A stretch of DNA of 64,000 nucleotides, taken from Escherichia coli. Its GTDB lineage: Bacteria > Pseudomonadota > Gammaproteobacteria > Enterobacterales > Enterobacteriaceae. Both the position numbers and the translations under genes were made by a program. The notes under the pieces were generated by a model that was not told where the DNA came from, searched no databases, and worked only from the letters and a program-made list of their open reading frames with translations. Shown here one piece after another: positions 1 through 64,000 of this stretch. The stretch is taken from assembly GCF_029227855.1 (NCBI RefSeq), contig NZ_CP074356.1; one strand, 5' to 3'. Positions within the stretch are counted from its first letter, which is position 1. Every line of letters starts with the position of its first letter.

Positions 1-102
1 GACACTGCGCTGGATCGTCTGATGCAGGGTGCACCGGCACCGCTGGCTGCAGGTAACCCGGCATCTGATGCCGTTAACGATTTGCTGAACACACCAGTGT
101 AA
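1..102 (+). CDS. C-terminal end of head scaffolding/protease gene (lambda C/Nu3-like); 5' end lies outside the window
   Basis: Open frame from window start to TAA at 100-102; lies immediately upstream of D as in the lambda head operon; only 33 codons visible. Confidence 0.55.
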   Translation, partial: DTALDRLMQGAPAPLAAGNPASDAVNDLLNTPV

Positions 103-111
103 GGGATGTTT

Positions 112-444
112 ATGACGAGCAAAGAAACCTTTACCCATTACCAGCCGCTGGGCAACAGTGACCCGGCTCATACCGCAACCGCGCCAGGCGGATTGAGTGC
201 GAAAGCGCCTGCAATGACCCCGCTGATGCTGGACACCTCCACCCGTAAGCTGGTTGCGTGGGATGGCACCACCGACGGTGCTGCTGTCGGCATTCTTGCT
301 GTTGCTGCTGACCAGACCAGCACCACGCTGACGTTCTACAAGTCCGGCACGTTCCGTTATGAGGATGTGCTCTGGCCGGAGGCTGCCAGCGACGAGACGA
401 AAAAACGGACCGCGTTTGCCGGAACGGCAATCAGCATCGTTTAA
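112..444 (+). CDS. D: head decoration protein D (lambda gpD)
   Basis: ORF 106-444; product from ATG 112 begins [11 protein letters not shown] and matches lambda gpD over its length (110 aa). Confidence 0.93.
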
Positions 445-499
445 CCTTACCCTTCATCACTAAAGGCCGCCTGTGCGGCTTTTTTTACGGGATTTTTTT

Positions 500-775
500 A
501 TGTCGATGTACACAACCGCCCAGCTGCTGGCGGCAAATGAGCAGAAATTTAAGTTTGATCCGCTGTTTCTGCGTCTCTTTTTCCGTGAGAGCTATCCCTT
601 CACCACGGAGAAAGTCTATCTCTCACAAATTCCGGGGCTGGTAAACATGGCGCTGTACGTTTCGCCGATTGTTTCCGGTGAGGTTATCCGCTCCCGTGGC
701 GGCTCCACCTCTGAATTTACGCCGGGATATGTCAAGCCGAAGCACTTAGCATGGCTTTCTGAGGCTTTCGTGTAG
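500..775 (+). pseudogene. E: major capsid protein E, 5' fragment (first ~82 codons), interrupted at 735-744 by an inserted element
   Basis: From ATG 500 the product MSMYTTAQLLAANEQKF...GYVKPKH is lambda gpE N-terminus; after the core at 735-744 the frame continues into unrelated sequence and stops at 775. Confidence 0.92.
735..744. repeat. attL core / target-site direct repeat (AGCCGAAGCA)
   Basis: Identical 10-mer recurs at 11864-11873; prophage E sequence resumes exactly after the right copy. Confidence 0.85.
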
Positions 776-872
776 CTGCTGGTTTTTACACTTAATCTTT
801 TGATAATAAAGAATAAGTTTATCTGGCGCTTTCACTGAATTTTCCTCGTTATCTGTGTGTTGCAATCATCTC

Positions 873-892
873 TGTATTGCAGCTTGTATTGC
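873..892 (+). promoter_or_regulatory. tandem TGTATTGC motifs (TGTATTGCAGCTTGTATTGC), putative integrase arm-type binding sites overlapping the int 5' region
   Basis: Near-identical 20-mer (TGTATTGCAGCATGTATTGC) recurs at 11769-11788 just inside the other att core. Confidence 0.5.
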
Positions 893-907
893 TTTTTGGG
901 GCTAAAA

Positions 908-2143
908 ATGGCTGGCGAGAACAAACTGAGCGACAAAGCGCTTAAAGGATATCTGGGGAAACCCAGAGAAAAGCAGATCACCATTGCTGATGGAAAGGGG
1001 CTTTCTATTCGTGTGAGTACTAAAGGGGCTGTGAGCTTTGTTTTCTTCTACAGGTTAGCAGGTGGCCGGGCTGCTCCGGTCTGGCTAACGTTGGGTAAAT
1101 ATCCTGATATGTCACTCAAACAGGCAAGGGAAAAGCGCGACGAGTGCCGTGGTTGGTTGGCTGACAAACGTGATCCGCGTATCCAGATTAAGATTCAGGC
1201 TGAAGAACGCTTAAAGCCGGTCACAGTGGAGGATGCACTAAATTACTGGTATGAAAATTACTGTAAGGTGCGTCGTAAAACTCATGCTGTAACGCTTGGC
1301 AGATTTCGAAAGCATATCTTTCCCTATATCGGTCATTTGCCCGTAAATGACACTCACCTATATGAATAGCTGGACTGTTTTGACCGAATTAAACGTAATG
1401 CACCAGTTATGGCGGCGTATGTTTTTTCTGACACTAAATTAGCTCTTCGTTTTTGTCGGGTACGCCAGTACGCGACGTGTGATGCTTTAAAGGATTTGCG
1501 CATGAGTGATGTGGGGCAGATTGCAGGTAAGCGGGATCGGGTTCTGGATGAGGTCGAACTCGGCCAGCTCTGGAAGGCAATTTTTGTCGAGCCTGATTTA
1601 AAACTAATGTCTGAATACACGCGAAAAATGTTTGTGCTTTGTACAGTATTTGGATGTCGAATGAGTGAAGCCCGATTATCAGAATGGAGCGAATGGGATC
1701 TCGAAAGTTGGGTTTGGACTGTGCCAAAAGATCACTCAAAAACTGGTGTTGAAATCGTCAGACCAGTACCTGAAATTCTACGACAGTGGGTAACGGATGT
1801 TCACGAAGAGACAAAACATACTGGTTATGTGCTGGGAAGTCTGCGAATTAGAGAAAGCGTAAGCAAGATTGGGGGGAAAATCGGTAAACGTTTGGGCCAT
1901 GAAAAACAATGGTCACTACACGACCTTAGAAGAACGCTATCTACTCATCTAAGTGATCTCGGTGTTGAATTTTATGTAGTAGAACAACTGTTAGGCCATG
2001 CGCTACCTGGCGTGGCAGGTGTTTACAACCGGAGTAAGTTTATGGCTAAAAAACTGGATGCTCTGGAACTCTGGACTACATATCTCAATAGCATCGCAGC
2101 TGCTGATTCAAAAGTGACAATCCTCAAACAAAAGGCTGGTTAG
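908..2143 (+). pseudogene. int: P4-type tyrosine integrase interrupted by an in-frame amber codon (TAG at 1367-1369)
   Basis: ORFs 857-1369 and 1409-2143 are in the same frame, separated by one TAG; N-terminal arm-binding region (MAGENKLSDKALKGYLGK...) and C-terminal catalytic region with HDLRRT, LLGHA and VYNRS (Tyr) motifs. Confidence 0.85.
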
Positions 2144-2144
2144 C

Positions 2145-2375
2145 ATGAAAAAAATGGCAATTGTTGATAAAAAGGGTCTGGAGTACATTCCTAACATTGA
2201 CCGAATGATCCGTGAGAAAGAATGTCGGGAGCTAACTACTCTTGCGAACAGCACACGCTGGAAGCTGGAGAAGGAAGGAAAATTTCCTAAGCGGATCAAG
2301 ATTGGTTCCACTGCTGTTGCATATCGTCTTTCAGAAGTGCAGGCATGGATTCGAGGTGAGTGGGAAACAACTTAA
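2145..2375 (+). CDS. alpA: AlpA-family HTH transcriptional regulator / excisionase-like protein
   Basis: 76-aa product with AlpA-type HTH (RIKIGSTAVAYRLSEVQAWI); immediately downstream of int as in P4-like and PICI elements. Confidence 0.8.
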   Translation: MKKMAIVDKKGLEYIPNIDRMIREKECRELTTLANSTRWKLEKEGKFPKRIKIGSTAVAYRLSEVQAWIRGEWETT

Positions 2376-2382
2376 CTATTAG

Positions 2383-3213
2383 GTGGGCATTGTGGCTATA
2401 TTTCATTATACAGATCTTTTTGGTTTGAAAGGTATATTAGACTCTAATTCTTTATGGGCTACAAACATATATTTCTTAAATGATAAAGAGGAGTCTAACC
2501 ATGGATGTGAATGCTTTCGAAATACAATTAAAATAGTTGATGACAATATCATTCCAAAAGATAAGAAAACTATTTTGCTCAAGTCTCTTGACATGTATGA
2601 GAAAGGGAGGTTACAAAAAGAAAAAGGGATTGATAAACATGTTTATAGCATCTCTTTTTGTAAGGAAAACGATAAGTTAAGTCAGTGGAGAGGTTACGGA
2701 AATAAACAGGGTGTTTGCATTGAGTTTGATGCGGATGAACTTGTGAGCTTTTCTCAAAATATTTATTTAAATTGTGTTGCACATGATGTTATATATTCAA
2801 ATAATAACGATATTACTAAGATGAGTAAGGAGTTGGGAGAGTTTTTTTCTTGTAATGGTATTAATATTAAAGAAATGAATGATCATTTTGTAACAATGGT
2901 CTCTACGTATCAATTTATATCTAAATACATCCCATTTTTTAAACATCCTAGTTTTATCGAAGAGAATGAATTTAGATTGGTATTTACTCCGTGGATGCAA
3001 ATGCCAGATGTGCACTTCAGAATAAATAATAATGGGATCATCCCTTATATCATCATTGATAATAAAGATAATAGAAAGTTACCAATTAAAAGCATTACAA
3101 TTGGCCCGACAAACGATTATGATTTCATTGAGGCTGGTATAAAAATGTTCTTGGATTCAAGAGGATTTAGTTCTGTGGAAATTAAATCCTCATCAATTCC
3201 ATTCAGGGGGTAA
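2383..3213 (+). CDS. uncharacterised 276-aa protein, AT-rich accessory gene (candidate defence/abortive-infection cargo)
   Basis: Long ORF with GTG start at 2383 (alternative GTG at 2392 has AGGTGG 5 nt upstream); visibly AT-rich relative to int and primase; no confident family match by eye. Confidence 0.6.
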   Translation: MGIVAIFHYTDLFGLKGILDSNSLWATNIYFLNDKEESNHGCECFRNTIKIVDDNIIPKDKKTILLKSLDMYEKGRLQKEKGIDKHVYSISFCKENDKLSQWRGYGNKQGVCIEFDADELVSFSQNIYLNCVAHDVIYSNNNDITKMSKELGEFFSCNGINIKEMNDHFVTMVSTYQFISKYIPFFKHPSFIEENEFRLVFTPWMQMPDVHFRINNNGIIPYIIIDNKDNRKLPIKSITIGPTNDYDFIEAGIKMFLDSRGFSSVEIKSSSIPFRG

Positions 3214-3344
3214 GGATTAACACTTTTAATCTATGATATTATAAAAATGGTGGATAAAGGCGACCAGAATTGGTCGCCAATGTGAGTATATAGTTAGCCT
3301 TAATCAGAATACGAGGTTATCGCCTGATAGGCAATGTGAACAGT

Positions 3345-3701
3345 TCAATATTTAGGTGGTTCAACAAGAGCGTTTATCATTGCTCTCAAATTATCGCGAA
3401 CACTTATCCAAGTCTGTTCTGCTCGTTCTAACTCATCAGTGTACAACTTTAATGTTTTATCTATGCCATATGTGGCTATTAAATTTATAGCTTCTTGTAA
3501 TTTTTCAGGATTATTCCTTCTTGGGGGAGTGAATATACCACGGATTTTTCCGGTAATTAAAGCTTTACGGTGTCTACATAGAATACCTTTACTTCCTGCT
3601 GGACAATTACAAGTCATGATTAGCGAGCCAGAATCGTTTGATACAGTGACTATGTATACATCCAAACTACTGCTACTTGTTGCGAAGAATTCGTATTTCA
3701 T
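3345..3701 (-). CDS. SWIM-type zinc-finger protein (118 aa)
   Basis: CxC...CxH motif (CNCPAGSKGILCRH); AAGGAG Shine-Dalgarno about 8 nt upstream of the ATG; downstream of the Arc-like gene on the same strand. Confidence 0.6.
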   Translation of the reverse strand: MKYEFFATSSSSLDVYIVTVSNDSGSLIMTCNCPAGSKGILCRHRKALITGKIRGIFTPPRRNNPEKLQEAINLIATYGIDKTLKLYTDELERAEQTWISVRDNLRAMINALVEPPKY

Positions 3702-3728
3702 GTGTTAGCTCCTTGACTTCAATTATTC

Positions 3729-3920
3729 TTATCCTTTTGGTTCAATACCGCGCCGTAGCAGCTCTTTGCGCCCTAATTCTTTAAGCCAGTTGGCTAGGCT
3801 TATGCCGTCGCTCTGCGCTTCTTTGTCGAATTGCTCTTTTAGCTCTGGAGAAATTCGCATTCTGAATTGTGGAGATTGCCCATCACCCTTAGGACTTTTA
3901 TCGCGTTTGATCGTTGACAA
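3729..3920 (-). CDS. Arc/MetJ-type ribbon-helix-helix DNA-binding protein (candidate satellite repressor)
   Basis: C-terminal part ...PQFRMRISPELKEQFDKEAQSDGISLANWLKELGRKEL resembles Arc repressor; start uncertain (TTG at 3920 with AGGTGG upstream, or ATG further in; ORF track gives 3729-4043); divergent from the + strand operon that starts at 4060. Confidence 0.55.
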   Translation of the reverse strand: MSTIKRDKSPKGDGQSPQFRMRISPELKEQFDKEAQSDGISLANWLKELGRKELLRRGIEPKG

Positions 3921-4059
3921 GTGACCACCTATTGAATTAGCCTTTTCATTGTTAGGTGACCACCTTAACACGGGGGCACTTAAAAAAGCAAAGCCCGAAG
4001 GTGCTGGGAACACCAACGGGCTTCTAACCACCAACGATAGCAACAGTATCGAGGTAGCT

Positions 4060-4263
4060 ATGAGAAATCATACCACACACCCGCAAGGGCGGGACCCGCA
4101 CAACCTGAATAAATACATCTGGCGTTTTATCGCCTTGAGTACGGCACAACCGCGCATGATTACCATCGAGGCCATCAGCGAACAGGAAGCCCGCCAGCAA
4201 TCCCCAACTGGCTGCGTGATGGTATTCGCCGCCCGTATTCGTCAGGAGGTGTGCCGTGCTTAA
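4060..4263 (+). CDS. hypothetical small protein (first gene of operon leading to primase)
   Basis: ATG 4060 preceded by GAGG; in frame with ORF 3949-4263. Confidence 0.45.
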   Translation: MRNHTTHPQGRDPHNLNKYIWRFIALSTAQPRMITIEAISEQEARQQSPTGCVMVFAARIRQEVCRA

Positions 4264-4441
4264 AACCTTCCGTGTATTTGCCCGAGCTGTTAACCCACTG
4301 GGCCACACAATTGGTATCACTCAGAACGTGAAGGCTGTTAATGTTCAGACGGCTATTGCTGCGGTGAGAAGCGAATCATCAGAATATGGCTTATCACAAG
4401 TCATTATTTCAGCAGTGTATGAATTAAAAGAGGTGCATTAA
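4256..4441 (+). CDS. hypothetical small protein (61 aa)
   Basis: ORF whose start overlaps the upstream stop (translational coupling). Confidence 0.4.
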   Translation: MLKTFRVFARAVNPLGHTIGITQNVKAVNVQTAIAAVRSESSEYGLSQVIISAVYELKEVH

Positions 4442-4632
4442 TGCAGGAAATCACATTACACGAAGCCGCTGAACGTGCGCACCAGACAGAAATTATTTGC
4501 CGCCTTCTTGAGGTATACCCGAACAAAATTACAGATGCTGATATATCCGCGCTGGCGAGCCTACTGGCGCGCCTTTCGGGAAGTGTCGCTAGTTTCCTGA
4601 TTGAGGAAGAAAGTAAGCTGGTGGGGGATTAA
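4441..4632 (+). CDS. hypothetical small protein (63 aa)
   Basis: ATG overlaps upstream stop (TAATG); co-directional operon. Confidence 0.45.
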   Translation: MQEITLHEAAERAHQTEIICRLLEVYPNKITDADISALASLLARLSGSVASFLIEEESKLVGD

Positions 4633-4854
4633 ATGAATACAGAACGGGAAGTCTTTTTTAAATTGTTAGCATGTGCAGAAAGTTCATTAACTTTAAATAA
4701 TTCAGCAAAAGCAATATTAAATATGTGGCTTGATTGCATAAATGACAATGAAGATGCAAATATTGCTTATGGCCTGTTGTCACTTATTGATGAATCAGCA
4801 GAAAAACTCAATGACGCAATAAATAGTGCCCTGCTATCAAATAAGTCGAGTTAA
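4633..4854 (+). CDS. hypothetical small protein (73 aa), AT-rich
   Basis: ORF directly abutting the upstream stop. Confidence 0.4.
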   Translation: MNTEREVFFKLLACAESSLTLNNSAKAILNMWLDCINDNEDANIAYGLLSLIDESAEKLNDAINSALLSNKSS

Positions 4855-4871
4855 GTCGAGGAATAAATAAT

Positions 4872-5171
4872 ATGGAAATGAAAAATTCTGGCTTTATTGC
4901 CAGCGGCCCCGCTCGGCCTGAATTTATGAACGGCGATATTTACCGCGATAAATACGGCGGCACGGTAACGATTAAAGGCGTGGCAGAACGGCGCATCACT
5001 TACCGCCGTGAGGGGTATAGCTATGACTGCGTGATGCCTGTTTATCAGTTCCGGCGTGATTTTTCCCTGGTATATGCCGCACCCCGCAGTAAGCCCATCA
5101 GCAGGGAAAAAGCGCGGGGAAACATCCAGAAAATGAAAAGCATGATTAACGCATTCAGGGGCAAAAAATGA
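4872..5171 (+). CDS. hypothetical protein (99 aa)
   Basis: ORF whose stop overlaps the primase start. Confidence 0.45.
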   Translation: MEMKNSGFIASGPARPEFMNGDIYRDKYGGTVTIKGVAERRITYRREGYSYDCVMPVYQFRRDFSLVYAAPRSKPISREKARGNIQKMKSMINAFRGKK

Positions 5172-6919
5172 AACTGGCACCGAACTTAAAAAAACAGCCA
5201 CGCGACAGACTGACAGAGGTAATCATCTTTGCAGGTAGTGATGCGTGGAGCCATGCGAAAGAGTGGCGGGAATGGGCGGGTAAACATATTGCCGCCGACG
5301 ATGTGCCGCCTGTCGTGCTGGCTGATGAGCAACTGAAAAATATCACCGATTACCGGATCATTGATGAAGATCGTCAGTGTGTGCGTGTTTACCGCGCAGG
5401 ACATATCACAGAGCACAGCATGACGCAGATTGTTACGTTACTGGCTGTGGCTGGAGTGAAGACCGTACACGAATACGCGGGGATTACTGACACCAGCCCA
5501 GTGGATTTATCCGAGCAGTTGCCGCGACTCAAAGAGGAATGCGAGCGTGGGGAAAGTCTGGTGCTTAATCTTCCGACGAAGCAAAAGGCGCAACTTTCAC
5601 AGATGGCAGACAGTGAACGTGCACAACTACTTGCCGATCGCTTTGATGGTGTGTGTGTTCATGCAGAAAGTGAAATCGTCCACGTATGGCGCGGCGGGGT
5701 ATGGTGTCCGGTCAGCACAATGGAGCTGAGCCGCGAAATGGTGGCGATCTATTCAGAGCACAGGGCCACGTTCAGCAAACGTGTAATCAATAACGCCGTG
5801 GAAGCGTTAAAAGTTATTGCCGACCCCATGGGGGAGCCGTCCGGTGATTTGCTACCGTTCACTAATGGTGTGCTTAACCTGAAAACGGGGGAATTTTCTC
5901 CGCACTCGCCGGAGCACTGGAGCACCACGCACAATGGCATTGAGTACACGCCACCAGTAGCAGGGGAAAACATCCGCGATAATGCGCCAAATTTCCATAA
6001 ATGGCTTGAACATGCTGCAAGAAAAGACCCGCGCAAGATGATGCGTATATGTGCCGCGTTATACATGATTATGGCGAACCGCTACGACTGGCAGATGTTC
6101 ATTGAGGCCACCGGAGACGGGGGAAGCGGTAAGAGTACATTTACCCATATTGCCACCCTGCTTGCTGGCAAACAGAACACCGTAAGCGCGGAGATGACAT
6201 CACTCGATGATGCAGGAGGGCGCGCGCAGGTTGTCGGGAGTCGTCTTATCGTCCTTGCCGATCAGCCGAAATATACGGGGGAAGGCACGGGCATCAAGAA
6301 AATCACGGGAGGCGATCCCGTTGAAATTAACCCGAAATATGAGAAGCGATTCACGACGATAATAAGGGCGGTGGTACTGGCAACCAATAACGACCCGATG
6401 ATCTTTACCGAACGGGCCGGAGGTGTGTCACGCCGTCGGGTGATTTTCCGGTTCGACAACATTGTAAGGGAGGACGAAAAAGACAAGGAATTACCGGAAA
6501 AGATAGCGGCAGAAATCCCCGTAATTATCCGCCGCTTGCTGGCTAATTTTGCTGACCCTGAAAAGGCACGGGCTTTATTACTGGAACAGCGTGACGGTGA
6601 TGAAGCTCTGGCAATAAAGCAGCAAACGGATCCGGTTGTTGAGCTTTGCGCGGCGCTGGAGTTTCTGGAGGAAGCTCGTGGGCTAATGATGGGCGGTGGT
6701 GGTGACACCGTGAAGTACACGACCAGAAACAGCCTTTACCGTGTCTATATGGCCTTCATGGCATACACAGGAAAGGGGAAATGTTTGAGCGTGAATGAGT
6801 TCGGAAAGGCTATGAGGTCAGCGGCGAAAGTTTACGGATATGAATATATTACGCGAAAAGTTAAGGGAGTCACGCAGACCAACGCAACGACTACTGATGA
6901 TTGCGATGCGTTTTTATAA
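5168..6919 (+). CDS. P4-alpha-type replication primase/helicase (phage/plasmid primase, P4 family C-terminal domain)
   Basis: 583-aa product with Walker A GDGGSGKST and surrounding blocks typical of P4-family primase C-terminal domains; followed by iterons. Confidence 0.85.
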   Translation: MKLAPNLKKQPRDRLTEVIIFAGSDAWSHAKEWREWAGKHIAADDVPPVVLADEQLKNITDYRIIDEDRQCVRVYRAGHITEHSMTQIVTLLAVAGVKTVHEYAGITDTSPVDLSEQLPRLKEECERGESLVLNLPTKQKAQLSQMADSERAQLLADRFDGVCVHAESEIVHVWRGGVWCPVSTMELSREMVAIYSEHRATFSKRVINNAVEALKVIADPMGEPSGDLLPFTNGVLNLKTGEFSPHSPEHWSTTHNGIEYTPPVAGENIRDNAPNFHKWLEHAARKDPRKMMRICAALYMIMANRYDWQMFIEATGDGGSGKSTFTHIATLLAGKQNTVSAEMTSLDDAGGRAQVVGSRLIVLADQPKYTGEGTGIKKITGGDPVEINPKYEKRFTTIIRAVVLATNNDPMIFTERAGGVSRRRVIFRFDNIVREDEKDKELPEKIAAEIPVIIRRLLANFADPEKARALLLEQRDGDEALAIKQQTDPVVELCAALEFLEEARGLMMGGGGDTVKYTTRNSLYRVYMAFMAYTGKGKCLSVNEFGKAMRSAAKVYGYEYITRKVKGVTQTNATTTDDCDAFL

Positions 6920-6933
6920 AAAATGGCAATGGT

Positions 6934-7161
6934 TATCTACCTTGTCTACCTGACTGAAAGAAAATACTTTTATTTCAATGTATTAATGCAGGTAGATAAC
7001 TATTTTTCACTGTCTACCTGTTATCTACCTTATCTACCCATTTTTGTAGACAGGTAAGGAGACGGGTAGAGATGAGGTAGACAGCTATTTGGGGCTGTCT
7101 ACCTCCCTGAAACCCGCGCCATTACTGGCCTGATAACTAATCAGGTAGACAAGGTAGACAA
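6934..7161. repeat. replication-origin iterons (about 12 copies of T[GT]TCTACC / GGTAGA[CT]A in both orientations)
   Basis: Dense cluster of the 8-9-bp motif in the non-coding stretch immediately downstream of the primase gene. Confidence 0.75.
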
Positions 7162-7208
7162 GGTGGTGGTGCACAAAAAACTTTTTAAACGAGGGGGTAA
7201 AAATAAAA

Positions 7209-7466
7209 ATGCACACTTCAGGAAAACTGAACAAACATATAAAGCCACATTACCGCGCCCTTGATATGGCTGAACACTGGCTAAGGGTGGCGATTAAGGC
7301 AATAGACCGCAACGCCGGGGAAGGATACGCGAAAGCACATCCCGAACTGATAAGCGCATTCATGACAACGGCGGCTGCAAACTTTGCCACGCTGACCGAA
7401 CGGGAGATTGCTGAAGCGGAGGAAGTGACAACAATCAATATTAAGTCCGGAGAGCAGGCAGCATGA
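7209..7466 (+). CDS. hypothetical protein (85 aa)
   Basis: ORF whose stop overlaps the ssb start (ATGA). Confidence 0.45.
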   Translation: MHTSGKLNKHIKPHYRALDMAEHWLRVAIKAIDRNAGEGYAKAHPELISAFMTTAAANFATLTEREIAEAEEVTTINIKSGEQAA

Positions 7467-7912
7467 CGGCGCAAATATCAGTTTACGGGCGGTTGGTGGA
7501 CGACCCGCAGACAAAACAGACCAGCAAGGGCACCCCCATGACGCTGGCGCGTATGGCGGTATCACTGCCCTGCAGTCAGTCGGATGACGGTCTGGCGACG
7601 TTGTGGTTATCTGTCCTGGCGTTTGGCAGACAAGCCGACGCGCTGGCAAAGCATCACAAAGGCGAACTCCTGAGCGTGGCGGGTAACATGCAGATGAGCC
7701 AGTGGACTGGACAGAACGGCGAAACGCGGCAGGGCTGGCAGGTTATCGCAGACAGCGTAATCAGTGCGCGATCGGTGCGACCGGGCGGCAAAAAAGGCCA
7801 ACAGGGGCAGGCTACTGACGCACTGAACAGAGCAAAACAACAGGCAGATCAGCAAGGAAGCCAGCCACCAGAGGGAGATAATGAGCAATGGGGAGATGAT
7901 ATCCCGTTTTAA
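7463..7912 (+). CDS. ssb: single-stranded DNA-binding protein (SSB)
   Basis: 149-aa product with OB-fold-like N-terminal region and acidic C-terminal tail ending DDIPF. Confidence 0.75.
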   Translation: MTAQISVYGRLVDDPQTKQTSKGTPMTLARMAVSLPCSQSDDGLATLWLSVLAFGRQADALAKHHKGELLSVAGNMQMSQWTGQNGETRQGWQVIADSVISARSVRPGGKKGQQGQATDALNRAKQQADQQGSQPPEGDNEQWGDDIPF

Positions 7913-8128
7913 ATATTGCCAATAAAAAAAGCCGGAAAAAATAAATTTTCCGGCATGCTACATAAATCCCGACCAAAGGGAGTGAAGATATTAACACTAA
8001 TTGTCCGCACTGAAGTTGTCACACCAAAACTTTATACAACATTGCACTCGGTTGCATGTGTTCGCATGACAAATATCGGTGATAGCATATATCCACAATT
8101 ATTTTTAATGAATGCAAAGAGGATGCGT

Positions 8129-9169
8129 ATGGTTGATTTATATTCGCCTACTCAGCTTGTACAGGTAGTTAATGCTGTAGATGTACAAAAACAACTAAAT
8201 GCGTTGTTTACCAGTTTGTTTTTTACTCGCTCGGTAATGTTTGAATCGCGCGATATTATTCTTGATACAATCGACGATCCAAATATCCCAATTGCAGCGT
8301 TTTGTTCTCCTATGGTGGGTAGTAAAGTTTCACGTGACGAAGGGTACGAATCAAAAACAATTCGTCCAGGCTATATGAAGCCGAAAAGCAGCATTGATCC
8401 AAATAAGTTAGCTGTGCGCCCTGCTGGTGTGTCACCTGAGCAATACAATGCTTTTGGGGCGCGTAATATTAAAGTTAAACAGGCGATTGTAAATCAGGCT
8501 AAAGCTATTCGTGCACGTATTGAATGGCTTGCTGTTCAGGCAATCACAACGGGGAAAAATATCATTGAGGGCGATGGTATTGAACGTTATGAGCTGGACT
8601 GGAATATAAAACCACAAAATATCATCACTCAGTCTGGCGGTACTGAGTGGTCAGGTAAGGATAAAGAAACTTTTGATCCAAATGATGATATTGAGAGCTA
8701 CGCAGAATTTAGTGAGGGCGTCACTAATATCATCATTATGGGTGGTAATGTATGGAAGAAATACCGTTCATTCAGAGCGATAAAAGAGGCTTTGGATACC
8801 CGTCGTGGTTCTAATTCCGAACTGGAAACGGCCCTTAAAGACCTTGGTGATTCGGTGAGTTTTAAAGGGTATATGGGCGATGTTGCGATTGTTGTTTACA
8901 GCGGGCGTTATACCGACGAGGACGGAACAGAAAAACATTTCCTTGATCCTGATTTGATGGTGCTTGGCAATACGGCTCTTCAGGGGATTGTCGCCTATGG
9001 CGGTATTCAGGATCCGGAGCTAATCCGAATGGGGCTGACTAAAGCCGAACTTGCACCGAAAAACTATATTGTGCCTGGTGATCCGGCTATTGAATATGTG
9101 CAGACACATTCAGCACCACAGCCAATACCGGCCCGCATCAATCGTTTTGTTACCGTTCGCATTGGCTAA
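8129..9169 (+). CDS. major capsid protein paralogue (lambda gpE-like) encoded by the satellite
   Basis: ORF 7916-9169; from ATG 8129 (GAGG upstream) the product aligns collinearly with the prophage's own E, sharing blocks ITQSGGTEWS, DTRRGS.SELETA.KDLG and GDVAIVVYSG. Confidence 0.85.
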   Translation: MVDLYSPTQLVQVVNAVDVQKQLNALFTSLFFTRSVMFESRDIILDTIDDPNIPIAAFCSPMVGSKVSRDEGYESKTIRPGYMKPKSSIDPNKLAVRPAGVSPEQYNAFGARNIKVKQAIVNQAKAIRARIEWLAVQAITTGKNIIEGDGIERYELDWNIKPQNIITQSGGTEWSGKDKETFDPNDDIESYAEFSEGVTNIIIMGGNVWKKYRSFRAIKEALDTRRGSNSELETALKDLGDSVSFKGYMGDVAIVVYSGRYTDEDGTEKHFLDPDLMVLGNTALQGIVAYGGIQDPELIRMGLTKAELAPKNYIVPGDPAIEYVQTHSAPQPIPARINRFVTVRIG

Positions 9170-9178
9170 GGGGGAGCA

Positions 9179-9520
9179 ATGGCTACTCATTACACTGAAC
9201 TCATGGCTGGCACTGAAGCACTGGTGACTACGCTGGGGATATTTTCAGCTAATAAAGGGGTAATTCCTGCATTTACGCCACTGATGCAGGAAGATGCAAC
9301 AGGTGCACTGGTGGTATGGGATGGTTCGAGCGTAGGTAAAGCGGTTTATGTTTCCGCTGTACAAATCGACACCGCGAAAAAAACACAGGCTCAGGTCTAT
9401 AAGACAGGTGTCTTAAATGTTGATGCTCTGAACTGGCCTGAGTCTGTTAAAGAACTGTCAGTAAAGGTTGCAGCGTTTGTTGGCTCAGGTATTTCTGTTC
9501 AGCCGCTGGCTCGTGTGTAA
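9179..9520 (+). CDS. head decoration protein paralogue (lambda gpD-like) encoded by the satellite
   Basis: 113-aa product alignable with prophage D at 112-444 (LVVWDGSSVGKAV versus [13 protein letters not shown]; shared C-terminal G.AISV region). Confidence 0.75.
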   Translation: MATHYTELMAGTEALVTTLGIFSANKGVIPAFTPLMQEDATGALVVWDGSSVGKAVYVSAVQIDTAKKTQAQVYKTGVLNVDALNWPESVKELSVKVAAFVGSGISVQPLARV

Positions 9521-9531
9521 AGGGGGATACA

Positions 9532-9915
9532 ATGCAGAATGATTACAATGACCTTAAGCCAATTGCCGAAATGATGTACCCGAATCAAGCTGTAGAGGAA
9601 TTAAAAGCTATCGCTGACAAAATGTGTTTAAGCGAGCGCCTTGTTGATATGAATCAGGTGATGGAAATTACAACCCTGAGTCGTCGTACACTGCTAAACC
9701 TTGAGGCTAGTGGAGAGTTCCCGGAGCGTGTGCAGGTTACGGAAGGGCGTAAGGCCTGGTATTTAAGTGAAGTGATCGACTGGATAAATAATATTCCTCG
9801 CGCTTCTGAATATTGCCGCGTACCTGTCCCAAAAAAGCCAGATGCGGCGCTATGCCTCAAGATTGAGCGTGTACGCCGCAATGCACGGGATGGTCGCTAT
9901 AAGCTGATTGGTTGA
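9532..9915 (+). CDS. AlpA-family HTH protein adjacent to cos (candidate packaging-redirection or regulatory protein)
   Basis: 127-aa product with AlpA-type HTH (ITTLSRRTLLNLEASGEFPERVQV) and a basic C-terminal extension; immediately upstream of the cos site. Confidence 0.55.
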   Translation: MQNDYNDLKPIAEMMYPNQAVEELKAIADKMCLSERLVDMNQVMEITTLSRRTLLNLEASGEFPERVQVTEGRKAWYLSEVIDWINNIPRASEYCRVPVPKKPDAALCLKIERVRRNARDGRYKLIG

Positions 9916-9923
9916 TGAAATTA

Positions 9924-9950
9924 GGACCCGCTCTGGCTGGCGGGTCCTTT
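9924..9950 (+). terminator. hairpin terminator-like element after gene 9532-9915
   Basis: GGACCCG...CGGGTCC stem followed by TTT. Confidence 0.4.
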
Positions 9951-10145
9951 CCGGCGATCCAGAACGTTACGGGGCGTCAGGCGCGCAGTTTTTCGCTATT
10001 TGTGAAAATTTTCCTGTTTAAGGCGTTTCCGTTCTTCTTCGCCGTAACTTAATGTTTTTATTAAAAACACCCCCTAAAAAGAAAGGAAACGACAGGTGCT
10101 AAAAACAGGCTTTTTGGCCTCTGTCGTTTCCTTTCTCTGGTTTTG
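9940..10145. other. lambda-type cos site (cosN-equivalent at about 9972-9983; cosB R3-I1-R2-R1 to about 10140)
   Basis: Stretch TTTTCGCTATTTGTGAAAATTTTCCTGTTTAAGGCGTTTCCGTTCTTCTTCG...AAAGAAAGGAAACGACAGGTGCT...GGCTTTTTGGCCTCTGTCGTTTCCTTTCTCTG closely matches the left end of phage lambda (cosB) from memory; cosN 12-mer reads GGGCGTCAGGCG instead of GGGCGGCGACCT; no Nu1 gene follows. Confidence 0.8.
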
Positions 10146-10513
10146 TTGCCATCCGTCGCGGTCTATCACCAGAAAAAATCTTATCCCTGAGTTGAATCAG
10201 GCCCTATTCAGAAGCGGCCAATAACGCGCCGCTAGCTTCACTTCATAGTTATGGCCTACTTCTGCGCCATTGCAATTGCTTTATGCGCCTTGATGGTGGA
10301 ATATAGAGCAAGCAGTTTGCGAATAACAAAGTTTCATATGTTTTTTGCTGTGTGGCTAGACAACTTTACAGCAGAGTTTTGTGTCAGTTCTTTATGTGTG
10401 CAAGCAAGCTTGAGGGGGAATTACTTCTGGCTGTATCTTTGCTTAAGAACAGCAATAATTTAATCATAAGGAAATGTATATAAGCCTGATTAAATTTCAG
10501 GCTTATTGAAATG

Positions 10514-11656
10514 TTAACTCCTTATTAGAGAGTAAATTCCATCCTCTTTAAGGAAGTCTATTACTTCAAAGAATGAGATAAAGAATTCCCAAGAACCAAA
10601 AGCATATGCATGAATTTCGTAAGGTGCAAAATGGAATCTAAATCCATCACTATTTATTGTGAACGAGTCTAAGTTACTATCCATGATACCCGTTGCAAAC
10701 GTACTAATGTCGTCCTCACTTGGTTTTTCACCAGTTTTCTCCCAAAATTCACGAGCTGATTCAGAGATTATTTTTTGTTTTATCTTATTAATCGCTTCTT
10801 GCTCTTTCCCTTCGGTAAATACATCCCATAAACTAAATTTGTATGCGTAGTCATCCTTGGTTATTACGAAATTACTAGTTTCAAAATGACTGTTAGGGTG
10901 TGCTGCTCCCGCACCATACCAATGTACGGAATGAAGGATGCTCATGACATTTTCGTTACAGTATGAGATGTTATAACTTTCATTATAGGAACTAGTGTAA
11001 GTGTGTTTATATTCTTCATCCCAATATGGTGTTCCTGGCCATAGTGATGTGCGTTCAGAAAAAATATGTAAAGCCGCTTTTCCTGAAAAGTAATCACTAA
11101 TGAGTTTTGCTGATTTCGGTAATGTATGGCTTTCAATTCTTGGATATGCTATTTCAATTTCATGCCCTGGGATCTTGTTATATTCTTCCTTGAAAACCTC
11201 GCTGCTAAAGTTAAATGGCCCATAAGTGATACCTTGAGATATTTCAAGTTTTTGTTGCGATGCTGCTAATCTTAAAGATCTAGATAAAATGTCCCAACCA
11301 TCATTTCTCTTAAAATCAATGAATTGGAGCTTGCTTGATATGTAGGCGGGTACTTCGCAATCATCAATAAGTAATGGTATCACGAACACATCATCTGGTT
11401 TGTAATACTTTAGTTTATCAATGGCGTCATTTATTTCGCGGCGAATATAACCATTTTTCTGAGTGCTCACTTTGCTAAGGATAAGGATTATCAAGTTTGA
11501 ATTAGCGAAGTTTTTTTGGATTTCATAATCCCAGTTTACGCCAGCGGGTATATCTTTTACATCCATCCAAGGGGAATATCCTCCACTTTTTAGCCTTTCA
11601 TAGATTTCTTCAGTTATCGTTTCATCTTCTTTTGCATGAGCAAGAAAAATTTTCAT
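10514..11656 (-). CDS. TIR-domain protein with C-terminal domain of unknown function (candidate anti-phage defence gene)
   Basis: 380-aa product; N-terminal about 135 aa looks like a TIR domain (MKIFLAHAKEDE...ILILSKVS...REINDAIDKL); C-terminal about 240 aa unassigned (contains HWYGAGAAHP motif); AT-rich; last gene before attR. Confidence 0.7.
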   Translation of the reverse strand: MKIFLAHAKEDETITEEIYERLKSGGYSPWMDVKDIPAGVNWDYEIQKNFANSNLIILILSKVSTQKNGYIRREINDAIDKLKYYKPDDVFVIPLLIDDCEVPAYISSKLQFIDFKRNDGWDILSRSLRLAASQQKLEISQGITYGPFNFSSEVFKEEYNKIPGHEIEIAYPRIESHTLPKSAKLISDYFSGKAALHIFSERTSLWPGTPYWDEEYKHTYTSSYNESYNISYCNENVMSILHSVHWYGAGAAHPNSHFETSNFVITKDDYAYKFSLWDVFTEGKEQEAINKIKQKIISESAREFWEKTGEKPSEDDISTFATGIMDSNLDSFTINSDGFRFHFAPYEIHAYAFGSWEFFISFFEVIDFLKEDGIYSLIRS

Positions 11657-11768
11657 TGAATATTCCTTTATAATTTAACTAATTAAGTGAAGGAGGCTTT
11701 ACTTGGCTGTGTTAGAAAAAATTCGGTTTGTTTTTTGTACGATGCCAAGAAGGCTTTTCCCTAACCAT

Positions 11769-11788
11769 GTATTGCAGCATGTATTGCT
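11769..11788 (+). promoter_or_regulatory. tandem TGTATTGC motifs (putative integrase arm-type sites, right arm)
   Basis: TGTATTGCAGCATGTATTGC, 19/20 identical to 873-892. Confidence 0.5.
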
Positions 11789-11863
11789 ACGTAATTCTGC
11801 ACCCTCTCATTTATAAAATAAATCTCTGTTAAATCAAGTATCTTTTTTCTATTTGACTCATGT

Positions 11864-11873
11864 AGCCGAAGCA
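11864..11873. repeat. attR core / target-site direct repeat (AGCCGAAGCA)
   Basis: Identical to 735-744; E sequence (HEVNPQMTL...) resumes from this point. Confidence 0.85.
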
Positions 11874-12699
11874 TGAGGTGAATCCGCAGATGACCCTGCG
11901 TCGCCTGCCGGATGAAGATCCGCAGAATCTGGCGGACCCGGCTTACCGCCGCCGTCGCATCATTATGCAGAACATGCGTGACGAAGAGCTGGCCATTGCC
12001 CAGGTCGAAGAGATGCAGGCAGTTTCTGCCGTGCTTAAGGGCAAATACACCATGACCGGTGAAGCCTTCGATCCGGTTGAGGTGGATATGGGCCGCAGTG
12101 AGGCGAATAACATCACGCAGTCCGGCGGCACGGAGTGGAGCAAGCGTGACAAGTCCACGTATGACCCGACCGACGATATCGAAGCCTACGCGCTGAACGC
12201 CAGCGGAGTGGTGAATATCATCGTGTTTGATCCGAAAGGCTGGGCGCTGTTCCGTTCCTTCAAAGCCGTCAAGGAGAAGCTGGATACTCGTCGCGGCTCT
12301 CATTCCGAGCTGGAGACAGCGGTGAAAGACCTGGGCAAAGCGGTGTCCTACAAGGGGATGTATGGCGATGTGGCCATCGTCGTGTATTCCGGACAGTACG
12401 TGGAAAACGGCGTCAAAAAGAACTTCCTGCCGGACAACACGATGGTGCTGGGGAACACTCAGGCACGCGGTCTGCGCACCTATGGCTGCATTCAGGATGC
12501 GGACGCACAGCGCGAAGGCATTAACTCCTCTGCCCGTTACCCGAAAAACTGGGTGACCACCGGCGATCCGGCGCGTGAGTTCACCATGATTCAGTCAGCA
12601 CCGCTGATGCTGCTGGCTGACCCTGATGAGTTCGTGTCCGTACAACTGGCGCAATCGTGGCCCTTCGGGGCCATTTTCTCTCTGTGGAGGAGTCCATGA
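11864..12699 (+). pseudogene. E: major capsid protein E, 3' fragment (about 260 codons), with the lambda stop position read as CAA
   Basis: Product ...EVNPQMTLRRLPDEDPQ...DEFVSVQLA is lambda gpE from about residue 83; 500-744 plus 11874-12654 equals 1026 nt, the lambda E length; frame runs on 15 codons to TGA at 12697-12699. Confidence 0.9.
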
Positions 12700-13091
12700 C
12701 GAAAGATGAACTGATTGTCCGTCTCCGGTCGCTGGGTGAGCAACTGAACCGTGATGTCAGCCTGACGGGGACGAAAGAAGAACTGGCGCTCCGTGTGGCA
12801 GAGCTGGAAGAGGAGCTTGATGACACGGATGACGCTGCCGGTCAGGATACCCCTCTCAGACCGGAAAATGCGCTGACCGGACATGAAAATGAGGTGGTAT
12901 CAGAGCAGCCGGATACCATGATTGATACGGCTGCTCTGGTCACGGTCGTGGCACTGGTGACGCTGCATACTGATGCACTTCACGCCACGCGGGATGAACC
13001 TGTGGCATTTGTGCTGCCGGGAACGGCGTTTCGTGTCTCTGTCGGTGTGGCAGCCGAAATGACAGAACGTGGCCTGGCCAGAATGCAATAA
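12696..13091 (+). CDS. FI: DNA-packaging/head assembly protein FI
   Basis: Product MTKDELIVRLRSLGEQLNRD... matches lambda gpFI. Confidence 0.9.
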   Translation: MTKDELIVRLRSLGEQLNRDVSLTGTKEELALRVAELEEELDDTDDAAGQDTPLRPENALTGHENEVVSEQPDTMIDTAALVTVVALVTLHTDALHATRDEPVAFVLPGTAFRVSVGVAAEMTERGLARMQ

Positions 13092-13102
13092 CGGGAGGCG
13101 CT

Positions 13103-13456
13103 GTGGCTGATTTCGATAACCTGTTCGATGCTGCCATTGCCCGCGCCGATGAAACGATACGCGGGTACATGGGAACGTCAGCCACCATGACATCCGGTGA
13201 GCAGTCCGGCGCTGTGATACGTGGTGTTTTTGATGACCCTGAAAATATCAGCTATGCCGGACAGGGCGTACGCGTTGAAGGCTCCAGCCCGTCCCTGTTT
13301 GTCCGGACTGATGATGTGCGGCAACTGCGGCGTGGAGACACGCTGACCATCGGTGAGGAAAACTTCTGGATAGATCGTGTTTCGCCGGATGATGGCGGAA
13401 GCTGTCATCTCTGGCTTGGGCGGGGCGTACCGCCTGCCGTTAACCGTCGCCGCTGA
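13103..13456 (+). CDS. FII: head-tail joining protein FII
   Basis: Product MADFDNLFDAAIARADETIRGYMG... matches lambda gpFII (117 aa). Confidence 0.9.
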   Translation: MADFDNLFDAAIARADETIRGYMGTSATMTSGEQSGAVIRGVFDDPENISYAGQGVRVEGSSPSLFVRTDDVRQLRRGDTLTIGEENFWIDRVSPDDGGSCHLWLGRGVPPAVNRRR

Positions 13457-13467
13457 AAGGGGGATGT

Positions 13468-14046
13468 ATGGCCATAAAAGGTCTTGAGCAGGCCGTTGAA
13501 AACCTCAGCCGTATCAGCAAAACGGCGGTGCCTGGTGCCGCCGCAATGGCCATTAACCGCGTTGCTTCATCCGCGATATCGCAGTCGGCGTCACAGGTTG
13601 CCCGTGAGACAAAGGTACGCCGGAAACTGGTAAAGGAAAGGGCCAGGCTGAAAAGGGCCACGGTTAAAAATCCGCAGGCCAGAATCAGGGTTAACCGGGG
13701 GGATTTGCCCGTAATCAGGCTGGGTAATGCGCGGGTTGTCCTGTCCCGACGCAGGCGTCGTAAAAAGGGGCAGCGTTCATCCCTGAAAGGTGGCGGCAGC
13801 GTGCTTGTGGTGGGAAACCGTCGTATTCCCGGCGCGTTTATTCAGCAACTGAAAAATGGCCGGTGGCATGTTATGCAGCGTGTGGCCGGGAAAAACCGTT
13901 ACCCCATTGATGTGGTGAAAATCCCGATGGCGGTGCCACTGACCACGGCGTTTAAACAGAATATTGAACGGATACGGCGTGAGCGTCTTCCGAAAGAGCT
14001 GGGCTATGCGCTGCAGCATCAACTGAGAATGGTAATAAAGCGATGA
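13468..14046 (+). CDS. Z: tail terminator/completion protein Z
   Basis: 192-aa product at the lambda Z position with matching length. Confidence 0.85.
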   Translation: MAIKGLEQAVENLSRISKTAVPGAAAMAINRVASSAISQSASQVARETKVRRKLVKERARLKRATVKNPQARIRVNRGDLPVIRLGNARVVLSRRRRRKKGQRSSLKGGGSVLVVGNRRIPGAFIQQLKNGRWHVMQRVAGKNRYPIDVVKIPMAVPLTTAFKQNIERIRRERLPKELGYALQHQLRMVIKR

Positions 14047-14438
14047 AACATACTGAACTCCGTGCAGCCGTACTGGATGCACTGGAGAAGCATGACACCG
14101 GGGCGACGCTTTTTGATGGTCGCCCCGCTGTTTTTGATGAGGCGGATTTTCCGGCAATTGCCGTTTATCTCACCGGCGCTGAATACACGGGCGAAGAGCT
14201 GGACAGCGATACCTGGCAGGCGGAGCTGCATATTGAAGTTTTCCTGCCTGCTCAGGTGCCGGATTCAGAGCTGGATTCGTGGATGGAGTCCCGGATTTAT
14301 CCGGTGATGAGCGATGTCCCGGCACTGTCAGATTTGATCACCAGTATGGTGGCCAGTGGCTATGACTACCGGCGCGACGATGATGCGGGCCTGTGGAGTT
14401 CAGCCGATCTGACTTATGTCATTACCTATGAAATGTGA
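14043..14438 (+). CDS. U: tail terminator protein U
   Basis: 131-aa product [33 protein letters not shown]... matches lambda gpU. Confidence 0.9.
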
Positions 14439-14445
14439 GGACGCT

Positions 14446-15186
14446 ATGCCTGTACCAAATCCAGTAATGCCGGTGAAAGGGGCCGGGACCACACTGTGGG
14501 TTTATAAGGGGAACGGTGACCCTTATGCGAACCCGCTTTCAGACGTTGACTGGTCGCGTCTGGCTAAAGTTAAAGACCTGACGCCCGGCGAACTGACCGC
14601 TGAGTCCTATGACGACAGCTATCTCGATGATGAGGATGCGGACTGGACTGCGACCGGGCAGGGGCAGAAATCTGCCGGAGATACCAGCTTCACGCTGGCG
14701 TGGATGCCCGGAGAGCAGGGGCAGCAGGCGCTGCTGGCGTGGTTTAATGAAGGCGATACCCGTGCCTATAAAATCCGCTTCCCGAACGGCACGGTCGATG
14801 TGTTCCGTGGCTGGGTCAGCAGTATCGGTAAGGCGGTGACGGCGAAGGAAGTGATCACCCGCACGGTGAAAGTCACCAATGTGGGACGTCCGTCGATGGC
14901 AGAAGATCGCAGCATGGTAACAGCGGCAACCGGCATGACCGTGACGCCTGCCAGCACCTCGGTGGTGAAAGGGCAGAGCACCACGCTGACCGTGGCCTTC
15001 CAGCCGGAGGGCGTAACCGACAAGAGCTTTCGTGCGGTGTCTGCGGATAAAACAAAAGCCACCGTGTCGGTCAGTGGTATGACCATCACCGTGAACGGCG
15101 TTGCTGCAGGCAAGGTCAACATTCCGGTTGTATCCGGTAATGGTGAGTTTGCTGCGGTTGCAGAAATTACCGTCACCGCCAGTTAA
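14446..15186 (+). CDS. V: major tail tube protein V
   Basis: From ATG 14446 the product [22 protein letters not shown]... matches lambda gpV (246 aa) including the C-terminal Ig-like region. Confidence 0.92.
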
Positions 15187-15201
15187 TCCGGAGAGTCAGC
15201 G

Positions 15202-15624
15202 ATGTTCCTGAAAACCGAATCATTTGAACATAACGGTGTGACCGTCACGCTTTCTGAACTGTCAGCCCTGCAGCGCATTGAGCATCTCGCCCTGATGAAA
15301 CGGCAGGCAGAACAGGCGGAGTCAGACAGCAACCGGAAGTTTACTGTGGAAGACGCCATCAGAACCGGCGCGTTTCTGGTGGCGATGTCCCTTTGGCATA
15401 ACCATCCGCAGAAGACGCAGATGCCGTCCATGAATGAAGCCGTTAAACAGATTGAGCAGGAAGTGCTTACCACCTGGCCCACGGAGGCAATTTCTCATGC
15501 TGAAAACGTGGTGTACCGGCTGTCCGGTATGTCTGAGTTTGTGGTGAATAATGCCCCTGAACAGACAGAGGACGCCGGGCCCGCAGAGCCTGTTTCTGCG
15601 GGAAAGTGTTCGACGGTGAGCTGA
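15202..15624 (+). CDS. G: tail assembly chaperone G
   Basis: 140-aa product MFLKTESFEHNGVTVTLSELSALQRIEHLALMKRQ... matches lambda gpG. Confidence 0.9.
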   Translation: MFLKTESFEHNGVTVTLSELSALQRIEHLALMKRQAEQAESDSNRKFTVEDAIRTGAFLVAMSLWHNHPQKTQMPSMNEAVKQIEQEVLTTWPTEAISHAENVVYRLSGMSEFVVNNAPEQTEDAGPAEPVSAGKCSTVS

Positions 15625-16040
15625 GTTTTGCCCTGAAACTGGCGCGTGAGATGGGGCGACCCGACTGGCGTGCCATGCTTGCCGGGATGTCATCCACGGA
15701 GTATGCCGACTGGCACCGCTTTTACAGTACCCATTATTTTCATGATGTTCTGCTGGATATGCACTTTTCCGGGCTGACGTACACCGTGCTCAGCCTGTTT
15801 TTCAGCGATCCGGATATGCATCCGCTGGATTTCAGTCTGCTGAACCGGCGCGAGGCTGACGAAGAGCCTGAAGATGATGTGCTGATGCAGAAAGCGGCAG
15901 GGCTTGCCGGAGGTGTCCGCTTTGGCCCGGACGGGAATGAAGTTATCTCCGCTTCCCCGGATGTGGCGGACATGACGGAGGATGACGTAATGCTGATGAC
16001 AGTATCAGAAGGGATCGCAGGAGGAGTCCGGTATGGCTGA
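15202..16040 (+). CDS. T: tail assembly protein G-T fusion (made by -1 frameshift); T portion is 15606-16040
   Basis: ORF 15606-16040 in the -1 frame overlapping the G 3' end; product matches lambda gpT region. Confidence 0.8.
15600..15606 (+). promoter_or_regulatory. programmed -1 ribosomal frameshift slippery site GGGAAAG (G to G-T fusion)
   Basis: Heptamer G GGA AAG near the end of G, with the T frame open downstream, as in lambda. Confidence 0.85.
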
Positions 16041-18594
16041 ACCGGTAGGCGATCTGGTCGTTGATTTGAGTCTGGATGCGGCCAGATTTGACGAGCAGAT
16101 GGCCAGAGTCAGGCGTCATTTTTCCGGTACGGAAAGTGATGCGAAAAAAACAGCGGCAGTCGTTGAACAGTCGCTGAGCCGACAGGCGCTGGCTGCACAG
16201 AAAGCGGGGATTTCCGTCGGGCAGTATAAAGCCGCCATGCGTATGCTGCCTGCACAGTTCACCGACGTGGCCACGCAGCTTGCAGGGGGGCAGAATCCGT
16301 GGCTCATCCTGCTGCAACAGGGGGGGCAGGTGAAGGACTCCTTCGGCGGGATGATCCCCATGTTCAGGGGGCTTGCCGGTGCGATCACCCTGCCGATGGT
16401 GGGGGCCACCTCGCTGGCGGTGGCGACCGGTGCACTGGCGTATGCCTGGTATCAGGGCAACTCAACCCTGTCCGATTTCAACAAAACGCTGGTCCTTTCC
16501 GGCAATCAGGCGGGACTGACGGCAGATCGTATGCTGGTCCTGTCCAGAGCCGGGCAGGCGGCAGGGCTGACGTTTAACCAGACCAGCGAGTCACTCAGCG
16601 CACTGGTTAAGGCGGGGGTAAGCGGTGAGGCTCAGATTGCGTCCATCAGCCAGAGTGTGGCGCGTTTCTCCTCTGCATCCGGCGTGGAGGTGGACAAGGT
16701 CGCTGAAGCCTTCGGGAAGCTGACCACAGACTCGACGTCGGGGCTGACGGCGATGGCACGCCAGTTCCATAACGTGACGGCGGAGCAGATTGCGTATGTT
16801 GCTCAGTTGCAGCGTTCCGGCGATGAAGCCGGGGCATTGCAGGCGGCGAACGAGGCCGCAACGAAAGGGTTTGATGACCAGACCCGCCGCCTGAAAGAGA
16901 ACATGGGCACGCTGGAGACCTGGGCAGACAGGACTGCGCGGGCATTCAAATCCATGTGGGATGCGGTGCTGGATATTGGTCGTCCTGATACCGCGCAGGA
17001 GATGCTGATTAAGGCAGAGGCTGCGTTTAAGAAAGCAGACGACATCTGGAATCTGCGCAAGGATGATTATTTTGTTAACGATGAAGCGCGGGCGCGTTAC
17101 TGGGATGATCGTGAAAAGGCCCGTCTTGCGCTTGAAGCCGCCCGAAAGAAGGCTGAGCAGCAGACTCAACAGGACAAAAATGCGCAGCAGCAGAGCGATA
17201 CCGAAGCGTCACGGCTGAAATATACCGAAGAGGCGCAGAAGGCTTACGAACGGCTGCAGACGCCGCTGGAGAAATATACCGCCCGTCAGGAAGAACTGAA
17301 CAAGGCACTGAAAGACGGGAAAATCCTGCAGGCGGATTACAACACGCTGATGGCGGCGGCGAAAAAGGATTATGAAGCGACGCTGAAAAAGCCGAAACAG
17401 TCCGGCGTGAAGGTGTCTGCGGGCGATCGTCAGGAAGACAGTGCTCATGCTGCCCTGCTGACGCTTCAGGCAGAACTCCGGACGCTGGAGAAGCATGCCG
17501 GAGCAAATGAGAAAATCAGCCAGCAGCGCCGGGATTTGTGGAAGGCGGAGAGTCAGTTCGCGGTACTGGAGGAGGCGGCGCAACGTCGCCAGCTGTCTGC
17601 ACAGGAGAAATCCCTGCTGGCGCATAAAGATGAGACGCTGGAGTACAAACGCCAGCTTGCTGCACTTGGCGACAAGGTTACGTATCAGGAGCGCCTGAAC
17701 GCGCTGGCGCAGCAGGCGGATAAATTCGCACAGCAGCAACGGGCAAAACGGGCCGCCATTGATGCGAAAAGCCGGGGGCTGACTGACCGGCAGGCAGAAC
17801 GGGAAGCCACGGAACAGCGCCTGAAGGAACAGTATGGCGATAATCCGCTGGCGCTGAATAACGTCATGTCAGAGCAGAAAAAGACCTGGGCGGCTGAAGA
17901 CCAGCTTCGCGGGAACTGGATGGCAGGCCTGAAGTCCGGCTGGAGTGAGTGGGAAGAGAGCGCCACGGACAGTATGTCGCAGGTAAAAAGTGCAGCCACG
18001 CAGACCTTTGATGGTATTGCACAGAATATGGCGGCGATGCTGACCGGCAGTGAGCAGAACTGGCGCAGCTTCACCCGTTCCGTGCTGTCCATGATGACAG
18101 AAATTCTGCTTAAGCAGGCAATGGTGGGGATTGTCGGGAGTATCGGCAGCGCCATTGGCGGGGCTGTTGGTGGCGGCGCATCCGCGTCAGGCAGTACAGC
18201 CATTCAGGCCGCTGCGGCGAAATTCCATTTTGCAACCGGAGGATTTACGGGAACCGGCGGCAAATATGAGCCAGCGGGGATTGTTCACCGTGGTGAGTTT
18301 GTCTTCACGAAGGAGGCAACCAGCCGGATTGGCGTGGGGAATCTTTACCGGCTGATGCGCGGCTATGCCACTGGTGGTTATGTCGGTGGCACCGGAAGTC
18401 CGGCACAAATGCGGCGTTCAGAGGGTATCAGATTTGAGCAGAACAACAACGTGGTGATTCAGAACGACGGTACGAATGGTCTGCCAGGTCCACAGATGCT
18501 GAAGGCGGTGTATGACATGGCCCGCAAGGGTGCCCGTGATGAAATTCAGGCACAGATGCGTGATGGTGGTCTGTTCTCCGGAGGTGGACGATGA
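16033..18594 (+). CDS. H: tail tape measure protein H
   Basis: 853-aa product, same length and position as lambda gpH; coiled-coil-rich; C-terminal Gly-rich segment. Confidence 0.92.
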   Translation: MAEPVGDLVVDLSLDAARFDEQMARVRRHFSGTESDAKKTAAVVEQSLSRQALAAQKAGISVGQYKAAMRMLPAQFTDVATQLAGGQNPWLILLQQGGQVKDSFGGMIPMFRGLAGAITLPMVGATSLAVATGALAYAWYQGNSTLSDFNKTLVLSGNQAGLTADRMLVLSRAGQAAGLTFNQTSESLSALVKAGVSGEAQIASISQSVARFSSASGVEVDKVAEAFGKLTTDSTSGLTAMARQFHNVTAEQIAYVAQLQRSGDEAGALQAANEAATKGFDDQTRRLKENMGTLETWADRTARAFKSMWDAVLDIGRPDTAQEMLIKAEAAFKKADDIWNLRKDDYFVNDEARARYWDDREKARLALEAARKKAEQQTQQDKNAQQQSDTEASRLKYTEEAQKAYERLQTPLEKYTARQEELNKALKDGKILQADYNTLMAAAKKDYEATLKKPKQSGVKVSAGDRQEDSAHAALLTLQAELRTLEKHAGANEKISQQRRDLWKAESQFAVLEEAAQRRQLSAQEKSLLAHKDETLEYKRQLAALGDKVTYQERLNALAQQADKFAQQQRAKRAAIDAKSRGLTDRQAEREATEQRLKEQYGDNPLALNNVMSEQKKTWAAEDQLRGNWMAGLKSGWSEWEESATDSMSQVKSAATQTFDGIAQNMAAMLTGSEQNWRSFTRSVLSMMTEILLKQAMVGIVGSIGSAIGGAVGGGASASGSTAIQAAAAKFHFATGGFTGTGGKYEPAGIVHRGEFVFTKEATSRIGVGNLYRLMRGYATGGYVGGTGSPAQMRRSEGIRFEQNNNVVIQNDGTNGLPGPQMLKAVYDMARKGARDEIQAQMRDGGLFSGGGR

Positions 18595-18920
18595 AAACCT
18601 TCCGCTGGAAAGTGAAACCCGGTATGGATGTGGCTTCGGCCCCTTCCGTAAGAAAGGTGCGCTTTGGTGATGGCTATTCCCAGCGAGCGCCTGCCGGGCT
18701 GAACGCTGACCTGAAAACGTACAGCGTGACGCTTTCTGTTCACCGTTGGGAGGCCACGGCGCTGGAGTCGTTTCTGGCTGAGCACGGGGGCTGGAAGGCC
18801 TTTCTGTGGACGCCGCCTTATGAGTGGCGGCAGATAAAGGTGACCTGCGCAAAATGGACGTCGCGGGTCAGTATGCTGCGTGTTGAGTTCAGCGCAGAGT
18901 TTGAACAGGTGGTGAACTGA
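18591..18920 (+). CDS. M: tail tip protein M
   Basis: 109-aa product at the lambda M position with matching length. Confidence 0.88.
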   Translation: MKTFRWKVKPGMDVASAPSVRKVRFGDGYSQRAPAGLNADLKTYSVTLSVHRWEATALESFLAEHGGWKAFLWTPPYEWRQIKVTCAKWTSRVSMLRVEFSAEFEQVVN

Positions 18921-19618
18921 TGCAGGATATCCGGCAGGAAACACTGAATGAATGCACCCGTGCGGAGCAGTCGGCCAGCGTGGTGCTCTGGGAAATCGAT
19001 CTGACAGAGGTCGGTGGAGAACGTTATTTTTTCTGTAATGAGCAGAACGAAAAAGGTGAGCCGGTCACCTGGCAGGGGCGGCAGTATCTGGCGTATCCCA
19101 TTCAGGGGAGTGGTTTTGAACTGAATGGCAAAGGCACCAGTACGCGCCCCATGCTGGCAGTCTCTAACCTGTACGGCATGGTCACCGGGATGGCGGAAGA
19201 CCTGCAGAGTCTGGTCGGCGGAACGGTGGTCAGGCGTAAGGTTTACGCCCGTTTTCTGGATGCGGTGAACTTCGTCAACGGAAACAGCGATGCCGATCCG
19301 GAGCAGGAGGTGATCAGCCGCTGGCGCATCGAACAGTGCAGCGAACTGAGCGCGGTCAGTGCCTCTTTTGTACTGTCCACACCGACGGAAACGGACGGCG
19401 CTGTTTTTCCGGGGCGCATCATGCTGGCCAACACCTGCACCTGGACCTATCGCGGTGATGAGTGCGGTTATAACGGTCCGGCGGTCGCGGATGAATATGA
19501 CCAGCCGACGTCCGATATCACGAAGGATAAATGCAGCAAATGCCTGAGTGGCTGTAAGTTTCGCAATAATGTCGGCAACTTTGGCGGCTTCCTTTCCATT
19601 AACAAACTTTCGCAGTAA
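18920..19618 (+). CDS. L: tail tip protein L
   Basis: 232-aa product at the lambda L position with matching length. Confidence 0.88.
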   Translation: MQDIRQETLNECTRAEQSASVVLWEIDLTEVGGERYFFCNEQNEKGEPVTWQGRQYLAYPIQGSGFELNGKGTSTRPMLAVSNLYGMVTGMAEDLQSLVGGTVVRRKVYARFLDAVNFVNGNSDADPEQEVISRWRIEQCSELSAVSASFVLSTPTETDGAVFPGRIMLANTCTWTYRGDECGYNGPAVADEYDQPTSDITKDKCSKCLSGCKFRNNVGNFGGFLSINKLSQ

Positions 19619-19623
19619 ATCCC

Positions 19624-20367
19624 ATGACAGAGACAGAATCAGCGATTCTGGCGCACGCCCGGCGATGTGCGCCAGCGGAGTCGTGCGGCTTCGTGGTGAG
19701 AACGCCGGAAGGGGAAAGATATTTTCCCTGCGTGAATATCTCCGGTGAGCCGGAGGCGTATTTCCGGATGTCGCCGGAGGACTGGCTGCGGGCAGAGATG
19801 CAGGGTGAGATTGTGGCGCTGGTCCACAGCCACCCCGGTGGCCTGCCCTGGCTGAGTGAGGCTGACAGGCGGCTGCAGGTGCAGAGCGATTTGCCTTGGT
19901 GGCTGGTCTGCCGGGGTGAGATTCATAAATTCCGCTGTGTGCCGCATCTTACCGGGCGGCGCTTTGAGCACGGGGCGACGGACTGTTACACGCTGTTCCG
20001 GGATGCTTATCATCTGGCGGGGATTGAGATGCCGGACTTTCATCGTGAGGATGACTGGTGGTGTAACGGCCAGAATCTCTATCTGGATAATCTGGAGGCC
20101 ACAGGGCTGTATCAGGTGCCGTTGTCAGCGGCGCAGCCGGGCGATGTGCTGCTGTGCTGTTTTGGTTCATCGGTGCCGAATCATGCCGCCATTTACTGCG
20201 GCGACGGTGAGCTGTTGCACCATATTCCTGAACAACTGAGCAAACGAGAGAGGTATACCGACAAATGGCAGCGACGCACACACTCCCTCTGGCGTCACCG
20301 GGCATGGCACGCATCTGCCTTTACGGGGATTTACAACGATTTGGCCGCCGCATCGACCTTCGTGTAA
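19624..20367 (+). CDS. K: tail tip assembly protein K (Mov34/JAB plus NlpC/P60-like)
   Basis: 247-aa ORF; the classical lambda K start would correspond to the internal ATG at 19768; contains HSHP metal-binding-like motif. Confidence 0.8.
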   Translation: MTETESAILAHARRCAPAESCGFVVRTPEGERYFPCVNISGEPEAYFRMSPEDWLRAEMQGEIVALVHSHPGGLPWLSEADRRLQVQSDLPWWLVCRGEIHKFRCVPHLTGRRFEHGATDCYTLFRDAYHLAGIEMPDFHREDDWWCNGQNLYLDNLEATGLYQVPLSAAQPGDVLLCCFGSSVPNHAAIYCGDGELLHHIPEQLSKRERYTDKWQRRTHSLWRHRAWHASAFTGIYNDLAAASTFV

Positions 20368-20912
20368 AAACGGGGGCTGAAGCCATCCGGGCGTTGTCCA
20401 CACAGCTCCCGGCGTTTCGTCAGGAACTGAATGACGGCTGGTATCAGGTGCGCATTGCCGGGCGTGATGCAGGTGAAACCGAATTATCTGCCCGTCTTAA
20501 TGAGCCGCTGGCAAATGGTGCCGTGATCCACATCGTGCCGCGTCTGGCGGGAGCTAAAAGTGGCGGTGTGTTTCAGGTGGTGCTGGGGGCGGCGCTGATT
20601 GCGGTGGCATGGTGGAACCCTGTGGGCTGGCTGGGAGCCGCGGCTGTATCGGGTATGTATGCGGCAGGGGCCAGTATGATCCTGGGCGGAGTGGCGCAGA
20701 TGCTGGCACCGAAAGCCAGGACGCCCACGGCAGCAAGTACAGATAACGGCAAACAGAACACCTATTTCTCCTCACTGGATAACATGGTTGCCCAGGGCAA
20801 TGTTCTGCCCGTTCTGTACGGTGAAATGCGCGTGGGGTCGCGGGTGGTCTCTCAGGAGATCAGCACGGCAGACGAAGGGGATGGTGGTCAGGTTGTGGTG
20901 ATTGGCCGCTGA
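20265..20912 (+). CDS. I: tail tip assembly protein I
   Basis: Product MAATHTLPLASPGMARICLYGDLQRFGRRIDLRVKTG... matches lambda gpI; overlaps the K 3' end as in lambda. Confidence 0.88.
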   Translation: MAATHTLPLASPGMARICLYGDLQRFGRRIDLRVKTGAEAIRALSTQLPAFRQELNDGWYQVRIAGRDAGETELSARLNEPLANGAVIHIVPRLAGAKSGGVFQVVLGAALIAVAWWNPVGWLGAAAVSGMYAAGASMILGGVAQMLAPKARTPTAASTDNGKQNTYFSSLDNMVAQGNVLPVLYGEMRVGSRVVSQEISTADEGDGGQVVVIGR

Positions 20913-20972
20913 TGCAAAATATTTCATGTGAAACCGCCTCCGGGCGGTTTTGTCGTTTATGGAGTATGACGA

Positions 20973-23900
20973 ATGGGCAAAGGAAGCAGTAAGGGGCATA
21001 CCCCGCGCGAAGCGAAGGACAACCTGAAGTCCACGCAACTGCTGAGTGTGATTGATGCCATCAGCGAAGGGCCGATTGAAGGTCCGGTGGATGGATTAAA
21101 AAGCGTGCTGCTGAACAGTACGCCAGTGCTGGACACTGAGGGGAATACCAACATCTCCGGCGTCACGGTGGTGTTCCGGGCCGGTGAGCAGGAGCAGACA
21201 CCGCCGGAGGGATTTGAATCCTCCGGCTCCGAGACGGTGCTGGGTACGGAAGTGAAATACGACACGCCGATCACCCGGACCATCACGTCGGCAAACATTG
21301 ACCGACTGCGTTTTACCTTCGGCGTGCAGGCACTGGTGGAAACCACCTCAAAGGGGGACAGGAATCCGTCGGAAGTCCGCCTGCTGGTTCAGATACAACG
21401 TAACGGTGGCTGGGTGACGGAAAAAGACATCACCATTAAAGGCAAAACCACCTCACAGTATCTGGCCTCGGTGGTGGTGGGTAACCTGCCGCCGCGCCCG
21501 TTCAATATCCGGATGCGCAGGATGACGCCGGACAGCACCACAGACCAACTGCAGAACAAAACGCTCTGGTCGTCATACACCGAAATCATCGATGTGAAAC
21601 AGTGCTACCCGAACACGGCACTGGTTGGCGTGCAGGTGGACTCGGAGCAGTTCGGCAGCCAGCAGGTGAGCCGTAATTATCATCTTCGCGGGCGCATTCT
21701 GCAGGTGCCGTCGAACTATAACCCGCAGACGCGGCAATACAGCGGTATCTGGGACGGAACGTTAAAACCGGCATACAGCAACAACATGGCCTGGTGTCTG
21801 TGGGATATGCTGACCCATCCGCGCTACGGCATGGGGAAACGTCTTGGTGCGGCGGATGTGGATAAATGGGCGCTGTATGTCATCGGCCAGAATTGCGACC
21901 AGTCAGTGCCGGACGGCTTTGGCGGCACGGAGCCACGCATCACCTGTAATGCATACCTGGCCACACAGCGCAAGGCGTGGGATGTGCTCAGTGATTTCTG
22001 CTCGGCGATGCGCTGTATGCCGGTATGGAACGGGCAGACGCTGACGTTCGTGCAGGACCGACCGTCCGATAAGGTGTGGACCTATAACCGCAGTAATGTG
22101 GTGATGCCGGATGATGGCGCGCCGTTCCGCTACAGCTTCAGCGCCCTGAAGGACCGCCATAATGCCGTTGAGGTGAACTGGATTGACCCGGATAACGGCT
22201 GGGAGACGGCGACAGAGCTTGTGGAGGACACGCAGGCCATTGCCCGTTACGGTCGTAACGTCACGAAAATGGATGCTTTTGGCTGTACCAGCCGGGGGCA
22301 GGCACACCGCGCCGGGCTGTGGCTGATTAAAACGGAGCTGCTGGAAACGCAGACCGTGGACTTCAGCGTGGGCGCAGAAGGGCTGCGCCATGTACCGGGT
22401 GATGTTATTGAAATCTGCGATGATGACTATGCGGGGATCAGCATTGGCGGGCGCGTGCTGGCGGTGAACAGCCAGACCCGGACGCTGACGCTCGACCGTG
22501 AAATCACGCTGCCATCCTCCGGTACCACGCTGATAAGCCTGGTTGACGGAAGTGGCAATCCGGTCAGCGTGGAGGTTCAGTCCGTCACCGACGGCGTGAA
22601 GGTAAAAGTGAGCCGTGTTCCTGACGGCGTTGCCGGATACAGCGTATGGGGGCTGAAGCTGCCGACGCTGCGCCAGCGCCTGTTCCGCTGCGTGAGTATC
22701 CGTGAGAACGACGACGGCACGTATGCCATCACCGCCGTGCAGCATGTGCCGGAAAAAGAGGCCATCGTGGATAACGGGGCGCACTTTGACGGCGAACAGA
22801 GTGGCACGGTGAATGGTGTCACGCCGCCAGCGGTGCAGCACCTGACCGCAGAAGTCACTGCAGACAGCGGGGAATATCAGGTGCTGGCGCGATGGGACAC
22901 ACCGAAGGTGGTGAAGGGCGTGAGCTTCCTGCTCCGTCTGACCGTAACAGCGGACGACGGCAGTGAGCGGCTGGTCAGCACGGCCCGGACGACGGAAACA
23001 ACATACCGCTTCAGGCAGCTGGCGCTGGGGAACTACAGGCTGACAGTCCGGGCAGTAAATGCCTGGGGGCAGCAGGGAGACCCGGCGTCGGTATCGTTCC
23101 GGATTGCCGCACCGGCAGCGCCGTCACAGATTGAGCTGACTCCGGGCTATTTTCAGATAACCGCCACGCCGCATCTTGCGGTTTATGATCCGACGGTACA
23201 GTTTGAGTTCTGGTTCTCGGAAAAGCGGATTGCGGATATCAGGCAGGTTGAAACCACAGCACGCTATCTTGGCACGGCGCTGTACTGGATAGCCGCCAGT
23301 ATCAATATCAAACCGGGCCATGATTATTATTTTTACATCCGCAGTGTGAACACCGTTGGCAAATCGGCATTTGTGGAGGCTGTTGGCCAGCCGAGTGATG
23401 ATGCATCCGGCTATCTGAATTTTTTCAAAGGAGAGATAGGGAAAACCCATCTGGCTCAGGAGCTGTGGACGCAGATTGATAACGGTCAGCTTGCGCCTGA
23501 CCTGGCGGAAATCAGAACGTCCATCACGGATGTCAGTAATGAAATCACGCAGACCGTCAATAAGAAACTGGAAGACCAGAGTGCGGCAATCCAGCAGATA
23601 CAGAAGGTTCAGGTTGATACAAATAATAACCTGAACAGCATGTGGGCTGTGAAGCTGCAGCAGATGCAGGACGGACGCCTTTATATCGCGGGTATTGGTG
23701 CCGGTATTGAGAATACCCCTGACGGTATGCAGAGTCAGGTGCTGCTGGCGGCGGACAGGATTGCGATGATTAATCCTGCGAATGGCAACACAAAACCGAT
23801 GTTTGTTGGTCAGGGCGATCAGATATTCATGAACGAAGTGTTCCTGAAATATCTGACGGCTCCCACCATTACCAGCGGCGGTAATCCTCCGGCATTTTCC

Positions 23901-24452
23901 CTGACACCGGACGGGCGGCTGACGGCGAAAAATGCCGATATTAGCGGTAACGTGAATGCGAACTCCGGGACGCTCAACAACGTCACGATTAACGAGAACT
24001 GCCGGGTTCTGGGAAAACTGTCCGCGAACCAGATTGAAGGCGATCTCGTTAAAACAGTGGGCAAAGCTTTCCCCCGGGACTCCCGTGCACCGGAACGGTG
24101 GCCATCAGGGACCATTACCGTCAGGGTTTATGACGATCAGCCGTTTGACCGGCAGATTGTTATTCCGGCGGTGGCATTCAGCGGCGCTAAACATGAGAGA
24201 GAGCATACTGATATTTACTCCTCATGCCGTCTGATAGTGCGGAAAAACGGTGCTGAAATTTATAACCGTACCGCGCTGGATAATACGCTGATTTACAGTG
24301 GCGTTATTGATATGCCTGCCGGTCACGGTCACATGACGCTGGAGTTTTCGGTGTCAGCATGGCTGGTAAATGACTGGTATCCCACAGCAAGTATCAGCGA
24401 TCTGCTGGTTGTGGTGATGAAGAAAGCCACCGCAGGCATCAGTATCAGCTGA
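20973..24452 (+). CDS. J: central tail fibre / host specificity protein J
   Basis: 1159-aa product at the lambda J position with a lambda-like N-terminus. Confidence 0.92.
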
Positions 24453-24471
24453 ATTTTATAACCCATATACG

Positions 24472-24496
24472 GGCGCCAGAAATGGCGCCTTTTTTA
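24472..24496 (+). terminator. rho-independent terminator downstream of J
   Basis: GGCGCCA-GAAA-TGGCGCC hairpin followed by TTTTTTT. Confidence 0.7.
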
Positions 24497-24519
24497 TTGC
24501 AGAAAAGCGAGAGGTAATT

Positions 24520-25119
24520 ATGCGTAAAGTTTGTGCCGCCATTTTTTCCGCAGCCATTTGTCTGGCCGTATCCGGTGCGCCTGCATGGGCATCTGAACAT
24601 CAGTCCACGCTGAGCGCGGGGTATCTTCATGCCTCGACGAACGTTCCCGGCAGCGATGATCTGAACGGGATTAACGTGAAATACCGTTATGAGTTTACGG
24701 ACACACTGGGGATGGTGACGTCATTCAGCTATGCAGGAGACAAGAATCGCCAGCTTACCCGTTACAGCGATACCCGCTGGCATGAAGATTCCGTGCGTAA
24801 CCGCTGGTTCAGCGTGATGGTGGGGCCGTCTGTGCGCGTGAATGAATGGTTCAGCGCGTATGCGATGGCGGGTATGGCTTACAGCCGTGTTTCGACTTTC
24901 TCCGGAGATTATATCCGCGTAACTGACAACAAGGGGAAAACGCACGATGTGCTGACCGGAAGTGATGACGGTCGCCACAGCGACACGTCTCTGGCATGGG
25001 GGGCTGGCGTGCAGTTTAACCCGACCGAATCCGTGGCCATTGATATTGCTTATGAAGGTTCCGGCAGTGGCGACTGGCGCACTGACGGTTTCATCGTGGG
25101 TGTCGGTTATAAATTCTGA
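24520..25119 (+). CDS. lom: outer membrane protein Lom (Ail/PagC family)
   Basis: 199-aa product with signal peptide and beta-barrel pattern, at the lambda lom position. Confidence 0.85.
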
Positions 25120-25146
25120 TTAGCCAGATAACACAGTGTTATGACA

Positions 25147-25172
25147 GCCCGCCGGTTCAGGCGGGCTTTTTT
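25147..25172 (+). terminator. rho-independent terminator downstream of lom
   Basis: GCCCGCC-GGTTCA-GGCGGGC hairpin followed by TTTTTT. Confidence 0.75.
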
Positions 25173-25177
25173 GTGGA

Positions 25178-27583
25178 GTGGATATGGCAGCAGTAAAAAT
25201 CTCAGGTGTGCTGAAAGATGGTGCGGGAAAACCAATACAGAACTGCACTATTCAACTGAAGGCAAAGCGTAACAGCACCACGGTACTGGTGAACACGGTG
25301 GCCTCTGAAAATCCGGATGAAGCCGGGCGTTACAGCATGGATGTTGAGTATGGCCAGTACAGCGTCACCCTGCTGGTTGAAGGTTTTCCGCCTTCGCATG
25401 CCGGGACCATTACCGTCTATGAAGGTTCCAGACCAGGTACGCTGAATGATTTTCTCGGTGCCATGACGGAAGAGGATGTCATGCCGGAGGCATTGCGCCG
25501 TTTTGAGGAAATGGTGGAAGAAGCGGCACGCAACGCCGAAGCCGCCTCTCAGAGCGCAGCGGCGGCAAAGAAATCCGAAACGGCTGCGGCATCATCGAAG
25601 AACGCGGCGAAAACCTCAGAAACGAATGCAGCTAATAGTGCACAGGCGGCAGCGACCTCAAAGACTGCATCGGCAAACTCCGCGACAGCAGCCAAAAAAT
25701 CAGAAACCAACGCGAAAAATAGCGAGACAGCCGCAAAGACGAGCGAAACCAACGCAAAGTCCAGCCAGACGGCAGCGAAAACCAGCGAAACGAATGCCAA
25801 AGCCAGTGAAACTGCGGCAAAAAACAGCCAGGTTGCAGCAGCCCAAAGCGAGAGCGCGGCAGCCGGTTCTGCGACTTCAGCAGCTGGATCAGCAACTGCT
25901 GCGGCTAACAGCCAGAAAGCTGCGAAGACGAGTGAAACTAACGCAAAGTCCAGCCAGACGGCAGCGAAGACCAGCGAAACGAATGCCAAAGCCAGCGAAA
26001 CTGCGGCGAAAAACAGCCAGGTTGCAGCAGCCCAAAGCGAGAGCGCGGCAGCTGGTTCTGCAAGCGCGGCGGCTGCTTCTGCCACTGCATCAGCCAACAG
26101 TCAAAAAGCGGCAAAAACCAGTGAAACCAATGCAAAGACAAGCGAGACTGCAGCGGCGAACTCGGCGAAAGCATCGGCAGCAAGCCAGACAGCAGCTAAA
26201 GCAAGTGAAGACGCAGCCAGAGAGTATGCAAGTCAGGCAGCAGAGCCGTATAAATATGTCTTACAGCCACTGCCTGATGTGTGGATACCGTTTAACGATT
26301 CACTGGATATGATTACGGGCTTTTCGCCGTCATATAAAAAAATTGTTATTGGTGATGATGAAATAACGATGCCTGGCGACAAGGTTGTTAAGTTTAAACG
26401 CGCATCAACTGCCACATATATCAATAAATCAGGCGTATTTAGTGTTGCTAAAATTGATGAGCCACGATTTGAAAAAGAAGGTTTATTGATTGAAGGACAG
26501 CGCACTAACTATTTTGTTAAATCCAATACTCCCGCTGAATGGACGAGTACCAGCAATATCGATAAAACTAATAATGGTGTTGATGAATTTGGTTTTTCAT
26601 ATGCCAAAATGCGAACAAAAGATAATATGACAGGACAATCATCTGCACTTAGTCTGCATACATGCAGTGCATCCCGGGGGATTGATGTTAGTGGCGATAA
26701 TAAGTATTGCACTGTTTCATGCAGGGTTAAAGCTCCTGATGGTCTTCGTTGTCGTTTGCGTTTTGAAAAATACGATGGGTCGGTTTATACATTTTTAGGA
26801 GATGCTTATTTAACTTTCGGAACTCTGATAATAGAAAAAACTGGCGGAGCAGCCAATAGAATAGCAGCTACTGCAACTAAAGATCCGGTTACAGGGTGGA
26901 TTTTCTATGAGGCAACTATAGAAGCTGTTGAAGGTGAAGCCTTAATTGGCGCAATGATTCAGTATGCGCCGAAAAAAGGTGGTATAACTGAAGCGGGAGA
27001 TTATATTTACCTTGCAACACCACAATTTGAAAACGGCGGATGTGCTTCATCTTTTGTTATTACGACAACTGCACCCGCAACCCGCTCCAGTGATATGGTG
27101 ACGATCCCAACTGAAAATAATATCTATAATAGACCGCTTACGTGTCTTGTCGAGGTCAATAGAAATTGGGGCGATATTCCTCCTAATGTAGCACCGCGTA
27201 TTTTTGATTTTTCTGGTGTGCCACCTATTGAGTCAATTACATACGCTTTTAACACAACTGAGAAATATTACGGTCAGCTTTATATACAAACTTATAAAGC
27301 GTCGACAAGTACTTACGTTTCTAGTGTGTTTGCTGGTCGAACTGATGTTCGAAAATTCATTGGTGGTTTTAATATTTATTCTGATGGTACTAAACGAGTA
27401 GTTTCTAACGGTGAGGCTACTAAAACTATGAAAACGGAGTGGACGGGCGTAAAAACACGGACCTTTATTCGAATTGGAGGTCAAGCCACATCGGGAACTC
27501 GTCATCTATTCGGCCATTTGAGAAATCTTCGTCTCTGGCATAAAGAATTAACTGATGCGCAAATGGGGGAGAGTATTAAATGA
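25178..27583 (+). CDS. stf: side tail fibre protein (Stf-like) with a divergent AT-rich C-terminal receptor-binding region
   Basis: 801-aa product; lambda Stf-like N-terminus (MAVKISGVLKDGAGKPIQNCTIQLKAKRN...); Ala/Lys/Ser/Thr-rich repeats; C-terminal half has different composition. Confidence 0.85.
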   Translation: MDMAAVKISGVLKDGAGKPIQNCTIQLKAKRNSTTVLVNTVASENPDEAGRYSMDVEYGQYSVTLLVEGFPPSHAGTITVYEGSRPGTLNDFLGAMTEEDVMPEALRRFEEMVEEAARNAEAASQSAAAAKKSETAAASSKNAAKTSETNAANSAQAAATSKTASANSATAAKKSETNAKNSETAAKTSETNAKSSQTAAKTSETNAKASETAAKNSQVAAAQSESAAAGSATSAAGSATAAANSQKAAKTSETNAKSSQTAAKTSETNAKASETAAKNSQVAAAQSESAAAGSASAAAASATASANSQKAAKTSETNAKTSETAAANSAKASAASQTAAKASEDAAREYASQAAEPYKYVLQPLPDVWIPFNDSLDMITGFSPSYKKIVIGDDEITMPGDKVVKFKRASTATYINKSGVFSVAKIDEPRFEKEGLLIEGQRTNYFVKSNTPAEWTSTSNIDKTNNGVDEFGFSYAKMRTKDNMTGQSSALSLHTCSASRGIDVSGDNKYCTVSCRVKAPDGLRCRLRFEKYDGSVYTFLGDAYLTFGTLIIEKTGGAANRIAATATKDPVTGWIFYEATIEAVEGEALIGAMIQYAPKKGGITEAGDYIYLATPQFENGGCASSFVITTTAPATRSSDMVTIPTENNIYNRPLTCLVEVNRNWGDIPPNVAPRIFDFSGVPPIESITYAFNTTEKYYGQLYIQTYKASTSTYVSSVFAGRTDVRKFIGGFNIYSDGTKRVVSNGEATKTMKTEWTGVKTRTFIRIGGQATSGTRHLFGHLRNLRLWHKELTDAQMGESIK
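25560..26220 (+). repeat. intragenic tandem repeats within stf (about 186-bp unit duplicated at about 25735-25920 and 25921-26106, plus shorter degenerate repeats)
   Basis: Near-identical DNA blocks encoding ...KTSETNAKSSQTAAKTSETNAKASETAAKNSQVAAAQSESAAAGSA... twice. Confidence 0.8.
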
Positions 27584-27861
27584 AAGATTTAACACTCAAA
27601 TTTGCAGACAGGGCCGACTTTTCGGCCTTTATGGAGAGCATTGGCTATTATGATGACGAGTCGATGCAGGATGATATTCTTATTGACGTGATAGGTAATG
27701 TGTACAAAGAAACCGGAGAACTGACTGAAGATGGCGAACCGGTATGTGTTAAGGAAGACGGATATTTTGTAAACGTGCGCATCATTAATGATTCGCAAAT
27801 ATCGTCAATATTCGATGAATACGTGGTTGCTGTTGAGCATCAACTTCGTGGCTGGATGTGA
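27580..27861 (+). CDS. hypothetical protein (93 aa) between the two tail fibre genes
   Basis: ORF starting at the stf stop overlap (ATGA); acidic product; function not assignable. Confidence 0.45.
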   Translation: MKDLTLKFADRADFSAFMESIGYYDDESMQDDILIDVIGNVYKETGELTEDGEPVCVKEDGYFVNVRIINDSQISSIFDEYVVAVEHQLRGWM

Positions 27862-27870
27862 GGAAGAAAA

Positions 27871-28911
27871 ATGGCTACATCGACAGTAATTCCTGATGAC
27901 ATCAAAACGCTAAAATCCGACGTTAGCAAATTAAAAAACGATCAAGGAAGCTACGCAACAAAATTATATGTAGACAGCAAAGATGAAATCGTTGGTGACT
28001 GGTCTGTTTCATGGTATCAGCAGGTATTGCCAACTAGCGGAGCTATATTTGGGAGAAAACTCCGCTCAACTCACAGGACGGCAGGTGTTGAGGATGCGTA
28101 TTGCGAACTATACCTCAAAAAATGGATAGACAGTCCAGGTAACGCAATGGCGCGCCTTAACCTGAACGATAACGGGACAAACATTTGCTGGGACTTTACC
28201 AACCTTTATGGCGGTACGATGATTTTTCCCGGTGACAGCGGATACCTCAAAATGGGTAACTGCCTTATGTCATACAGCAAGCGTGGAAGTAACGCGCTTA
28301 TTAAATTTGATTACACCGACACATTACAGATCAAATATGCCAATCATGGGTCAACCATGACATTAAACACACAGGGAACCGCTTATGCTGGTGTTACTGC
28401 TCAATTGTGGGGCAACTCCAGCCGTCCTGTTGTTTATGAAGTCGGTGTTGATGGTGGCGCTTATATGTTCTATGCGCAGAAAAATACCGATAACACCTAT
28501 ATGTTAAGCGTTAATGGTGCATGTCATGCCACCGCATTTAACCAGCATTCCGACCGGGATCTGAAAGACAACATTCAGGTGATCGATAATGCAACCGACC
28601 GCATCCGTAAAATGAACGGCTATACATACACGCTTAAAGAAAACGGTATGCCCTATGCTGGTGTCATTGCACAGGAAGCTCTGGAAGCAATCCCAGAAGT
28701 TGTAGGTTCCGCAATGAAATATCAGGACGGTGCGAGCGGATCGGAAGGTGAAGAAGGTGAACGTTATTACACAGTAGATTATTCTGGTGTTACTGGCTTG
28801 CTTGTTCAGGTAGCCAGAGAGTCAGACGACAGAATAACAGCACTGGAAGAAGAAAACGCAGAATTAAGACAAAGATTATCTGCAATTGATGCGGCGCTTG
28901 CGTCTAAATAA
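27871..28911 (+). CDS. tail fibre/spike protein with C-terminal intramolecular chaperone (endosialidase-chaperone-like) domain
   Basis: 346-aa product; C-terminal region (SDRDLKDNIQVIDNATDRIRKMNGYTYTLKE...YAGVIAQEA...LEEENAELRQRL) is typical of self-cleaving tail-fibre chaperone domains. Confidence 0.7.
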   Translation: MATSTVIPDDIKTLKSDVSKLKNDQGSYATKLYVDSKDEIVGDWSVSWYQQVLPTSGAIFGRKLRSTHRTAGVEDAYCELYLKKWIDSPGNAMARLNLNDNGTNICWDFTNLYGGTMIFPGDSGYLKMGNCLMSYSKRGSNALIKFDYTDTLQIKYANHGSTMTLNTQGTAYAGVTAQLWGNSSRPVVYEVGVDGGAYMFYAQKNTDNTYMLSVNGACHATAFNQHSDRDLKDNIQVIDNATDRIRKMNGYTYTLKENGMPYAGVIAQEALEAIPEVVGSAMKYQDGASGSEGEEGERYYTVDYSGVTGLLVQVARESDDRITALEEENAELRQRLSAIDAALASK

Positions 28912-28917
28912 TATTAA

Positions 28918-28940
28918 GGGGCCGAGCGCCCCGTTTTATT
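28918..28940 (+). terminator. hairpin terminator-like element after the tail fibre gene
   Basis: GGGGC-CGAGC-GCCCC followed by GTTTTATT. Confidence 0.5.
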
Positions 28941-29247
28941 GGGTAGGATGAAAATGGATATAACACCTTTCCTTCATGCGCTTTGTGCTGTGGCTGCGCA
29001 GCTACTGATTGGTCTTTTTACCGGGAACTGGGCTTACGGGGCGATAGCCGGTTGTACGTTCTTCATTGCGCGTGAACACACCCAGGCAGAATATCGCTGG
29101 ATCGAAATGTTCGGGCATGGCAAGCGAATGAATATGCCGTGGTGGGGCGGTTTTGATCCACGCGCGTGGGATGTGGCAAGCCTGATGGATTTTGCTGTGC
29201 CGGTGGTGGCGTGTCTGCTGGTCTGGCTGTTGGTTAATCGTGGGTGA
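28939..29247 (+). CDS. hypothetical small membrane protein (102 aa)
   Basis: ORF with two hydrophobic segments; prophage accessory region. Confidence 0.45.
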
Positions 29248-29459
29248 AAAAAGGTGGGCTGTATATGCAACGGAGGAAGAAACCACGTTGCTGGAAGCCT
29301 GGAAGAAGTATCGGGTGTTGCTGAACCGTGTTAATACAACAACTGCACCGGATATTGAATGGCCAACAGTACCCATTATCGAATAGTGCATTACGAACTG
29401 CAGGATATTATATGGGATAATATTCTGCAGTTTATTGGGGCTGTATTTTAAAAAGGTGT

Positions 29460-30791
29460 TTATTTTGAGTGAATTATCACCTTGTTTTTTCCGGTTCTTT
29501 TGGCTTGATATAACGCTTTGTCGGCATTGACTAACATTTCAGATGGACTGAGATTATTCTCTTTTGAAGCAAAGCAACCAATACTGACAGTTATTTTCTC
29601 AGGTCCATGCGATAATAATTTTTCCGAGCATTGCTCTTCAATGTTTTTTCTGATTCGCTCTGCAATTGATAGCAAGAGTTTTTGAGTATTACCTTTAATG
29701 ATAATACCGAACTCCTCACCGCCTAAGCGCCCTAATATATCCTCTTTCCTGATGGATTTTTTTATTATTCTGGTAACCATTACTATGACTTGATCACCCA
29801 TATGATGCCCCCATTTGTCATTGATGCTTTTGAAACTGTCAATATCTAACATTATTACTGAGAAATCATGGTGTTTTGATATATTCTTCAATGAGTCAAT
29901 AAAGTATCTTCTATTGTATGTATTCGTTAGTGGATCATGAATTGCCATATGATTAGCATGATTTAATTTCCTGAAAACATAATACATGAGTGTTGAAATG
30001 ATATAAATCATTGATATCAATTCAAGAAATTTTGTCATGTACCATGCAGGATGGGATTTATCAATAAAATACAATAAAATTAGATTATTGCATACTGACA
30101 CTATACTAATAAGTATTATACACAACCATATTTTTGAGTAATTACGTATGCTGATGCATGAGCTGATAAGTAATACAAGCCAAAATACTGATATTATTTT
30201 GGTGTACACGATATTCCACGTCGACAAATGACGATTCAGCGAGTATTGTATAATATTAAGACTATATTTTATATGGTCACTGCTTAGATTTTTTGCTACA
30301 AACGGAGTAATAAAAAGAATTAATATTGACAAAACAACAATTATTATGTTTCTTTTATCTTCTAAAATACTTTTATTTTTAACATTGGTGGAATAAACAG
30401 CCAGAAAGATTATAGATATAAAGCTGAACTGACGGAATAGATAATATATTGCGATATCATTTGATTTCTGATAGATTGTAGATAAATCGTTACCTAACGG
30501 AGATAAAGAAATAATAGCCACTTCTAATAAATAATACGTGTTGCTCAAAAACGCGAATGAAAGAATTAAGAGATAACTTTGTCTCTGATTAGAAACATAG
30601 TAAAGCAATAGAAAAATAAAAATCATCAGGTTTATGAAAAAAAGCCCAATAATGAAAACACTATAACTTATTTGTGTTGTTTGTGTTATGTATATTCCAT
30701 TATTTTCATGCAGTAACAAAAATATAATAGAGATGCATGAAAATAAAAAGATGAAGATTTTTATTTTTATAGGTACCTGGTTGATAATCAT
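29460..30791 (-). CDS. membrane-anchored GGDEF-domain protein (putative diguanylate cyclase), prophage cargo
   Basis: 443-aa product; multi-helix hydrophobic N-terminal part and C-terminal GGDEF domain with RLGGEEF motif; strongly AT-rich. Confidence 0.75.
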   Translation of the reverse strand: MIINQVPIKIKIFIFLFSCISIIFLLLHENNGIYITQTTQISYSVFIIGLFFINLMIFIFLLLYYVSNQRQSYLLILSFAFLSNTYYLLEVAIISLSPLGNDLSTIYQKSNDIAIYYLFRQFSFISIIFLAVYSTNVKNKSILEDKRNIIIVVLSILILFITPFVAKNLSSDHIKYSLNIIQYSLNRHLSTWNIVYTKIISVFWLVLLISSCISIRNYSKIWLCIILISIVSVCNNLILLYFIDKSHPAWYMTKFLELISMIYIISTLMYYVFRKLNHANHMAIHDPLTNTYNRRYFIDSLKNISKHHDFSVIMLDIDSFKSINDKWGHHMGDQVIVMVTRIIKKSIRKEDILGRLGGEEFGIIIKGNTQKLLLSIAERIRKNIEEQCSEKLLSHGPEKITVSIGCFASKENNLSPSEMLVNADKALYQAKRTGKNKVIIHSK

Positions 30792-31040
30792 GTACGCACC
30801 TGAGAATGATATATATATAATATGTATCGCTACAAATAACGATAATTTCTTACTGGTGATAGTATACTATTATTCTGGTTAATCGCTGTCAAATTGATGA
30901 TTTTGGTTAGTATTGCAATAGCGAAGGGTTTGATCCGGTAAGACTGGCTAGGCAAGGCTATACCAAAAAATCAGTGTAGGTTCAGAAAACGATGCACCAT
31001 ACAATCATCAATAATTTCAAATTGTCCATTGTGCATAAAT

Positions 31041-31084
31041 CATAAAGAAAACCGCAGCACGTCGTATGCAAGAACGTGCTGCGG
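31041..31084 (-). terminator. orphan rho-independent terminator-like hairpin (minus strand)
   Basis: CCGCAGCACG...CGTGCTGCGG stem followed on the minus strand by TTTTCTTTAT; no minus-strand ORF upstream of it. Confidence 0.4.
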
Positions 31085-31383
31085 TTGGCTGGTGAGCTTT
31101 CGATAGTGCGAGTATTGAATGATTTCCAGACGTTACCGATTTTATATAACTGCAGTGGAATTATTCAACACACAGGCAAAACGGAATAAGCTGAGAAAAA
31201 AGCGTGCTTTCCCAATCTGGGGCAAATCACGTCTGAATGACACCTGAAAACAGGTGGTAGCCTCAAGAAGGCTTGGAATATTCTTCTTTAATGTTATGTA
31301 ATTCATTGATTTTTCTTGTACGATTTTAAGACATTTATTCCAAGAAAAATTTTTAACTCTTTGATTTTTCGACTCTGTATCAT

Positions 31384-31445
31384 CGGTCTCGAAAACCGGA
31401 GTAGGGGCAACTCTACCGGGGGTTCAAATCCCCCTCTCTCCGCCA
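31384..31445 (+). tRNA. 3' fragment of a tRNA-Ser gene (anticodon arm to CCA end; 5' part missing), likely prophage att remnant
   Basis: CGGTCTCGAAAACCGGAGTAGGGGCAACTCTACCGGGGGTTCAAATCCCCCTCTCTCCGCCA matches the 3' part of E. coli tRNA-Ser (CGA anticodon, serU-like) from memory; no matching 5' acceptor strand upstream. Confidence 0.7.
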
Positions 31446-32114
31446 CTTTATCAATGACTTATCTCCCGACTTCCCGCCTTGCTTTTCCTAAACAGAACAA
31501 TCGTAGAATATTCTTGAAGGGTTAGATCGTCACTGTTTTCTGTTCGATACTGTGACATTCAGCACTTGATTCGCTATGGATCTGACAGGAAGGTTTCGAG
31601 CGAAAATCTGCAATTATTCAGTCGTTTTCTTATCGGTCACCATTATTCTTTTAGACATTGATCCTACAAAGCTGCCGCAAAGTTGGTGGTGGGAACTGAA
31701 GTTGCGTAGAGAAGGGGGCAATAATTGAGCAAAAAAAGGAACGCGGCCGTCAGATTAAAGCCGCGGGACAAAGTCCATAATTTCCAAGAGTTGTTGAATT
31801 TCCCAGCTTTTTTGAAAGCCTTTGTATCATACTAACAAGTAAAAAAGGTTTAAATACCAAAATTAACCTATATTTCTGGTTAGCTTTACCATGACAGATG
31901 ACTTGCTCCTGGAGACATTGGCGCAGCCAGTCTGTATTGGTGAGTTGTGTATTTATTGTTCGCCGTTTTCTCAGTTTTTTTCTACAGACGTAATAAAAAA
32001 GACACGTCTCAAGCATGAGCGTGTCTGAGTTTGTCTTATTTATTTGTCTTGGTAAATTATTGTCGTTACTACCAGGCACTGTTCTGTTAAATAATTGAAG
32101 TCAGCGCAAAAAAA

Positions 32115-32765
32115 TCAATGAAACATCATCTCCTCGACCACTTCTTCGCTACTCAACTGATAGGGATAATACGTTGGCCAGTTTTCCATTTCATTTAATA
32201 AAGATTGTTGTGAATCATTACCCATAAAAATGTGAAAATGAGATGATTTTCGTGGTGCATTTATATGATCGCTAAATTGAATATATTTAGGGGCTTTGCT
32301 TTCAGGATCTTTACATTCGAATAAGTAACGAACACCTTTCTTGCCTGATTTATAGGTGAGTATTTTGTATCCATCGTAATCATATTTACAGGATGTTGTT
32401 TCATTATTTCTATGGAATTCAACAATGCCGTCCTCAATGCCAATCATCTCGATATCTGTCACATAACCTTTGCGATAATAATCTTTAATTTCAGCAAATG
32501 TTTTGGTTTTATCTGCATCCGCTTTTTTCTGAAAGACGGGGTCAAGTTTGCCACTTTGCAGTAAAGGATAAACGGATTGCCAGACTCCATCCCAGTCACT
32601 GAGCATTCGATTTTGTACATTGGCATCATCAAAAACACCATTAGCAGCTTTTTGTTCGATCTCTGTTAAAGGTTTGCCGTGTGAGTGATGACCATGCGAA
32701 AAGGCAGGAGCGCTAACAATAAAGACGCCTAAAGCAACAGCCAGTTTATGAAGACGAATCGCCAA
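32115..32765 (-). CDS. zinT: zinc/cadmium-binding periplasmic protein ZinT
   Basis: 216-aa product with signal peptide and His-rich HGHHSHG motif; matches E. coli ZinT (YodA). Confidence 0.9.
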
Positions 32766-32954
32766 AACAGTTTCCTCCAGAGTTAATGTATATGATATGT
32801 AATGTTATATTGTAACATATAACAAAATGCAACAACTCTTAGGAGACAAGAGAATAGTTCTCACAGGTGTGCTTATCTATCTTATTGAAATAAAATAAAT
32901 TATGTCGATGATTTGAGGTTGATGACAAACGAAACATAACTTGATGTGATCTGC

Positions 32955-32995
32955 GTAGGCCGGATAGGGCGCTCGCGCCGCATCCGGCAGGGATA
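32955..32995. repeat. REP (repetitive extragenic palindrome) element
   Basis: TAGGCCGGATAGGGCGCTCGCGCCGCATCCGGCAG palindromic unit in the zinT-msrQ intergenic region. Confidence 0.7.
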
Positions 32996-33021
32996 ACGCG
33001 TACTTTGTCGGCAATATGAAG

Positions 33022-33657
33022 TTATAGAGATAATTTGTTGTGAACCTGCTTGCGTAACCGGTTGAAAAGGGAAAGCAACTTCTTATACCGTAAGGCTAAA
33101 AGCAGTACCGCCAGCCCAGCGTAGATGAGTGGCTGCGGTGAAATAATCTTCACTGACCACAGATAATGTATTGGGGCCAGGATCGCGACAAGATAGACGA
33201 AGTTATGCAACTGTTGCCAGTGCTTGCCGAGTTTTCGCTGCATCGCCTGGGTTGAAGTAAACGCTAAAGCAAGCAAAATAACCCAGCTGATAATTCCTAA
33301 CGTTAAATAAGGCCGGGTAATTAACTCCTTACCTAATAACGCCAGATTATTCACGCCCAGCTCCAGTAATGCGTAACTGGTTAAATGCAGTGTCGCCCAG
33401 GCAAAGCACCATAAGCCTAACAGGCGGCGAGTGCGTATCAATAACGGCTGTTTTGCGTAGCGTGCCAGAGGTGTGATTAACAAGGTCGCCAGCAAAAATT
33501 TCAGTGCAGTGCGACCAGTAAAATGCTGAATATCTTTCACTGGATCGGCACCCAGTCCACCGTGATTGATCGCCCAGACCAGCCAGAGAAACGGCAACAA
33601 TCCGGCAAGATGCAGGCAAACTTTCATCCATGTCACCTGTTTTGCTGTCAGACGCAT
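33022..33657 (-). CDS. msrQ: methionine sulfoxide reductase haem-binding membrane subunit MsrQ
   Basis: 211-aa polytopic membrane protein matching E. coli MsrQ (YedZ); adjacent to msrP. Confidence 0.9.
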
Positions 33658-34668
<1,011 letters not shown>

Positions 34669-34770
34669 TCACACTTTTTTGTCTTTAGCCAGAAAGAGCC
34701 GTTTACTGTTAATCTGTCAGGGAGTGTCCTCCCTAACAGTAGCAGAGATCTGCTTTTACATATTTATGCA

Positions 34771-35184
34771 TTAACTGCCACGATAGGTTGAATACCCATA
34801 TTGGCTAAGTAATAAAGGCACATGATAATGCTCGTTCACTTTATTAATATGAAATTCAACGGGGATCTCAGGGAAGAAACTTTCAAGATTTTGTTTCTTG
34901 AAATAGTCCCCGGTTTTAAATACGACACGGTAATCGCCCGTAGTCGCAGTTTGCTCGGGCCACAGTGCCTTAATTCGTCCATCCTTATCTGTTTTGGCGG
35001 TATTAAGTTGTAACCAGCCGTTATCCGCTTTCTTTTCAAGAGTGACTGTCACGTCGGCAGCGGGTTTTCCTGTTTGCTGGTTCAAAATGTGCACGCTAAG
35101 AATGTTTTGTTGTGCAGCATAGACCAAAGAAGGTAATGAAAATGCAGCCGTTACTACGGAGAGTACTAAATAACGCTTTAACAT
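34771..35184 (-). CDS. hiuH: 5-hydroxyisourate hydrolase (transthyretin-like)
   Basis: 137-aa product ending YRGS, matches E. coli HiuH (YedX). Confidence 0.9.
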
Positions 35185-35316
35185 GTTTATATCCTTGTCA
35201 TGTGAATGAGTTTTGAGGATAGCGAAAAAACGTCTAGGGTAACCTTACAGCAGCATTACAATTTTGTAATGAACCAGGCTGTTTCTATAACATATGATTT
35301 ATGGCATATTATTTTC

Positions 35317-35988
35317 ATGAAGATTTTACTTATTGAAGATAATCAAAGGACCCAGGAGTGGGTAACGCAGGGGCTTTCCGAAGCGGGTTATGTCATTGAT
35401 GCCGTTTCTGATGGCAGAGATGGGCTTTATCTTGCGCTGAAGGATGATTATGCATTGATCATTCTGGATATTATGCTTCCGGGTATGGATGGCTGGCAGA
35501 TCTTACAAACGTTAAGAACAGCAAAGCAAACCCCTGTTATTTGCCTTACTGCAAGGGATTCTGTCGATGACAGAGTCAGAGGGCTGGACAGTGGAGCAAA
35601 TGATTATCTGGTAAAACCTTTTTCATTTTCTGAGTTGCTGGCAAGGGTTCGGGCACAATTAAGGCAACATCACGCTTTGAATTCAACATTAGAAATCAGT
35701 GGCTTAAGAATGGACTCTGTTAGTCAAAGTGTGAGCAGGGACAATATCAGTATTACACTGACGCGCAAGGAGTTTCAGTTACTTTGGCTACTGGCCTCCA
35801 GAGCTGGCGAGATTATCCCCAGAACGGTTATTGCGAGTGAAATTTGGGGAATCAACTTTGATAGTGATACCAATACGGTGGACGTCGCCATTCGCAGGCT
35901 CCGCGCAAAAGTTGATGATCCTTTTCCTGAAAAGCTAATCGCCACAATCCGGGGGATGGGCTATTCATTCGTAGCGGTAAAAAAATAA
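35317..35988 (+). CDS. hprR: two-component response regulator HprR (OmpR family)
   Basis: From ATG 35317 the product MKILLIEDNQRTQEW... (223 aa) matches E. coli HprR (YedW). Confidence 0.9.
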   Translation: MKILLIEDNQRTQEWVTQGLSEAGYVIDAVSDGRDGLYLALKDDYALIILDIMLPGMDGWQILQTLRTAKQTPVICLTARDSVDDRVRGLDSGANDYLVKPFSFSELLARVRAQLRQHHALNSTLEISGLRMDSVSQSVSRDNISITLTRKEFQLLWLLASRAGEIIPRTVIASEIWGINFDSDTNTVDVAIRRLRAKVDDPFPEKLIATIRGMGYSFVAVKK

Positions 35989-37346
35989 TGAAAAGATTAT
36001 CTATAACCGTCCGTTTAACCTTGCTTTTTATATTGCTGCTGTCTGTTGCTGGCGCTGGAATTGTCTGGACTCTCTATAATGGCCTGGCAAGTGAGTTGAA
36101 ATGGCGCGATGATACAACACTCATTAACCGGACAGCGCAGATCAAGCAGTTGTTAATTGATGGGGTAAATCCAGATACGTTACCTGTGTACTTTAACCGG
36201 ATGATGGATGTTAGTCAGGATATCTTGATCATTCATGGTGATAGCATCAACAAAATTGTTAACCGGACGAATGTCAGTGATGACATGTTAAATAACATAC
36301 CTGCTACTGAGACAATCAGCGCAGCTGGCATTTACAGAAGCATTATTAATGATACAGAGATAGATGCTTTACGAATTAATATTGATGAAGTTTCGCCATC
36401 ATTAACGGTTACTGTGGCTAAATTGGCTTCAGCCAGACATAACATGCTTGAACAGTATAAAATTAATAGCATTATAATTTGCATTGTCGCCATTATACTT
36501 TGCTCAGTATTAAGTCCGCTGTTAATCAGAACGGGGTTACGAGAGATCAAAAAGTTGAGTGGTGTAACGGAAGCGCTGAATTATAACGATAACCGGGAGC
36601 CTGTTGAGGTTAGCGCATTACCGAGAGAACTAAAACCTCTTGGGCAGGCGTTGAATAAAATGCACCAAGCCTTAGTCAAAGATTTTGAACGCCTAAGTCA
36701 ATTTGCTGACGATCTCGCTCATGAACTTAGAACGCCAATTAATGCATTACTGGGTCAGAATCAGGTTACGCTCAGTCAAACCAGAAGTATCGCTGAATAT
36801 CAAAAAACAATTGCCGGAAACATTGAAGAGCTGGAAAATATTTCGCGGTTAACAGAGAACATACTGTTTCTTGCCAGGGCAGATAAAAACAATGTTTTGG
36901 TGAAACTGGATTCGCTTTCTCTCAATAAGGAAGTCGAAAATTTGTTGGACTATCTTGAATACCTTTCAGACGAGAAAGAGATTTGCTTTAAGGTCGAGTG
37001 CAATCAGCAAATTTTTGCGGATAAAATTTTACTGCAACGAATGTTATCGAATCTTATTGTTAACGCTATTCGATATTCACCAGAAAAATCGCGCATTCTT
37101 ATAACCAGTTTTCTTGATACCAACGGCTCTCTTAATATTGATATCGCCAGCCCTGGAACGAAAATTAATGAGCCTGAAAAACTCTTCCGTAGATTTTGGC
37201 GCGGAGATAATTCGCGTCATTCCGTAGGTCAGGGACTTGGTCTTTCTTTAGTCAAAGCGATTGCCGAATTGCATGGAGGAAGTGCTACGTATCACTATCT
37301 CAATAAGCTTAATGTGTTCCGGATTACGTTACCGCAAAGAAATTAA
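35988..37346 (+). CDS. hprS: two-component sensor histidine kinase HprS
   Basis: 452-aa product with two TM segments, H-box (HELRTP) and ATPase domain; matches E. coli HprS (YedV). Confidence 0.9.
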   Translation: MKRLSITVRLTLLFILLLSVAGAGIVWTLYNGLASELKWRDDTTLINRTAQIKQLLIDGVNPDTLPVYFNRMMDVSQDILIIHGDSINKIVNRTNVSDDMLNNIPATETISAAGIYRSIINDTEIDALRINIDEVSPSLTVTVAKLASARHNMLEQYKINSIIICIVAIILCSVLSPLLIRTGLREIKKLSGVTEALNYNDNREPVEVSALPRELKPLGQALNKMHQALVKDFERLSQFADDLAHELRTPINALLGQNQVTLSQTRSIAEYQKTIAGNIEELENISRLTENILFLARADKNNVLVKLDSLSLNKEVENLLDYLEYLSDEKEICFKVECNQQIFADKILLQRMLSNLIVNAIRYSPEKSRILITSFLDTNGSLNIDIASPGTKINEPEKLFRRFWRGDNSRHSVGQGLGLSLVKAIAELHGGSATYHYLNKLNVFRITLPQRN

Positions 37347-37453
37347 CATAGGGCTTCAGTACGCCATAAATTAACCGTGAAAAAACGCAGCCACGTCGTG
37401 AGTACTAACGCAGCTGCGATTGATTATGCGCTTACATTCAAACGTAACAGGGA

Positions 37454-38305
37454 TTAACCCGCGTAAGCTGCCAGCATTTCCTGCGCCGCCAGTTTACCCA
37501 ACGCATTCGCTGCGAAAGGACTGTCGCCGGTGAGAACTTTACGGTCCTTATGTACTCGCCCGGTGATGTCGTCATTAATAATGTTCATGCCCATTTTCTT
37601 CAGCTCTTCGCCGAAGTACCAGGTGAGATGACCCGGCATATAGCCTATCTCTGGCGTTTGTTTGTCTGCGGCGTCTGGGAATGCGCAAATGGAATAACCA
37701 TTCAGTGGGTTATCGCCGTGGCGAAGCGCCAGAAAAGCCGCCGGGCCGTGGCAAAGGGAGATAACAAAACGGTCATTTTTGATTGCCCACTGTAAAGCGG
37801 CAGCCACGTCCTGGCTTTCAGGTAAACCAATAAGTGCGCCATGACCACCAGGAACAAAGATTGCTGCATATTCGCTGTCTGCGTTGAGGCTGGCGACAAC
37901 ATCCGCGAGTTTCTTCGGATTGCGGAACAACGATTTATGCTGCTCAAAGAATGGCATTACTTTTTCATCTTTGTGCGGCATAGCCCAGTATTCAAACTTG
38001 GTCATCAGACCGGAAATGGTCGCCACTTCGAATTCGAAACCTGCAGCGTGGAGATGATACAACGGCAGCAACGTTTCAATCGGATGGTTACCGGTCGAGA
38101 ACAGTTTTCCGTTATCGGTCGGCAAATAACGTTCGTCCGCGGCGATCACCAGAATTTTATGTTTACCGCGATACGGTTTTGGATAGTCCACGCCATCAAG
38201 ATCAGAGACAGGACTGGTATATTGGCTAAGCGAATATTCTGAAGGGAAGAATGCATTATCTTCAGCAATATCGACCTGCGGATTTTTACTTGTTTGAACA
38301 GTCAT
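37454..38305 (-). CDS. hchA: glyoxalase III / chaperone Hsp31
   Basis: 283-aa product MTVQTSKNPQVDIAEDNAFFPSEYS... matches E. coli HchA. Confidence 0.92.
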   Translation of the reverse strand: MTVQTSKNPQVDIAEDNAFFPSEYSLSQYTSPVSDLDGVDYPKPYRGKHKILVIAADERYLPTDNGKLFSTGNHPIETLLPLYHLHAAGFEFEVATISGLMTKFEYWAMPHKDEKVMPFFEQHKSLFRNPKKLADVVASLNADSEYAAIFVPGGHGALIGLPESQDVAAALQWAIKNDRFVISLCHGPAAFLALRHGDNPLNGYSICAFPDAADKQTPEIGYMPGHLTWYFGEELKKMGMNIINDDITGRVHKDRKVLTGDSPFAANALGKLAAQEMLAAYAG

Positions 38306-38812
38306 AGTGTATTCCTTATTGTTGCTTAGTTAGGGTAGTCACTATATTTGCGACTGAGCTGGTCGCTATTTTTAACCAGGCTGGAAAATTGAGTCAATAT
38401 ATCGAAAGCGGTAGTCGGCGGGTGTAAGTATGTAATGATGATGCTGCACTGGTGTTGAATATTATTCACGCCAAATTTTCCTTATTGAGCTACGTCGTCG
38501 CAAGTGGCCTCAATGATTTTAGACCATTATCAGAGGTACGGGGCGGCGGGGAGAGATTTAGTGCTGTGGAATATTGTGGTGCTGATGAATATTTATATCC
38601 CGGATTGGTAGAGAAAAAGCTTTTTCTATGCACTTTTTTTGCAAATATTTCTGTATGGGAGGCGGTTTTGTTGCAGATTAATTCATAAAGAAATGCATTT
38701 GGGTGTTGGCTGGAAGAGTCGCGGGTAGATGTTATTGTGCCAGCAGGGGCAGGGTAAGGTACTGTATCGATATGCTTTGGCAATTGCATGTGCCGCAGAG
38801 GGAGATGAAATG

Positions 38813-38856
38813 CCAATAAAAAAGCCTGAGTTCGATGAGGGACGAACTCAGGCTAG
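38813..38856 (-). terminator. rho-independent terminator downstream of the porin gene
   Basis: AGCCTGAGTTCG...CGAACTCAGGCT hairpin followed on the minus strand by TTTTTTATT. Confidence 0.7.
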
Positions 38857-38896
38857 TGTTAACTTTTACAGTAACACGCCGCGGCGCGTTGGCTGA

Positions 38897-40090
38897 TTAG
38901 AACTGGTAGACTAAGCCCACAGCAACGATATCATCGGTAGCGATGCCGTTTGCTTTGTAGAAGTCGTCGTCGTTGTCCAGCAGGTTGATTTTGTAATCAA
39001 CGTAGGTGGACATGTTTTTGTTGAAGTAGTAAGTCGCACCAATATCAACGTATTTAACCAGATCTTTATTGGTGTAACGTGGGTCGCCGTTGCCGTCATG
39101 AGCCCAACCACCTAAATCCTTACCTTTAGATTGCAGGTAAGCGATGGACGGGCGTAGGCCGAAGTCGAACTGATACTGAGCAACAACTTCAAAGTTTTGG
39201 GTTTTGTTCGCAATACCACCTCTGTCAATGTCGTTATTGTCTTTTCCGCTGCCATATGCAGTCATATTACGTGTTTCTGCATACATTGCCGCTAAATAGA
39301 CATTATTCGCATCATATTTAGCACCGACTGTCCATGCTTCAGCTGTTTCACCACCAGCATATTTATTCGAGCGTTGCTCACCTAAACCAGTAGCACGTTG
39401 GTTATCAGTACGGTCAGAGTTTGAATATGCAGCCCCGAGGCTTAACCCGAAGTCAAAGTCATAGGAAGTGGACATACCGAAACCGTCACCATTTTCTTTA
39501 GACAGTTTACGATTATTACCATTACCAGAACCTTCTTGATCCCAAAGCCCACCCGATCCTTCATTATTACCCTGATATTGCAGAGCAAAGTTCAGGCCAT
39601 CGACCTGACCAAAGAAGCCATTGTTACGGTAGGTTGCAACACCATTAGCACGACCGTTCATGAAGTTGTCGGCACCAGCATAGGTATCGCCACCAAATTC
39701 TGGCAGCATATCGGTCCATGCTTCGATGTCATATACGACACCGTAGTTACGACCATAGTCGAAAGTACCATTCTGACCAAAGCCTAAACCTGCAAATGCC
39801 AGACGCGTTGCGGTATTACCTTTGTCGCTTTCAGGACCGTTTGCGCCAATGTTAAATTCCCACTGACCATAACCAGTGAATTGGTCAGCGATCTGAGTTT
39901 CACCTTTGAAACCGATACGGGCATATGACATGTCGCCATCGCTGCCAGCATCATCAGAGAAGTAGTGCAGGCCCGCTACTTTTCCGTACAAATCCAGTTT
40001 ATTACCATCTTTATTATAGACTTCAGCCGCATTTGCTGCGCCAGCAACTAATAACGCCGGGACCAGCATTGCCAGAACTTTTCTTTTCAT
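38897..40090 (-). CDS. yedS: OmpC/OmpF-family outer membrane porin (yedS-type, apparently intact)
   Basis: From ATG 40090 the product [37 protein letters not shown]... with C-terminal ...VGLVYQF; position between hchA and yedR. Confidence 0.85.
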
Positions 40091-40638
40091 TATGTATTCC
40101 CTTGTGATTATAATCTTCATGAATATATCAATAAGTGCCGTTATCCAAAAAAAAAGCACATTTGGATACTATTCTATGAAGTTCATTTTATTTTAAAGAT
40201 TACATGTAACAAATGTATTTAAAAGATTTCAAAATGTTTCTAATTTATTTAATATAATTCAGAATTATGAATTCTAAATATAAATATTCATGAAAATTAT
40301 AAATGTATATCAATATGTTATGAGTTGAGTGGAAACATGGGGGGTATCAATGAGTGTTGCGCCAAACGGCTGGTGTGATCACGCGCACATTAATGAAGGC
40401 ATAAAAAAAGCCGGCATCATGCCGGCCCAAAAAATATAAACAAGACGATAAAAGGCTAATAACGGAGGCATCATGACACAGAAAAATAAAAAGGTATAAT
40501 TGTAATCAGTGCTAATATATTGATTGAATGAATTAATAAAGCCGATATCAAAGATAAATAAAATCGCTCAAAACGATTTTTCCTGTATTCACTGCCATTG
40601 CGCAAAAGTTATCTATTTGTTCAAAAAATGATTGAGTC

Positions 40639-41022
40639 TTGACTGGCTCATCCAATGTGGAAAAATGTGACTTTTATCACATAATAGTACTAAGTCTGAA
40701 TTTTCCGGGTTATCTCAAAATGGAATACGGTTCGACAAAGATGGAAGAGAGACTCTCTCGCAGCCCTGGCGGCAAATTGGCTTTGTGGGCTTTCTATACA
40801 TGGTGTGGCTATTTTGTCTGGGCAATGGCGCGTTACATCTGGGTGATGAGCCGGATCCCCGATGCCCCCGTGTCGGGATTTGAAAGCGATTTAGGCTCTA
40901 CCGCGGGAAAGTGGTTAGGGGCACTGGTCGGATTTTTATTTATGGCTCTGGTCGGGGCATTGTTAGGCAGCATTGCCTGGTATACCCGACCTCGTCCCGC
41001 ACGTAGCAGACGCTATGAATAA
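40639..41022 (+). CDS. yedR: inner membrane protein YedR (start uncertain; alternative ATG at 40720)
   Basis: Product ...MEYGSTKMEERLSRSPGGKLALWAFYTWCGYFVWAMARY... with two hydrophobic helices. Confidence 0.7.
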   Translation: MTGSSNVEKCDFYHIIVLSLNFPGYLKMEYGSTKMEERLSRSPGGKLALWAFYTWCGYFVWAMARYIWVMSRIPDAPVSGFESDLGSTAGKWLGALVGFLFMALVGALLGSIAWYTRPRPARSRRYE

Positions 41023-41061
41023 AAACTGCTAAGGTTGCGACTCTTTGGCAACGGGGCGCGT

Positions 41062-41757
41062 ATGGACGTACAACACTGGCAGGCACAGTTCGAAAACTGG
41101 TTGAAAAACCATCATCAGCACCAGGACGCGGCCCATGACGTATGTCATTTTCGCCGTGTCTGGGCTACGGCACAGAAGCTGGCGGCAGATGACGATGTCG
41201 ATATGCTGGTGATTTTAACCGCCTGTTATTTTCACGATATTGTGAGCCTGGCGAAAGATCATCCGCAACGGCAGCGTTCTTCAATCCTGGCGGCAGAAGA
41301 GACGCGTCGCCTGCTCCGTGAAGAGTTCGTGCAATTTCCGGCGGAGAAAATCGAGGCCGTTTGTCATGCCATTGCCGCTCACAGTTTCAGCGCGCAAATC
41401 GCCCCCTTAACAACGGAAGCTAAAATCGTCCAGGATGCGGATCGGCTGGAAGCCCTGGGGGCGATTGGCCTGGCGCGCGTGTTTGCCGTTTCAGGGGCAT
41501 TGGGCGTGGCGCTGTTTGATGGCGAAGATCCGTTCGCACAGCATCGCCCGCTGGATGATAAACGCTACGCGCTGGATCATTTCCAGACTAAGTTGCTGAA
41601 GCTACCGCAAACCATGCAAACCGCAAGAGGCAAGCAGCTGGCGCAGCACAACGCGCAATTTTTAGTCGAGTTTATGGCGAAGCTCAGTGCCGAACTGGCG
41701 GGGGAGAATGAAGGTGTCGATCACAAGGTGATAGATGCGTTTTCACCCGCGGGCTGA
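41062..41757 (+). CDS. yedJ: HD-domain phosphohydrolase YedJ
   Basis: From ATG 41062 the product [21 protein letters not shown]... (231 aa) with HD motif. Confidence 0.88.
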
Positions 41758-41823
41758 GCGCGTGGCCCTAAATGGCTGTAATTATGTTAACCTGTCGGCC
41801 ATCTCAGATGGCCGGTTAAATCT

Positions 41824-43242
41824 ATGCAGGAAAATATATCAGTAACCGATTCATACAGCACCGGGAATGCCGCACAGGCAATGCTGGAGAAACTGCTGCA
41901 AATTTATGATGTTAAAACGCTGGTGGCGCAGCTTAATGGTGTGGGTGAGAATCACTGGAGCGCGGCAATTTTAAAACGTGCACTGGCGAATGACTCGGCA
42001 TGGCACCGTTTAAGTGAGAAAGAGTTCGCCCATCTGCAAACGTTGTTACCCAAACCACCGGCACATCATCCGCATTATGCGTTTCGCTTTATCGATCTAT
42101 TCGCCGGAATTGGCGGCATTCGTCGCGGTTTTGAATCGATTGGCGGACAGTGCGTGTTTACCAGCGAATGGAACAAACATGCGGTTCGCACTTATAAAGC
42201 CAACCATTATTGCGATCCGGCGACGCATCATTTTAATGAAGATATCCGCGACATCACCCTCAGCCATAAAGAAGGCGTGAGTGATGAGGCGGCGGCGGAA
42301 CATATTCGTCAACACATTCCTGAACACGATGTATTACTGGCGGGTTTTCCTTGTCAGCCATTTTCGTTGGCTGGCGTATCGAAAAAGAACTCGCTCGGGC
42401 GGGCGCACGGTTTTGCCTGCGATACCCAGGGCACGCTGTTCTTTGATGTGGTGCGCATTATCGACGCGCGTCGTCCGGCGATGTTTGTGCTCGAAAACGT
42501 CAAAAACCTGAAAAGTCACGATAAAGGAAAAACGTTCCGCATCATCATGCAGACGCTGGACGAACTGGGCTATGACGTGGCTGATGCAGAAGATAACGGG
42601 CCAGACGATCCGAAAATCATCGACGGCAAACATTTTCTGCCGCAGCACCGTGAACGCATCGTGCTGGTGGGGTTTCGTCGCGATCTGAATCTGAAAGCCG
42701 ATTTTACCCTGCGTGATATCAGCGAATGTTTCCCTGCGCAGCGAGTGACGCTGGCGCAGCTGCTGGACCCGATGGTCGAGGCGAAATATATCCTGACGCC
42801 GGTGCTGTGGAAGTACCTCTATCGATATGCGAAAAAACATCAGGCGCGCGGTAACGGCTTCGGTTATGGAATGGTTTATCCGAACAATCCGCAAAGCGTC
42901 ACGCGTACGCTGTCTGCGCGTTATTACAAAGATGGCGCGGAAATTTTAATCGATCGCGGCTGGGATATGGCCACGGGTGAAAAAGACTTTGACGATCCGC
43001 TGAATCAGCAACATCGTCCACGTCGGTTAACGCCTCGTGAATGTGCGCGCTTAATGGGTTTTGAAGCGCCGGGAGAAGCGAAATTCCGCATTCCGGTTTC
43101 GGACACTCAGGCCTATCGCCAGTTCGGTAACTCGGTGGTCGTACCGGTCTTTGCCGCGGTGGCAAAACTGCTTGAGCCAAAAATCAAACAGGCGGTGGCG
43201 TTGCGTCAGCAAGAGGCACAACATGGCCGACGTTCACGATAA
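41824..43242 (+). CDS. dcm: DNA cytosine-5 methyltransferase Dcm
   Basis: 472-aa product with C5-MTase motifs (FAGIGG, PCQPFS, ENV, QFGNSV). Confidence 0.93.
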
Positions 43243-43693
43243 GGCCACTCGCAGCAAAAATATGCGCGCGATTGCCACGCGTGATACGGCGATTGAGAAG
43301 CGCCTCGCCAGTCTGTTAACCGGGCTGGGCCTGGCGTTTCGCGTTCAGGACGCCAGTCTGCCCGGACGCCCGGATTTTGTCGTTGATGAATATCGCTGCG
43401 TGATATTTACCCACGGCTGCTTCTGGCACCATCATCACTGCTATTTGTTTAAAGTGCCTGCGACTCGAACCGAGTTCTGGCTGGAGAAGATAGGTAAAAA
43501 TGTTGAACGCGATCGCCGCGATATCAGTCGCTTGCAGGAACTCGGCTGGCGCGTATTGATTGTCTGGGAGTGTGCGTTACGTGGGCGCGAGAAGCTGACG
43601 GATGAAGCGCTTAGCGAGCGTCTGGAAGAGTGGATCTGCGGCGAAGGTGCCAGCGCGCAGATCGACACGCAGGGGATTCATTTACTCGCTTGA
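43223..43693 (+). CDS. vsr: very-short-patch repair endonuclease Vsr
   Basis: From ATG 43223 the product [28 protein letters not shown]... (156 aa); overlaps the dcm 3' end as in E. coli. Confidence 0.92.
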
Positions 43694-44602
43694 TGCGTCC
43701 TGAATAACGGGCGCAACTACGGGTTTTGCCGGGAAGAGATATTTTCCCAACGTGACCAGTAACACCGCGAAGACAATCACGCCGAGCGCCAGCCATTCAA
43801 TCTTCGACAGCGTCTCTCCGCCCAGTCCCGTACCCAGCAAGACCGCGACCACCGGGTTAACGTAGGCGTAGCTGGTGGCGAGAGCCGGACTGACGTTGCG
43901 GATTAAATACATATAAGCGTTAATGGCGATAATCGAACCAAACAGCGCCAGATAGCCGACCGCAAGGAAGCCTGAAAGGGAAGGGAGCGCCGTCAGTTTT
44001 TCACCCGCAATCATCGACGCGATCATTAACACCACGCCTGCCGCCAGCATCTCAATCGCACCCGCCATCATCCCTACAGGTAAGGTAATGCGCGAGCCAT
44101 AAACCGAGCCAAACGCCCAGCTAATCGAGCCGATTAAAATCAGAATCGCGCCCCACGGATTGCCGCTTAAATTTCCACCGCTATTGAGCATGATGATTCC
44201 GGCAAGCCCAATGGCGATACCCACCCATTCCAGTTTGCGCGTTTTAATGCCAAACAGGCGGCTGAAGCACAGGGTAAAGAGGGGCACGGTTGCAACCACT
44301 ACGGCGGCGATGCCGGAAGGAACATTTTGATGCTCGGCAACCGTCACCATGCCATTACCGACAGCCAATAATAACAGGCCAATCAGTGCGGCATTGAGCA
44401 GCGGACGTAGCGGGGGGAGTTTGTGTCCGCGTAGTAGCAAAAATGCCAGCAATAAAATACCGGCTGCCAGGAATCGAACGCCCGCCATCATTAACGGCGG
44501 CCAGCTTTCCACGCCAATCCGAATGACAAAATAGGTTGAGCCCCAAATGATATACAACGCAAACAGCGCGCCAAAAAGCGGTAACAACTGGCGGAAACGC
44601 AT
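43682..44602 (-). CDS. yedA: EamA/DMT-family transporter YedA
   Basis: 306-aa ten-helix membrane protein at the conserved position. Confidence 0.88.
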   Translation of the reverse strand: MRFRQLLPLFGALFALYIIWGSTYFVIRIGVESWPPLMMAGVRFLAAGILLLAFLLLRGHKLPPLRPLLNAALIGLLLLAVGNGMVTVAEHQNVPSGIAAVVVATVPLFTLCFSRLFGIKTRKLEWVGIAIGLAGIIMLNSGGNLSGNPWGAILILIGSISWAFGSVYGSRITLPVGMMAGAIEMLAAGVVLMIASMIAGEKLTALPSLSGFLAVGYLALFGSIIAINAYMYLIRNVSPALATSYAYVNPVVAVLLGTGLGGETLSKIEWLALGVIVFAVLLVTLGKYLFPAKPVVAPVIQDASSE

Positions 44603-44774
44603 AATCCCTCACGGTGGAAATAAAAAGGTGGTTCATAGTAAACGTGAAAATCATTCTGCTGGCGAGAGATATAATTGCACTTGATTGTTAAAAAAATGTT
44701 GACCTGTGAAGCAAGTATCAGAGCTGCCGTTTTTGCTTCATACTTACACCCTTCAACAATAAAAATGAGAGGGA

Positions 44775-45692
44775 ATGCTTTTGGCCGGGAGTAGTTTACT
44801 GACGTTGCTCGATGATATCGCCACACTGCTGGACGATATCTCCGTGATGGGCAAACTGGCGGCGAAGAAAACCGCCGGTGTATTAGGGGATGACTTATCG
44901 CTCAATGCGCAACAAGTTTCAGGCGTGCGGGCCAACCGGGAACTTCCCGTGGTCTGGGGCGTGGCGAAAGGATCGCTGATCAATAAAGTGATTCTGGTGC
45001 CGCTGGCGCTGATCATCAGTGCGTTTATCCCGTGGGCGATTACGCCACTGTTGATGATTGGCGGCGCGTTTCTCTGCTTTGAAGGGGTAGAGAAAGTGCT
45101 GCATATGCTGGAGGCGCGTAAACATAAAGAAGATCCGGCGCAGAGTCAGCAGCGTCTGGAGAAGCTGGCGGCGCAGGATCCGCTGAAGTTTGAAAAAGAC
45201 AAAATAAAAGGGGCGATTCGTACCGATTTTATATTGTCTGCGGAAATCGTCGCCATCACGCTGGGGATTGTGGCAGAAGCGCCGTTGCTTAATCAGGTGC
45301 TGGTGCTTTCAGGCATCGCGCTGGTAGTGACCGTGGGCGTCTACGGTCTGGTAGGGGTTATCGTTAAGATTGATGACCTGGGGTATTGGCTGGTGGAAAA
45401 ATCCAGCGCGCTGATGCAGGCATTAGGTAAAGGGTTATTGATCATTGCGCCCTGGTTGATGAAGGCGTTATCGATTGTCGGCACGCTGGCGATGTTCCTC
45501 GTCGGCGGCGGGATTGTGGTACATGGTATTGCGCCGCTGCATCACGCCATTGAACATTTCGCCGGGCAGCAAAGTGCGGTGGTGGCGATGATATTACCGA
45601 CTGTTATAAATCTGATTCTTGGATTTATCATCGGCGGCATCGTGGTGCTGGGAGTGAAAGCAGTAGCGAAAATGCGCGGTCAGGCACATTAA
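44775..45692 (+). CDS. yedI: DUF808 inner membrane protein YedI
   Basis: 305-aa membrane protein at the conserved position. Confidence 0.85.
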
Positions 45693-45770
45693 TACTCGCA
45701 CTGGCTATTATGCAAAATTCGCCATCTTCAACTAAGGTGAACAAGTTTCACTCGAAAAAAGGAGGCGAGT

Positions 45771-45953
45771 ATGAGCTTTATGGTTAGTGAGGAAGTTACG
45801 GTTAAAGAGGGCGGCCCGCGGATGATTGTCACCGGATACTCCAGCGGTATGGTTGAGTGTCGTTGGTATGACGGTTACGGGGTCAAGCGGGAAGCTTTTC
45901 ATGAAACCGAGCTTGTTCCGGGGGAGGGGAGTCGTTCTGCGGAAGAAGTTTGA
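45771..45953 (+). CDS. yodC: small protein YodC
   Basis: 60-aa ORF MSFMVSEEVTVKEGGPRMIVTGYSSGMVECRWYDGYGVKREAFHETELV... Confidence 0.8.
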   Translation: MSFMVSEEVTVKEGGPRMIVTGYSSGMVECRWYDGYGVKREAFHETELVPGEGSRSAEEV

Positions 45954-46123
45954 AAGGGTATCATTTACACCAGGCCGGATCACATCCGGCCTGGTGTGCC
46001 AATGCCTGCAATGAATGATAGTCGCGTCTTATCATGCCACCATTATAAAATTATCGCTGTTTTGCGGTACGTTATCGCCGGGTTATGCCAGAATCATAAA
46101 AAAGCAGGTTGGGAGTCGTCAGG

Positions 46124-48648
<2,525 letters not shown>

Positions 48649-48827
48649 TTACCAGGATGATTCTCAAAACAGCACAAATTATCAAAGATGATTTTTTCGG
48701 GAGCGATCCCGTTGACGCCAGAGCCACCAAGGGGTGACGCGCGTCACATTTCTATTCATAAGTAGCGTTAATCATTCATATCACGAATATTTTCTTGTCA
48801 GCGAAAAAAATTGCGGATAAGGTGATG

Positions 48828-48914
48828 AACACATCAGATTTCCTGGTGTAACGAATTTTTTAAGTGCTTCTTGCTTAAGCAAGTTTCATCCCGACCCCCT
48901 CAGGGTCGGGATTT
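48828..48914 (+). ncRNA. dsrA: DsrA small regulatory RNA
   Basis: AACACATCAGATTTCCTGGTGTAACGAATTTTTTAAGTGCTTCTTGCTTAAGCAAGTTTCATCCCGACCCCCTCAGGGTCGGGATTT matches E. coli DsrA including the terminal GC-rich hairpin and T-run. Confidence 0.9.
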
Positions 48915-48927
48915 TTTTATTGTGCAT

Positions 48928-49155
48928 TCAACGATTCACTTCAGAGACGCTGAAGTCATGAATATCCAGTTCGAAGGCATCCGCCAATTCACGCCATGTA
49001 TGATATTCACGTCCATCGACGCTAACGTGTTCAGAATCGTTCTGGCTGCGATGAACTTCGCTTTCGCTAATTTCATTGATCGCCGCCAGCAGGGCATCGA
49101 CATCGACGCTGACCTCACGTTTTGCGGTATCGCTGTACTCTTTTGCGGTTTTCAT
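48928..49155 (-). CDS. yodD: stress-induced small protein YodD
   Basis: From ATG 49155 the product MKTAKEYSDTAKREVSVDVDALLAAINEISESEVHRS... (75 aa). Confidence 0.85.
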   Translation of the reverse strand: MKTAKEYSDTAKREVSVDVDALLAAINEISESEVHRSQNDSEHVSVDGREYHTWRELADAFELDIHDFSVSEVNR

Positions 49156-49227
49156 CATCTTTCCTCGCAACCGTTACTCTGTTGTTGCCGCCAGTCGTTA
49201 AGTCCGCCTGGCATCTCTTAAGTATAG

Positions 49228-49506
<279 letters not shown>

Positions 49507-49549
49507 TCTAATTCAGCCTGACTGGTGGGAAGCCACCAGTCAGAATGTG

Positions 49550-50173
49550 TTAGCGCATGTTGACAAAAATACCATTAGTCACATTATCCGTCAGTCGGAC
49601 GACATGGTAGATAACCTGTTTATTATGCGTTTTGATCTTACGTTTAATATTACCTTTATGCGATGAAACGGTCTTGGCTTTGATATTCATTTGGTCGGAG
49701 ATTTGAATGGTTCCCTGACCTGCCATCCACATTCGCAACATACTCGATTCGGTTCGGCTCAATGATAACGTCGGCATATTTAAAAACGAGGTTATCGTTG
49801 TCTCTTTTTTCAGAATATCGCCAAGGATATCGTCGAGAGATTCCGGTTTAATCGATTTAGAACTGATCAATAAATTTTTTCTGACCAATAGATATTCATC
49901 AAAATGAACATTGGCAATTGCCATAAAAACGATAAATAACGTATTGGGATGTTGATTAATGATGAGCTTGATACGCTGACTGTTAGAAGCATCGTGGATG
50001 AAACAGTCCTCATTAATAAACACCACTGAAGGGCGCTGTGAATCACAAGCTATGGCAAGGTCATCAACGGTTTCAATGTCGTTGATTTCTCTTTTTTTAA
50101 CCCCTCTACTCAACAGATACCCGGTTAAACCTAGTCGGGTGTAACTACATAAATCCATAATAATCGTTGACAT
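49550..50173 (-). CDS. rcsA: colanic acid capsule regulator RcsA (LuxR-type HTH)
   Basis: 207-aa product [32 protein letters not shown]... with C-terminal LuxR HTH. Confidence 0.92.
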
Positions 50174-50462
50174 GGCATACCCTCACTCAATGCGTAACGA
50201 TAATTCCCCTTACCTGAATATTTCATCATGACTAAACGGAACAACATGGGTCACCTAATGCGCCACTCTCGCGATTTTTCAGGCGGACTTACTATCCCGT
50301 AAAGTACTGTATAATTTGCCTGGAATTGTCTTAAAGTAAAGTAAATGTTGCGATATGTGAGTGAGCTTAAAACAAATATTTCGCCGCAGGAGTATCCTGG
50401 AAGATGTTCGTAGGTATTATTTTTCGGATAATCCTTAGGATAACATGATAAACGTTACGGAA

Positions 50463-51248
50463 TTATATTAATGGCAATTCACTAATAATATCAGCCAGCA
50501 AATTAAACATCTCACTGAATAAATGTTCGCAAAAAGGCGCAATTAACGGCATTAATGCCGCCATTAAAGAGATACCGACAGTCAGAGTTAATGGAAATCC
50601 AATAACAAAAATGGATAATTGCGGGGCCATACGATTCAGTAAACCTAATGCCAGATTCAGGGTCAGCAGCAGAGTAATGAGCGGTAACGCCAGCATCAGC
50701 CCGTTAAGGAAAATCAAACTCCCTGCTTTGGTGAGTGCCAGAAACGCATTGCTGTTCAACGGTTCGCCACCAATTGGCAGGGTGTGAAAGGTATCGACCA
50801 GCAGTGAAATCAACCATAAATGACCGTTAAATGTCAGGAACAGCAGTAACGCCAGCATATCCATGATACGCGCTAAAACGGGCATATTGAGATGGCTGGC
50901 CGGATCGACAAACGTCGCAAATGACAGCCCCATTTGCAGACCGATAATTTCACCAGCGGTTCGCACAGCGGCAAAGGCAAATTGCATGGTAAAACCAAGC
51001 GCAATGCCGATCAGGATCTGCTGCACGGCCAGCCACAGAGCAAAGAACGAAAAAACAGGAACATCGTTGGCAGGTAATGATGGGGCAATAGCGAACGTGA
51101 TCATCATTGCCAGACCCAGTTTTACCCGTTTCGGCACGCTGCGTTCGCTCAGAATTGGCGCGGTAGAAATGAGCGCCAGCACGCGCAGTAACGGCCAGAA
51201 GTACAGACTTAGCCAGGATAGCCATTGATCGCTTGTCACCTGCAACAT
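50463..51248 (-). CDS. fliR: flagellar export apparatus protein FliR
   Basis: 261-aa polytopic membrane protein; last gene of fliLMNOPQR. Confidence 0.92.
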
Positions 51249-51256
51249 TGTACGGG

Positions 51257-51526
51257 CTACCCGATGATATACGGCAGGTTAGTGAACAAGGTGCGGACGT
51301 AATCCAGCAACAGATTGAGCATCCACGGTCCGGCAATAATAATGGCGATAAATACGGCGATGATTTTCGGAATAAACGACAGCGTCATTTCGTTAATCTG
51401 CGTGGCGGCCTGCAAAATACTGATGATAAGGCCCGTGACCAACGCCACCAGCAACAGCGGGGCAGCCAGTGCCAGCGCGACTTTCATCGCTTCAGTCCCC
51501 ATCATCATGACCGATTCAGGTGTCAT
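51257..51526 (-). CDS. fliQ: flagellar export apparatus protein FliQ
   Basis: 89-aa two-helix membrane protein. Confidence 0.92.
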
Positions 51527-51535
51527 TTTGCCTCT

Positions 51536-52273
51536 CTAGCTGTAAAAGCTCTGCGCCAGCGAACCGACCAGCAATTGCCAGCCATCCACCAGTACAAACA
51601 GCATCAGTTTAAAGGGCAGAGCAATGGTGGCTGGGGGAACCATCATCATCCCCAATGCCATCAACACGCTGGCAATCACCAGGTCGATAATCAAAAAAGG
51701 AATGAAAATCGTGAAGCCTATCTGAAATGCGGTTTTCAACTCGCTGGTCACGTAGGCCGGGAGCAAAATGCGCATCGGCACGGCTTCAGGTCCCTGCAAC
51801 GGGCCGGTATTCGCTAGTCTGGCAAACAACCCTAAATCCGCCTCACGGGTCTGACGCAGCATAAACTCACGTAGCGGCTGCGCCCCTTTTTCCAGCGCCT
51901 CCTGCATTGATATTTTCTCTTCGCTAAATGGCTGGTACGCATCGACATAAATTTTGTCGATCACCGGCGACATAATAAAAAAGGTCAAAAACAGTGCCAG
52001 CCCCAGCAATACCTGGTTAGGTGGCGCGGAGGGTGTTCCCAGTGCGTTACGCAATAAACCAAAAACAATGATGATGCGGGTGAAACTGGTCATCATCAGT
52101 AAAATTGCCGGAATAAACGTCAACGAGGTAATGAACACCAGCGTCTGCACCGGGAGCGACCAGCTTTGTCCACCGCCAGGCAGCGGCTGGCTGGTGATAC
52201 CCGGCAGTTGCGCGAAGGCGAGGGGCGTAACCAGCCAGAGAAGGACAGGTGCGACAGACAACAAACGACGCAT
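51536..52273 (-). CDS. fliP: flagellar export apparatus protein FliP
   Basis: 245-aa product with signal sequence and conserved FliP core. Confidence 0.92.
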
Positions 52274-52641
52274 CAGGATCTCCCGCTACGCTTAAGCAAG
52301 TTTTTCATGACCGACTGAAAATCGGTCTGCGGTATCTCTTCCGTTGGTGCTGAAGGGGGAAGTTTATGCAGCAGATTGATTTGCCCAGCGGTAACGCCGA
52401 GCACCAGCCGTGCATCTTCCACATCGACCACCACGACCCGTTCACGCGCGCCCAGCGAAGCACTGGCGCTAATTTTCAGACCGTTAACGCCAGTGCGTTT
52501 CGGGGCAAATCCCAGCCGTTTTACCAGCCAGGCAGCAGCGAGGATCAGGGCAATAATGGCGATGAGTGCGCCGCTCACCTGCAGCAGTGGCGCAGCAGAA
52601 ACCGGCGCGGAAGATTGCACAGTAGCGTGGTTATTCATCAC
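52273..52641 (-). CDS. fliO: flagellar protein FliO
   Basis: 122-aa single-TM protein between fliN and fliP. Confidence 0.88.
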
Positions 52642-53054
52642 TAACGGCTCAGGCGGCGCATCCGCTCAGACGGAGTAATGATATCGGTGATCCGCACGCC
52701 ATATTTATCAGCGACTACGACAACTTCGCCCTGAGCAATTAAATAACCGTTGATCAGAATATCCAGCGGTTCGCCCGCCAGACCGTCCAGCGCCACGACG
52801 GACCCTTGCGTCAGACGCAACAGCTCTTTGATGGTCATCCGCGTACGGCCCAGCTCGACGGTCAGCTTGACCGGAATATCCATAATCAGGTCGATATCCT
52901 GCAACGTTCCGCTGACATCACCACCGCCAAATTGCTGGAACACCGCGTCGGCAGCGCTTTTGCTGCTGGTTGATTTTTGTTCGCTCAACGCTTCAGCCCA
53001 CAGATCGTCCATTGCACCGTTGTTGTCATCGGCCGGATTATTCATGTCACTCAT
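52641..53054 (-). CDS. fliN: flagellar motor switch protein FliN
   Basis: 137-aa product MSDMNNPADDNNGAMDDLWAEALSEQ... with SpoA-like C-terminus. Confidence 0.92.
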   Translation of the reverse strand: MSDMNNPADDNNGAMDDLWAEALSEQKSTSSKSAADAVFQQFGGGDVSGTLQDIDLIMDIPVKLTVELGRTRMTIKELLRLTQGSVVALDGLAGEPLDILINGYLIAQGEVVVVADKYGVRITDIITPSERMRRLSR

Positions 53055-54055
53055 TTGGGCTGTTCCTCGTTCAGAGAATTTAAAATCGGGTTAATCAAAT
53101 GTTCTATCCGTAACGCATATTGACCGTTGAGGGTGCCGTACTGACTGGTCAGCACCGGGACACCGTCAACATGGGCGATGATGCGGTCGGGTTTTTCTAT
53201 CGGCAGGACGTCACCTGGTTTCAGTTTTAAAATCTGCGACAGACGTAGCGAGATATCGGCAAAGTTGGCGACCAGCTCCAGCTGTGAATGCTGCACCTGG
53301 CGCACCAGGTTATCGCGCCAGTTCTGATCTTCATTACGCGAGTTTTCCAGCGGCGGGTTAACCAACAATTCCCGTAGCGGCTCGATCATGCTGAATGGCA
53401 GGCAGATATTAAATTCGCCGGTCAGGTTGCCAATCTCCACATGGAACGGCGTGTTAACCACAATGTCATTTGGTGAGGTGGTGATATTGGTAAATTTCAC
53501 CTGCATTTCCGAACGCACGTACTCAACTTCCAGCGGATTAATCGCCTTCCAGGCATCGCTATAGCCTTCAAGCGCCAGCTTTAACATGCGGTTGATGACG
53601 CGCTGTTCGGTATGGGTAAACTCGCGACCTTCCACTTTGGTCGGGAAGCGTCCATCGCCGCCAAACAGGTTATCCACGGCGATAAACACCAGACTCGGCG
53701 AGAACACCACCAGCCCAGTGCCGCGCAGCGGTTTCAGATGGATAAGGTTCAGGTTGGTCGGCACCGGCAGGTTGCGGGCAAATTCATGGTACGGCTGAAT
53801 GCGGATGGCCCCGACGGTAATGTCCGGGCTACGGCGCAGCAGGTTGAACAGCCCCATACGAAAATGGCGGGCAAAGCGCTCATTAATGATTTCCAGCGCC
53901 TGCAAACGTTCGCGCACAACCCGTCGTTGGGTATTCGGATCGTACGGACGAATGTCACTTTCGCCGCTAACACTGGCTGTCGGTTCGTCTTTGACTTCGC
54001 TGTCGCCATTCAACAGCGCATCAATTTCAGCTTGAGAAAGAATACTATCGCCCAT
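53051..54055 (-). CDS. fliM: flagellar motor switch protein FliM
   Basis: From ATG 54055 the product MGDSILSQAEIDALLNGD... (334 aa). Confidence 0.92.
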   Translation of the reverse strand: MGDSILSQAEIDALLNGDSEVKDEPTASVSGESDIRPYDPNTQRRVVRERLQALEIINERFARHFRMGLFNLLRRSPDITVGAIRIQPYHEFARNLPVPTNLNLIHLKPLRGTGLVVFSPSLVFIAVDNLFGGDGRFPTKVEGREFTHTEQRVINRMLKLALEGYSDAWKAINPLEVEYVRSEMQVKFTNITTSPNDIVVNTPFHVEIGNLTGEFNICLPFSMIEPLRELLVNPPLENSRNEDQNWRDNLVRQVQHSQLELVANFADISLRLSQILKLKPGDVLPIEKPDRIIAHVDGVPVLTSQYGTLNGQYALRIEHLINPILNSLNEEQPK

Positions 54056-54059
54056 GTCG

Positions 54060-64000: not shown

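Follow-up and report, generated by a model that had tools for sequence, protein, structure and literature searches.

A PICI-type satellite inside gene E, the major capsid gene, of a lambda-like Escherichia coli prophage, with an amber codon in its integrase gene

In the window, by which we mean the whole 64-kb stretch of DNA that was analysed, the E gene (major capsid) of a lambda-like prophage is interrupted after position 744 and resumes at 11874, with an insert of 11.1 kb in between. E is preceded by the decoration gene D and followed by FI, tail genes and J. The features at the two borders of the insert are as follows.

112-444, plus strand: head-decoration gene D of the helper prophage, from the ORF list, directly upstream of E; relatives have a 'head decoration protein' in the same place
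500-744, plus strand: 5' part (81 codons and 2 nt) of the helper's E, the major capsid gene; in relatives, the annotation is a pseudogene for a partial major capsid protein
735-744, plus strand: attL 10-bp identity block AGCCGAAGCA, the crossover core; exact match to a block in the supplement of PMC10111431
871-893, plus strand: doubled arm motif tcTGTATTGCagctTGTATTGCt, beginning 131.5 nt downstream of the core centre
11766-11788, plus strand: doubled arm motif caTGTATTGCagcaTGTATTGCt, ending 80.5 nt upstream of the core centre
11864-11873, plus strand: attR 10-bp identity block AGCCGAAGCA, exact match
11874-12699, plus strand: 3' fragment of helper E, whose frame ends at a TGA overlapping the FI start

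Splicing of 500-744 to the sequence from 11874 onward yields a single continuous ORF, which aligns in one piece with lambda E (J02459.1, 6135-7205) at 100% coverage and 98.3% nucleotide identity. The initial annotation, which had proposed this split and suggested the splice as a check, was thus right about both break points. It had also placed the end of the 3' half near 12654, and here only the start at 11874 stands, since codon 12652-12654, at the position of the lambda E stop, is CAA instead of the TAA that relatives retain. As a result of the stop loss, the E frame continues to 12699 and gains 15 residues. The 76-mer at the lost stop has no exact match among 1,807 E. coli records. The spliced protein is identical in 338 of 341 residues to what we take to be the lambda gpE sequence. 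The helper adjoins zinT, and this location is probably the tRNA-Ser site; the right boundary of the helper was placed by inference from ORFs and annotation, and the window does not reach its left half (early region, cos, A to C).

Satellites that reside in the late genes of their helpers are known. The initial annotation took a satellite in the capsid gene of its probable helper to be an undescribed arrangement, which is incorrect: helper-embedded PICIs (HE-PICIs) were described by Tommasini, Mageeney and Williams (bioRxiv 2022; NAR Genom Bioinform 2023, PMC10111431). Their census comprises 491 HE-PICIs in 14 late-gene sites, with 201 copies in E, and some HE-PICI is present in about 5% of E. 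coli genomes. The founder is HE-PICI Eco567.11capE (11capE below), in prophage 50icd of E. coli NRG857c (PMC10111431).

The insert discussed here contains, in this order, int, alpA, a variable zone, a primase gene with ori iterons and an SSB gene, E-like capsid and D-like decoration genes, an HTH gene, a lambda-type cos region and TIR cargo. The integration, replication and late genes, from int through the second HTH gene, are on the plus strand, and the SWIM, Arc/YlcI-like and TIR accessory genes are on the minus strand.

908-2143, plus strand: tyrosine integrase of the HE-PICI clade, probable pseudogene; 411 codons, amber at 1367-1369 (W154*)
2145-2375, plus strand: alpA, excisionase / transcriptional regulator (phrog_2790; 73/76 aa against the founder AlpA)
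2383-3701, mixed strands: variable low-GC slot (30-34% GC) with DUF2971 and SWIM genes
2383-3213, plus strand: DUF2971 gene (RefSeq name)
3345-3701, minus strand: SWIM zinc-finger gene (RefSeq name)
3729-4263, mixed strands: regulatory zone (phrog_228, phrog_6196)
3729-4043, minus strand: Arc/YlcI-like gene ('YlcI/YnfO family' in the RefSeq names of relatives)
3949-4263, plus strand: Icd-like / repressor-family gene ('Icd-like' in the RefSeq names of relatives)
4256-5171, plus strand: three small conserved ORFs and a DUF4222 gene (4872-5171, by name); phrog_3672, phrog_1478, phrog_2196
5168-6919, plus strand: pri, primase / replication protein (phrog_864 DNA primase, E = 3e-161)
6928-7161, no strand assigned: probable replication origin downstream of pri; direct and inverted iterons of the GGTAGACA / TCTACC type
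7209-7466, plus strand: conserved hypothetical gene
7463-7912, plus strand: SSB; phrog_1231 and phrog_44 are given jointly for 7209-7912, i.e. for this and the preceding gene
8129-9169, plus strand: major capsid gene of the satellite itself (lambda E family; phrog_29)
9179-9520, plus strand: head-decoration gene of the satellite itself (lambda D family; phrog_49)
9532-9915, plus strand: second AlpA-like HTH regulator (phrog_2790, E = 3e-49)
9940-10146, plus strand: lambda-type cos region, cosN-like and cosB-like (nucleotide similarity to lambdoid phages)
10514-11656, minus strand: cargo gene with a TIR_2 domain and a PdaC/DUF3298 C-terminal region (Pfam)

The insert is a Gram-negative PICI-type satellite: it has int, alpA, pri with a downstream ori (from iterons only), a size in the 10-20 kb range and cos, and is without lysis or tail genes. 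The stretch at 6928-7161 probably acts as ori, judging from its iterons (repeat families D2, D16, I1, I4 and I13), and the published layout of Gram-negative PICIs has ori downstream of pri. The satellite capsid protein is 42% identical to that encoded by the interrupted E (BLASTP, 147/349), and its D-like protein is 38% identical to helper D. Some 18-kb relatives have terminase, portal and protease genes, which are absent from this copy. The cos segment, 207 bp in length, is about 90-92% identical to unannotated stretches in lambdoid phage records; when the whole element was compared with the phage collection, no record carried it, and only this cos-like segment matched. For 11capE, a 258-bp cos-like match has been reported (PMC10111431). 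BLAST found nothing corresponding to the slot at 2383-3701 in the locus of the founder, which has another hypothetical gene after alpA, and the NCBIfam search gave no match for either the DUF2971 or the SWIM gene. Some HE-PICIs carry the Rfam immunity RNAs C4 and isrK (PMC10111431); an Rfam scan of 1-13000 at E <= 0.1 found no match, and hence no C4/isrK-type immunity RNA was detected. Consensus scans for promoters and terminators are uninformative, because the counts were no higher than in shuffled sequence; no strong plus-strand terminator was found by consensus scan between the 5' fragment of E and int.

The attachment sites are characteristic of HE-PICIs. Within the window, exactly two copies of the 10-mer AGCCGAAGCA are present, one at 735-744 and the other at 11864-11873. 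By itself the pair is weak evidence, because at least two copies were found in 5 of 100 shuffles. Its weight comes from the fact that each copy sits precisely on one of the two breaks in E, where the initial annotation had seen a perfect repeat bounding the insert. The supplement to the HE-PICI paper lists the identity block agccgaagca for the site group E_Phage_cap_E_80, also written E:Phage_cap_E:80 (Supplementary File 1, PMC10111431), and this exact 10-mer is present at attL and attR. The near-identical blocks noticed just inside both cores are also genuine: TGTATTGCNNNNTGTATTGC is found at 873-892 and 11768-11787, both on the plus strand, with zero copies expected from shuffles. In HE-PICIs, copies of the doubled motif tgTGTATTGCantgTGTATTGCa flank the attP centre, at 81 +/- 2 bp on its upstream and 132 +/- 2 bp on its downstream side (PMC10111431); here the motifs are co-oriented, at 80.5 and 131.5 nt from the core centre. 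The predicted recombination products would be a restored E with …GTCAAGCCGAAGCATGAGGTG… and a circular attP with …CATGTAGCCGAAGCACTTAGC…. The satellite's own capsid gene has AGCCGAAAAG instead of AGCCGAAGCA at the equivalent site.

We therefore identify 745-11873 as an HE-PICI of the E:Phage_cap_E:80 site group, a close relative of 11capE, inserted co-oriented into E of a lambda-like prophage, with a probability of about 95%. The insertion is in a late gene, with E split at 744/11874 between D upstream and FI, tail genes and J downstream. The Integration, Bro, Replication and Late zones are ordered in HE-PICIs (PMC10111431); three of them, Integration, Replication and Late, are clear here, and the place of the second is taken by the DUF2971, SWIM, Arc/YlcI-like and Icd-like genes. 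Both halves of the integrase match the PHROG integrase with consecutive profile coordinates, and the protein is identical in 407 of 411 residues to the 11capE integrase (WP_000896726.1), so that membership of the HE-PICI clade needs no tree; the gene bears a nonsense codon. Among 5,426 complete E. coli genomes, 172 share this attL junction. The int segment is present in 175 genomes, which indicates that the element is almost always at the E site. The junction carriers are not clonal copies of one event, as hosts, chromosomal positions and cargo all vary. Site-specific integration of a satellite into the capsid gene of its probable helper, as originally proposed, is the right reading, in agreement with the published experiments.

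For 11capE, precise excision with the predicted attB and attP junctions was observed after mitomycin C treatment, by qPCR and deep sequencing over an induction time course, which is the kind of experiment that the initial annotation had suggested; neither 11capE nor helper virions were ever recovered (PMC10111431). Of the following steps, the first three were demonstrated with 11capE by Tommasini et al., and the fourth is inferred. In the lysogen, the satellite is silent and E is split. Upon SOS induction, the composite of prophage and satellite excises and replicates as one unit. Later, the satellite tyrosine integrase recombines attL and attR within the 10-bp core, probably assisted by AlpA, with the four TGTATTGC half-sites as probable arm-type binding sites, and with int-alpA probably expressed from helper late transcription through D and the 5' part of E. 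This releases a circular satellite and restores E. Finally, the satellite would replicate from its own pri/ori and be packaged by the helper terminase, via the lambda-type cos, into helper-derived particles, to which its E-like and D-like proteins may contribute.

Whether this copy can follow the same path depends on its integrase. Codon 154 is an in-frame TAG here and TGG in relatives, including NZ_CM136153.1, and the amber allele was found in none of the 175 genomes that carry a related int segment. The initial annotation had correctly placed a tyrosine integrase next to the left repeat, but the gene is not intact. Its expectation that excision would restore E likewise holds in silico, but excision is probably beyond this copy alone, as W154* has probably cost it autonomous excision. 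As the sequence reads, this copy is most likely stuck, and helper E would remain split unless an intact integrase, such as WP_094308187.1, comes in trans. The amber codon is possibly a sequencing error. Taken as it stands, it is an example of decay that is consistent with the remark on 'abandoned' HE-PICIs in the original description (PMC10111431).

It is unlikely that the copy is nevertheless fully functional, with the amber codon either a base-calling error or bypassed, by suppression or by a second HE-PICI integrase of the same genome acting in trans, and with excision and the restoration of E still taking place. The attachment cores and both arm motifs are perfect, every other compared ORF in the element is full length and without internal stop, and the region around the amber codon differs from the consensus 61-mer by a single base, all of which would fit a working element. 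However, the given sequence reads TAG without ambiguity, the lost E stop is a second private change at the locus that fits relaxed selection, and the 64-kb window shows no second integrase of the HE-PICI clade.

The cargo gene lies in a region of low GC content (35-36%), and its product is identical in all 379 compared residues to the TIR-domain protein WP_000688840.1 of IAI39. The main text of a survey of E. coli TIR proteins (PMC11350192) mentions neither this protein nor IAI39. The attR-adjacent slot differs among relatives, which have HEPN/DUF262, Abi-family or other genes in this place. PADLOC returned only weak or TIR-domain-limited matches for the accessory genes, and no known defence system can therefore be assigned. 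The 2023 HE-PICI paper does not discuss the attR-side slot as a defence hotspot (PMC10111431). We advance only as a doubtful possibility that this copy is a naturally 'locked' HE-PICI, in which the private amber codon fixes the satellite in E and permanently disables the helper capsid gene, the host would keep the composite as a carrier of accessory genes, chiefly the TIR-PdaC/DUF3298 gene, and the attR-side slot would be an HE-PICI defence hotspot. The variable cargo slots may be of interest for defence-hotspot mining, but this is a side issue.

It is very improbable that the element is not a classical Gram-negative PICI but a P4-like satellite or a capsid-forming PICI (cfPICI). The P4-type primase, the Icd-like gene and the AlpA homologue, together with the element's own capsid and decoration genes, could be read in this way. 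However, no element ORF of at least 55 aa has a PHROG match to Sid, Psu or Delta, the P4 functions in capsid-size redirection and late transactivation, three small ORFs being without assigned function. A cfPICI has a complete head module of capsid, protease, portal, head-tail adaptors and small terminase. Here, capsid and decoration genes are present, but portal, protease, terminase and head-tail adaptor genes are all absent, so that the element is unable to form a capsid by itself. Both the integrase and the att architecture are those of the HE-PICI clade. A transposon-like insertion with a 10-bp target-site duplication, or an assembly artefact, would account for the short direct repeat that flanks the insert, but is as good as ruled out by the identical junction in 172 independent complete genomes, the listed identity block and the published reads that show conservative site-specific excision (PMC10111431), while the insert has a tyrosine-integrase and arm-site architecture and neither a transposase nor terminal inverted repeats were found in it.

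The biology of a satellite that holds its helper's capsid gene hostage, and frees it only after its own replication, is already published; the window adds one HE-PICI with a different helper location and different cargo. Compared with 11capE, the element has the same target codon region of E and position of the 10-bp block, the same doubled TGTATTGC arm motif with the same spacing, and the same overall order and size, about 11.1 kb. The int-alpA region is 97.2% and the capsid-decoration-HTH-cos region 97.5% identical at the nucleotide level, amino acid identity is 99% or higher for the capsid, decoration and HTH proteins, and SSB is identical in 142 of 149 residues. In contrast, the primase is identical in just 284 of 607 residues, and the zone after alpA differs. 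The core is AGCCGAAGCA, which is listed for other members, whereas the founder has aacccaagca. The cargo is TIR-PdaC/DUF3298 instead of HEPN and DUF262, the helper is located by zinT instead of icd, and only the element described here has the amber codon in its integrase.

With Gram-negative PICIs such as EcCICFT073 (Fillol-Salom et al. 2018, 2019), the element shares the int-alpA-pri/ori layout, the 10-20 kb size, lambdoid helpers, cos-based packaging and a capsid-family gene, which those elements often carry. They integrate in chromosomal genes and interact with their helpers only in trans, whereas the element here is inside the helper capsid gene. The satellite phage P4 is similar in its primase family, Icd-like region, AlpA homologue and P4-type integrase superfamily, but the element is without sid, psu and delta, has a phage gene, not tRNA-Leu, as its integration site, and has a lambdoid rather than a P2-like helper. 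Finally, a comparison drawn in PMC10111431 is with regulated-gene-integrity elements, such as skin in sigK and the phages in comK and mutL, where a gene is likewise split and rebuilt by timed excision. In the present case, however, the gene that is split is part of a different mobile element, and it is the satellite that benefits from the timing.

At its left end, the window lies within the late operon of a lambda-like prophage, with gene D at 112-444 and E beginning at 500. E is interrupted after 744, and its remainder begins at 11874. The 10-mer AGCCGAAGCA is found at 735-744 and 11864-11873, precisely at both break points, as the initial annotation had described, and there is no third copy in the 64 kb. 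The pair alone is not significant (at least two copies occur in 5 of 100 shuffles), and its weight lies in the exact placement at both ends of the discontinuity of E. The halves were also expected to splice to a continuous E-like ORF, and they do. The single ORF aligns in one piece to lambda (J02459.1, 6135-7205) with 100% coverage and 98.3% identity, and likewise to 88 other phage records, so that uninterrupted "empty sites" are abundant. The near-identical blocks noticed just within both cores are co-oriented copies of TGTATTGCNNNNTGTATTGC (873-892 and 11768-11787), of which none is expected by chance. The GC content of the insert (30-53%) is below that of the flanking phage DNA (~57%). The element has the following genes and sites.

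908-2143, tyrosine integrase gene int
2145-2375, alpA, directly after int
2383-3701, low-GC (30-34%) variable slot that follows alpA and contains a DUF2971 gene and a SWIM zinc-finger gene of divergent orientation
between this slot and the primase gene, an Arc/YlcI-like gene, an Icd-like gene, small conserved ORFs and a DUF4222 gene
5168-6919, primase gene
6928-7161, cluster of direct and inverted iterons just after the primase gene, probable ori
between the iterons and the capsid gene, a conserved hypothetical gene and SSB
8129-9169, capsid gene of the lambda E family, 42% amino acid identity to the interrupted E
8366-8401, near-copy of the att core within this capsid gene, at the homologous codons PGYMKPK
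9179-9520, decoration gene of the lambda D family, 38% identity to the helper D
9532-9915, second AlpA-like regulator gene
9940-10146, 207-bp segment, with ~90-92% identity to parts of lambdoid phages that carry no annotation
10514-11656, - strand, TIR_2 and PdaC/DUF3298 gene, cargo

Portal, protease, terminase, tail and lysis genes are absent from the genes of the insert, which is therefore a satellite rather than a phage. The segment at 9940-10146, the sole part of the element with a match in phage genomes, reads as a lambda-type cos region. Its cosN-like 12-mer is GGGCGTCAGGCG, where lambda has GGGCGGCGACCT; the cos of the helper itself lies outside the window. In the satellite capsid gene, the near-copy of the core reads AGCCGAAAAG and not AGCCGAAGCA. 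This fits the remark that sequence differences at this place are expected to block self-integration (PMC10111431). P4-like satellites and cfPICIs were rejected as classifications, because their defining genes were not found (for P4, in PHROG scans of ORFs of at least 55 aa). An Rfam scan (window 1-13000, E <= 0.1) found no C4 or isrK RNA in the element.

The mechanistic part of the initial annotation, site-specific integration with excision restoring E, is sound in view of data on 11capE, the founder of a published family of helper-embedded PICIs (HE-PICIs). After mitomycin C, qPCR and deep sequencing showed that the composite of prophage and satellite is first excised and replicated; 11capE then excises precisely and late, restoring E, and the predicted attB and attP were obtained (PMC10111431). 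Virions were never recovered, the founder included (PMC10111431). By the paper's reasoning and from the present sequence, helper late transcription would run from D and the 5' fragment of E into int-alpA, since the genes are co-oriented and a consensus scan found no strong + strand terminator between the E fragment and int. Int, perhaps together with AlpA, would bind four TGTATTGC half-sites, the satellite would use its own primase and ori for replication, and the helper terminase would package it via the cos-like site.

In the present copy, codon 154 of int (1367-1369, in frame) is TAG, versus TGG in relatives (W154*). The exact amber 61-mer is found in none of the 175 complete E. coli genomes with the int segment, all of which differ by one base, and the allele is therefore private. 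A product ending at this codon would have no catalytic domain, one restarted internally at 1409 would have neither the arm-binding nor the core-binding part, and autonomous excision has probably been lost. Part of the residual interest of this locus is that the integrase has decayed and the satellite is probably locked in place as a result, although this would not surprise a specialist. The helper E has also lost its stop codon, with CAA instead of TAA at 12652-12654 and three more substitutions in the following 30 bp, a hairpin region. The frame is extended by 15 residues (12652-12699) to a TGA overlapping the FI start. TAA is retained in three relatives, L001, L003 (the founder) and IAI39, and the lost-stop sequence has no exact match among 1,807 E. 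coli records.

Strain JNEC-KY178 shares the chromosomal backbone of 40000-64000 at 100% identity and has only ~670 bp, and no prophage, between tRNA-Ser and zinT. The helper site therefore differs from the icd site of the founder's prophage. Between the helper tail-fibre region and zinT (27871-30791) are a 346-aa ORF without NCBIfam match and a GGDEF diguanylate cyclase gene (29460-30791, - strand). Given the short interval in JNEC-KY178, both probably arrived with the prophage or another island. ARAGORN found no tRNA gene in the window (1-64000), so that the tRNA-Ser must lie to its left, past the helper early region.

The attL junction, joining the 5' part of E to the int side of the element, is present in 172 of 5,426 complete E. 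coli genomes (coverage at least 80%), in carriers that differ in host and chromosomal position. With the integrase segment in 175 genomes, nearly all copies are located in E. Homologues of E occur in ~3,200 genomes at 4,536 places, and only a few per cent are thus occupied. Relatives of ~18 kb at the same site (H7, H28, H33, H39 and H40 of the genome search) have genes for the terminase large subunit, the portal and an S49 protease within the element, and correspond to HE-PICIs with an "elongated late zone" of captured helper genes (PMC10111431).

The right arm with the TIR_2-PdaC/DUF3298 cargo was found in 15 genomes. This low-GC slot adjoins attR, and in related elements holds HEPN and DUF262 genes (NRG857c), an "abortive infection family protein", a hypothetical gene or a "terminase small subunit". 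Such variety suggests that it may be a defence hotspot. Apart from its TIR domain, the cargo gene had no counterpart among known defence systems in PADLOC, which gave only weak "PDC" candidates for the slot at 2383-3701. These variable, defence-like slots are the other part of the residual interest, likewise unsurprising to a specialist. Over the 379 residues compared, the TIR protein equals WP_000688840.1 of IAI39. The IAI39 locus (NC_011750.1, 532500-546500) is an "abandoned" HE-PICI. There, the left side of the helper was lost to an IS3 element together with the 5' end of int, a stop codon interrupts the primase, and all that is left of the helper, next to tRNA-Arg, is the 3' part of E with the tail genes downstream.

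The arrangement had been considered undescribed, which does not hold: the family to which it belongs has been published with experimental support (Tommasini, Mageeney and Williams 2023) and is fairly common, and the paper is cited in the satellite literature. In this family, the motif tgTGTATTGCantgTGTATTGCa is doubled and lies on both sides of the attP centre, 81 +/- 2 bp upstream and 132 +/- 2 bp downstream (PMC10111431); here, the core centre lies 80.5 nt past the end of the upstream copy and 131.5 nt ahead of the start of the downstream one. For members of E_Phage_cap_E_80, the identity block given in the supplementary table is "agccgaagca" (PMC10111431). Compared with the founder (NC_017634.1, 1199333-1210409), nucleotide identity is 97.2% in the int-alpA region and 97.5% in the capsid-decoration-HTH-cos region, with 407/411 identical residues in the integrase, 345/346 in the capsid, 112/113 in the decoration and 126/127 in the second HTH protein. 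In contrast, only 284/607 residues of the primase are identical, the middle and cargo are not alike, and 2383-3701 has no BLAST match in the founder locus, where another hypothetical gene follows alpA. By these sequence comparisons, the element belongs to the published family and has an exchanged replication and accessory middle, which matches the "dynamic zones" of HE-PICIs (PMC10111431).

Follow-up and report, generated by a model that had tools for sequence, protein, structure and literature searches.

A single amber codon interrupts the integrase gene of a helper-embedded satellite in an Escherichia coli prophage and probably locks the satellite in place

The integrase gene (int) of a phage satellite embedded in a lambdoid prophage of Escherichia coli carries a single in-frame amber codon, TAG at 1367..1369 on the plus strand of the window, by which we mean the whole 64-kb stretch of DNA that was analysed. 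In the account that we consider likely, a lineage-specific G-to-A change at base 1368 turned the Trp154 codon (TGG) of this integrase into amber and so disabled the gene: translation would end halfway through the core-binding domain, which follows the arm-binding domain, the protein would lack the catalytic domain and, without a working integrase, the satellite would be unable to excise or reintegrate by itself. In the 11capE family, to which we assign the satellite, restoration of the helper’s major capsid gene E needs satellite excision; with the satellite locked, E would stay split and the prophage–satellite composite would probably be a transmission dead end. The system itself has already been described; what is added here is an allele of its integrase with a nonsense codon.

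The gene occupies 908..2143 on the plus strand, a frame of 411 codons that ends in a normal terminal stop at 2143 and whose translation meets one internal stop only, the TAG at codon 154. An initial annotation of this DNA had described one gene, spanning 857-2143, with one in-frame amber codon between its arm-binding and catalytic regions. Translation and Pfam searches both agree with this description of the gene and its amber codon; of the span, the frame 908-2143 holds, whereas 857 is not the gene start but merely the first GTG of the mechanical open reading frame, orthologues being annotated as beginning at the ATG at 908. The mechanical list of open reading frames gives the two halves of int as 857-1369 and 1409-2143. 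A natural gene end at codon 154 followed by an independent downstream gene, a possibility raised in the same annotation, is ruled out: relatives carry one 411-aa gene and no orthologue shows such an arrangement.

For the Pfam domain search, Trp was put at residue 154 of the conceptual translation. The arm-binding domain (PF13356, E = 7.7e-19) was found at residues 7-93, the SAM-like/central, or core-binding, domain (PF14659 and PF22022) at residues 106-198 and the catalytic domain (PF00589) at residues 232-377, so codon 154 falls midway through the core-binding domain, past the arm-binding region and before the catalytic one. The translatable N-terminal fragment (153 aa; 908..1366, plus strand) carries the arm-binding domain and the first half of the core-binding domain. 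The remainder of the frame with the catalytic domain (1409..2143, plus strand, from the open reading frame list) holds R251, K278, H338, R341, H364 and Y373, which we take to be the R-K-H-R-H-Y catalytic set of tyrosine recombinases; these six residues, all downstream of the stop, are invariant in 118 homologues. Solved structures matching the protein by sequence are arm-domain fragments only, namely the CP4-like integrase arm domains 3ju0 and 3jtz, and none covers residue 154. By descent, int belongs with the tyrosine recombinases that have an Arm-DNA-bind_3 N-terminus (P4/CP4-57-like); by state, with the TAG at codon 154 breaking what would be a single uninterrupted polypeptide, it is a pseudogene by one nonsense codon.

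Several comparisons bear on the codon that preceded the amber. Relative to an intact 411-aa orthologue, int is 99.3% identical, with the internal stop at alignment position 154. The closest complete-genome orthologues (L001 and L002) show 3-4 differences from the window over 1287 bases, among them base 1368, which is A in the window and G in both orthologues, giving TGG. Eight further fetched relatives also have TGG at codon 154 (10/10 fetched relatives in all). When a 61-mer round this codon was sought in the 175 complete E. coli genomes carrying the site, the TGG version was exact in 159 and the TAG version in none (0/175). TGG had been offered as the ancestral codon in the initial annotation as a guess, and the ten relatives and 159/175 exact 61-mers now point firmly to it. 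Moreover, in an alignment of 118 integrase homologues from Enterobacterales (48-83% identity; single proteins of about 400-420 aa), position 154 is Trp in all 118 and is one among 33 invariant positions; the residue is strongly constrained.

Past the TAG, the frame remains open for 257 codons and contains one amino-acid change. Neither of two neighbouring substitutions, at window positions 1552 and 1554 (GAA GCC to GAG GTC; E215 silent, A216V), is present in the closest orthologues. A full-length conceptual protein combining W154 with V216 was not found in a collection of 15 billion proteins, and for that reason both substitutions appear to be specific to the amber lineage. With the frame past the stop undamaged but for this pair, the knockout would be recent or, less likely, the frame is under selection.

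In the same 15-billion-protein collection, the exact 153-aa and exact 244-aa products of int occur solely in Logan assemblies of public runs. Logan contigs from four runs are identical to the window, TAG included, over 7,696 bp (SRR18105866), 4,958 bp (SRR10254033), 2,463 bp (SRR5866348) and 2,458 bp (DRR063306). As far as assemblies show, a one-off assembly error is excluded as the source of the TAG; the earlier concern that base 1368 might be a sequencing error is answered at the assembly level, four separately assembled read sets having reproduced the codon. The four run assemblies may share one strain or clone, and they speak to artefact and say little about the spread of the allele. That the strain really has TGG, and that the TAG is a sequencing or assembly error, is extremely unlikely: such an error would fit a site at which the window departs by one base from every one of the 159 or more orthologues, but the four runs reproduce the TAG with zero differences over 2.5-7.7 kb, and the site lies outside any homopolymer, with no Dam or Dcm motif seen there.

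Three further contigs (L007, L008 and L009), drawn from other samples, match the 153-aa fragment only by virtue of ending within 2 nt of base 1368; they were left out of the TAG evidence. Ending at window positions 1366-1368, they carry TG or end just short, and show no TAG. Such ends could have been selected for, as an artefact, by the exact-match look-up, or could mark a break of the assembly graph where mixed samples are polymorphic.

Two in-frame restart codons follow the stop: an ATG at 1409, without a Shine-Dalgarno sequence, and an ATG at 1502, with AAGGA upstream. As gene callers also predicted downstream products of 244 aa and 213 aa, int could be imagined as a split integrase, in which the N-terminal arm-binding fragment and a separately initiated C-terminal catalytic fragment work together. 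We give this next to no credence. The break lies inside the core-binding domain (106-198), leaving neither piece with the whole domain; either restart product would be without the arm domain and without part or all of the core-binding domain; and the arrangement is seen in no relative, homologues being single proteins of about 400-420 aa. Lambda Int, too, speaks against activity, as its fragments are incapable of arm-dependent recombination once the arm or core-binding domain is missing.

We place int in an 11.1-kb helper-embedded PICI (HE-PICI) of the 11capE type, whose insertion point is codon 82 of the E gene in a lambdoid prophage. The initial annotation had likewise put the gene in a satellite inserted in helper gene E, and att repeats, the rejoining of the flanks and the annotation of relatives all agree. 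The window opens with a lambda-type D gene, followed by the first 82 codons of E (500..745, plus strand), the translation of which matches lambda-type E and which relatives, at the same position, have annotated as ‘major capsid protein, missing C-terminus’. Past codon 82 on this left side, no E-restoring sequence was found. The 3′ fragment of E lies at 11874..12699 (plus strand), in frame with 500-744; the two E fragments flank the island, with D upstream of it and FI to J downstream. A 10-bp att identity block, AGCCGAAGCA, stands at 735..744 (attL core) and recurs as an exact repeat at 11864..11873 (attR core), both on the plus strand, and joined translation of the E flanks across this block gives an in-frame E.

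A full-length ‘major capsid protein’ annotated after the island was considered as a restored, chimeric E and rejected, as it is the satellite’s own E-like gene (8129-9169). The helper E 3′ fragment stands further right than that gene.

The doubled TGTATTGC motif, a presumed arm-type site, has two matches in the window compared with 0 expected by chance. One is on the int side, at 873..892 (plus strand), about 133 bp from the core centre; the second, co-oriented copy, at 11768..11787 (plus strand), ends 81 bp before the core centre. As published (Tommasini, Mageeney & Williams, NAR Genom Bioinform 2023; PMC10111431), HE-PICIs carry a diagnostic doubled motif, tgTGTATTGCantgTGTATTGCa, 81 ± 2 bp upstream and 132 ± 2 bp downstream from the centre of attP; the copies at 11768-11787 and 873-892 fit this spacing. 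The att core and both doubled arm motifs are intact.

With its core and arm motifs preserved, the element could still be moved by an integrase provided in trans. In that event, the intact integrase of a second or incoming HE-PICI would mobilise a satellite that is non-autonomous rather than immobile, and we regard this as unlikely. The 10-bp core at both ends and the doubled motifs at canonical spacing would serve such a rescue, as would the intact alpA, and some E. coli genomes hold two copies of this integrase; nevertheless, a search for a second integrase homologue within the 64-kb window found none, and the median is one integrase copy per carrying genome.

The genes of the satellite follow the order int, alpA, DUF2971 and SWIM genes, small open reading frames, a D5-type primase, SSB, an E-like capsid gene, a D-like decoration gene, a second AlpA-like gene, a cos-like region and, on the opposite strand, TIR/DUF3298 cargo. 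The first alpA (2145..2375, plus strand; Phage_AlpA regulator/excisionase-like, with PF05930 found on an orthologue) is intact and encodes a protein 100% identical to that of relatives. It starts 1 nt past the int stop, so the premature stop in int could lower its expression by polarity, an effect that Q-antiterminated late transcription should resist. Also intact is the primase/replication gene (D5_N, DUF5906; 5168..6919, plus strand), at 99.8% identity over its full length. The E-like major capsid gene (8129..9169, plus strand) has 42% identity to the rejoined E and the D-like decoration gene (9179..9520, plus strand) 38% identity to D; both are intact and 100% identical at the protein level to those of relatives, the integrase of these relatives being intact. 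The helper is without an intact E, yet the cell is not without a capsid protein, the satellite’s E-like and D-like genes being undamaged.

The satellite’s cos-like region (9960..10150, plus strand) matches unannotated intergenic stretches in lambdoid phages at 90-92% identity and resembles a helper region in L004 that contains cosN. The cosN-like sequence of the satellite is GGGCGTCAGGCG, that of the helper is GGGCGGCGACCT, at position 1203 of L004, and in the unexcised composite the two cos sites are co-oriented and about 15.6 kb apart.

Of 61 reference genes taken from two relatives and mapped to the window, int alone has an internal stop. All other satellite genes compared are intact, at 98-100% identity to their counterparts in relatives whose integrase is undamaged. 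This pattern, with int alone stopped among intact genes, points to a knockout that is recent and isolated within the satellite, and the lesion would be a very recent, cleanly reversible point mutation.

At 3729-4043 of the window (3730-3996 in L010), relatives with an intact integrase have a short RefSeq pseudo-CDS labelled ‘hypothetical protein, internal stop’. Bro-type proteins and immunity RNAs have been placed in the zone that holds this stretch (PMC10111431). An Rfam search of positions 1-13000, aimed at immunity RNAs, gave no match of any family at the gathering threshold.

The cargo gene (10514..11656, minus strand) encodes a 380-aa TIR_2 and DUF3298 protein, with PADLOC TIR-family matches at 1.6e-17; its Pfam domains were read on identical proteins in many HE-PICIs. 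It is a candidate anti-phage function. The variable cargo slot extends over 9916-11760, and the relative L010 holds another gene there. In the sequence collection, 2597 blocks index an identical TIR protein, and all seven of the listed places (7/7) are HE-PICIs at the same site.

The amber codon might instead be read through, by a suppressor tRNA of host or phage or by natural leakiness, in which case mobility would be conditional and not lost. Low-level natural UAG readthrough is possible, and the enzyme is needed in small amounts, integrases acting at low copy number; the open frame of 257 codons past the stop, with one amino-acid change only, and a second TGG-to-TAG change, in the portal gene of the same lineage, also favour readthrough. 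Even so, we hold it to be very unlikely. A search of the window for tRNA genes found none; there are 0 other in-frame stops among the 61 mapped genes, and so no hint of general amber tolerance; and TAG at codon 154 is found in no orthologue, hence there is no conserved recoding signal. Common amber suppressors insert Gln, Tyr or Ser and not Trp, the residue at position 154 in 118/118 homologues, and the host, which reaches no more than 99.1% identity with any of 5426 genomes, is not a K-12 laboratory strain. As supE inserts Gln and supF inserts Tyr, either of which would replace an invariant Trp, a supE/supF background may not rescue int function.

Lock-in of the satellite is thus the reading that we favour, since the catalytic residues lie past the stop, the window has neither a second integrase nor a tRNA gene, and E needs excision for its restoration: the satellite most likely cannot excise itself, and E would remain split. 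Given the amber codon, excision from the helper after induction and helper-dependent packaging are predicted to fail. Decay of an integrase is what grounds cryptic prophages and islands in general, as recombinase loss fixes an element in place.

The described system to which the satellite was compared is Eco567.11capE of E. coli NRG857c, a HE-PICI of 11 kb at E:Phage_cap_E:80 with its own capsid gene; 11capE elements have a 10-bp identity block at E codon ~80 and a shared cos-like segment (Tommasini, Mageeney & Williams, 2023; PMC10111431). The window satellite is likewise about 11 kb long, with the same lambda-type E insertion point, 10-bp identity block and orientation. It also has the same succession of int, alpA, variable zone, primase, SSB, capsid, decoration, second alpA-like gene, cos and cargo, and its doubled TGTATTGC motifs stand at equal spacing. 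The NRG857c integrase 61-mer has one mismatch to the TAG version of the window, and int as a whole is 99.3-99.8% identical (nucleotide or protein) to integrases of islands at the same E site, NRG857c being among the genomes matched, and belongs to the HE-PICI integrase clade. Judged on every feature testable in sequence, the satellite agrees with the E:Phage_cap_E:80 group of HE-PICIs and is assigned to it. It differs from Eco567.11capE in the nonsense codon at invariant Trp154 and in the TIR/DUF3298 gene in its cargo slot; in addition, whereas the NRG857c helper is in icd, the window helper lies beside a diguanylate cyclase gene and zinT. The same island stands in the same place in E in about 175 complete E. 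coli genomes; for int copies per carrying genome, the median is one, with two in some E. coli genomes.

Gram-negative PICIs such as EcCICFT073 share with the window satellite the int-alpA-primase arrangement, a lambdoid helper, cos packaging and captured capsid genes (PMC10111431). Islands of the EcCICFT073 type are in chromosomal genes and have contact with the helper in trans only, whereas the window satellite interrupts a helper late gene, and loss of its integrase would for that reason also disable the helper gene. A different lesion is present in E. coli IAI39 (L016, CU928164.2), where an IS3-family insertion near codon 108 disrupts the same integrase, in contrast to the one point mutation of the window. 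Other alleles in the same 90% cluster (P0005, P0006 and P0010) have foreign N- or C-termini. Integrase loss thus recurs in this satellite clade. The words ‘pseudogene’, ‘nonsense’ and ‘inactiv’ are absent from the main text of PMC10111431, and integrase-null alleles are not discussed there.

The helper prophage has two lineage-specific lesions of its own, both in the head region. The stop codon of E is lost through a TAA-to-CAA change at 12649-12651, which adds 15 residues before a TGA (12697-12699) overlapping the start of FI. This TAA is present in 8/8 relatives, and the window 61-mer at the lost stop occurs in 0/1630 E. coli genomes. Upstream of window position 1, the portal gene B (L004, about 5540-5570) has a TGG-to-TAG change and a 7-bp deletion, read in contigs that are 100% identical to the window where they overlap it; the product has 509 residues compared with 533, and the variant is in 0/5426 complete E. 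coli genomes. The lost E stop and the portal truncation would fit relaxed selection on a helper that no longer makes E, though such lesions are few.

The consequences of integrase loss can be framed by a model named “regulated gene integrity”. In that model, satellite excision alone rebuilds the helper capsid gene. Published work shows that the whole composite excises and replicates after induction and that the satellite excises later, E being inexpressible until then; the attP of an 11capE-type satellite carries no replacement for E, and the idea of the satellite capsid gene as a backup copy has been raised (Tommasini, Mageeney & Williams, 2023; PMC10111431). The window allele is a natural, single-base and otherwise clean integrase-null of a helper-embedded satellite, for which the model predicts that this lysogen excises and replicates the composite and never rebuilds E. 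Complemented with wild-type int, the strain would be a ready-made test of the model, and it would also show whether the satellite capsid genes can replace E.

A locked composite might even represent a satellite–helper fusion in progress, using the satellite’s E-like and D-like head genes and two cos sites, but we judge this highly unlikely. As such a fusion would have it, conservation of the capsid and decoration paralogues is 100% and there is a cos-like site; against this, the portal truncation and the lost E stop point to decay. If the fusion reading were true, the co-oriented cos sites, with about 15.6 kb between them, would bound a packageable sub-genome; helper genes could in this way be permanently replaced by satellite capsid genes, giving rise to new mosaic lambdoid phages. 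Beyond its use as a test of the model, the allele is a case of ordinary mobile-element decay and leaves existing knowledge unchanged.

On its chromosomal side, the helper prophage adjoins the diguanylate cyclase gene and zinT. None of 5426 complete E. coli genomes exceeds 99.1% identity to the chromosomal part of the window (29000-64000), and on account of this ceiling the host lineage is taken to be absent from that set. The same stretch contains, besides the diguanylate cyclase gene and zinT, msrPQ, hprRS, dcm and fli genes.

Follow-up and report, generated by a model that had tools for sequence, protein, structure and literature searches.

A DUF2971-family gene in the alpA-proximal cargo slot of an E. 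coli helper-embedded PICI is a candidate single-gene abortive-infection effector

What is the function of an AT-rich gene that lies immediately behind the integrase and alpA genes of a phage satellite in E. coli? The question arises from a 64,000-nt stretch of contig NZ_CP074356.1 (hereafter the window, whose numbering is used throughout), where an initial annotation had described a 276-aa gene at 2383-3213 and proposed it as a candidate single-gene defence or abortive-infection (Abi) effector. The open reading frame is real: it runs uninterrupted over these positions on the plus strand, with 276 aa counted from a GTG, and the chance of 273 stop-free codons at ~30% GC is roughly 1e-10 by arithmetic from composition (stops make up ~8% of random codons). 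The start, however, is better placed slightly downstream. The first GTG (2383) lacks a ribosome-binding site, whereas the second (2392) is preceded by AGGTGG at 2381-2386. Because this Shine-Dalgarno sequence, the N-termini (M-[SAG]-I-[FY]-H-Y-T) and lengths (mostly 273 aa) of the homologues and the RefSeq call (WP_016247984.1, also at 2392) agree, the true start is most likely the second GTG and the product a protein of 273 aa. Residue numbers below follow the 276-aa numbering. The features of the gene are as follows.

2392 to 3213, plus strand: DUF2971-family coding sequence, 273 aa (alternative upstream GTG at 2383, giving 276 aa), with a predicted DarT-like ADP-ribosyltransferase fold
2381 to 2386, plus strand: Shine-Dalgarno AGGTGG, 5 nt 5' of the GTG at 2392, read directly from the sequence
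3259 to 3278, no strand assigned: hairpin with a perfect GC-rich stem of 8 bp, GGCGACCA-GAAT-TGGTCGCC, in the gap where the DUF2971 and SWIM genes converge

The surroundings of the gene are as first described. It follows int-alpA directly and in the same orientation, beginning 16 nt beyond the alpA stop codon (2373-2375); its GC content is 0.30-0.31, against 0.42-0.46 for int/alpA and 0.49-0.53 for the icd-primase region; and it converges with a pair of minus-strand genes, YlcI/YnfO and SWIM (3345-4043). The gene has its own Shine-Dalgarno sequence, and a consensus scan recognised no promoter-like site upstream of it. The hairpin at 3259-3278 folds at -23 kcal/mol (z=-3.5) and, judged by its sequence, is a probable terminator; it was not called by the consensus terminator scan. 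Both the promoter and the terminator consensus scans performed no better than on shuffled sequence.

The gene is carried by an island of ~11.1 kb (745-11873) that interrupts the lambda E-like major capsid gene of a lambdoid prophage. The gene order of the island is int, alpA, DUF2971, SWIM (minus strand), YlcI (minus strand), icd-like, small ORFs, DUF4222, primase and ssb, followed by the island's own lambda E-like capsid and D-like decoration genes (at about 8130-9520), an HTH gene and a 3' cargo gene. Its ends, and the two genes that bound the stretch of interest, are listed here.

735 to 744, plus strand: attL identity block AGCCGAAGCA, inside the prophage capsid gene E; a 10-mer shared with 11864-11873, with capsid fragments annotated on both sides
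11864 to 11873, plus strand: attR identity block AGCCGAAGCA, the same 10-mer as attL
2145 to 2375, plus strand: alpA, left boundary of the variable slot, from ORF and annotation; kept in all sister elements
3729 to 4043, minus strand: ORF that bounds the variable slot on the right and contains the YlcI/YnfO (DUF3950)-like gene; its YlcI/HicB-like counterparts in loci L010 and L017 (63-64 aa) share 60% identity with it

The real YlcI/YnfO-like coding sequence is probably only the 3' ~190 nt of this last ORF.

[quoted passage not shown] Since the backbone runs int-alpA...primase-ssb...capsid, the insertion is in capsid gene E and the att block measures 10 bp, the element is a helper-embedded PICI of the 11capE type. 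The initial annotation had spoken of P4-like and PICI satellites together; the capsid gene E insertion and the att block uphold the PICI part, and a P4-like identity was rejected. An Rfam scan of positions 1-13000 for C4/isrK immunity RNAs returned none at the gathering threshold.

The satellite integrase (908-2143) carries an in-frame nonsense codon at 1367-1369, W154* relative to strain 10. With it the satellite is probably unable to excise in this strain, in which case the helper capsid gene would stay permanently split. Just 3' of the primase gene, iteron-like direct repeats at 6932-7104 (two copies of GTTATCTACCTTGTCTACC and two of a 30-nt AGGTAGA...TCTACCT palindromic unit) are probably the satellite replication origin. 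Near both satellite ends (873-893 and 11768-11788) lies a 21-nt motif with an internal doublet, TGTATTGCAGC(T/A)TGTATTGCT, which may correspond to the 'doubled DNA motif' that has been reported to flank attP in HE-PICIs. The 3' variable slot (10514-11656, minus strand, GC 0.36) encodes a 380-aa protein with an N-terminal TIR domain, identical to that of strain MRSN346647 and with weak PADLOC TIR matches. This gene is the element's second candidate for a role in defence. In sister elements the 3' slot holds a gene for a 311-aa hypothetical protein or a very distant DUF2971 paralogue, and one locus (L029, NZ_AP022177.1) carries the same 5' DUF2971 gene as the window together with such a 3'-slot paralogue (924-1682, minus strand; 252 aa, 22% identity).

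To the eye the protein has no assignable family, as had been stated, but search tools do give one. It matches Pfam DUF2971 (PF11185) with E=3.2e-11 at residues 101-199, covering the full model (1-89), and all 57 aligned homologues match this family too. In PHROGs the match was to phrog_1762, a family without an assigned function (E=6e-26), and an NCBIfam search gave nothing meaningful. The PADLOC match to PDC-S31 was weak (E=1.3e-4, 19.9 bits, residues 70-146 only), and other DUF2971 homologues also match the PDC-S31 HMMs weakly (E 1e-4 to 1e-7, partial coverage). A DUF2971 profile search returned 33,551 clusters at 50% identity (E<=1e-3), with positions 5-273 covered, and Foldseek against AFDB50 returned more than 1744 clusters at E<=0.001. 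Among the best 50 AFDB50 matches listed, nearly all are DUF2971/PF11185, with TM 0.7-0.97 over about 270-300 columns; the full-length single-domain architecture is common to the protein and members of the DUF2971 family.

DUF2971 has been described as a predicted HYE-clade ADP-ribosyltransferase (ART) with an ExE motif III and large helical inserts, its nearest relatives being DarT, AbiGi and Tox-ART-HYD1 through a published profile-profile link (PMC12522546). In our own searches Pfam AbiGi scored below threshold in five members (best E=0.014), and Tox-ART-HYD1, likewise weakly matched by some members, gave a faint, sub-threshold match at residues 7-25 of the window protein. Searches of the PDB by phmmer and hmmsearch, using the protein and the 57- and 113-sequence profiles, gave chance matches only (GABA receptor, RPS10, TCTP), and a sequence-level bridge to DarT or any solved ART was therefore rejected.

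Remote homology and structure prediction, both suggested in the initial annotation, were informative: beside the DUF2971 match, an AlphaFold2 model from the 57-sequence alignment was confident (pLDDT 91.7, pTM 0.88), and Foldseek with this model placed the DarT proteins of Mtb and Thermus at the top ranks (prob 0.98-0.85, scores moderate). According to the model, the DUF2971 protein has an ART core fold and DarT enzymes are its closest solved relatives. Across the 57 homologues, which come from several phyla, ~17 residues are invariant (H8, T10, N33, D34, E37, W102, R103, Y105, K187, F191, E194, E196, R198, R213, G241 and P242), and most of these stay invariant or at least 90% conserved in 113 more diverse sequences. 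Two of the proposed ART motifs map to the following codons.

2413 to 2421, plus strand: codons of H8-Y9-T10, proposed ART motif I; H8 and T10 do not vary among the 57 sequences, in which Y9 is at least 90% conserved, and H is at least 90% conserved in the 113; site of the faint Tox-ART-HYD1 match
2962 to 2970, plus strand: codons of E194-N195-E196 (ExE), proposed ART motif III; E194 and E196 invariant in both the 57- and the 113-sequence alignments

In the predicted structure H8-x-T10 lies on the first strand (5-11), Y105 follows the helix 99-105 and E194-x-E196 opens the strand 196-203. These three elements are in line with the published description of motifs I, II and III of DUF2971 (PMC12522546) and, by that correspondence with a predicted fold, would form the catalytic residues.

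In a rival reading the protein has an ART-like fold but is no transferase. It could be an NAD+/nucleotide-binding sensor or a hydrolase, for example, or have a cellular role unrelated to phage, such as that of a secreted effector, which has been suggested for some DUF2971 proteins of Legionella. Biochemical activity has been demonstrated for no DUF2971 protein, ~18% of family members are predicted effectors (PMC12522546), and the family is so large that functions may vary. Nevertheless, active ARTs typically have the ExE and H-x-T motifs that are invariant here, secretion-related neighbours were found in none of the contexts examined, and the mobile, AT-rich hotspot context with its TIR and Abi alternatives (see below) points to conflict with phages. 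We regard such a non-transferase or phage-unrelated role as unlikely.

The validated member of the family with which the gene is best compared is Aristaios (pUCCL641_199, 316 aa), a single-gene Abi system of a lactococcal plasmid with a DUF2971 assignment and an ART-like predicted fold (PMC11381338), which blocks phage transcription and protein production and does not act at the level of DNA replication (PMC13064643, PMC12967558). Like Aristaios, the window gene encodes a DUF2971 protein with a predicted ART fold over most of its length, is a single gene without a partner and is carried on a mobile element. The two are also similar in size (316 against 273 aa). Aristaios stems from a Gram-positive plasmid whereas the window gene belongs to an E. 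coli phage satellite. Moreover, Aristaios has a measured phenotype against Skunavirus, whereas the window gene is likened to it at the family level only, with an identity that is probably low; two tblastn searches of the plasmid collection gave no Lactococcus match among the matches listed or the top-ten genera. DarT (PDB 7OMV, 7YK3, 8BAQ) is closest in fold but has no HMMER-level sequence similarity to the window protein. It works as the toxin of a toxin-antitoxin (TA) system with the DarG macrodomain antitoxin, whereas the window gene has no DarG, and relative to DarT the DUF2971 protein is extended at its C-terminus and carries large helical inserts at residues 34-77 and 144-185. PDC-S31 is a related-looking single-gene defence candidate, and itself only a candidate, of which the window clade is at best a distant relative.

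How the gene is distributed was analysed in the satellites that share its backbone. A search of 5426 complete E. coli genomes found the window integrase in 174, in most of them with an identity of 99% or higher. Only 35 of these 174 carry the DUF2971 gene; ~80% of integrase-bearing genomes are without it. We compared the stretch from alpA to YlcI/YnfO in 14 elements inserted at the same capsid-gene site with integrase DNA at least 98% identical. In place of DUF2971, three elements carried an AbiC/AbiP-like 'putative phage abortive infection protein', two a TIR protein matching PADLOC PDC-S35 (E=6e-67), five a 178-aa protein, and one each a 305-, 467-, 273- or 265-aa protein; some of these alternative cargos sit on the opposite strand. 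A more distant element with a different integrase (L028) has a BRO-N protein in the slot. Elements with integrase DNA at least 98% identical hold eight unrelated gene families between alpA and YlcI/YnfO. With the exception of BRO-N, the slot cargos have a GC content of 0.31-0.35 and none is related to DUF2971. The 273-aa slot protein of L026 was considered as a diverged DUF2971 and rejected, as the A1 HMM gave no match.

The slot between alpA and YlcI/YnfO is a variable cargo site. The DUF2971 gene is accordingly no ubiquitous core satellite gene, being present in 35 of 174 integrase-bearing genomes and replaced by other cargo in the 14 near-identical elements sampled. A survey of the same slot in relatives, another of the checks proposed at the outset, found TIR/PDC-S35, an Abi-like protein and five hypothetical proteins that are unrelated. 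Immune systems are known to have hotspots at the 5' and 3' ends of PICIs (PMC11364771), and defence hotspots are also known in P4 (PMC9122126). The present slot resembles both in being adjacent to int-alpA within a conserved backbone and in holding alternative AT-rich defence-like genes, and the TIR gene of the window lies in a second variable slot, at the 3' end. It differs from them in its backbone, that of an 11capE helper-embedded PICI, for which PMC10111431 calls the zone the 'Bro zone' and does not analyse defence cargo.

That designation brings in the main rival explanation, in which the gene is a life-cycle or helper-manipulation factor, transcribed upon satellite induction together with int-alpA or by read-through from the helper late operon; its ART product would modify host or helper components in favour of satellite replication and packaging and not for protection of the cell. 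The gene lies 16 nt behind alpA in the orientation of int-alpA and the helper late operon, with no promoter-like site to set beside its own Shine-Dalgarno sequence; helper late transcription has been proposed to read into HE-PICIs, and regulatory Bro/eta-like genes, translationally coupled to an alpA homologue, have been placed at this position (both PMC10111431). The BRO-N gene in the slot of L028 is in keeping with this. Yet a gene that ~80% of integrase-bearing genomes lack, and whose place is taken by unrelated genes (TIR and Abi-like ones among them, in some elements in reverse orientation), cannot be a requirement of the life cycle. DUF2971 relatives on conjugative plasmids adjoin Abi genes, and in other satellites a longer gap behind alpA leaves room for a promoter. 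A life-cycle role is for these reasons an unlikely account of the gene.

Outside E. coli, proteins 34-60% identical to the DUF2971 protein are encoded directly after int-alpA in satellites of several genera. The hosts are Buttiauxella, Enterobacter ludwigii, E. asburiae, E. kobei and K. pneumoniae, together with a K. pneumoniae phage-plasmid and a K. aerogenes circle, and most of the chromosomal satellites are again embedded among prophage head genes. All copies are AT-rich relative to their flanks (GC 0.32-0.37), and the gap between alpA and DUF2971 in these other satellites is 68-134 nt. Where the integrase is 91% identical to that of the window the DUF2971 protein is only 43-45% identical, whereas integrases of 52-54% identity accompany DUF2971 proteins of 59-60%. 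Since the identities of the two genes are discordant, the gene moves between satellite backbones.

The K. aerogenes 10.5-kb circular 'plasmid' (L009, NZ_CP142848.1) carries int, alpA, DUF2971 (59%), YlcI/YnfO, primase and a ClpP-capsid fusion, and looks like an excised, circularised satellite. On an IncI-gamma/K1 plasmid (NZ_CP068153.1; 6001-7565 of locus L012) a 39%-identical DUF2971 gene lies immediately upstream of an abortive infection family gene, and together they may be a plasmid defence module of two genes. This copy came from a tblastn search with matches in 411 E. coli plasmid records overall. In Enterobacter a second cargo gene lies beside the slot DUF2971 gene (L015, 5883-6398, minus strand; L017, 4207-4974, plus strand). 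These second genes are homologous to the slot proteins of 178 aa and 265 aa in E. coli, and cargos are thus combined as modules.

Is the gene maintained, or is it what remains of AT-rich DNA that was acquired horizontally and is now non-functional or silenced? Its GC content is very low (0.30), the satellite integrase in the window carries a nonsense mutation, and the gene is interrupted in 3 of the 35 genomes. The other 32 copies are full length. Between E. coli DUF2971 alleles dN/dS is 0.11-0.41, with a dS ~4x that of the adjacent integrase. The gene is under purifying selection and is not decaying. Together with the intact ORF and its good Shine-Dalgarno sequence, the invariant residues shared with distant homologues and the confident fold prediction, this makes a remnant extremely improbable. 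The initial annotation had counted a non-expressed ORF with frameshifts in relatives as evidence against its proposal; the comparison speaks against such decay.

The remaining question at the locus is whether the gene has a dedicated partner, for which the neighbouring minus-strand gene is the obvious candidate.

3345 to 3701, minus strand: SWIM zinc-finger gene, 118 aa, downstream of YlcI/YnfO and inside the variable stretch; Pfam SWIM E=3.8e-5

Were the DUF2971 protein the toxin of a TA or addiction module that stabilises the satellite, the SWIM protein or another neighbour would be its antitoxin. The closest fold, DarT, is indeed a TA toxin, and the SWIM gene, located within the variable stretch, accompanies DUF2971 in all E. 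coli copies examined and also in Buttiauxella (32% identity). However, SWIM occurs in 52 E. coli genomes against 35 for DUF2971, including beside three other unrelated cargos, and it is absent from the DUF2971-bearing elements of K. aerogenes, K. pneumoniae and Enterobacter. It is transcribed with YlcI/YnfO from the strand opposite to DUF2971. Neither a DarG-like macrodomain nor another ADP-ribose hydrolase was found near the gene, and no macrodomain is annotated in the homologue contexts examined. SWIM was therefore rejected as a dedicated partner or antitoxin, given its presence beside other cargos and its absence from most satellites with DUF2971, and a TA module is highly unlikely. The SWIM protein itself has a weak PADLOC match to PDC-S62 (E=4.9e-5).

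We consider, with a confidence a little above even, that the gene most likely encodes a single-gene abortive-infection effector with an ART fold that ADP-ribosylates nucleic acid or a component of gene expression. The original proposal of a single-gene defence or Abi effector is thereby backed by homology and context, namely the predicted ART family, Aristaios and the swappable slot. We base it on what the analysis shows, namely membership of the family, the predicted fold, conserved motifs, the variable content of the slot, horizontal exchange of the gene and purifying selection on it, and from these we infer the catalytic activity, target, trigger and anti-phage phenotype of the DUF2971 protein. 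In the proposed mechanism, phage infection would trigger the soluble single-domain DUF2971 protein, which would then transfer ADP-ribose from NAD+ to nucleic acid or to a component of gene expression; this modification would block phage gene expression and the infected cell would stop. A DNA or RNA target is a guess that we hold weakly, because the closest structural relatives all act on nucleic acids (DarT on ssDNA, Tpt1 on RNA) and Aristaios blocks transcription.

Given the 16-nt gap and the lack of a recognisable promoter, the gene may be expressed only upon AlpA-dependent or helper late transcription. Such expression would also fit the satellite life-cycle role discussed above. Alternatively, as the gene lies 16 nt behind alpA in a satellite embedded in the helper late operon, the protein could be a DarT-like nucleic-acid ART that needs no antitoxin, being gated transcriptionally, so that the induction circuit of the satellite would double as the infection sensor for an Abi toxin. 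We rate this more specific scheme as unlikely.

The assignment of DUF2971 as an ART, a validated DUF2971 defence gene, the satellite type and the hotspots at PICI ends are already published. As family assignment, satellite type and hotspot concept are all in the literature, the present analysis does not overturn current views. What it adds is modest: a DUF2971 clade of enterobacteria whose genes turn up repeatedly, as exchangeable cargo, in the slot next to alpA in helper-embedded PICIs, and the observation that this 'Bro zone' behaves like a defence hotspot. If active, the protein would extend the DUF2971/Aristaios ART defence family, which comprises more than 33,000 clusters at 50% identity, to enterobacteria for the first time, and the zone next to alpA, to which a regulatory role as 'Bro zone' had been ascribed, would be seen to serve helper-embedded PICIs as a defence hotspot. 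The tools of E. coli genetics would then ease the search for the substrate (DNA, RNA or protein) and for the antitoxin-free control of a DarT-like toxin.

What the first reader, a model, noticed from the sequence alone, without database searches (positions are those of the whole stretch)
3345..4060. Arc-like repressor plus SWIM zinc-finger operon divergent from the replication operon
An Arc/MetJ-type ribbon-helix-helix gene followed by a SWIM-type zinc-finger gene is transcribed leftwards from a ~140-bp region (3921-4059) from which the small-gene/primase operon runs rightwards. This is the architecture of a genetic switch; the RHH protein is a candidate master repressor that would sense the helper.
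Basis: inference. Interest (0 to 1): 0.45.

Follow-up and report, generated by a model that had tools for sequence, protein, structure and literature searches.

The report
Arc-like repressor switch in phage satellite
A small, mostly unannotated Arc-type DNA-binding protein and its two matching operator sites sit over the promoter of the replication genes of an E. coli phage satellite, giving a concrete candidate for the repressor that Gram-negative satellites of this kind were not known to have.

Summary
A 63-aa ribbon-helix-helix gene (3920-3729, minus strand, TTG start, not annotated by PGAP) is followed 27 bp later by a 118-aa SWIM zinc-finger gene (3701-3345). Both are divergent, across 139 bp, from the icd-like/primase operon of a helper-embedded PICI.

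Two 12-bp palindromes, O1 (3919-3930) and O2 (3954-3965), are the only such sites in 64 kb. They bracket the -10 of a TTGACA-18-TAGCCT rightward promoter.

Across about 60 related loci both operator cores change together. The change tracks the two beta-strand residues that contact bases in Arc, giving at least seven specificity classes. This is strong comparative evidence for an autoregulated repressor of the replication operon.

- SWIM is an optional passenger. It is always found directly behind such a regulator, but most RHH genes lack it.
- The "spacer" also encodes a structured RNA on the RHH strand, probably a SymR-like antisense RNA to the icd-like leader.

The same RHH family also guards chromosomal symE toxin genes. 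Sensing of the helper is untested, and AlpA remains the known activator.

The parts
3345..3701 (-). SWIM zinc-finger gene (118 aa), second gene of the leftward operon. N-terminal three-strand plus helix SWIM domain with a CxC-x8-CxH motif, then one long C-terminal helix.
   Evidence: ORF. Pfam SWIM 24.1 bits, above the cut-off. phrog_13130 matches full length. Invariant C31/C33/C42/H44. AF2 model pLDDT 67.
3702..3728 (-). 27-bp intercistronic gap with the AAGGAG Shine-Dalgarno of the SWIM gene (plus-strand 3709-3714). No terminator lies in it.
   Evidence: Sequence. The RHH-type gene and SWIM are separated by 27 bp in L065-L069 and 30 bp in L073.
3729..3920 (-). Arc-like ribbon-helix-helix gene (63 aa, TTG start at 3920-3918, stop TAA at 3731-3729). 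Beta-strand PQFRMRI (residues 17-23), helices about 25-37 and 42-56.
3919..3930 (.). Operator O1, AAGTGACCACCT. It lies in the spacer of the rightward promoter and over the Shine-Dalgarno and start codon of the RHH gene.
3914..3943 (+). Putative rightward promoter P_R: -35 TTGACA (3914-3919), 18-bp spacer, -10 TAGCCT (3938-3943). Predicted start is near 3950.
   Evidence: TTGACA is invariant in the five-sequence alignment and in nearly all loci. At the 18-bp position the hexamer has T1 in 33/52, A2 in 42/52 and T6 in 39/52 loci. It is not found by the strict consensus scan. Inference.
3954..3965 (.). Operator O2, AGGTGACCACCT, a palindrome apart from the central AC. It lies at about +4 to +16 of P_R and overlaps the -10 of the leftward promoter.
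3962..3970 (-). Putative leftward promoter P_L for the RHH-SWIM operon: extended -10 TGTTAAGGT. Its last bases are the first bases of O2.
   Evidence: A TGnTA(A/G)nGT-like element abuts O2 on the RHH strand in all specificity classes. Inference.
3978..4062 (-). Putative ~85-nt cis-antisense RNA to the 5' leader, Shine-Dalgarno and start codon of the icd-like gene. It has a 5' stem-loop carrying the anti-SD, then a terminator hairpin (3987-4029, core 3991-4023) and a U-run (about 3981-3986).
   Evidence: The hairpin is more stable on this strand in 48/48 loci, with 121 G-U pairs against 22. RNAalifold gives 14 pairs, 12 with compensatory changes. dG -36.6, z -6.2, against -23.5, z -2.6 for the other strand. 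No Rfam family matches. The transcript itself is inferred.
4067..4075 (-). Extended -10 (TGGTATGAT) of the putative antisense RNA, inside codons 3-6 of the icd-like gene.
   Evidence: A -10-like hexamer (TATGAT, TATATT, TAGAAT, TAGACT, TAGTAT or TACTAT) lies 4-10 nt before the reverse-complemented start codon in all locus types, although the coding sequences differ. Inference.
4060..6919 (+). Rightward operon controlled from this region: the icd-like gene (4060-4263), four tightly packed small genes including a DUF4222 gene, and a D5_N/DUF5906 primase (5168-6919).
   Evidence: No plus-strand terminator-like site lies between 4060 and 9221.
3259..3278 (-). Hairpin GGCGACC-AAUUCU-GGUCGCC followed by UUUAU on the minus strand. 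Likely terminator of the RHH-SWIM operon. It has no U-run on the plus strand, so rightward read-through from alpA/DUF2971 is not obviously blocked.
   Evidence: dG -15.2, z -4.6. Sequence. Inference.

Best explanation
The 63-aa protein is an Arc-type ribbon-helix-helix repressor. Dimers bind two 12-bp sites, O1 (3919-3930) and O2 (3954-3965).

O1 fills the spacer between the -35 (TTGACA) and the -10 (TAGCCT) of the rightward promoter. O2 covers that promoter's start region. Occupancy of both should therefore shut off the icd-like/small-gene/primase operon and keep the satellite from replicating.

The same two sites overlap the repressor's own -10 (O2) and its ribosome-binding site and start codon (O1), so the repressor limits its own synthesis and that of the co-transcribed SWIM protein.

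A second layer is a structured RNA made from the repressor's strand. It starts inside the first codons of the icd-like gene and ends at a conserved hairpin plus U-run just upstream of O2. It would pair with the icd-like leader, as SymR does with symE.

Shown here, computationally:
- the genes, the fold assignment and the sites;
- the co-variation of the sites with the base-contacting residues;
- the strand of the RNA structure.

Inferred:
- the promoters and the transcripts;
- actual binding and repression;
- how repression is lifted. The likeliest routes are AlpA-driven rightward transcription running antisense through SWIM-RHH into the replication operon, or a helper-encoded anti-repressor.

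The SWIM protein is an optional second gene expressed with the repressor. Its role is unknown.
For: Fold and family:
- PHROG Arc-like repressor, 1.2e-6.
- Family profile against PDB: best hit is P22 Arc, E 0.0014, residues 11-58 against Arc 2-49, with PQF-x-x-R aligned.
- AF2 gives helices at 25-37 and 42-56, and the top Foldseek hits are Arc, with prob up to 1.0 and TM 0.84.

Real gene:
- The 63-aa length is conserved across genera.
- Third-position bias of 305/223/1114.

Conserved position:
- The gene lies about 140 bp divergent from the small-gene/primase operon in Providencia, Dickeya, Enterobacter, Morganella and E. coli O157 islands.

Operators:
- Only two hits in 64 kb against 0.09 expected.
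- In 43 of 52 loci the O1 core equals the O2 core (at most 1 mismatch) at 33-35 bp spacing.
- The core class tracks residues 18 and 20, which align with Arc Q9 and N11:
  - Q,R: GTG(GT/AC)CAC
  - Q,K: GTGGCCAC
  - P,H: GTGTACAC
  - A,Q: GT(G/A)(T/C)GTAC
  - T,Q: GTACGTAC
  - M/L,N: GTATAGAC
  - P,Q and Q,Q: GTAATTAC
- R, K or H at position 20 goes with G at core position 3, and Q with A.
- P17, F19 and R22 are invariant.
- In L021 the two centres are flipped relative to each other, as a symmetric dimer would allow.

Promoter geometry.

RNA layer.

Same design in the model satellite EcCICFT073:
- A small divergent YlcI/YnfO gene plus a second small gene.
- TTGACG-17-TATAGT, with GTGGGCCACACCT twice around the -10.

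Literature:
- The cf-PICI paper has no mention of a repressor, and the HE-PICI paper none of an RHH or SWIM gene.
Against: - No experiment is available. Binding, promoter activity and transcripts are all inferred.
- Neither promoter passes the strict consensus scan. The P_R -10 matches only 3 of 6.
- Adjacent sequences co-inherit, so part of the protein/operator correlation is linkage. The argument rests on both sites changing in concert, and on the changes falling on base-contacting residues.
- The 35-bp centre-to-centre spacing (about 3.3 turns) does not suggest simple side-by-side cooperativity.
- The same RHH family sits next to symE toxin genes outside satellites, so its ancestral job may be toxin-gene control rather than life-cycle control.
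- Only 208 of about 1300 E. coli genomes that carry the conserved icd-like leader have this RHH at the DNA level.
- AlpA, not a repressor, is the experimentally established regulator of these satellites.
Confidence: 0.72

Rival explanations
1. The RHH, together with the antisense RNA, is a dedicated safety catch on a toxic first gene (Icd-like cell-division inhibitor, or SymE-type toxin). This would be a toxin-control or addiction cassette that satellites picked up. Control of replication would then be a side effect of the primase genes lying downstream, not a life-cycle switch.
For: - In 18 of 53 one-per-species loci the RHH is divergent from a symE homologue, with the same operators, leader and hairpin.
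- Kawano et al. 2007 already noted SymE-family genes next to MetJ/Arc RHH factors, and that symE is held down at several levels (PMC1891008).
- The first rightward gene is an NCBIfam Icd-like cell-division inhibitor.
Against: - In the islands the icd-like gene is packed, with overlapping or abutting stops and starts, against the genes that run to the primase. No plus-strand terminator or strong consensus promoter lies between them. Shutting P_R therefore shuts replication as well.
- The two readings are not exclusive.
Confidence: 0.3
2. RHH plus SWIM is a self-contained two-gene cargo module: a type II toxin-antitoxin pair or an anti-phage system, with the RHH as antitoxin and autoregulator and SWIM as the effector. 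It would lie in the variable zone of the island and be unrelated to replication control.
For: - NCBI names the homologues 'HicB family antitoxin'.
- The order is RHH first with a short gap, as in many type II modules.
- SWIM is found only directly behind an RHH-type gene.
- There is a weak PADLOC hit to candidate system PDC-S62, 4.9e-5.
- The neighbours DUF2971 and the TIR protein look like defence cargo.
Against: - None of the 53 one-per-species RHH loci screened has a SWIM gene, and every locus read in detail lacks it.
- The operators sit on the rightward promoter, not only on the RHH's own.
- SWIM pairs with RHH proteins of five specificity classes, and with a DUF3950 protein, so it is not tied to one partner.
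- There is no HicA, and the 63-aa protein has no room for the N-terminal HicB domain.
Confidence: 0.1
3. The paired repeats are sites for another protein (AlpA, the replication initiator, or a helper factor), and the RHH gene merely lies next to them.
For: - The repeats lie at the head of the replication operon.
- AlpA must act somewhere to switch the island on (PMC6092414).
Against: - The site cores differ between loci in step with the RHH beta-strand residues 18 and 20, while the rest of the protein stays similar.
- The PICI origin is reported downstream of pri, not here (PMC10111431).
- The same sites occur at symE loci that have no AlpA or primase.
Confidence: 0.05

Closest known systems
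Phage P22 immI region (Arc and Mnt ribbon-helix-helix repressors at the overlapping Pant/Pmnt promoters)
   Same: - A small RHH repressor whose closest solved relative is Arc itself.
- Operators lie inside a pair of overlapping, oppositely directed promoters.
- The repressor is predicted to shut both the outward operon and its own gene.
   Different: - Two separated 12-bp palindromes 35 bp apart, instead of one 21-bp Arc operator bound by a tetramer.
- The repressor is divergent from its target operon, not its first gene.
- The target is a satellite replication operon headed by an icd-like gene, not an antirepressor.
- The comparison with P22 promoter geometry rests on my own knowledge of that system, not on a tool result.
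SaPI/PICI master repressor Stl (Rpr) of Gram-positive satellites
   Same: - Position and logic: a repressor gene divergent from the excision/replication operon, next to the int side of the island (PMC6092414).
- Many specificity variants exist.
   Different: - An RHH fold of 63 aa, not an HTH protein.
- Derepression by a helper protein is not shown here.
- Gram-negative PICIs are known to need the activator AlpA.
- The RHH is present in only a subset of the E. coli islands.
symE/symR type I toxin-antitoxin locus of E. coli (Kawano, Aravind, Storz 2007, PMC1891008)
   Same: - A cis-antisense RNA whose promoter lies in the first codons of the target gene and which covers its ribosome-binding site. 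I recall this promoter placement from that paper. The passages I retrieved do not state it.
- A transcriptional repressor on top of that.
- Members of this RHH family sit next to true SymE_toxin genes with the same leader.
   Different: - The repressor is an RHH rather than LexA.
- The first gene in the window is Icd-like, not SymE.
- No match to any Rfam family, SymR included.
- The RNA itself has not been observed.
Helper-embedded PICI Eco567.11capE, and the four-zone Gram-negative PICI plan (Tommasini, Mageeney, Williams 2023, PMC10111431)
   Same: The island in the window is of this type: about 11 kb, integrated in the lambda-E-like capsid gene of a lambdoid prophage, with int, alpA, a variable zone, the primase zone, and its own capsid E and decoration genes.
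   Different: That paper describes the variable 'Bro zone' and RNA repressors of the C4/IsrK type. It does not mention the RHH gene, its operators or the SWIM gene.

Membership tests
Ribbon-helix-helix (MetJ/Arc) DNA-binding proteins | Sequence similarity to known RHH families | tested here: met
   phrog_228 'Arc-like repressor' at 1.2e-6. Family profile against PDB: P22 Arc, E 0.0014, over residues 11-58. Pfam HicB (its RHH segment) scores 20.3 bits, just under the 21-bit cut-off.
Ribbon-helix-helix (MetJ/Arc) DNA-binding proteins | Strand-helix-helix fold of about 45 residues | tested here: met
   AF2 gives an extended segment at 17-24 and helices at 25-37 and 42-56, with pLDDT 85-92 over residues 21-60. 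Foldseek top hits are Arc, AmrZ, CopG and NikA, with prob up to 1.0 and TM 0.84. E-values are weak because the domain is tiny.
Ribbon-helix-helix (MetJ/Arc) DNA-binding proteins | Dimer inserts a two-stranded sheet into the major groove of repeated operator sites | tested here: inconclusive
   No binding assay is possible. The indirect support is strong: paired operators whose cores co-vary with beta-strand residues 18 and 20 in at least seven classes.
HicB antitoxin (the name NCBI gives the homologues) | N-terminal HicB (RNase H-like) domain and an adjacent HicA toxin gene | tested here: not met
   The protein is 63 aa, and only the RHH segment of the Pfam model (positions 18-48 of 51) matches. 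No HicA-like gene lies next to it in any locus read. The name is an over-annotation.
SWIM zinc finger | CxCxnCxH signature in a strand-rich domain followed by a helix | tested here: met
   PF04434 at 24.1 bits against the 19.6-bit cut-off, residues 16-49. C31, C33, C42 and H44 are invariant. The AF2 secondary structure is E2-8, E15-21, E28-31, H34-37, H43-50 (low confidence).
PICI master repressor (Stl/Rpr type) | Repressor gene divergent from the replication operon, with operators between them | tested here: met
   Gene order and operators.
PICI master repressor (Stl/Rpr type) | Repression lifted by binding of a specific helper-phage protein | not testable with these tools
   No data. The operator motif has no further copy in the helper prophage part of the window.
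PICI master repressor (Stl/Rpr type) | Homology to Stl/Rpr proteins | not tested
   No direct comparison was made. No Stl-like or HTH family appeared in the Pfam, PHROG or NCBIfam scans.
SymE/SymR-like type I module | Structured cis-antisense RNA overlapping the 5' end of the target gene | tested here: inconclusive
   Strand-specific conserved hairpin. Stable two-hairpin fold with a U-run, z -6.2. A conserved -10 lies in the early codons. No transcript data and no Rfam match.
SymE/SymR-like type I module | Target gene is a SymE (AbrB-fold) toxin | tested here: not met
   In the window the target is an Icd-like protein (NCBIfam NF033153, 6.3e-19). SymE is the target in other loci of the same RHH family.
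Helper-embedded PICI (HE-PICI) | int-alpA-primase island integrated inside a late gene of a lambdoid prophage | tested here: met
   The capsid E gene is split at about 775 and about 11878. RefSeq annotation of an island that is 100% identical over window 3200-4300 (the integrase differs at 4 of 1236 nt) marks both halves as partial major capsid protein. It matches the description of Eco567.11capE.

The most novel reading that the evidence does not exclude
This RHH family, together with the YlcI/YnfO proteins that occupy the same slot in EcCICFT073, would be the long-missing master repressor of Gram-negative PICIs and cf-PICIs. It would come in many 'immunity' specificities set by two beta-strand residues. 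The SWIM protein, found only directly behind such a regulator, would be the partner that couples the repressor to the helper phage, either as a sensor or receptor for a helper signal or as a modulator of the repressor. AlpA would then act downstream of, or through, this switch.
Probability: 0.15. Interest if true: 0.8.

Novelty: new variant of a known kind. Interest (0 to 1): 0.55.

Why it matters
For Gram-negative phage-inducible chromosomal islands the published picture is activation by AlpA. It carries the explicit statement that a global repressor has not been found.

This work gives a concrete, easily testable candidate. It is a 63-aa gene that standard annotation misses in E. coli because of its TTG start, and a spurious antisense ORF is called instead.
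- It has mapped operators and predicted promoters.
- Its read-out code (residues 18 and 20 against the 8-bp core) predicts which islands are cross-immune.
- It is present in an O157 capsid-forming island with the gene order of EcCIEDL933.
- An analogous layout exists in EcCICFT073.

It also links satellite replication control to the symE-type toxin control cassette. It points to an unrecognised antisense RNA upstream of more than a thousand E. coli icd-like genes.

Practically, the operator and repressor pairs are a ready set of small orthogonal repressors.

Tried and rejected
- Rfam, over 1-13000 at E<=1 and over 3900-4200 at E<=10. Nothing relevant matched (no C4, IsrK or SymR), only chance hits.
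- Strict sigma-70 and terminator consensus scans found no sites in 3200-4500. The promoters proposed here are weaker than that tool's threshold and rest on conservation.
- The longer 104-aa ORF starting at 4043 was rejected. The N-terminal extension is not conserved, and homologues are 63 aa.
- The plus-strand ORFs antisense to the RHH were rejected. These are the PGAP pseudogene in strain 10, a 247-aa 'hypothetical protein' in O157 and a 308-aa ORF in O26. Their composition is odd. They run antisense through whichever regulator gene is present. The substitution pattern favours the RHH frame, at 862:378 synonymous to non-synonymous against 689:553.
- SWIM function:
  - The AF2 model is poor (pLDDT 67), and Foldseek against PDB gave nothing below E 2.5.
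  - A profile search found only 17 clusters, all about 116-118 aa and with no informative fusions.
  - PADLOC gave only a weak partial hit.
- Fold of YlcI/YnfO: no PDB sequence match, and its PHROG has unknown function. Its RHH nature is only my reading of the sequence.
- Literature searches for an RHH or other repressor in Gram-negative PICIs found none in the held library.
- The RHH is rare in phage records, with 3 hits.
- I could not confirm from the paper text that locus L005 is EcCIEDL933 itself.
Full report
**1. What the window holds**

The first 12 kb is an E. coli island. Its genes, in order, are:
- int (908-2143) and alpA (2145-2375);
- a DUF2971 gene (2383-3213);
- two minus-strand genes (3345-3701 and 3729-3920);
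- a rightward run: an icd-like gene (4060-4263), small genes, a DUF4222 gene and a D5_N/DUF5906 primase (5168-6919);
- ssb, a lambda-E-like capsid gene, a D-like decoration gene and a second alpA-like gene;
- a minus-strand TIR gene.

The island lies inside the major capsid gene of a lambdoid prophage. The N-terminal part of that gene ends at 775 and the C-terminal part resumes at 11878. RefSeq annotation of an island that is 100% identical over the region searched (3200-4300; strain 10, NZ_CP048330) marks both halves as partial capsid genes.

This is the 'helper-embedded PICI' configuration described for Eco567.11capE (PMC10111431). That paper defines integration, 'Bro', replication and late zones. 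It does not mention the two minus-strand genes.

**2.

The SWIM gene:
- It is 118 aa and passes Pfam's cut-off at 24.1 against 19.6 bits.
- Its CxC-x8-CxH residues are invariant in six homologues of 49-74% identity.
- It has an AAGGAG Shine-Dalgarno 7 nt before its ATG.

The RHH gene:
- It is 63 aa with a TTG start at 3920.
- Homologues of 65-89% identity and the same length occur in Providencia, Proteus, Morganella, Dickeya, Erwinia, Xenorhabdus, Pantoea and Aeromonas.
- Several homologues have ATG at the same position.
- Among nine orthologues, substitutions fall 305/223/1114 on codon positions 1/2/3. Synonymous codon changes number 862 against 378 non-synonymous.

PGAP does not call this gene in E. 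coli. It annotates plus-strand ORFs antisense to it.

**3. It is Arc-like**
- PHROG 228 'Arc-like repressor', 1.2e-6.
- A profile of 15 family members finds P22 Arc as the best solved relative. E is 0.0014, with residues 11-58 aligned to Arc 2-49 and 'PQF-x-x-R' aligned.
- The AF2 model has an extended segment followed by helices 25-37 and 42-56. Its best Foldseek matches are Arc structures, then other RHH proteins.
- The NCBI name 'HicB family antitoxin' reflects only the RHH segment of that Pfam model. There is no HicB N-terminal domain and no HicA gene.

**4.

The 139-bp region holds AAGTGACCACCT (O1, 3919-3930) and AGGTGACCACCT (O2, 3954-3965), 35 bp apart. These are the only two matches in 64 kb, against 0.09 expected.

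I collected the equivalent region from about 60 loci, drawn from:
- E. coli genomes;
- contigs encoding distant homologues;
- one genome per species (53 loci).

In 43 of 52 loci with the standard N-terminus, the 8-bp core next to the start codon recurs 33-35 bp away. It recurs in direct or inverted orientation, with at most one mismatch.

The core differs between loci, and it tracks the residues at positions 18 and 20 of the beta-strand P17-x-F19-x-[MIV]-R22. These positions align with the base-contacting Q9 and N11 of Arc:

| Residues 18, 20 | Operator core |
|---|---|
| Q,R | GTG(GT/AC)CAC |
| Q,K | GTGGCCAC |
| P,H | GTGTACAC |
| A,Q | GT(G/A)(T/C)GTAC |
| T,Q | GTACGTAC |
| M/L,N | GTATAGAC |
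| P,Q and Q,Q | GTAATTAC |

Further loci found through the SWIM gene fit the same table.

Other points:
- Arg, Lys or His at position 20 goes with G at core position 3, and Gln with A.
- P17, F19 and R22 are invariant.
- In L021 the two centres are mutually flipped, as expected if a symmetric dimer reads each site.

Linkage alone would make neighbouring sequences correlate. It would not keep two separated sites identical to each other while both change, and it would not place the protein changes on the DNA-reading residues.

**5. Promoter geometry (inferred)**

*Rightward promoter.* TTGACA (3914-3919) is almost invariant. It overlaps the RHH start codon and an always-TCA serine codon. Eighteen bp downstream lies a -10-like hexamer, TAGCCT in the window. 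Across loci its position 1 is T in 33/52, position 2 is A in 42/52 and position 6 is T in 39/52. O1 therefore fills the spacer of a rightward promoter, and O2 lies at about +4 to +16.

*Leftward promoter.* On the other strand, an extended -10 (TGTTAAGGT, 3970-3962) abuts and overlaps O2 in every specificity class. This fits a leftward promoter for RHH-SWIM that the repressor would also shut.

Neither promoter reaches the strict consensus threshold of the scan tool. No plus-strand terminator-like site lies between 4060 and 9221, and the genes to the primase are tightly packed. So P_R probably drives the whole replication module.

**6. A second layer: an RNA on the RHH strand**

The right half of the 'spacer' (3978-4059) is conserved in more than 1000 E. 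coli genomes that carry an icd-like gene, with or without the RHH.

Its hairpin (core 3991-4023) behaves as follows:
- It is more stable on the RHH strand in 48 of 48 distinct loci, at a mean of -20.9 against -14.4 kcal/mol. It has 121 G-U pairs there against 22 on the other strand.
- RNAalifold gives 14 pairs, 12 with compensatory changes.
- On the RHH strand it is followed by a U-rich run.

A -10-like hexamer, often with an extended TG (TGGTATGAT at 4075-4067 in the window), lies in the first codons of the rightward gene in all locus types.

The 85-nt minus-strand RNA from 4062 to 3978 folds into two hairpins with dG -36.6 and z -6.2. The plus strand gives -23.5 and z -2.6.

This is the layout of SymR over symE. 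No Rfam family matches, and the transcript is not demonstrated.

**7. The family is wider than satellites**

Among the 53 one-per-species loci:
- 17 have a primase or replication gene in the divergent operon, mostly with int and alpA on the other side;
- 18 are divergent from a symE toxin homologue;
- the rest face other small genes.

Kawano et al. (PMC1891008) had noted SymE-family genes next to MetJ/Arc-type factors. The cassette (RHH, two operators, antisense-RNA leader, toxic first gene) thus looks like a module that satellites use at the head of their replication operon.

**8. Relation to model satellites**

An O157 capsid-forming island has the gene order of EcCIEDL933: int, alpA, icd-like, DUF927 primase, ssb, PerC, HK97 capsid. 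It carries the same Q,R-type RHH at 87% DNA identity, unannotated.

EcCICFT073 has a small YlcI/YnfO-family gene in the same slot, plus a second small gene. Both are divergent from its icd-like gene. Its intergenic region reads TTGACG-17-TATAGT, with GTGGGCCACACCT twice around the -10.

The literature says a global repressor in Gram-negative PICIs is 'unclear' and that AlpA is the activator (PMC6092414). I found no paper describing this RHH.

**9. SWIM**
- The family is tiny, with 17 clusters, all about 116-118 aa and all in Enterobacterales.
- In all eight contexts examined it lies 27-30 bp behind an RHH-type gene in a PICI. The partners are Arc-like proteins of five specificity classes, and once a DUF3950 protein.
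- The reverse does not hold. None of the 53 one-per-species RHH loci has a SWIM gene. In the loci read in detail, other islands have a 57-62-aa gene (phrog_21027), a 50-aa ORF or nothing in that slot.
- The model shows a SWIM domain plus one long helix, but with low confidence, and it finds no structural relatives.
- I treat SWIM as an optional gene expressed with the repressor. Its strict placement leaves open a functional tie to the switch.

**10. Verdict**

The finding is real, and its central inference (a repressor/operator switch at the replication operon) is well supported by comparative evidence. The helper-sensing claim is untested. SWIM is not a core part. The region carries an additional RNA layer.

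It is a new variant of a known kind: an Arc-type repressor switch, used as a satellite replication control and shared with symE loci.

Noticed in passing
window 776-11877 (the island); capsid gene halves at 473-775 and 11878-12699: The whole int-alpA-primase island sits inside the lambda-E-like major capsid gene of a lambdoid prophage, and it carries its own E-like capsid and D-like decoration genes (about 8130-9169 and 9179-9520). This matches the published helper-embedded PICI Eco567.11capE (PMC10111431).
   Followed up: partly
window 1367-1369: The island integrase has an in-frame amber codon. Codon 154 is TAG here and TGG in strain 10, whose island is otherwise nearly identical (4 differences in 1236 nt). 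This copy may therefore be unable to excise, which would leave the helper's capsid gene permanently split.
   Followed up: partly
window 3978-4075, minus strand: There is a conserved two-hairpin RNA with a U-run, and a -10 element inside the first codons of the icd-like gene. It is probably an unrecognised SymR-like antisense RNA. The leader is conserved in more than 1000 E. coli genomes, and no Rfam family matches it.
   Followed up: yes
window 3730-3996, plus strand; L005 5558-6301; L007 5133-6059: RefSeq annotates long plus-strand 'hypothetical protein' ORFs or pseudogenes that run antisense through the RHH gene, or through the YlcI/YnfO gene. They are probably spurious calls that hide the real small gene.
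   Followed up: partly
window 10514-11656, minus strand: A 380-aa protein with an N-terminal TIR domain lies at the right end of the island. Its PADLOC hits include TIR-pAgo-type and ThsB-like models, the best at 1.6e-17. It is likely anti-phage cargo.
   Followed up: no
window 2383-3213, plus strand: A DUF2971 protein (276 aa) lies between alpA and the SWIM gene, with a weak PADLOC hit to candidate PDC-S31. It is variable cargo that is absent from most related islands.
   Followed up: no
window 10075-10142: A long, near-perfect hairpin lies between the second alpA-like gene and the TIR gene. It is picked up only as chance miRNA-like Rfam hits. It is probably a bidirectional terminator.
   Followed up: no
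L071 (E. coli CFT073, NC_004431.1 from 1380000), locus coordinates 243-860: The model satellite EcCICFT073 has the same layout. A YlcI/YnfO-family gene (474-653, minus) and a second small gene (243-416, minus, phrog_21027) are divergent from its icd-like gene. The intergenic region has TTGACG-17-TATAGT, with the repeat GTGGGCCACACCT at 720-732 and 743-755.
   Followed up: partly
L010 5584-7242 (food metagenome contig): A member of the RHH family is divergent from a true SymE_toxin gene. It lies next to a reverse transcriptase (RVT_1) and a PRTase-CE gene, which looks like a retron-type neighbourhood.
   Followed up: no
window 9532-9915: A second AlpA/excisionase-like gene (phrog_2790) lies at the far end of the island. 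This recalls the two alpA genes with different roles reported for EcCIMP1 (PMC11773190).
   Followed up: no

Follow-up and report, generated by a model that had tools for sequence, protein, structure and literature searches.

Gene organization of the block upstream of the primase

Within the 64,000-nucleotide stretch of Escherichia coli DNA analyzed here (the window), five small genes lie on the + strand directly upstream of a primase gene. ORF1 (4060-4263, ATG start, 67 aa) is Icd-like, in the short "Kil-like" form; ORF2 (4256-4441, GTG start, 61 aa) has a predicted beta-beta-alpha-beta order; ORF3 (4441-4632, ATG start, 63 aa) overlaps ORF2 in a TAATG; ORF4 (4633-4854, ATG start, 73 aa, 32% G+C) is a variable cassette gene; and ORF5 (4872-5171, ATG start, 99 aa), of the DUF4222/RgdR family, overlaps the primase start in an ATGA. 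The last gene of this coupled chain encodes a P4/D5-type primase-helicase (5168-6919, + strand, 583 aa). From ORF1/ORF2 through ORF5/primase, the junctions measure -8, -1, 0, +17, and -4 nt, and a Shine-Dalgarno-like purine run precedes each start (GAGGT, AGGAGG, AGAGGT, GGTGGGGG, and GAGGA). Scanning the + strand inside the five-gene block revealed neither a sigma-70-like promoter nor an intrinsic terminator.

RefSeq annotates the same five coding sequences in a 100%-identical stretch of E. coli VCSW7. Each of the five ORFs aligns over its full length with a PHROG family (E 1e-28 to 3e-45), and pairwise dN/dS against homologues at 45-97% nucleotide identity ranges from 0.08 to 0.70, mostly 0.1-0.5, with values of 0.5-0.7 confined to saturated ORF4 pairs of about 25% amino-acid identity. 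In addition, the homologues retain genes that are 186, 192, and 300 nt long and that overlap by 8, 1, and 4 nt. Given these family matches, dN/dS values, and conserved lengths and overlaps, we conclude from sequence comparison that all five ORFs are coding and conserved, well beyond chance.

The initial annotation had described ORFs of 61-99 aa packed upstream of the primase, and the junctions agree with this. Its reading of them as translationally coupled early satellite genes is borne out by the PHROG matches, the dN/dS values, and the loci in relatives; it had named a lack of conservation and of coding signal in relatives as evidence against that reading, and the comparison found both conservation and a coding signal. 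Its view that no protein could be assigned by eye holds for ORF2 to ORF4, which are unnamed, and gives way for ORF1 (Icd-like) and ORF5 (DUF4222). A public collection has 4022 blocks in which the exact ORF2 protein is indexed, and 1817 of 5426 complete genomes have matches to parts of the region, which places the block among the most widespread "hypothetical" gene sets in E. coli.

The block lies in a satellite within a lambdoid prophage

The genes belong to an island of about 11 kb with int (908-2143) and alpA (2145-2375) co-oriented at one end, an SSB gene (7463-7912) beyond the primase, and only E- and D-like genes of late type. Judged by these genes, the island fits the description of Gram-negative PICIs (Fillol-Salom et al. 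2018), which measure about 10-20 kb and have their own replication module but neither lysis nor tail genes. It interrupts a lambdoid capsid gene, leaving the N-terminal part at 500-745 and the C-terminal part at 11958-12746. Terminase, portal, protease, and decoration genes precede the split gene and FI and tail genes follow it, every one of them on the + strand. As judged from this gene arrangement, the island corresponds to the already published helper-embedded PICI configuration (Tommasini et al. 2023, PMC10111431), and a related 11capE element has been shown to excise (PMC10111431). It is not a P4-like satellite as defined by sid, psu, delta, and CI RNA; sid, psu, and delta are all missing from the RefSeq annotation of the island. 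Among its other contents are a TIR-domain protein and further candidate defense cargo.

When ORF1 and ORF5 were compared by tblastn with 50,697 phage records, each matched a single small, satellite-sized record, so that true phages essentially lack these genes. A megablast search of phages with the region gave no match.

A putative promoter and a structured leader precede ORF1

The putative operon promoter (3914-3965, + strand) comprises TTGACA at 3914-3919, an 18-nt spacer, and TAGCCT at 3938-3943, accompanied by two operator-like repeats, GTGACCACCT, at 3921-3930 and 3955-3964. Relatives keep the -35 element and have the repeats in the same positions, and the repeat sequence differs between lineages. 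The promoter is putative in that TAGCCT is a weak -10 with only 3 of 6 matches, and the sigma-70-like promoter scan did not report 3914-3943.

Divergent from the operon, a gene with a TTG start (3729-3920, - strand) encodes a 63-aa ribbon-helix-helix (RHH) protein that matches the Arc-like repressor family phrog_228 (E 5e-6) and Pfam HicB (E 5e-4). It is homologous to a 64-aa protein annotated "HicB family antitoxin" in one relative (L007), and YlcI/YnfO-family genes occupy its position in others. Its position and the operator-like repeats make the RHH protein a candidate repressor of the operon.

The structured 5' leader (3991-4059, + strand) consists of a two-tier hairpin (3991-4023), the sequence TCTAACCACCAACGATAGC (4023-4041), which is invariant, and a 5-bp stem in which CGATA (4035-4039) pairs with TATCG (4047-4051), abutting the Shine-Dalgarno sequence. 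Among 19 variants, compensatory changes affect both sides in 7 of the 16 predicted pairs of the hairpin, an inverted repeat, and at least 120 IMG/VR contigs contain the invariant 19-mer without a change. The leader has no Rfam match. An Rfam scan of positions 1-13000 at E <= 1 did not find the P4 CI / P1 C4 / isrK immunity RNA and gave only chance microRNA hits, on a hairpin at 10075-10142.

ORF1 is an Icd-like protein followed by small genes that vary

ORF1 scores 67.8 bits (E 6e-19) against NF033153 (Icd-like), above the curated cut-off of 25, with residues 19-62 spanning model positions 1-48 of 48, and it is this NCBIfam HMM that points to Icd-like membership. ORF1 further matches phrog_6196 (E 3e-45) and shows a dN/dS of 0.22-0.50. 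The same NF033153 region also matches residues 85-132 of P4 Eta/Kil ("cI ORF137"; E 8e-21). BLAST-level similarity of ORF1 to P1 Icd or P4 was not found in the phage collection, and a PDB sequence search with ORF1 and ORF5 gave nothing meaningful.

In the window, the ORF1 frame is open upstream for only 37 codons. In 61 of the 97 loci surveyed, the frame of the Icd-like gene continues open for 200 codons or more ahead of the conserved ATG, and the one long upstream-open frame that we examined (L122) begins with a Bro-N domain, as P4 eta does. Since the frames are open in these 61 loci and the loci L134 and L139 have a real 121-aa two-domain form, we rejected as a general statement the idea that the long N-terminal extension of Icd-like proteins is an annotation artifact. 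We also considered ORF1 and ORF2 as paralogues; the two share a predicted strand-strand-helix-strand order, but the hhalign probability is only 1.8%.

ORF3 matches phrog_1478 (E 3e-34) with a dN/dS of about 0.2; the homologues found (42 of 42) are from Escherichia or Shigella and all are named "hypothetical", and a family member is present in EcCICFT073. ORF4 matches phrog_2196 (E 1e-28), and its position in relatives is held by genes that are 25-32% identical or by other small families instead. Across the loci of the IMG/VR survey, the middle genes are drawn from a pool.

ORF5 is a fixed neighbor of the replicase

ORF5 scores 83.2 bits (E 9e-24) against PF13973 (DUF4222; cut-off 27) and, at 99 aa, shares 74% identity with the protein that occupies the RgdR position in O157 OI-51. 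Non-specific DNA binding has been described for RgdR, as have altered LEE1 and motility expression (PMC3378721). In the AF2 model, the core of ORF5 forms a five-strand Tudor/KOW/SH3-like barrel, after which comes a C-terminal helix. In 77 of the 80 loci surveyed in IMG/VR, the DUF4222 gene lies immediately upstream of the replicase. Homology of DUF4222 to P4 Cnr was rejected at an hhalign probability of 0.05%.

The primase itself matches D5_N (E 1e-15), DUF5906 (E 6e-10), and phrog_864 (E 3e-161), and reaches 103.5 bits against TIGR01613, below the cut-off of 108.7. The N-terminal 105 aa of the replicase are 44-60% identical across three replicase types, and the remainders are about 20% identical.

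The block resembles the ECOR61 growth-arrest locus

A six-gene "programmed cell death" locus has been described in ECOR61, in which growth stops on expression of a phage accessory protein (Silas et al., bioRxiv 10.1101/2023.04.06.535777); the trigger is orf24 (AUE22229.1, 69 aa). The phenotype needed all six linked genes, primase included; suppressor Tn5 insertions hit three genes on contig QOYT01000045.1 (8940-9675), which are 366, 186, and 192 nt long and overlap by 8 and 1 nt; and reconstitution of the locus in a laboratory strain gave only a muted effect (bioRxiv 10.1101/2023.04.06.535777). Like ECOR61, the window has six linked genes that include an Icd-like gene and a DNA primase, with genes of 186 and 192 nt. 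The first gene differs: in ECOR61 it encodes the 121-aa form with an extra N-terminal domain, whereas in the window it encodes 67 aa and has a different upstream region. L134 and L139, which have exactly the ECOR61 geometry, are 99.8% identical to window positions 4116-6919. Gene sizes, overlaps, and these near-identical loci from other strains suggest that the block and the ECOR61 locus may be equivalent.

The ECOR61 data, together with the P4 data in the same preprint, give indirect support by analogy to inhibition of host growth or division by ORF1. The Tn5 hits and the first-gene deletion could be polar on the primase, however, in which case the toxicity could come from runaway replication and not from ORF1. 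AlpA-driven uncontrolled PICI replication lowers viability and needs pri.

Discussion

The reading that we favor, with moderate confidence, is that an enterobacterial PICI in a helper prophage has here its early operon, a counterpart of the P4 eta/kil-epsilon-orf151-cnr-alpha operon, and that the block forms the half nearer the promoter. In the resting island, the RHH protein would bind the two operator repeats straddling the promoter and keep the operon shut. A phage cue, either helper induction via AlpA or a foreign phage protein, would open the promoter to give one mRNA with a structured leader, whose six cistrons are, as the sequence shows, arranged for coupled translation through to the primase. 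Based on its family membership and published homologues, the Kil/Icd-like ORF1 would then stop host growth or division, and ORF2, ORF3, and ORF4 may be exchangeable cassette proteins that tune or trigger this arrest, given that ECOR61 insertions in genes of the size of ORF2 and ORF3 suppress it. ORF5, with its Tudor/KOW-like barrel, basic tail helix, and invariant adjacency, would be the fixed partner of whichever replicase follows, a cofactor that binds DNA or polymerase and serves in replication or transcription. Host arrest would thus be combined with satellite replication, which without a packaging helper would look like abortive infection.

That resemblance could also be taken at face value. 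The block and primase would then be a dedicated abortive-infection or superinfection-exclusion system, in which ORF2 and ORF3 sense a phage protein, the Icd-like protein kills or arrests the cell, and replication is incidental. The ECOR61 suppressor insertions, which hit the Icd-like gene and those of 186 and 192 nt, fit such a system, as do the middle genes, which vary like defense cassettes, and the presence on the island of the TIR-domain protein and other candidate defense cargo. However, the block stands before the replicase, and is coupled to it, in every surveyed island, outside the accessory hot spots; it has no PADLOC model match; and the primase is needed for the ECOR61 phenotype, which suggests that replication is part of the toxicity. 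Since, moreover, the reconstituted ECOR61 locus was muted and the insertions may be polar, we regard this alternative as a minority view that deserves serious consideration.

The initial annotation had proposed helper interference or anti-defense, with small proteins acting like P4 epsilon, which derepresses P2, or like early-region anti-defense genes. This proposal appears unlikely. None of the five ORFs matches a PADLOC-DB family at E <= 0.01 or is similar in sequence to epsilon or to known anti-defense families, and the similarities in fold, weaker than the match to eL20, are generic for a fold of 60 aa. In EcCICFT073, where only genes downstream of ori were tested individually, lambda interference is fully explained by rppA, which lies downstream of the capsid gene and whose deletion fully restored plaquing (PMC6739421). 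The window protein at the rppA-equivalent position (9532-9915) is not similar to its positional counterpart in CFT073. Published work on homologues indicates other roles, since RgdR modulates host transcription and the ECOR61 locus causes growth arrest. By analogy, helper manipulation by the variable middle genes is possible, because P4 epsilon, a helper derepressor, holds the equivalent position.

We give least credence to the idea that ORF5, and perhaps others, are morons that regulate host virulence and motility genes, with their place in the operon incidental: although RgdR in EHEC activates LEE1 and type III secretion (T3S) and represses motility, and OI-51 deletion reduces sheep colonization (PMC3378721), DUF4222 is fixed beside the replicase in all but three of the 80 loci, orthologues occur in strains without LEE, such as UPEC and commensals (Flockhart et al., PMC3378721), an engineered R20N change in RgdR, which gives the NGD of ORF5, lowered T3S activation (PMC3378721), and the published phenotypes come mostly from plasmid expression.

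We tentatively advance one joint proposal, which we consider plausible rather than probable. In its first half, DUF4222/RgdR is a Tudor/KOW-like cofactor that docks on the N-terminal domain common to three otherwise unrelated satellite replicases, and may link them to DNA or RNA polymerase as a functional analogue of P4 Cnr; such a cofactor would also explain the promoter-unspecific effects of RgdR on host transcription. In its second half, Gram-negative PICIs, which have been described without a known master repressor, may carry an unrecognized immunity switch before this operon, possibly made up of a lineage-specific RHH repressor, matching operator repeats, and the covarying leader hairpin.

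The analysis ties the literatures on the RgdR virulence regulator and on ECOR61 phage-triggered cell death to satellite induction biology. In addition, the three unnamed proteins ORF2 to ORF4 gain an experimental frame, that of a Kil-like, accessory, and replicase-cofactor operon of PICI satellites.

Comparison with known systems

The closest parallels are the model PICIs EcCICFT073 and EcCIEDL933 (OI-51/CP-933C), which share the order int, alpA, divergent small DNA-binding gene, Icd-like gene, small genes, DUF4222 (c1493 / ECs1581), replicase, SSB, and capsid and decoration genes. The core of this order, from the Icd-like gene through the small genes and DUF4222 to the replicase, recurs in EcCICFT073, O157 OI-51, and other E. 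coli loci. The O157 (OI-51) copies of ORF2 and ORF3 are 95% and 73% identical, and CFT073 carries members of the ORF3, ORF4, Icd-like, and DUF4222 families. The model PICIs adjoin roxA, whereas the window island interrupts a lambdoid capsid gene; in CFT073 there are two Icd-like genes and a different set of middle cassettes, without ORF2; and the OI-51 replicase is a DUF927 protein, unlike the window primase.

RgdR (ECs1581) of EHEC O157:H7 and ORF5 each have 99 aa and share a core, conserved over residues 20-68, and both precede the replicase. Residue 20 is R in RgdR (RGD) and N in ORF5, whose residues 18-22 read F-M-N-G-D and which thus lacks the RGD tripeptide at 20-22, so that no LEE-related role can be assumed here.

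P1 Icd is presumably the namesake of the NCBIfam model that ORF1 matches. In the P1 immI operon (c4 - icd - ant), icd comes first, as a small cistron whose translation is coupled to that of the gene after it. P1 immI has c4 and ant, whereas in the window C4 RNA was not detected and no ant homologue follows; tblastn of ORF1 against P1-like records gave no match at E <= 0.01.

The P4 operon runs from vis (AlpA) through an Icd-like frame, epsilon, orf151, and cnr to alpha, with 8-nt overlaps. P4 and the window have in common an AlpA-type regulator upstream, a first cistron with an Icd-like domain (NF033153), small cistrons with 8-nt overlaps, and a small gene directly before a P4-family primase. 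They differ in that P4 epsilon, orf151, and cnr have no homologues in the window, and in that P4 has the CI RNA, whereas CI/C4/isrK RNA was not detected in the Rfam scan of the window (1-13000, E <= 1); the window has only the short Kil-like form, its own putative promoter, and the RHH protein as candidate repressor. Altogether, the block is probably the front half of an early operon for growth arrest and replication in a known kind of E. coli phage satellite, and is therefore ordinary for its family rather than a new kind of system.

Five small genes are conserved ahead of the primase

Five small genes lie on the + strand immediately before the primase-helicase gene: ORF1 (4060-4263, ATG start, 67 aa), ORF2 (4256-4441, GTG start, 61 aa), ORF3 (4441-4632, ATG start, 63 aa), ORF4 (4633-4854, ATG start, 73 aa), and ORF5 (4872-5171, ATG start, 99 aa), with the primase-helicase gene (5168-6919, + strand, 583 aa) 3′ of ORF5. 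The junctions from ORF1 to the primase are, in order, -8, -1, 0, +17, and -4 nt, and a Shine-Dalgarno-like run precedes each start. A scan of the + strand inside the block reported no promoter-like or terminator-like site. Over 3700-5200 the window matches E. coli VCSW7 at 100% identity, and the RefSeq annotation of that strain has these five CDS too. The packed arrangement described in the initial annotation is real.

Each of the five ORFs has a full-length match to a PHROG family (E 1e-28 to 3e-45). Seven further E. coli loci supplied homologues at 45-97% nucleotide identity, against which the Nei-Gojobori method gave dN/dS values of 0.08-0.70, mostly 0.1-0.5; values of 0.5-0.7 were confined to the ORF4 comparisons, which are saturated, at ~25% amino-acid identity. 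Codon counts are invariant in the compared loci for ORF2 (61), ORF3 (63), and ORF5 (99), and the overlaps of 8, 1, and 4 nt are preserved across them. Given these family matches, substitution ratios, and preserved lengths and overlaps, the conservation and coding signal on which the initial annotation had made its proposal depend are both present in relatives. The G+C content ranges from 55% (ORF1) down to 32% (ORF4), a spread that indicates a mosaic origin for the block.

For the middle genes, a search of 1.84 billion representatives gave an ORF2 family of 22 members, extending slightly beyond E. coli, with a predicted strand-strand-helix-strand fold (pLDDT 93.6). The family searches with ORF3 and ORF4 returned nothing besides the PHROGs.

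The operon is carried by a helper-embedded satellite

The island that holds these genes (~746-11957, ~11 kb) interrupts a lambda E-like major capsid gene of a lambdoid prophage, in the same orientation as the prophage late genes, leaving capsid gene fragments at 500-745 and 11958-12746. Its gene order is integrase, AlpA, DUF2971, SWIM (- strand), a small ribbon-helix-helix (RHH) gene (- strand), and the operon, followed 3′ by an 85-aa gene, SSB, lambda E-like and D-like genes, an AlpA-like HTH gene, and a TIR-domain gene (- strand). The island is a “helper-embedded PICI” of the 11capE type. Since such elements have already been described by Tommasini, Mageeney and Williams (PMC10111431), the striking capsid-gene context is known.

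The remaining cargo includes several further features. The DUF2971 protein (2383-3213, + strand) and the SWIM zinc-finger protein (3345-3701, - strand) lie between alpA and the operon, a slot occupied by other genes in relatives, and weakly match two PADLOC candidate systems, PDC-S31 and PDC-S62. Directly 3′ of the decoration gene, at approximately the RppA position of EcCICFT073, 9532-9915 encodes a 127-aa AlpA-type HTH protein that has no similarity to its positional counterpart in CFT073. The hairpin at 10075-10142, which separates this gene from the TIR gene, is long and nearly perfect and looks like a bidirectional terminator; Rfam gave only chance microRNA matches to it. A 380-aa ORF (10514-11656, - strand) at the distal end of the island has a TIR domain at its N terminus (PADLOC Aga_TIR models, E 2e-17) and is probably defence cargo, and RefSeq places an “abortive infection family protein” in this region of VCSW7, at other coordinates.

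The same architecture recurs with exchangeable middle genes and replicases

In EcCICFT073, the model PICI, an Icd-like gene is followed by four small genes, DUF4222 (c1493), and the primase, and in O157:H7 OI-51/CP-933C the order is Icd-like, 61 aa, 63 aa, 80 aa, DUF4222, and a DUF927 replicase. In other loci, the same two ends of the block are combined with a RepA-type helicase. We surveyed at least 120 IMG/VR contigs carrying the invariant leader 19-mer, a selection biased to leader-sharing elements, and chained the downstream ORFs in 97 parsable loci. Across these 97 loci, the first operon gene is almost always Icd-like, often with two in tandem; the middle genes are drawn from about seven small families, ORF2, ORF3, and ORF4 included; and DUF4222 lies directly 5′ of the replicase in 77 of the 80 loci whose replicase is complete. 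Megablast matched parts of this region in 1817 of 5426 complete E. coli genomes and ORF2-4 together in 129. The exact ORF2 protein was found in 4022 indexed blocks of a public collection. The genes are nearly absent from phages (50,697 phage records searched). The block is an ordinary member of a known, widespread satellite module.

The product of 5168-6919 is a P4/D5-type primase-helicase (D5_N, DUF5906, and phrog_864, E 3e-161), scoring slightly below the cut-off of TIGR01613. Among the surveyed relatives there are three otherwise unrelated replicase types (P4-type primase, DUF927, and RepA helicase), whose first 105 aa are 44-60% identical across types, versus ~20% for the remainder. This shared N-terminal domain, for which Pfam gave no match, corresponds to 5168-5482 in the window (primase residues 1-105), and DUF4222 precedes all three replicase types that share it. 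ORF5 is the DUF4222 protein and shares 74% identity with the OI-51 protein located at the RgdR/ECs1581 position. RgdR, 99 aa long, activates LEE1 and represses motility; it binds DNA without specificity and has homologues c1493 in CFT073 and ECED1_1787 in ED1a (PMC3378721). RgdR has an RGD motif, whereas ORF5 has NGD at the same place.

The upstream region suggests two layers of control

Upstream of ORF1, a perfect -35 element, TTGACA (3914-3919), is followed 18 nt further by TAGCCT. Relatives have a -35 element at equal distance, with -10 elements better than the TAGCCT of the window. A promoter scan did not report the TTGACA/TAGCCT site at 3914, and we assign the putative operon promoter from our reading of the sequence and the alignment of relatives. 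The sequence GTGACCACCT occurs twice (3921-3930 and 3955-3964), flanking the -10 element as operator-like repeats; relatives have repeats at the same places, with other sequences. The divergent small gene is RHH/HicB-like in the window and in the relative locus L007, and YlcI/YnfO in L004, L005, and CFT073. In the window, this RHH gene (3920-3729, - strand, 63 aa, TTG start, AGGTGG Shine-Dalgarno) overlaps the -35 element of the operon promoter and is missing from the RefSeq annotation, which calls a + strand pseudogene instead. Together with the GTGACCACCT repeats, it could form a repressor switch; no master repressor is said to be known for this satellite family.

The conserved 5′ leader (3991-4059) contains a two-tier hairpin (3991-4023) in which both sides of 7 of the 16 predicted pairs carry compensatory changes among 19 variants. 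It is followed 3′ by an invariant stretch of ~40 nt ending in a 5-bp stem that abuts the Shine-Dalgarno sequence. Rfam gave no match for this leader. Altogether, the promoter, repeats, divergent gene, and leader features suggest that the operon may be governed by a repressor-operator switch plus RNA-level control.

ORF1, growth arrest, and comparison with P4

The Icd-like model NF033153, to whose family ORF1 belongs, also matches residues 85-132 of the P4 “cI ORF137” reading frame, which is the eta/kil frame; in P4, Kil is the short C-terminal form of Eta (summarized in PMC10111431). In 61 of the 97 surveyed loci, the Icd-like frame is open for at least 200 codons (200-640) 5′ of the conserved ATG, and the one such frame examined, in the relative locus L122, starts with a Bro-N domain, thereby resembling P4 eta/kil. 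These upstream frames were observed in IMG/VR loci L010-L129 (e.g., L122, L004, and L011); in L004, the extended frame runs antisense across an annotated YlcI/YnfO gene. The window has just 37 open codons in this frame upstream of ORF1, and ORF1 therefore reads as the short, Kil-like form.

In ECOR61, growth is halted by orf24, a phage accessory protein, and Tn5 suppressors map to three adjacent genes, the first Icd-like (366 nt), followed by genes of 186 nt (8-nt overlap with the Icd-like gene) and 192 nt (1-nt overlap) (Silas et al., bioRxiv 10.1101/2023.04.06.535777). The orf24 protein is AUE22229.1, of 69 aa, encoded beside ocr. Two relative loci, L134 and L139, have exactly the ECOR61 geometry, with proteins of 121, 61, 63, 73, 99, and 583 aa. 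Over 4116-6919 both loci share 99.8% identity with the window, and they depart from it only in their upstream region and in the first protein, which carries an additional N-terminal domain. Judging from the gene geometry and this identity, the window operon is very likely equivalent to the ECOR61 locus. In the same study, P22 Abc1 triggers P4-dependent death, with insertions in int, alpA, the Icd-like (eta) gene, a 321-nt gene, and the primase, for which the authors suggested kil up-regulation. Since AlpA over-expression causes uncontrolled EcCICFT073 replication and lower viability, with pri required (PMC6092414), it is a live alternative that the insertions suppress arrest through polar effects on the primase, not by removing direct ORF1 toxicity.

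The initial annotation had guessed at helper interference or anti-defence, which finds no direct support and is partly contradicted in CFT073, because rppA accounts for the interference of EcCICFT073 with lambda (PMC6739421); ORF2-4 may still have such roles, by analogy with P4 epsilon. The best-supported reading is that the block is the PICI counterpart of the P4 early operon, in which a Kil/Icd-like arrest protein (ORF1) would be the first component, exchangeable small accessory proteins would form the middle, and a DUF4222 cofactor would be coupled to the replicase.

What the first reader, a model, noticed from the sequence alone, without database searches (positions are those of the whole stretch)
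6934..7161. Iteron-type origin immediately downstream of the primase
About twelve copies of an 8-9-bp motif (T[GT]TCTACC and its complement) in both orientations fill the non-coding 230 bp after the primase gene, resembling the P4 ori/crr arrangement bound by alpha protein. This supports autonomous replication of the excised element.
Basis: partly seen in the sequence, partly recalled or inferred. Interest (0 to 1): 0.4.

Follow-up and report, generated by a model that had tools for sequence, protein, structure and literature searches.

The report
Iteron replication origin of phage satellite
The repeat cluster is real and is the replication origin of a small phage-parasitic island sitting inside a lambda-like prophage; the same kind of origin was described and tested in a close relative (EcCICFT073), so the finding is correct but ordinary.

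Summary
Eleven exact copies of TNTCTACC (N = G, A or C) and one 1-mismatch copy fill 6934-7160. Only six occur in the other 63.8 kb. The stretch is non-coding and starts 15 bp after the stop of ORF 5168-6919.

The ORF is 41% identical to phage P4 alpha over its helicase and origin-binding domains. Its C-terminus matches the solved P4 origin-binding domain (1KA8).

The element (att cores at 735-744 and 11864-11873) is a helper-embedded PICI of the published '11capE' type, inserted in the capsid gene of a lambdoid prophage. Its repeat region is about 75% identical, with iterons at the same positions, to the region after pri of EcCICFT073. Published work showed that pri-ori segment drives plasmid maintenance.

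Across 50 distinct variants the TCTACC cores are 94% conserved against 74.5% for the spacers. Ten of eleven cores sit at mirror-symmetric positions.

Caveats:
- The protein lacks P4's primase domain.
- The element has one iteron cluster, not P4's bipartite ori plus crr.
- This copy's integrase carries a premature stop.
- Replication was not tested here.

Novelty: already known. Interest is low.

The parts
5168..6919 (+). pri/rep gene (583 aa). It has a Toprim-like N-terminal module (aa 1-136), then D5_N, an SF3 helicase (DUF5906) and a C-terminal winged-helix origin-binding domain (aa 487-578, nt 6626-6901).
   Evidence: Pfam D5_N 1.3e-15, DUF5906 6e-10, Pox_D5 6e-4. TIGR01613 9e-30. 41% identity to P4 alpha 321-762. 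PDB 1KA8 E = 2e-7 and SaPI5 Rep 7OLA E = 5e-15. N-terminal fold.
6934..6950 (+). Left outer iteron pair, TATCTACC and TGTCTACC, starts 9 bp apart.
   Evidence: It is the mirror partner of 7144-7160, a 21-nt inverted repeat 95% complementary (I2).
6952..6990 (.). AT-rich spacer (23% GC), the candidate DNA-unwinding element.
   Evidence: Composition. Nearest-neighbour stability falls in the least stable 4.6% of 40-bp windows of the element. Matches the 'AT rich region flanked by iterons' of Gram-negative PICI origins (PMC6092414).
6991..6998 (-). Single inverted iteron (GGTAGATA).
   Evidence: Mirror partner of 7096-7103.
7011..7038 (+). Three direct iterons (TGTCTACC, TATCTACC, TATCTACC), starts 11 and 9 bp apart.
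7045..7052 (-). Degenerate twelfth copy (TGTCTACA).
   Evidence: It is absent at this position in EcCICFT073.
7065..7083 (-). Two inverted iterons (GGTAGAGA, GGTAGACA). They are mirror partners of 7022-7029 and 7011-7018.
7096..7103 (+). Single direct iteron. With 7076-7083 it forms a perfect 12-bp palindrome with an 8-nt spacer.
   Evidence: (I10).
7107..7129 (.). Nearly invariant GC-rich block CTGAAACCCGCGCCATTACTGGC inside the array. Function unknown.
   Evidence: Column conservation of 90-100% across 50 ori variants.
7144..7160 (-). Right outer iteron pair (GGTAGACA, GGTAGACA), starts 9 bp apart.
7175..7208 (+). Block invariant through 7200, then 70-90% conserved to 7208: A6-C-T5 tract, then AAACGAGGGGGTAAAAATAAAA (ribosome-binding site of the next gene).
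   Evidence: Invariant through 7200 in all 50 variants; the remaining columns are 70-90% conserved. P4 crr units end in A8CT6 or A8T6 at the equivalent place.
7209..7912 (+). Downstream replication-module genes: an 85-aa protein (PHROG 1231, function unknown) and SSB (7463-7912).
   Evidence: The same order is found in EcCICFT073 and other relatives.
735..744 (+). attL core AGCCGAAGCA, at the junction with the N-terminal fragment of the prophage major capsid gene.
   Evidence: Matches the 10-bp identity block reported for 11capE (PMC10111431).
11864..11873 (+). attR core AGCCGAAGCA. The capsid gene resumes after it.
908..2143 (+). Integrase of the element, interrupted by a stop codon at 1367-1369 (W154*).
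   Evidence: comparison with the intact copy in L001. The allele is absent from 5,426 complete E. coli genomes.
9940..10145 (+). cos-like packaging site of the element. This is what excludes a packaging role for the iteron array.
   Evidence: 89% identity to the helper cos region upstream of nohA in L001.

Best explanation
The array is the vegetative replication origin of an ~11.1-kb phage-inducible chromosomal island. The island is a helper-embedded PICI of the 11capE type, integrated in the major capsid gene of a lambdoid prophage.

Proposed mechanism, with the status of each step:
1. The protein encoded immediately upstream is a P4-alpha-type SF3 helicase with a C-terminal winged-helix origin-binding domain (shown by homology).
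2. That domain binds the 8-bp iterons T(G/A/C)TCTACC (inferred from homology to the P4 alpha origin-binding domain and its TGTTCACC repeats).
3. The iterons form a mirror-symmetric array, ++ - +++ / -- + -- (shown). This would position two helicase assemblies head to head (inferred, by analogy with other SF3-helicase origins).
4. The 39-bp AT-rich spacer at 6952-6990 melts, the helicase self-loads, and replication proceeds with the element's SSB and host priming and polymerase functions (inferred).

That such a pri-ori module is a functional replicon was shown experimentally only for the homologous EcCICFT073 module, not for this sequence.
For: - Clustering: 11 exact and 1 near copies in 228 bp, P about 1e-28.
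- Position: directly 3' of the helicase/origin-binding-domain gene, in non-coding DNA.
- Protein homology: origin-binding domain to 1KA8 (E = 2e-7) and helicase to SaPI5 Rep 7OLA; 41% identity to P4 alpha 321-762.
- Parallel with P4: crr lies right after alpha and uses TGTTCACC octamers, some in tandem 9 bp apart.
- Homology to a tested origin: the region is 75% identical to the region after pri of EcCICFT073 (L002 8995-9282), with iterons at matching positions. That pri-ori supports plasmid maintenance, and deleting pri or ori abolishes or reduces it. Delta-pri-rep lowers island transfer about 100-fold (PMC6092414).
- Conservation: in 50 distinct ori variants from 83 loci, TCTACC columns are 94% conserved against 74.5% for the spacers (Mann-Whitney p = 7e-16).
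- Symmetry: 10 of 11 cores are exactly mirror-symmetric. None of 200,000 random placements reached 10.
- Covariation: the base preceding the octamer's variable N position (T versus C) switches in concert across the array and tracks two origin-binding-domain residues (N..G versus A..S) in 66 of 67 distinct protein/ori combinations, across three N-terminal backgrounds.
- Context: element identity and att sites (PMC10111431).
Against: - No experiment exists on this sequence.
- In the published 11capE element, the attP:attB ratio stayed near 1 in two of three induction experiments. This indicates little or no autonomous replication after excision (PMC10111431).
- The AT-rich spacer is not the least stable DNA in the element.
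- The protein lacks a recognisable primase domain, so the source of priming is unknown.
- The covariation of origin-binding domain and iterons could partly reflect physical linkage, because the two lie within about 400 bp of each other. One recombinant exception exists.
Confidence: 0.9

Rival explanations
1. The array is a crr-like, cis-acting accessory or copy-control site, for example one that handcuffs or sequesters the initiator. Actual initiation would occur elsewhere, as in P4, where the array after alpha is crr and replication starts at ori 4.5 kb away.
For: The homologous array in P4 at the same position relative to alpha is annotated as crr, not ori. Post-excision replication of 11capE is weak.
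Against: The element has no second cluster of the motif: no TCTACC between 745 and 11873 outside 6936-7158. In EcCICFT073, pri plus the adjacent region alone was enough for plasmid maintenance.
Confidence: 0.05
2. The repeats are operators of a promoter that drives the downstream genes (85-aa ORF, SSB, capsid, decoration). A regulator, either Pri itself or AlpA, would bind them to control transcription rather than replication.
For: The array sits just upstream of a co-oriented gene set. The last 34 bp before the ATG are invariant through 7200 and 70-90% conserved to 7208. Initiator autoregulation at iterons is common in plasmids (established knowledge).
Against: No sigma-70-like promoter or terminator was found in 6700-7400. 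Twelve sites spread over 228 bp with an AT-rich gap fit an origin better than an operator. The ori deletion in the homologue affects replication. A dual role is not excluded.
Confidence: 0.04
3. The array is the packaging (cos or pac) site recognised by the helper terminase.
For: The element has no terminase genes and must carry a packaging signal somewhere.
Against: A cos-like region 89% identical to the helper's cos lies at 9940-10145, about 3 kb away. The iteron region has no similarity to it.
Confidence: 0.01

Closest known systems
Replication origin of Gram-negative PICIs, model EcCICFT073 (Fillol-Salom et al. 2018, ISME J, PMC6092414)
   Same: It lies immediately 3' of pri/rep. [quoted passage not shown] It is about 75% identical in nucleotide sequence, with iterons at the same positions and the same TCTACC core. 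The Pri proteins are about 80% identical overall, and the core (residues ~150-583, including the origin-binding domain) is nearly identical. The downstream genes are the same (85-aa ORF, SSB, capsid, decoration).
   Different: The spacers have diverged. The window has an extra degenerate copy at 7045-7052. The island is embedded in a prophage capsid gene rather than in the chromosome. The N-terminal 136 aa of Pri are a different allele. The window sequence itself has not been tested.
Phage P4 crr / ori with alpha protein (NC_001609; origin-binding domain structure 1KA8)
   Same: The helicase and origin-binding domain are homologous (41% identity). The array lies directly after the gene. The octamers have the same format in both orientations (TGTTCACC versus TGTCTACC) with tandem copies 9 bp apart. 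An A-tract/T-tract follows the last inverted pair.
   Different: P4 has two separate clusters (ori and crr, 4.5 kb apart) and a duplicated 120-bp crr unit. Here there is one dyad-symmetric cluster. The central dinucleotide of the octamer differs. P4 alpha carries a ~320-aa primase region that this protein lacks.
SaPI ori with Rep (Ubeda et al. 2007 PNAS; SaPI5 Rep structure 7OLA)
   Same: The origin lies immediately 3' of the rep gene. Two iteron sets flank an AT-rich region. Rep is a self-loading SF3-type helicase, and its helicase region matches at E = 5e-15.
   Different: The iteron sequences and Rep C-terminal specificity domains are unrelated. The host is Gram-positive. No nucleotide homology exists.
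Origins of SF3-helicase viruses (SV40 large T antigen, papillomavirus E1). This is a functional resemblance only.
   Same: Short origin-binding-domain sites are arranged as inverted sets next to an AT-rich tract, a layout that supports head-to-head double-hexamer assembly (established knowledge). Here 10 of 11 sites are mirror-symmetric.
   Different: The origin-binding-domain fold is unrelated and there is no sequence homology. Double-hexamer formation is not shown for P4 alpha-type proteins in this work.

Membership tests
Gram-negative PICI replication origin | Located immediately 3' of the pri/rep gene, in non-coding DNA | tested here: met
   It starts 15 bp after the stop at 6919. No ORF longer than 49 aa overlaps it.
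Gram-negative PICI replication origin | [quoted passage not shown] | tested here: met
   The pair at 6934-6950 and the iterons from 6991 onwards flank the 23%-GC spacer at 6952-6990.
Gram-negative PICI replication origin | Resides in a PICI: int, alpA, pri co-oriented, about 10-20 kb, flanked by att repeats | tested here: met
   int 908-2143, AlpA 2145-2375, pri 5168-6919, 10-bp att cores 11.1 kb apart.
Gram-negative PICI replication origin | Sequence homology to an experimentally validated PICI ori (EcCICFT073) | tested here: met
   75% identity over 98% of the 289-bp query, with iterons in register.
Gram-negative PICI replication origin | Supports pri-dependent autonomous replication | not testable with these tools
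   Shown only for the EcCICFT073 homologue (PMC6092414).
Phage P4 ori/crr system | Initiator with an alpha-type helicase and a C-terminal origin-binding domain | tested here: met
   41% identity to alpha 321-762. 1KA8 E = 2e-7.
Phage P4 ori/crr system | Type-1 octamer TGTTCACC | tested here: not met
   The octamer here is TGTCTACC. It has the same length and the same outer bases, but the central TC is CT.
Phage P4 ori/crr system | Bipartite layout: ori and crr clusters kilobases apart, with crr as two 120-bp direct repeats | tested here: not met
   There is a single cluster in the element and no 120-bp duplication.
Phage P4 ori/crr system | Initiator carries the N-terminal alpha primase domain | tested here: not met
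   [not shown]
Plasmid-type iteron origin (Rep winged-helix initiator plus DnaA boxes, 17-22-bp direct iterons) | Long direct iterons and DnaA boxes | tested here: not met
   The repeats are 8 bp and in both orientations. Only one 1-mismatch DnaA-like box (7003-7011) was found, with no enrichment.

The most novel reading that the evidence does not exclude
The Gram-negative PICI origin may be a single-copy, dyad-symmetric descendant of the P4 crr. The evidence is a shared origin-binding domain, a near-identical octamer, the same 9-bp tandem spacing and the same terminal A/T tract. Within E. coli PICIs, two origin-binding-domain residues (N..G versus A..S in L[NS]V[NA][DE]F[GS]KAM), together with the base preceding the octamer's variable N position in every iteron (T versus C), would define orthogonal replication-specificity classes. 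Such classes would let co-resident satellites replicate without cross-talk.
Probability: 0.3. Interest if true: 0.35.

Novelty: already known. Interest (0 to 1): 0.15.

Why it matters
It confirms that the embedded island carries its own replicon. That replicon is part of what lets such satellites amplify after the helper prophage is induced. Both the origin type and the element type are already published, so the main value is correct annotation. Three details could be useful to people working on PICI or P4 replication, but they are incremental: the exact mirror symmetry of the sites, the link to P4 crr, and the concerted switch of iterons and origin-binding domain.

Tried and rejected
- Rfam scan of the whole element (700-11900) at E <= 0.1 gave no hits, so a structured-RNA reading has no support.
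- The sigma-70 promoter and intrinsic terminator scan of 6700-7400 found none.
- DnaA boxes are not enriched; one 1-mismatch site was found.
- The cos/pac reading is rejected because a cos-like site lies at 9940-10145.
- The CTGAAA hexamer shared with P4 crr was considered as evidence of homology. I set it aside because shared 6-mers between two 300-bp sequences are expected by chance. The A6CT5 tract is more specific, but it is low-complexity.
- A homologue search with the N-terminal 136 aa returned mostly gene fragments. It showed fusion to other helicase types but no annotated function.
- A search for the integrase nonsense allele in complete E. coli genomes found nothing.
- The text of the 2018 paper does not give the iteron sequences; they appear only in a figure. 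The published iterons could therefore not be compared letter by letter.

Full report
**Observation.** The sequence between 6920 and 7208 is the gap between ORF 5168-6919 and the ATG at 7209. TNTCTACC occurs 17 times in the 64-kb window. Eleven of these lie at 6934-7160, six on the + strand and five on the - strand. Shuffling predicts about 3.9 per 64 kb, so about 0.014 in 228 bp; the Poisson probability of 11 or more is 9e-29. A twelfth copy with one mismatch (TGTCTACA) lies at 7045-7052. The invariant core is TCTACC. No ORF longer than 49 aa overlaps the region.

**Context.** The upstream ORF has D5_N, DUF5906 and a weak Pox_D5 C-terminal match, and it approaches the NCBIfam 'P4-family primase C-terminal' model. 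Downstream lie an 85-aa ORF, SSB, a lambda-E-type major capsid protein, a lambda-D-type decoration protein and an AlpA-like protein.

In E. coli strain 10 (L001) the same ~11-kb block is annotated between two fragments of a prophage major capsid gene. In the window, the 10-bp core AGCCGAAGCA occurs at 735-744 and 11864-11873, and the lambda gpE reading frame is split exactly there. The block contains an integrase, AlpA, DUF2971, SWIM, an Icd-like protein, small ORFs, DUF4222, the primase, then the genes listed above.

This is the 'helper-embedded PICI' 11capE described by Barcia-Cruz et al. 2023 (PMC10111431). [quoted passage not shown]

**Homology to a tested origin.** A sensitive search with 6920-7208 hits 566 of 5,426 complete E. 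coli genomes, always on the chromosome and always in unannotated DNA. One hit (75% identity, 98% coverage) is in CFT073. It lies directly after the P4-family primase gene of an island with int, AlpA, Icd-like, DUF4222, pri, SSB, PerC, capsid and decoration genes. This is EcCICFT073, whose capsid (c1499) and decoration (c1500) genes are named in Fillol-Salom et al. 2018.

[quoted passage not shown] It shows that an EcCICFT073 pri-ori plasmid is maintained at the restrictive temperature, whereas the delta-pri and delta-ori derivatives are not or much less so. Delta-pri-rep lowers island transfer about 100-fold. Mapping the motif in CFT073 and five other relatives shows iterons at the same positions as in the window.

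**Comparative test.** I collected 83 loci encoding relatives of the protein and extracted the DNA from the stop codon to the conserved ribosome-binding block. There are 50 distinct sequences of 286-291 bp, each with 9-11 TCTACC hexamers. In their alignment the hexamer columns are 94% conserved, against 74.5% for the other columns inside the array (Mann-Whitney p = 7e-16). The repeats are therefore the selected part of the region.

Two further blocks are highly conserved. One is CTGAAAsCCGCGCCATTACTGGC (7107-7129), nearly invariant. The other is A6CT5AAACGAGGGGGTAAAAATAAAA (7175-7208), invariant through 7200 and 70-90% conserved in its last columns. Their roles are not known. The second includes the ribosome-binding site of the next gene.

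**Architecture.** Starts and orientations are 6934+, 6943+, 6991-, 7011+, 7022+, 7031+, (7045-), 7065-, 7076-, 7096+, 7144-, 7153-. Ten of the eleven exact cores map onto one another by reflection about about 7047. The same holds exactly in 21 of the 50 variants, and approximately in the rest. None of 200,000 random placements of 11 sites reached 10 mirrored sites.

The 39 bp between the left outer pair and the next iteron are 23% GC and fall among the least stable 4.6% of 40-bp windows in the element. The mirror-image gap on the right is instead the conserved GC-rich block. The single strand folds far better than shuffles (z = -7.4), as expected for such inverted repeats.

**The protein.** Residues 137-578 align with P4 alpha residues 321-762 at 41% identity (E = 1e-116). 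This region covers the SF3 helicase and the origin-binding domain. The last 92 residues match the solved P4 origin-binding domain 1KA8 (E = 2e-7), and the helicase matches the SaPI5 Rep structure 7OLA (E = 5e-15).

**Relation to P4.** In NC_001609, crr is annotated directly downstream of alpha. It contains ten 8-bp 'type 1' repeats in both orientations, some in tandem 9 bp apart. A second cluster forms ori 4.5 kb away. The repeat is TGTTCACC, with variants TATTCACC and TCTTCACC. This is the same format as TGTCTACC / TATCTACC / TCTCTACC here, with the central dinucleotide changed.

Each crr unit ends with A8CT6 or A8T6 a few bases after the last inverted pair, as the window's array ends with A6CT5. 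The element differs in having one cluster only and no 120-bp duplication.

**Covariation.** Among the relatives there are two iteron classes. One is T-N-TCTACC (the window, CFT073). The other is C-N-TCTACC (for example O157:H7 and O178 islands). The class tracks two residues of the origin-binding domain, N..G versus A..S in L[NS]V[NA][DE]F[GS]KAM:
- 41 of 41 distinct protein/ori combinations with N..G have T-type iterons.
- 25 of 26 with A..S have C-type iterons.
- The pattern holds across three different N-terminal alleles.

The single exception looks like a recombinant with a breakpoint inside the domain. The concerted change of the same position in most of the approximately ten iterons argues that a single protein reads all the copies. 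The association with the protein is weaker evidence, because the gene end and the array are physically adjacent.

**Rivals.**
- Packaging site: excluded. A cos-like region 89% identical to the helper's cos lies at 9940-10145.
- Promoter/operator: has no support from consensus scans, but it cannot be excluded as a second function.
- crr-like accessory site with initiation elsewhere: unlikely, because there is no second cluster and the EcCICFT073 pri-ori fragment suffices.
- DnaA boxes: not enriched.
- Rfam: no family matches.

**Caveats for this copy.** The integrase has a TGG to TGA change giving W154* relative to the otherwise near-identical copy in L001. The allele is not found in any complete E. 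coli genome searched. If the change is real, this copy cannot excise by itself, so 'replication of the excised element' is doubtful here.

In the published 11capE, the attP:attB ratio stayed near 1 in two of three experiments and reached 1.6-1.9 in the third. Strong autonomous replication has therefore not been shown for this element type.

**Verdict.** The repeat cluster is real, and its reading as an iteron origin served by the adjacent P4-alpha-like protein is supported. It belongs to the already described Gram-negative PICI origin class, whose EcCICFT073 member was tested. Novelty is 'already known' and interest is low. The modest new points are the exact dyad symmetry, the detailed parallel with P4 crr, and the two matched classes of iteron and origin-binding domain.

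Noticed in passing
window 908-2143 (stop codon at 1367-1369): The island's integrase carries a premature stop (W154*, TGG to TGA) relative to the intact copy in E. coli strain 10. A 55-mer centred on the mutant base has no match in 5,426 complete E. coli genomes, so the change is private to this source or is a sequencing error.
   Followed up: partly
window 9940-10145 (cosN-like 12-mer at about 9972-9983): The island's cos-like site matches the helper cos (cosB part nearly identical). Its 12-nt cosN is GGGCGTCAGGCG instead of lambda's GGGCGGCGACCT. The same variant is in the L001 copy. EcCICFT073 (L002) has the canonical cosN twice, at 12551 (+) and 13313 (-). Whether helper terminase can cut the variant is unknown.
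   Followed up: partly
[not shown]
   Followed up: partly
window 10514-11656, minus strand: This cargo gene encodes a 380-aa protein with TIR_2 and DUF3298 domains (Pfam 2.8e-21; PADLOC hits to TIR-containing defence proteins). It is a probable anti-phage defence cargo and differs from the cargo at the same place in the L001 copy.
   Followed up: partly
window 7107-7129 and 7175-7208: Two blocks inside or next to the array are as conserved as the iterons or more so across 50 variants. They are CTGAAAsCCGCGCCATTACTGGC (nearly invariant) and A6CT5AAACGAGGGGGTAAAAATAAAA (invariant through 7200). The first has no obvious function. The second includes the next gene's ribosome-binding site and resembles the A/T tract that ends each P4 crr unit.
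   Followed up: partly
L006, L007 and about 25 other loci (O157:H7, O178 islands), region after pri: A second iteron class, C-N-TCTACC instead of T-N-TCTACC, co-occurs with A..S instead of N..G in the origin-binding domain (66 of 67 distinct combinations fit). L058 is a mismatched recombinant.
   Followed up: yes
window 2383-3213 (+) and 3345-3701 (-): DUF2971 and SWIM-zinc-finger genes lie between alpA and the Icd-like gene. They have only weak PADLOC hits (PDC-S31, PDC-S62), and their function is unknown.
   Followed up: no
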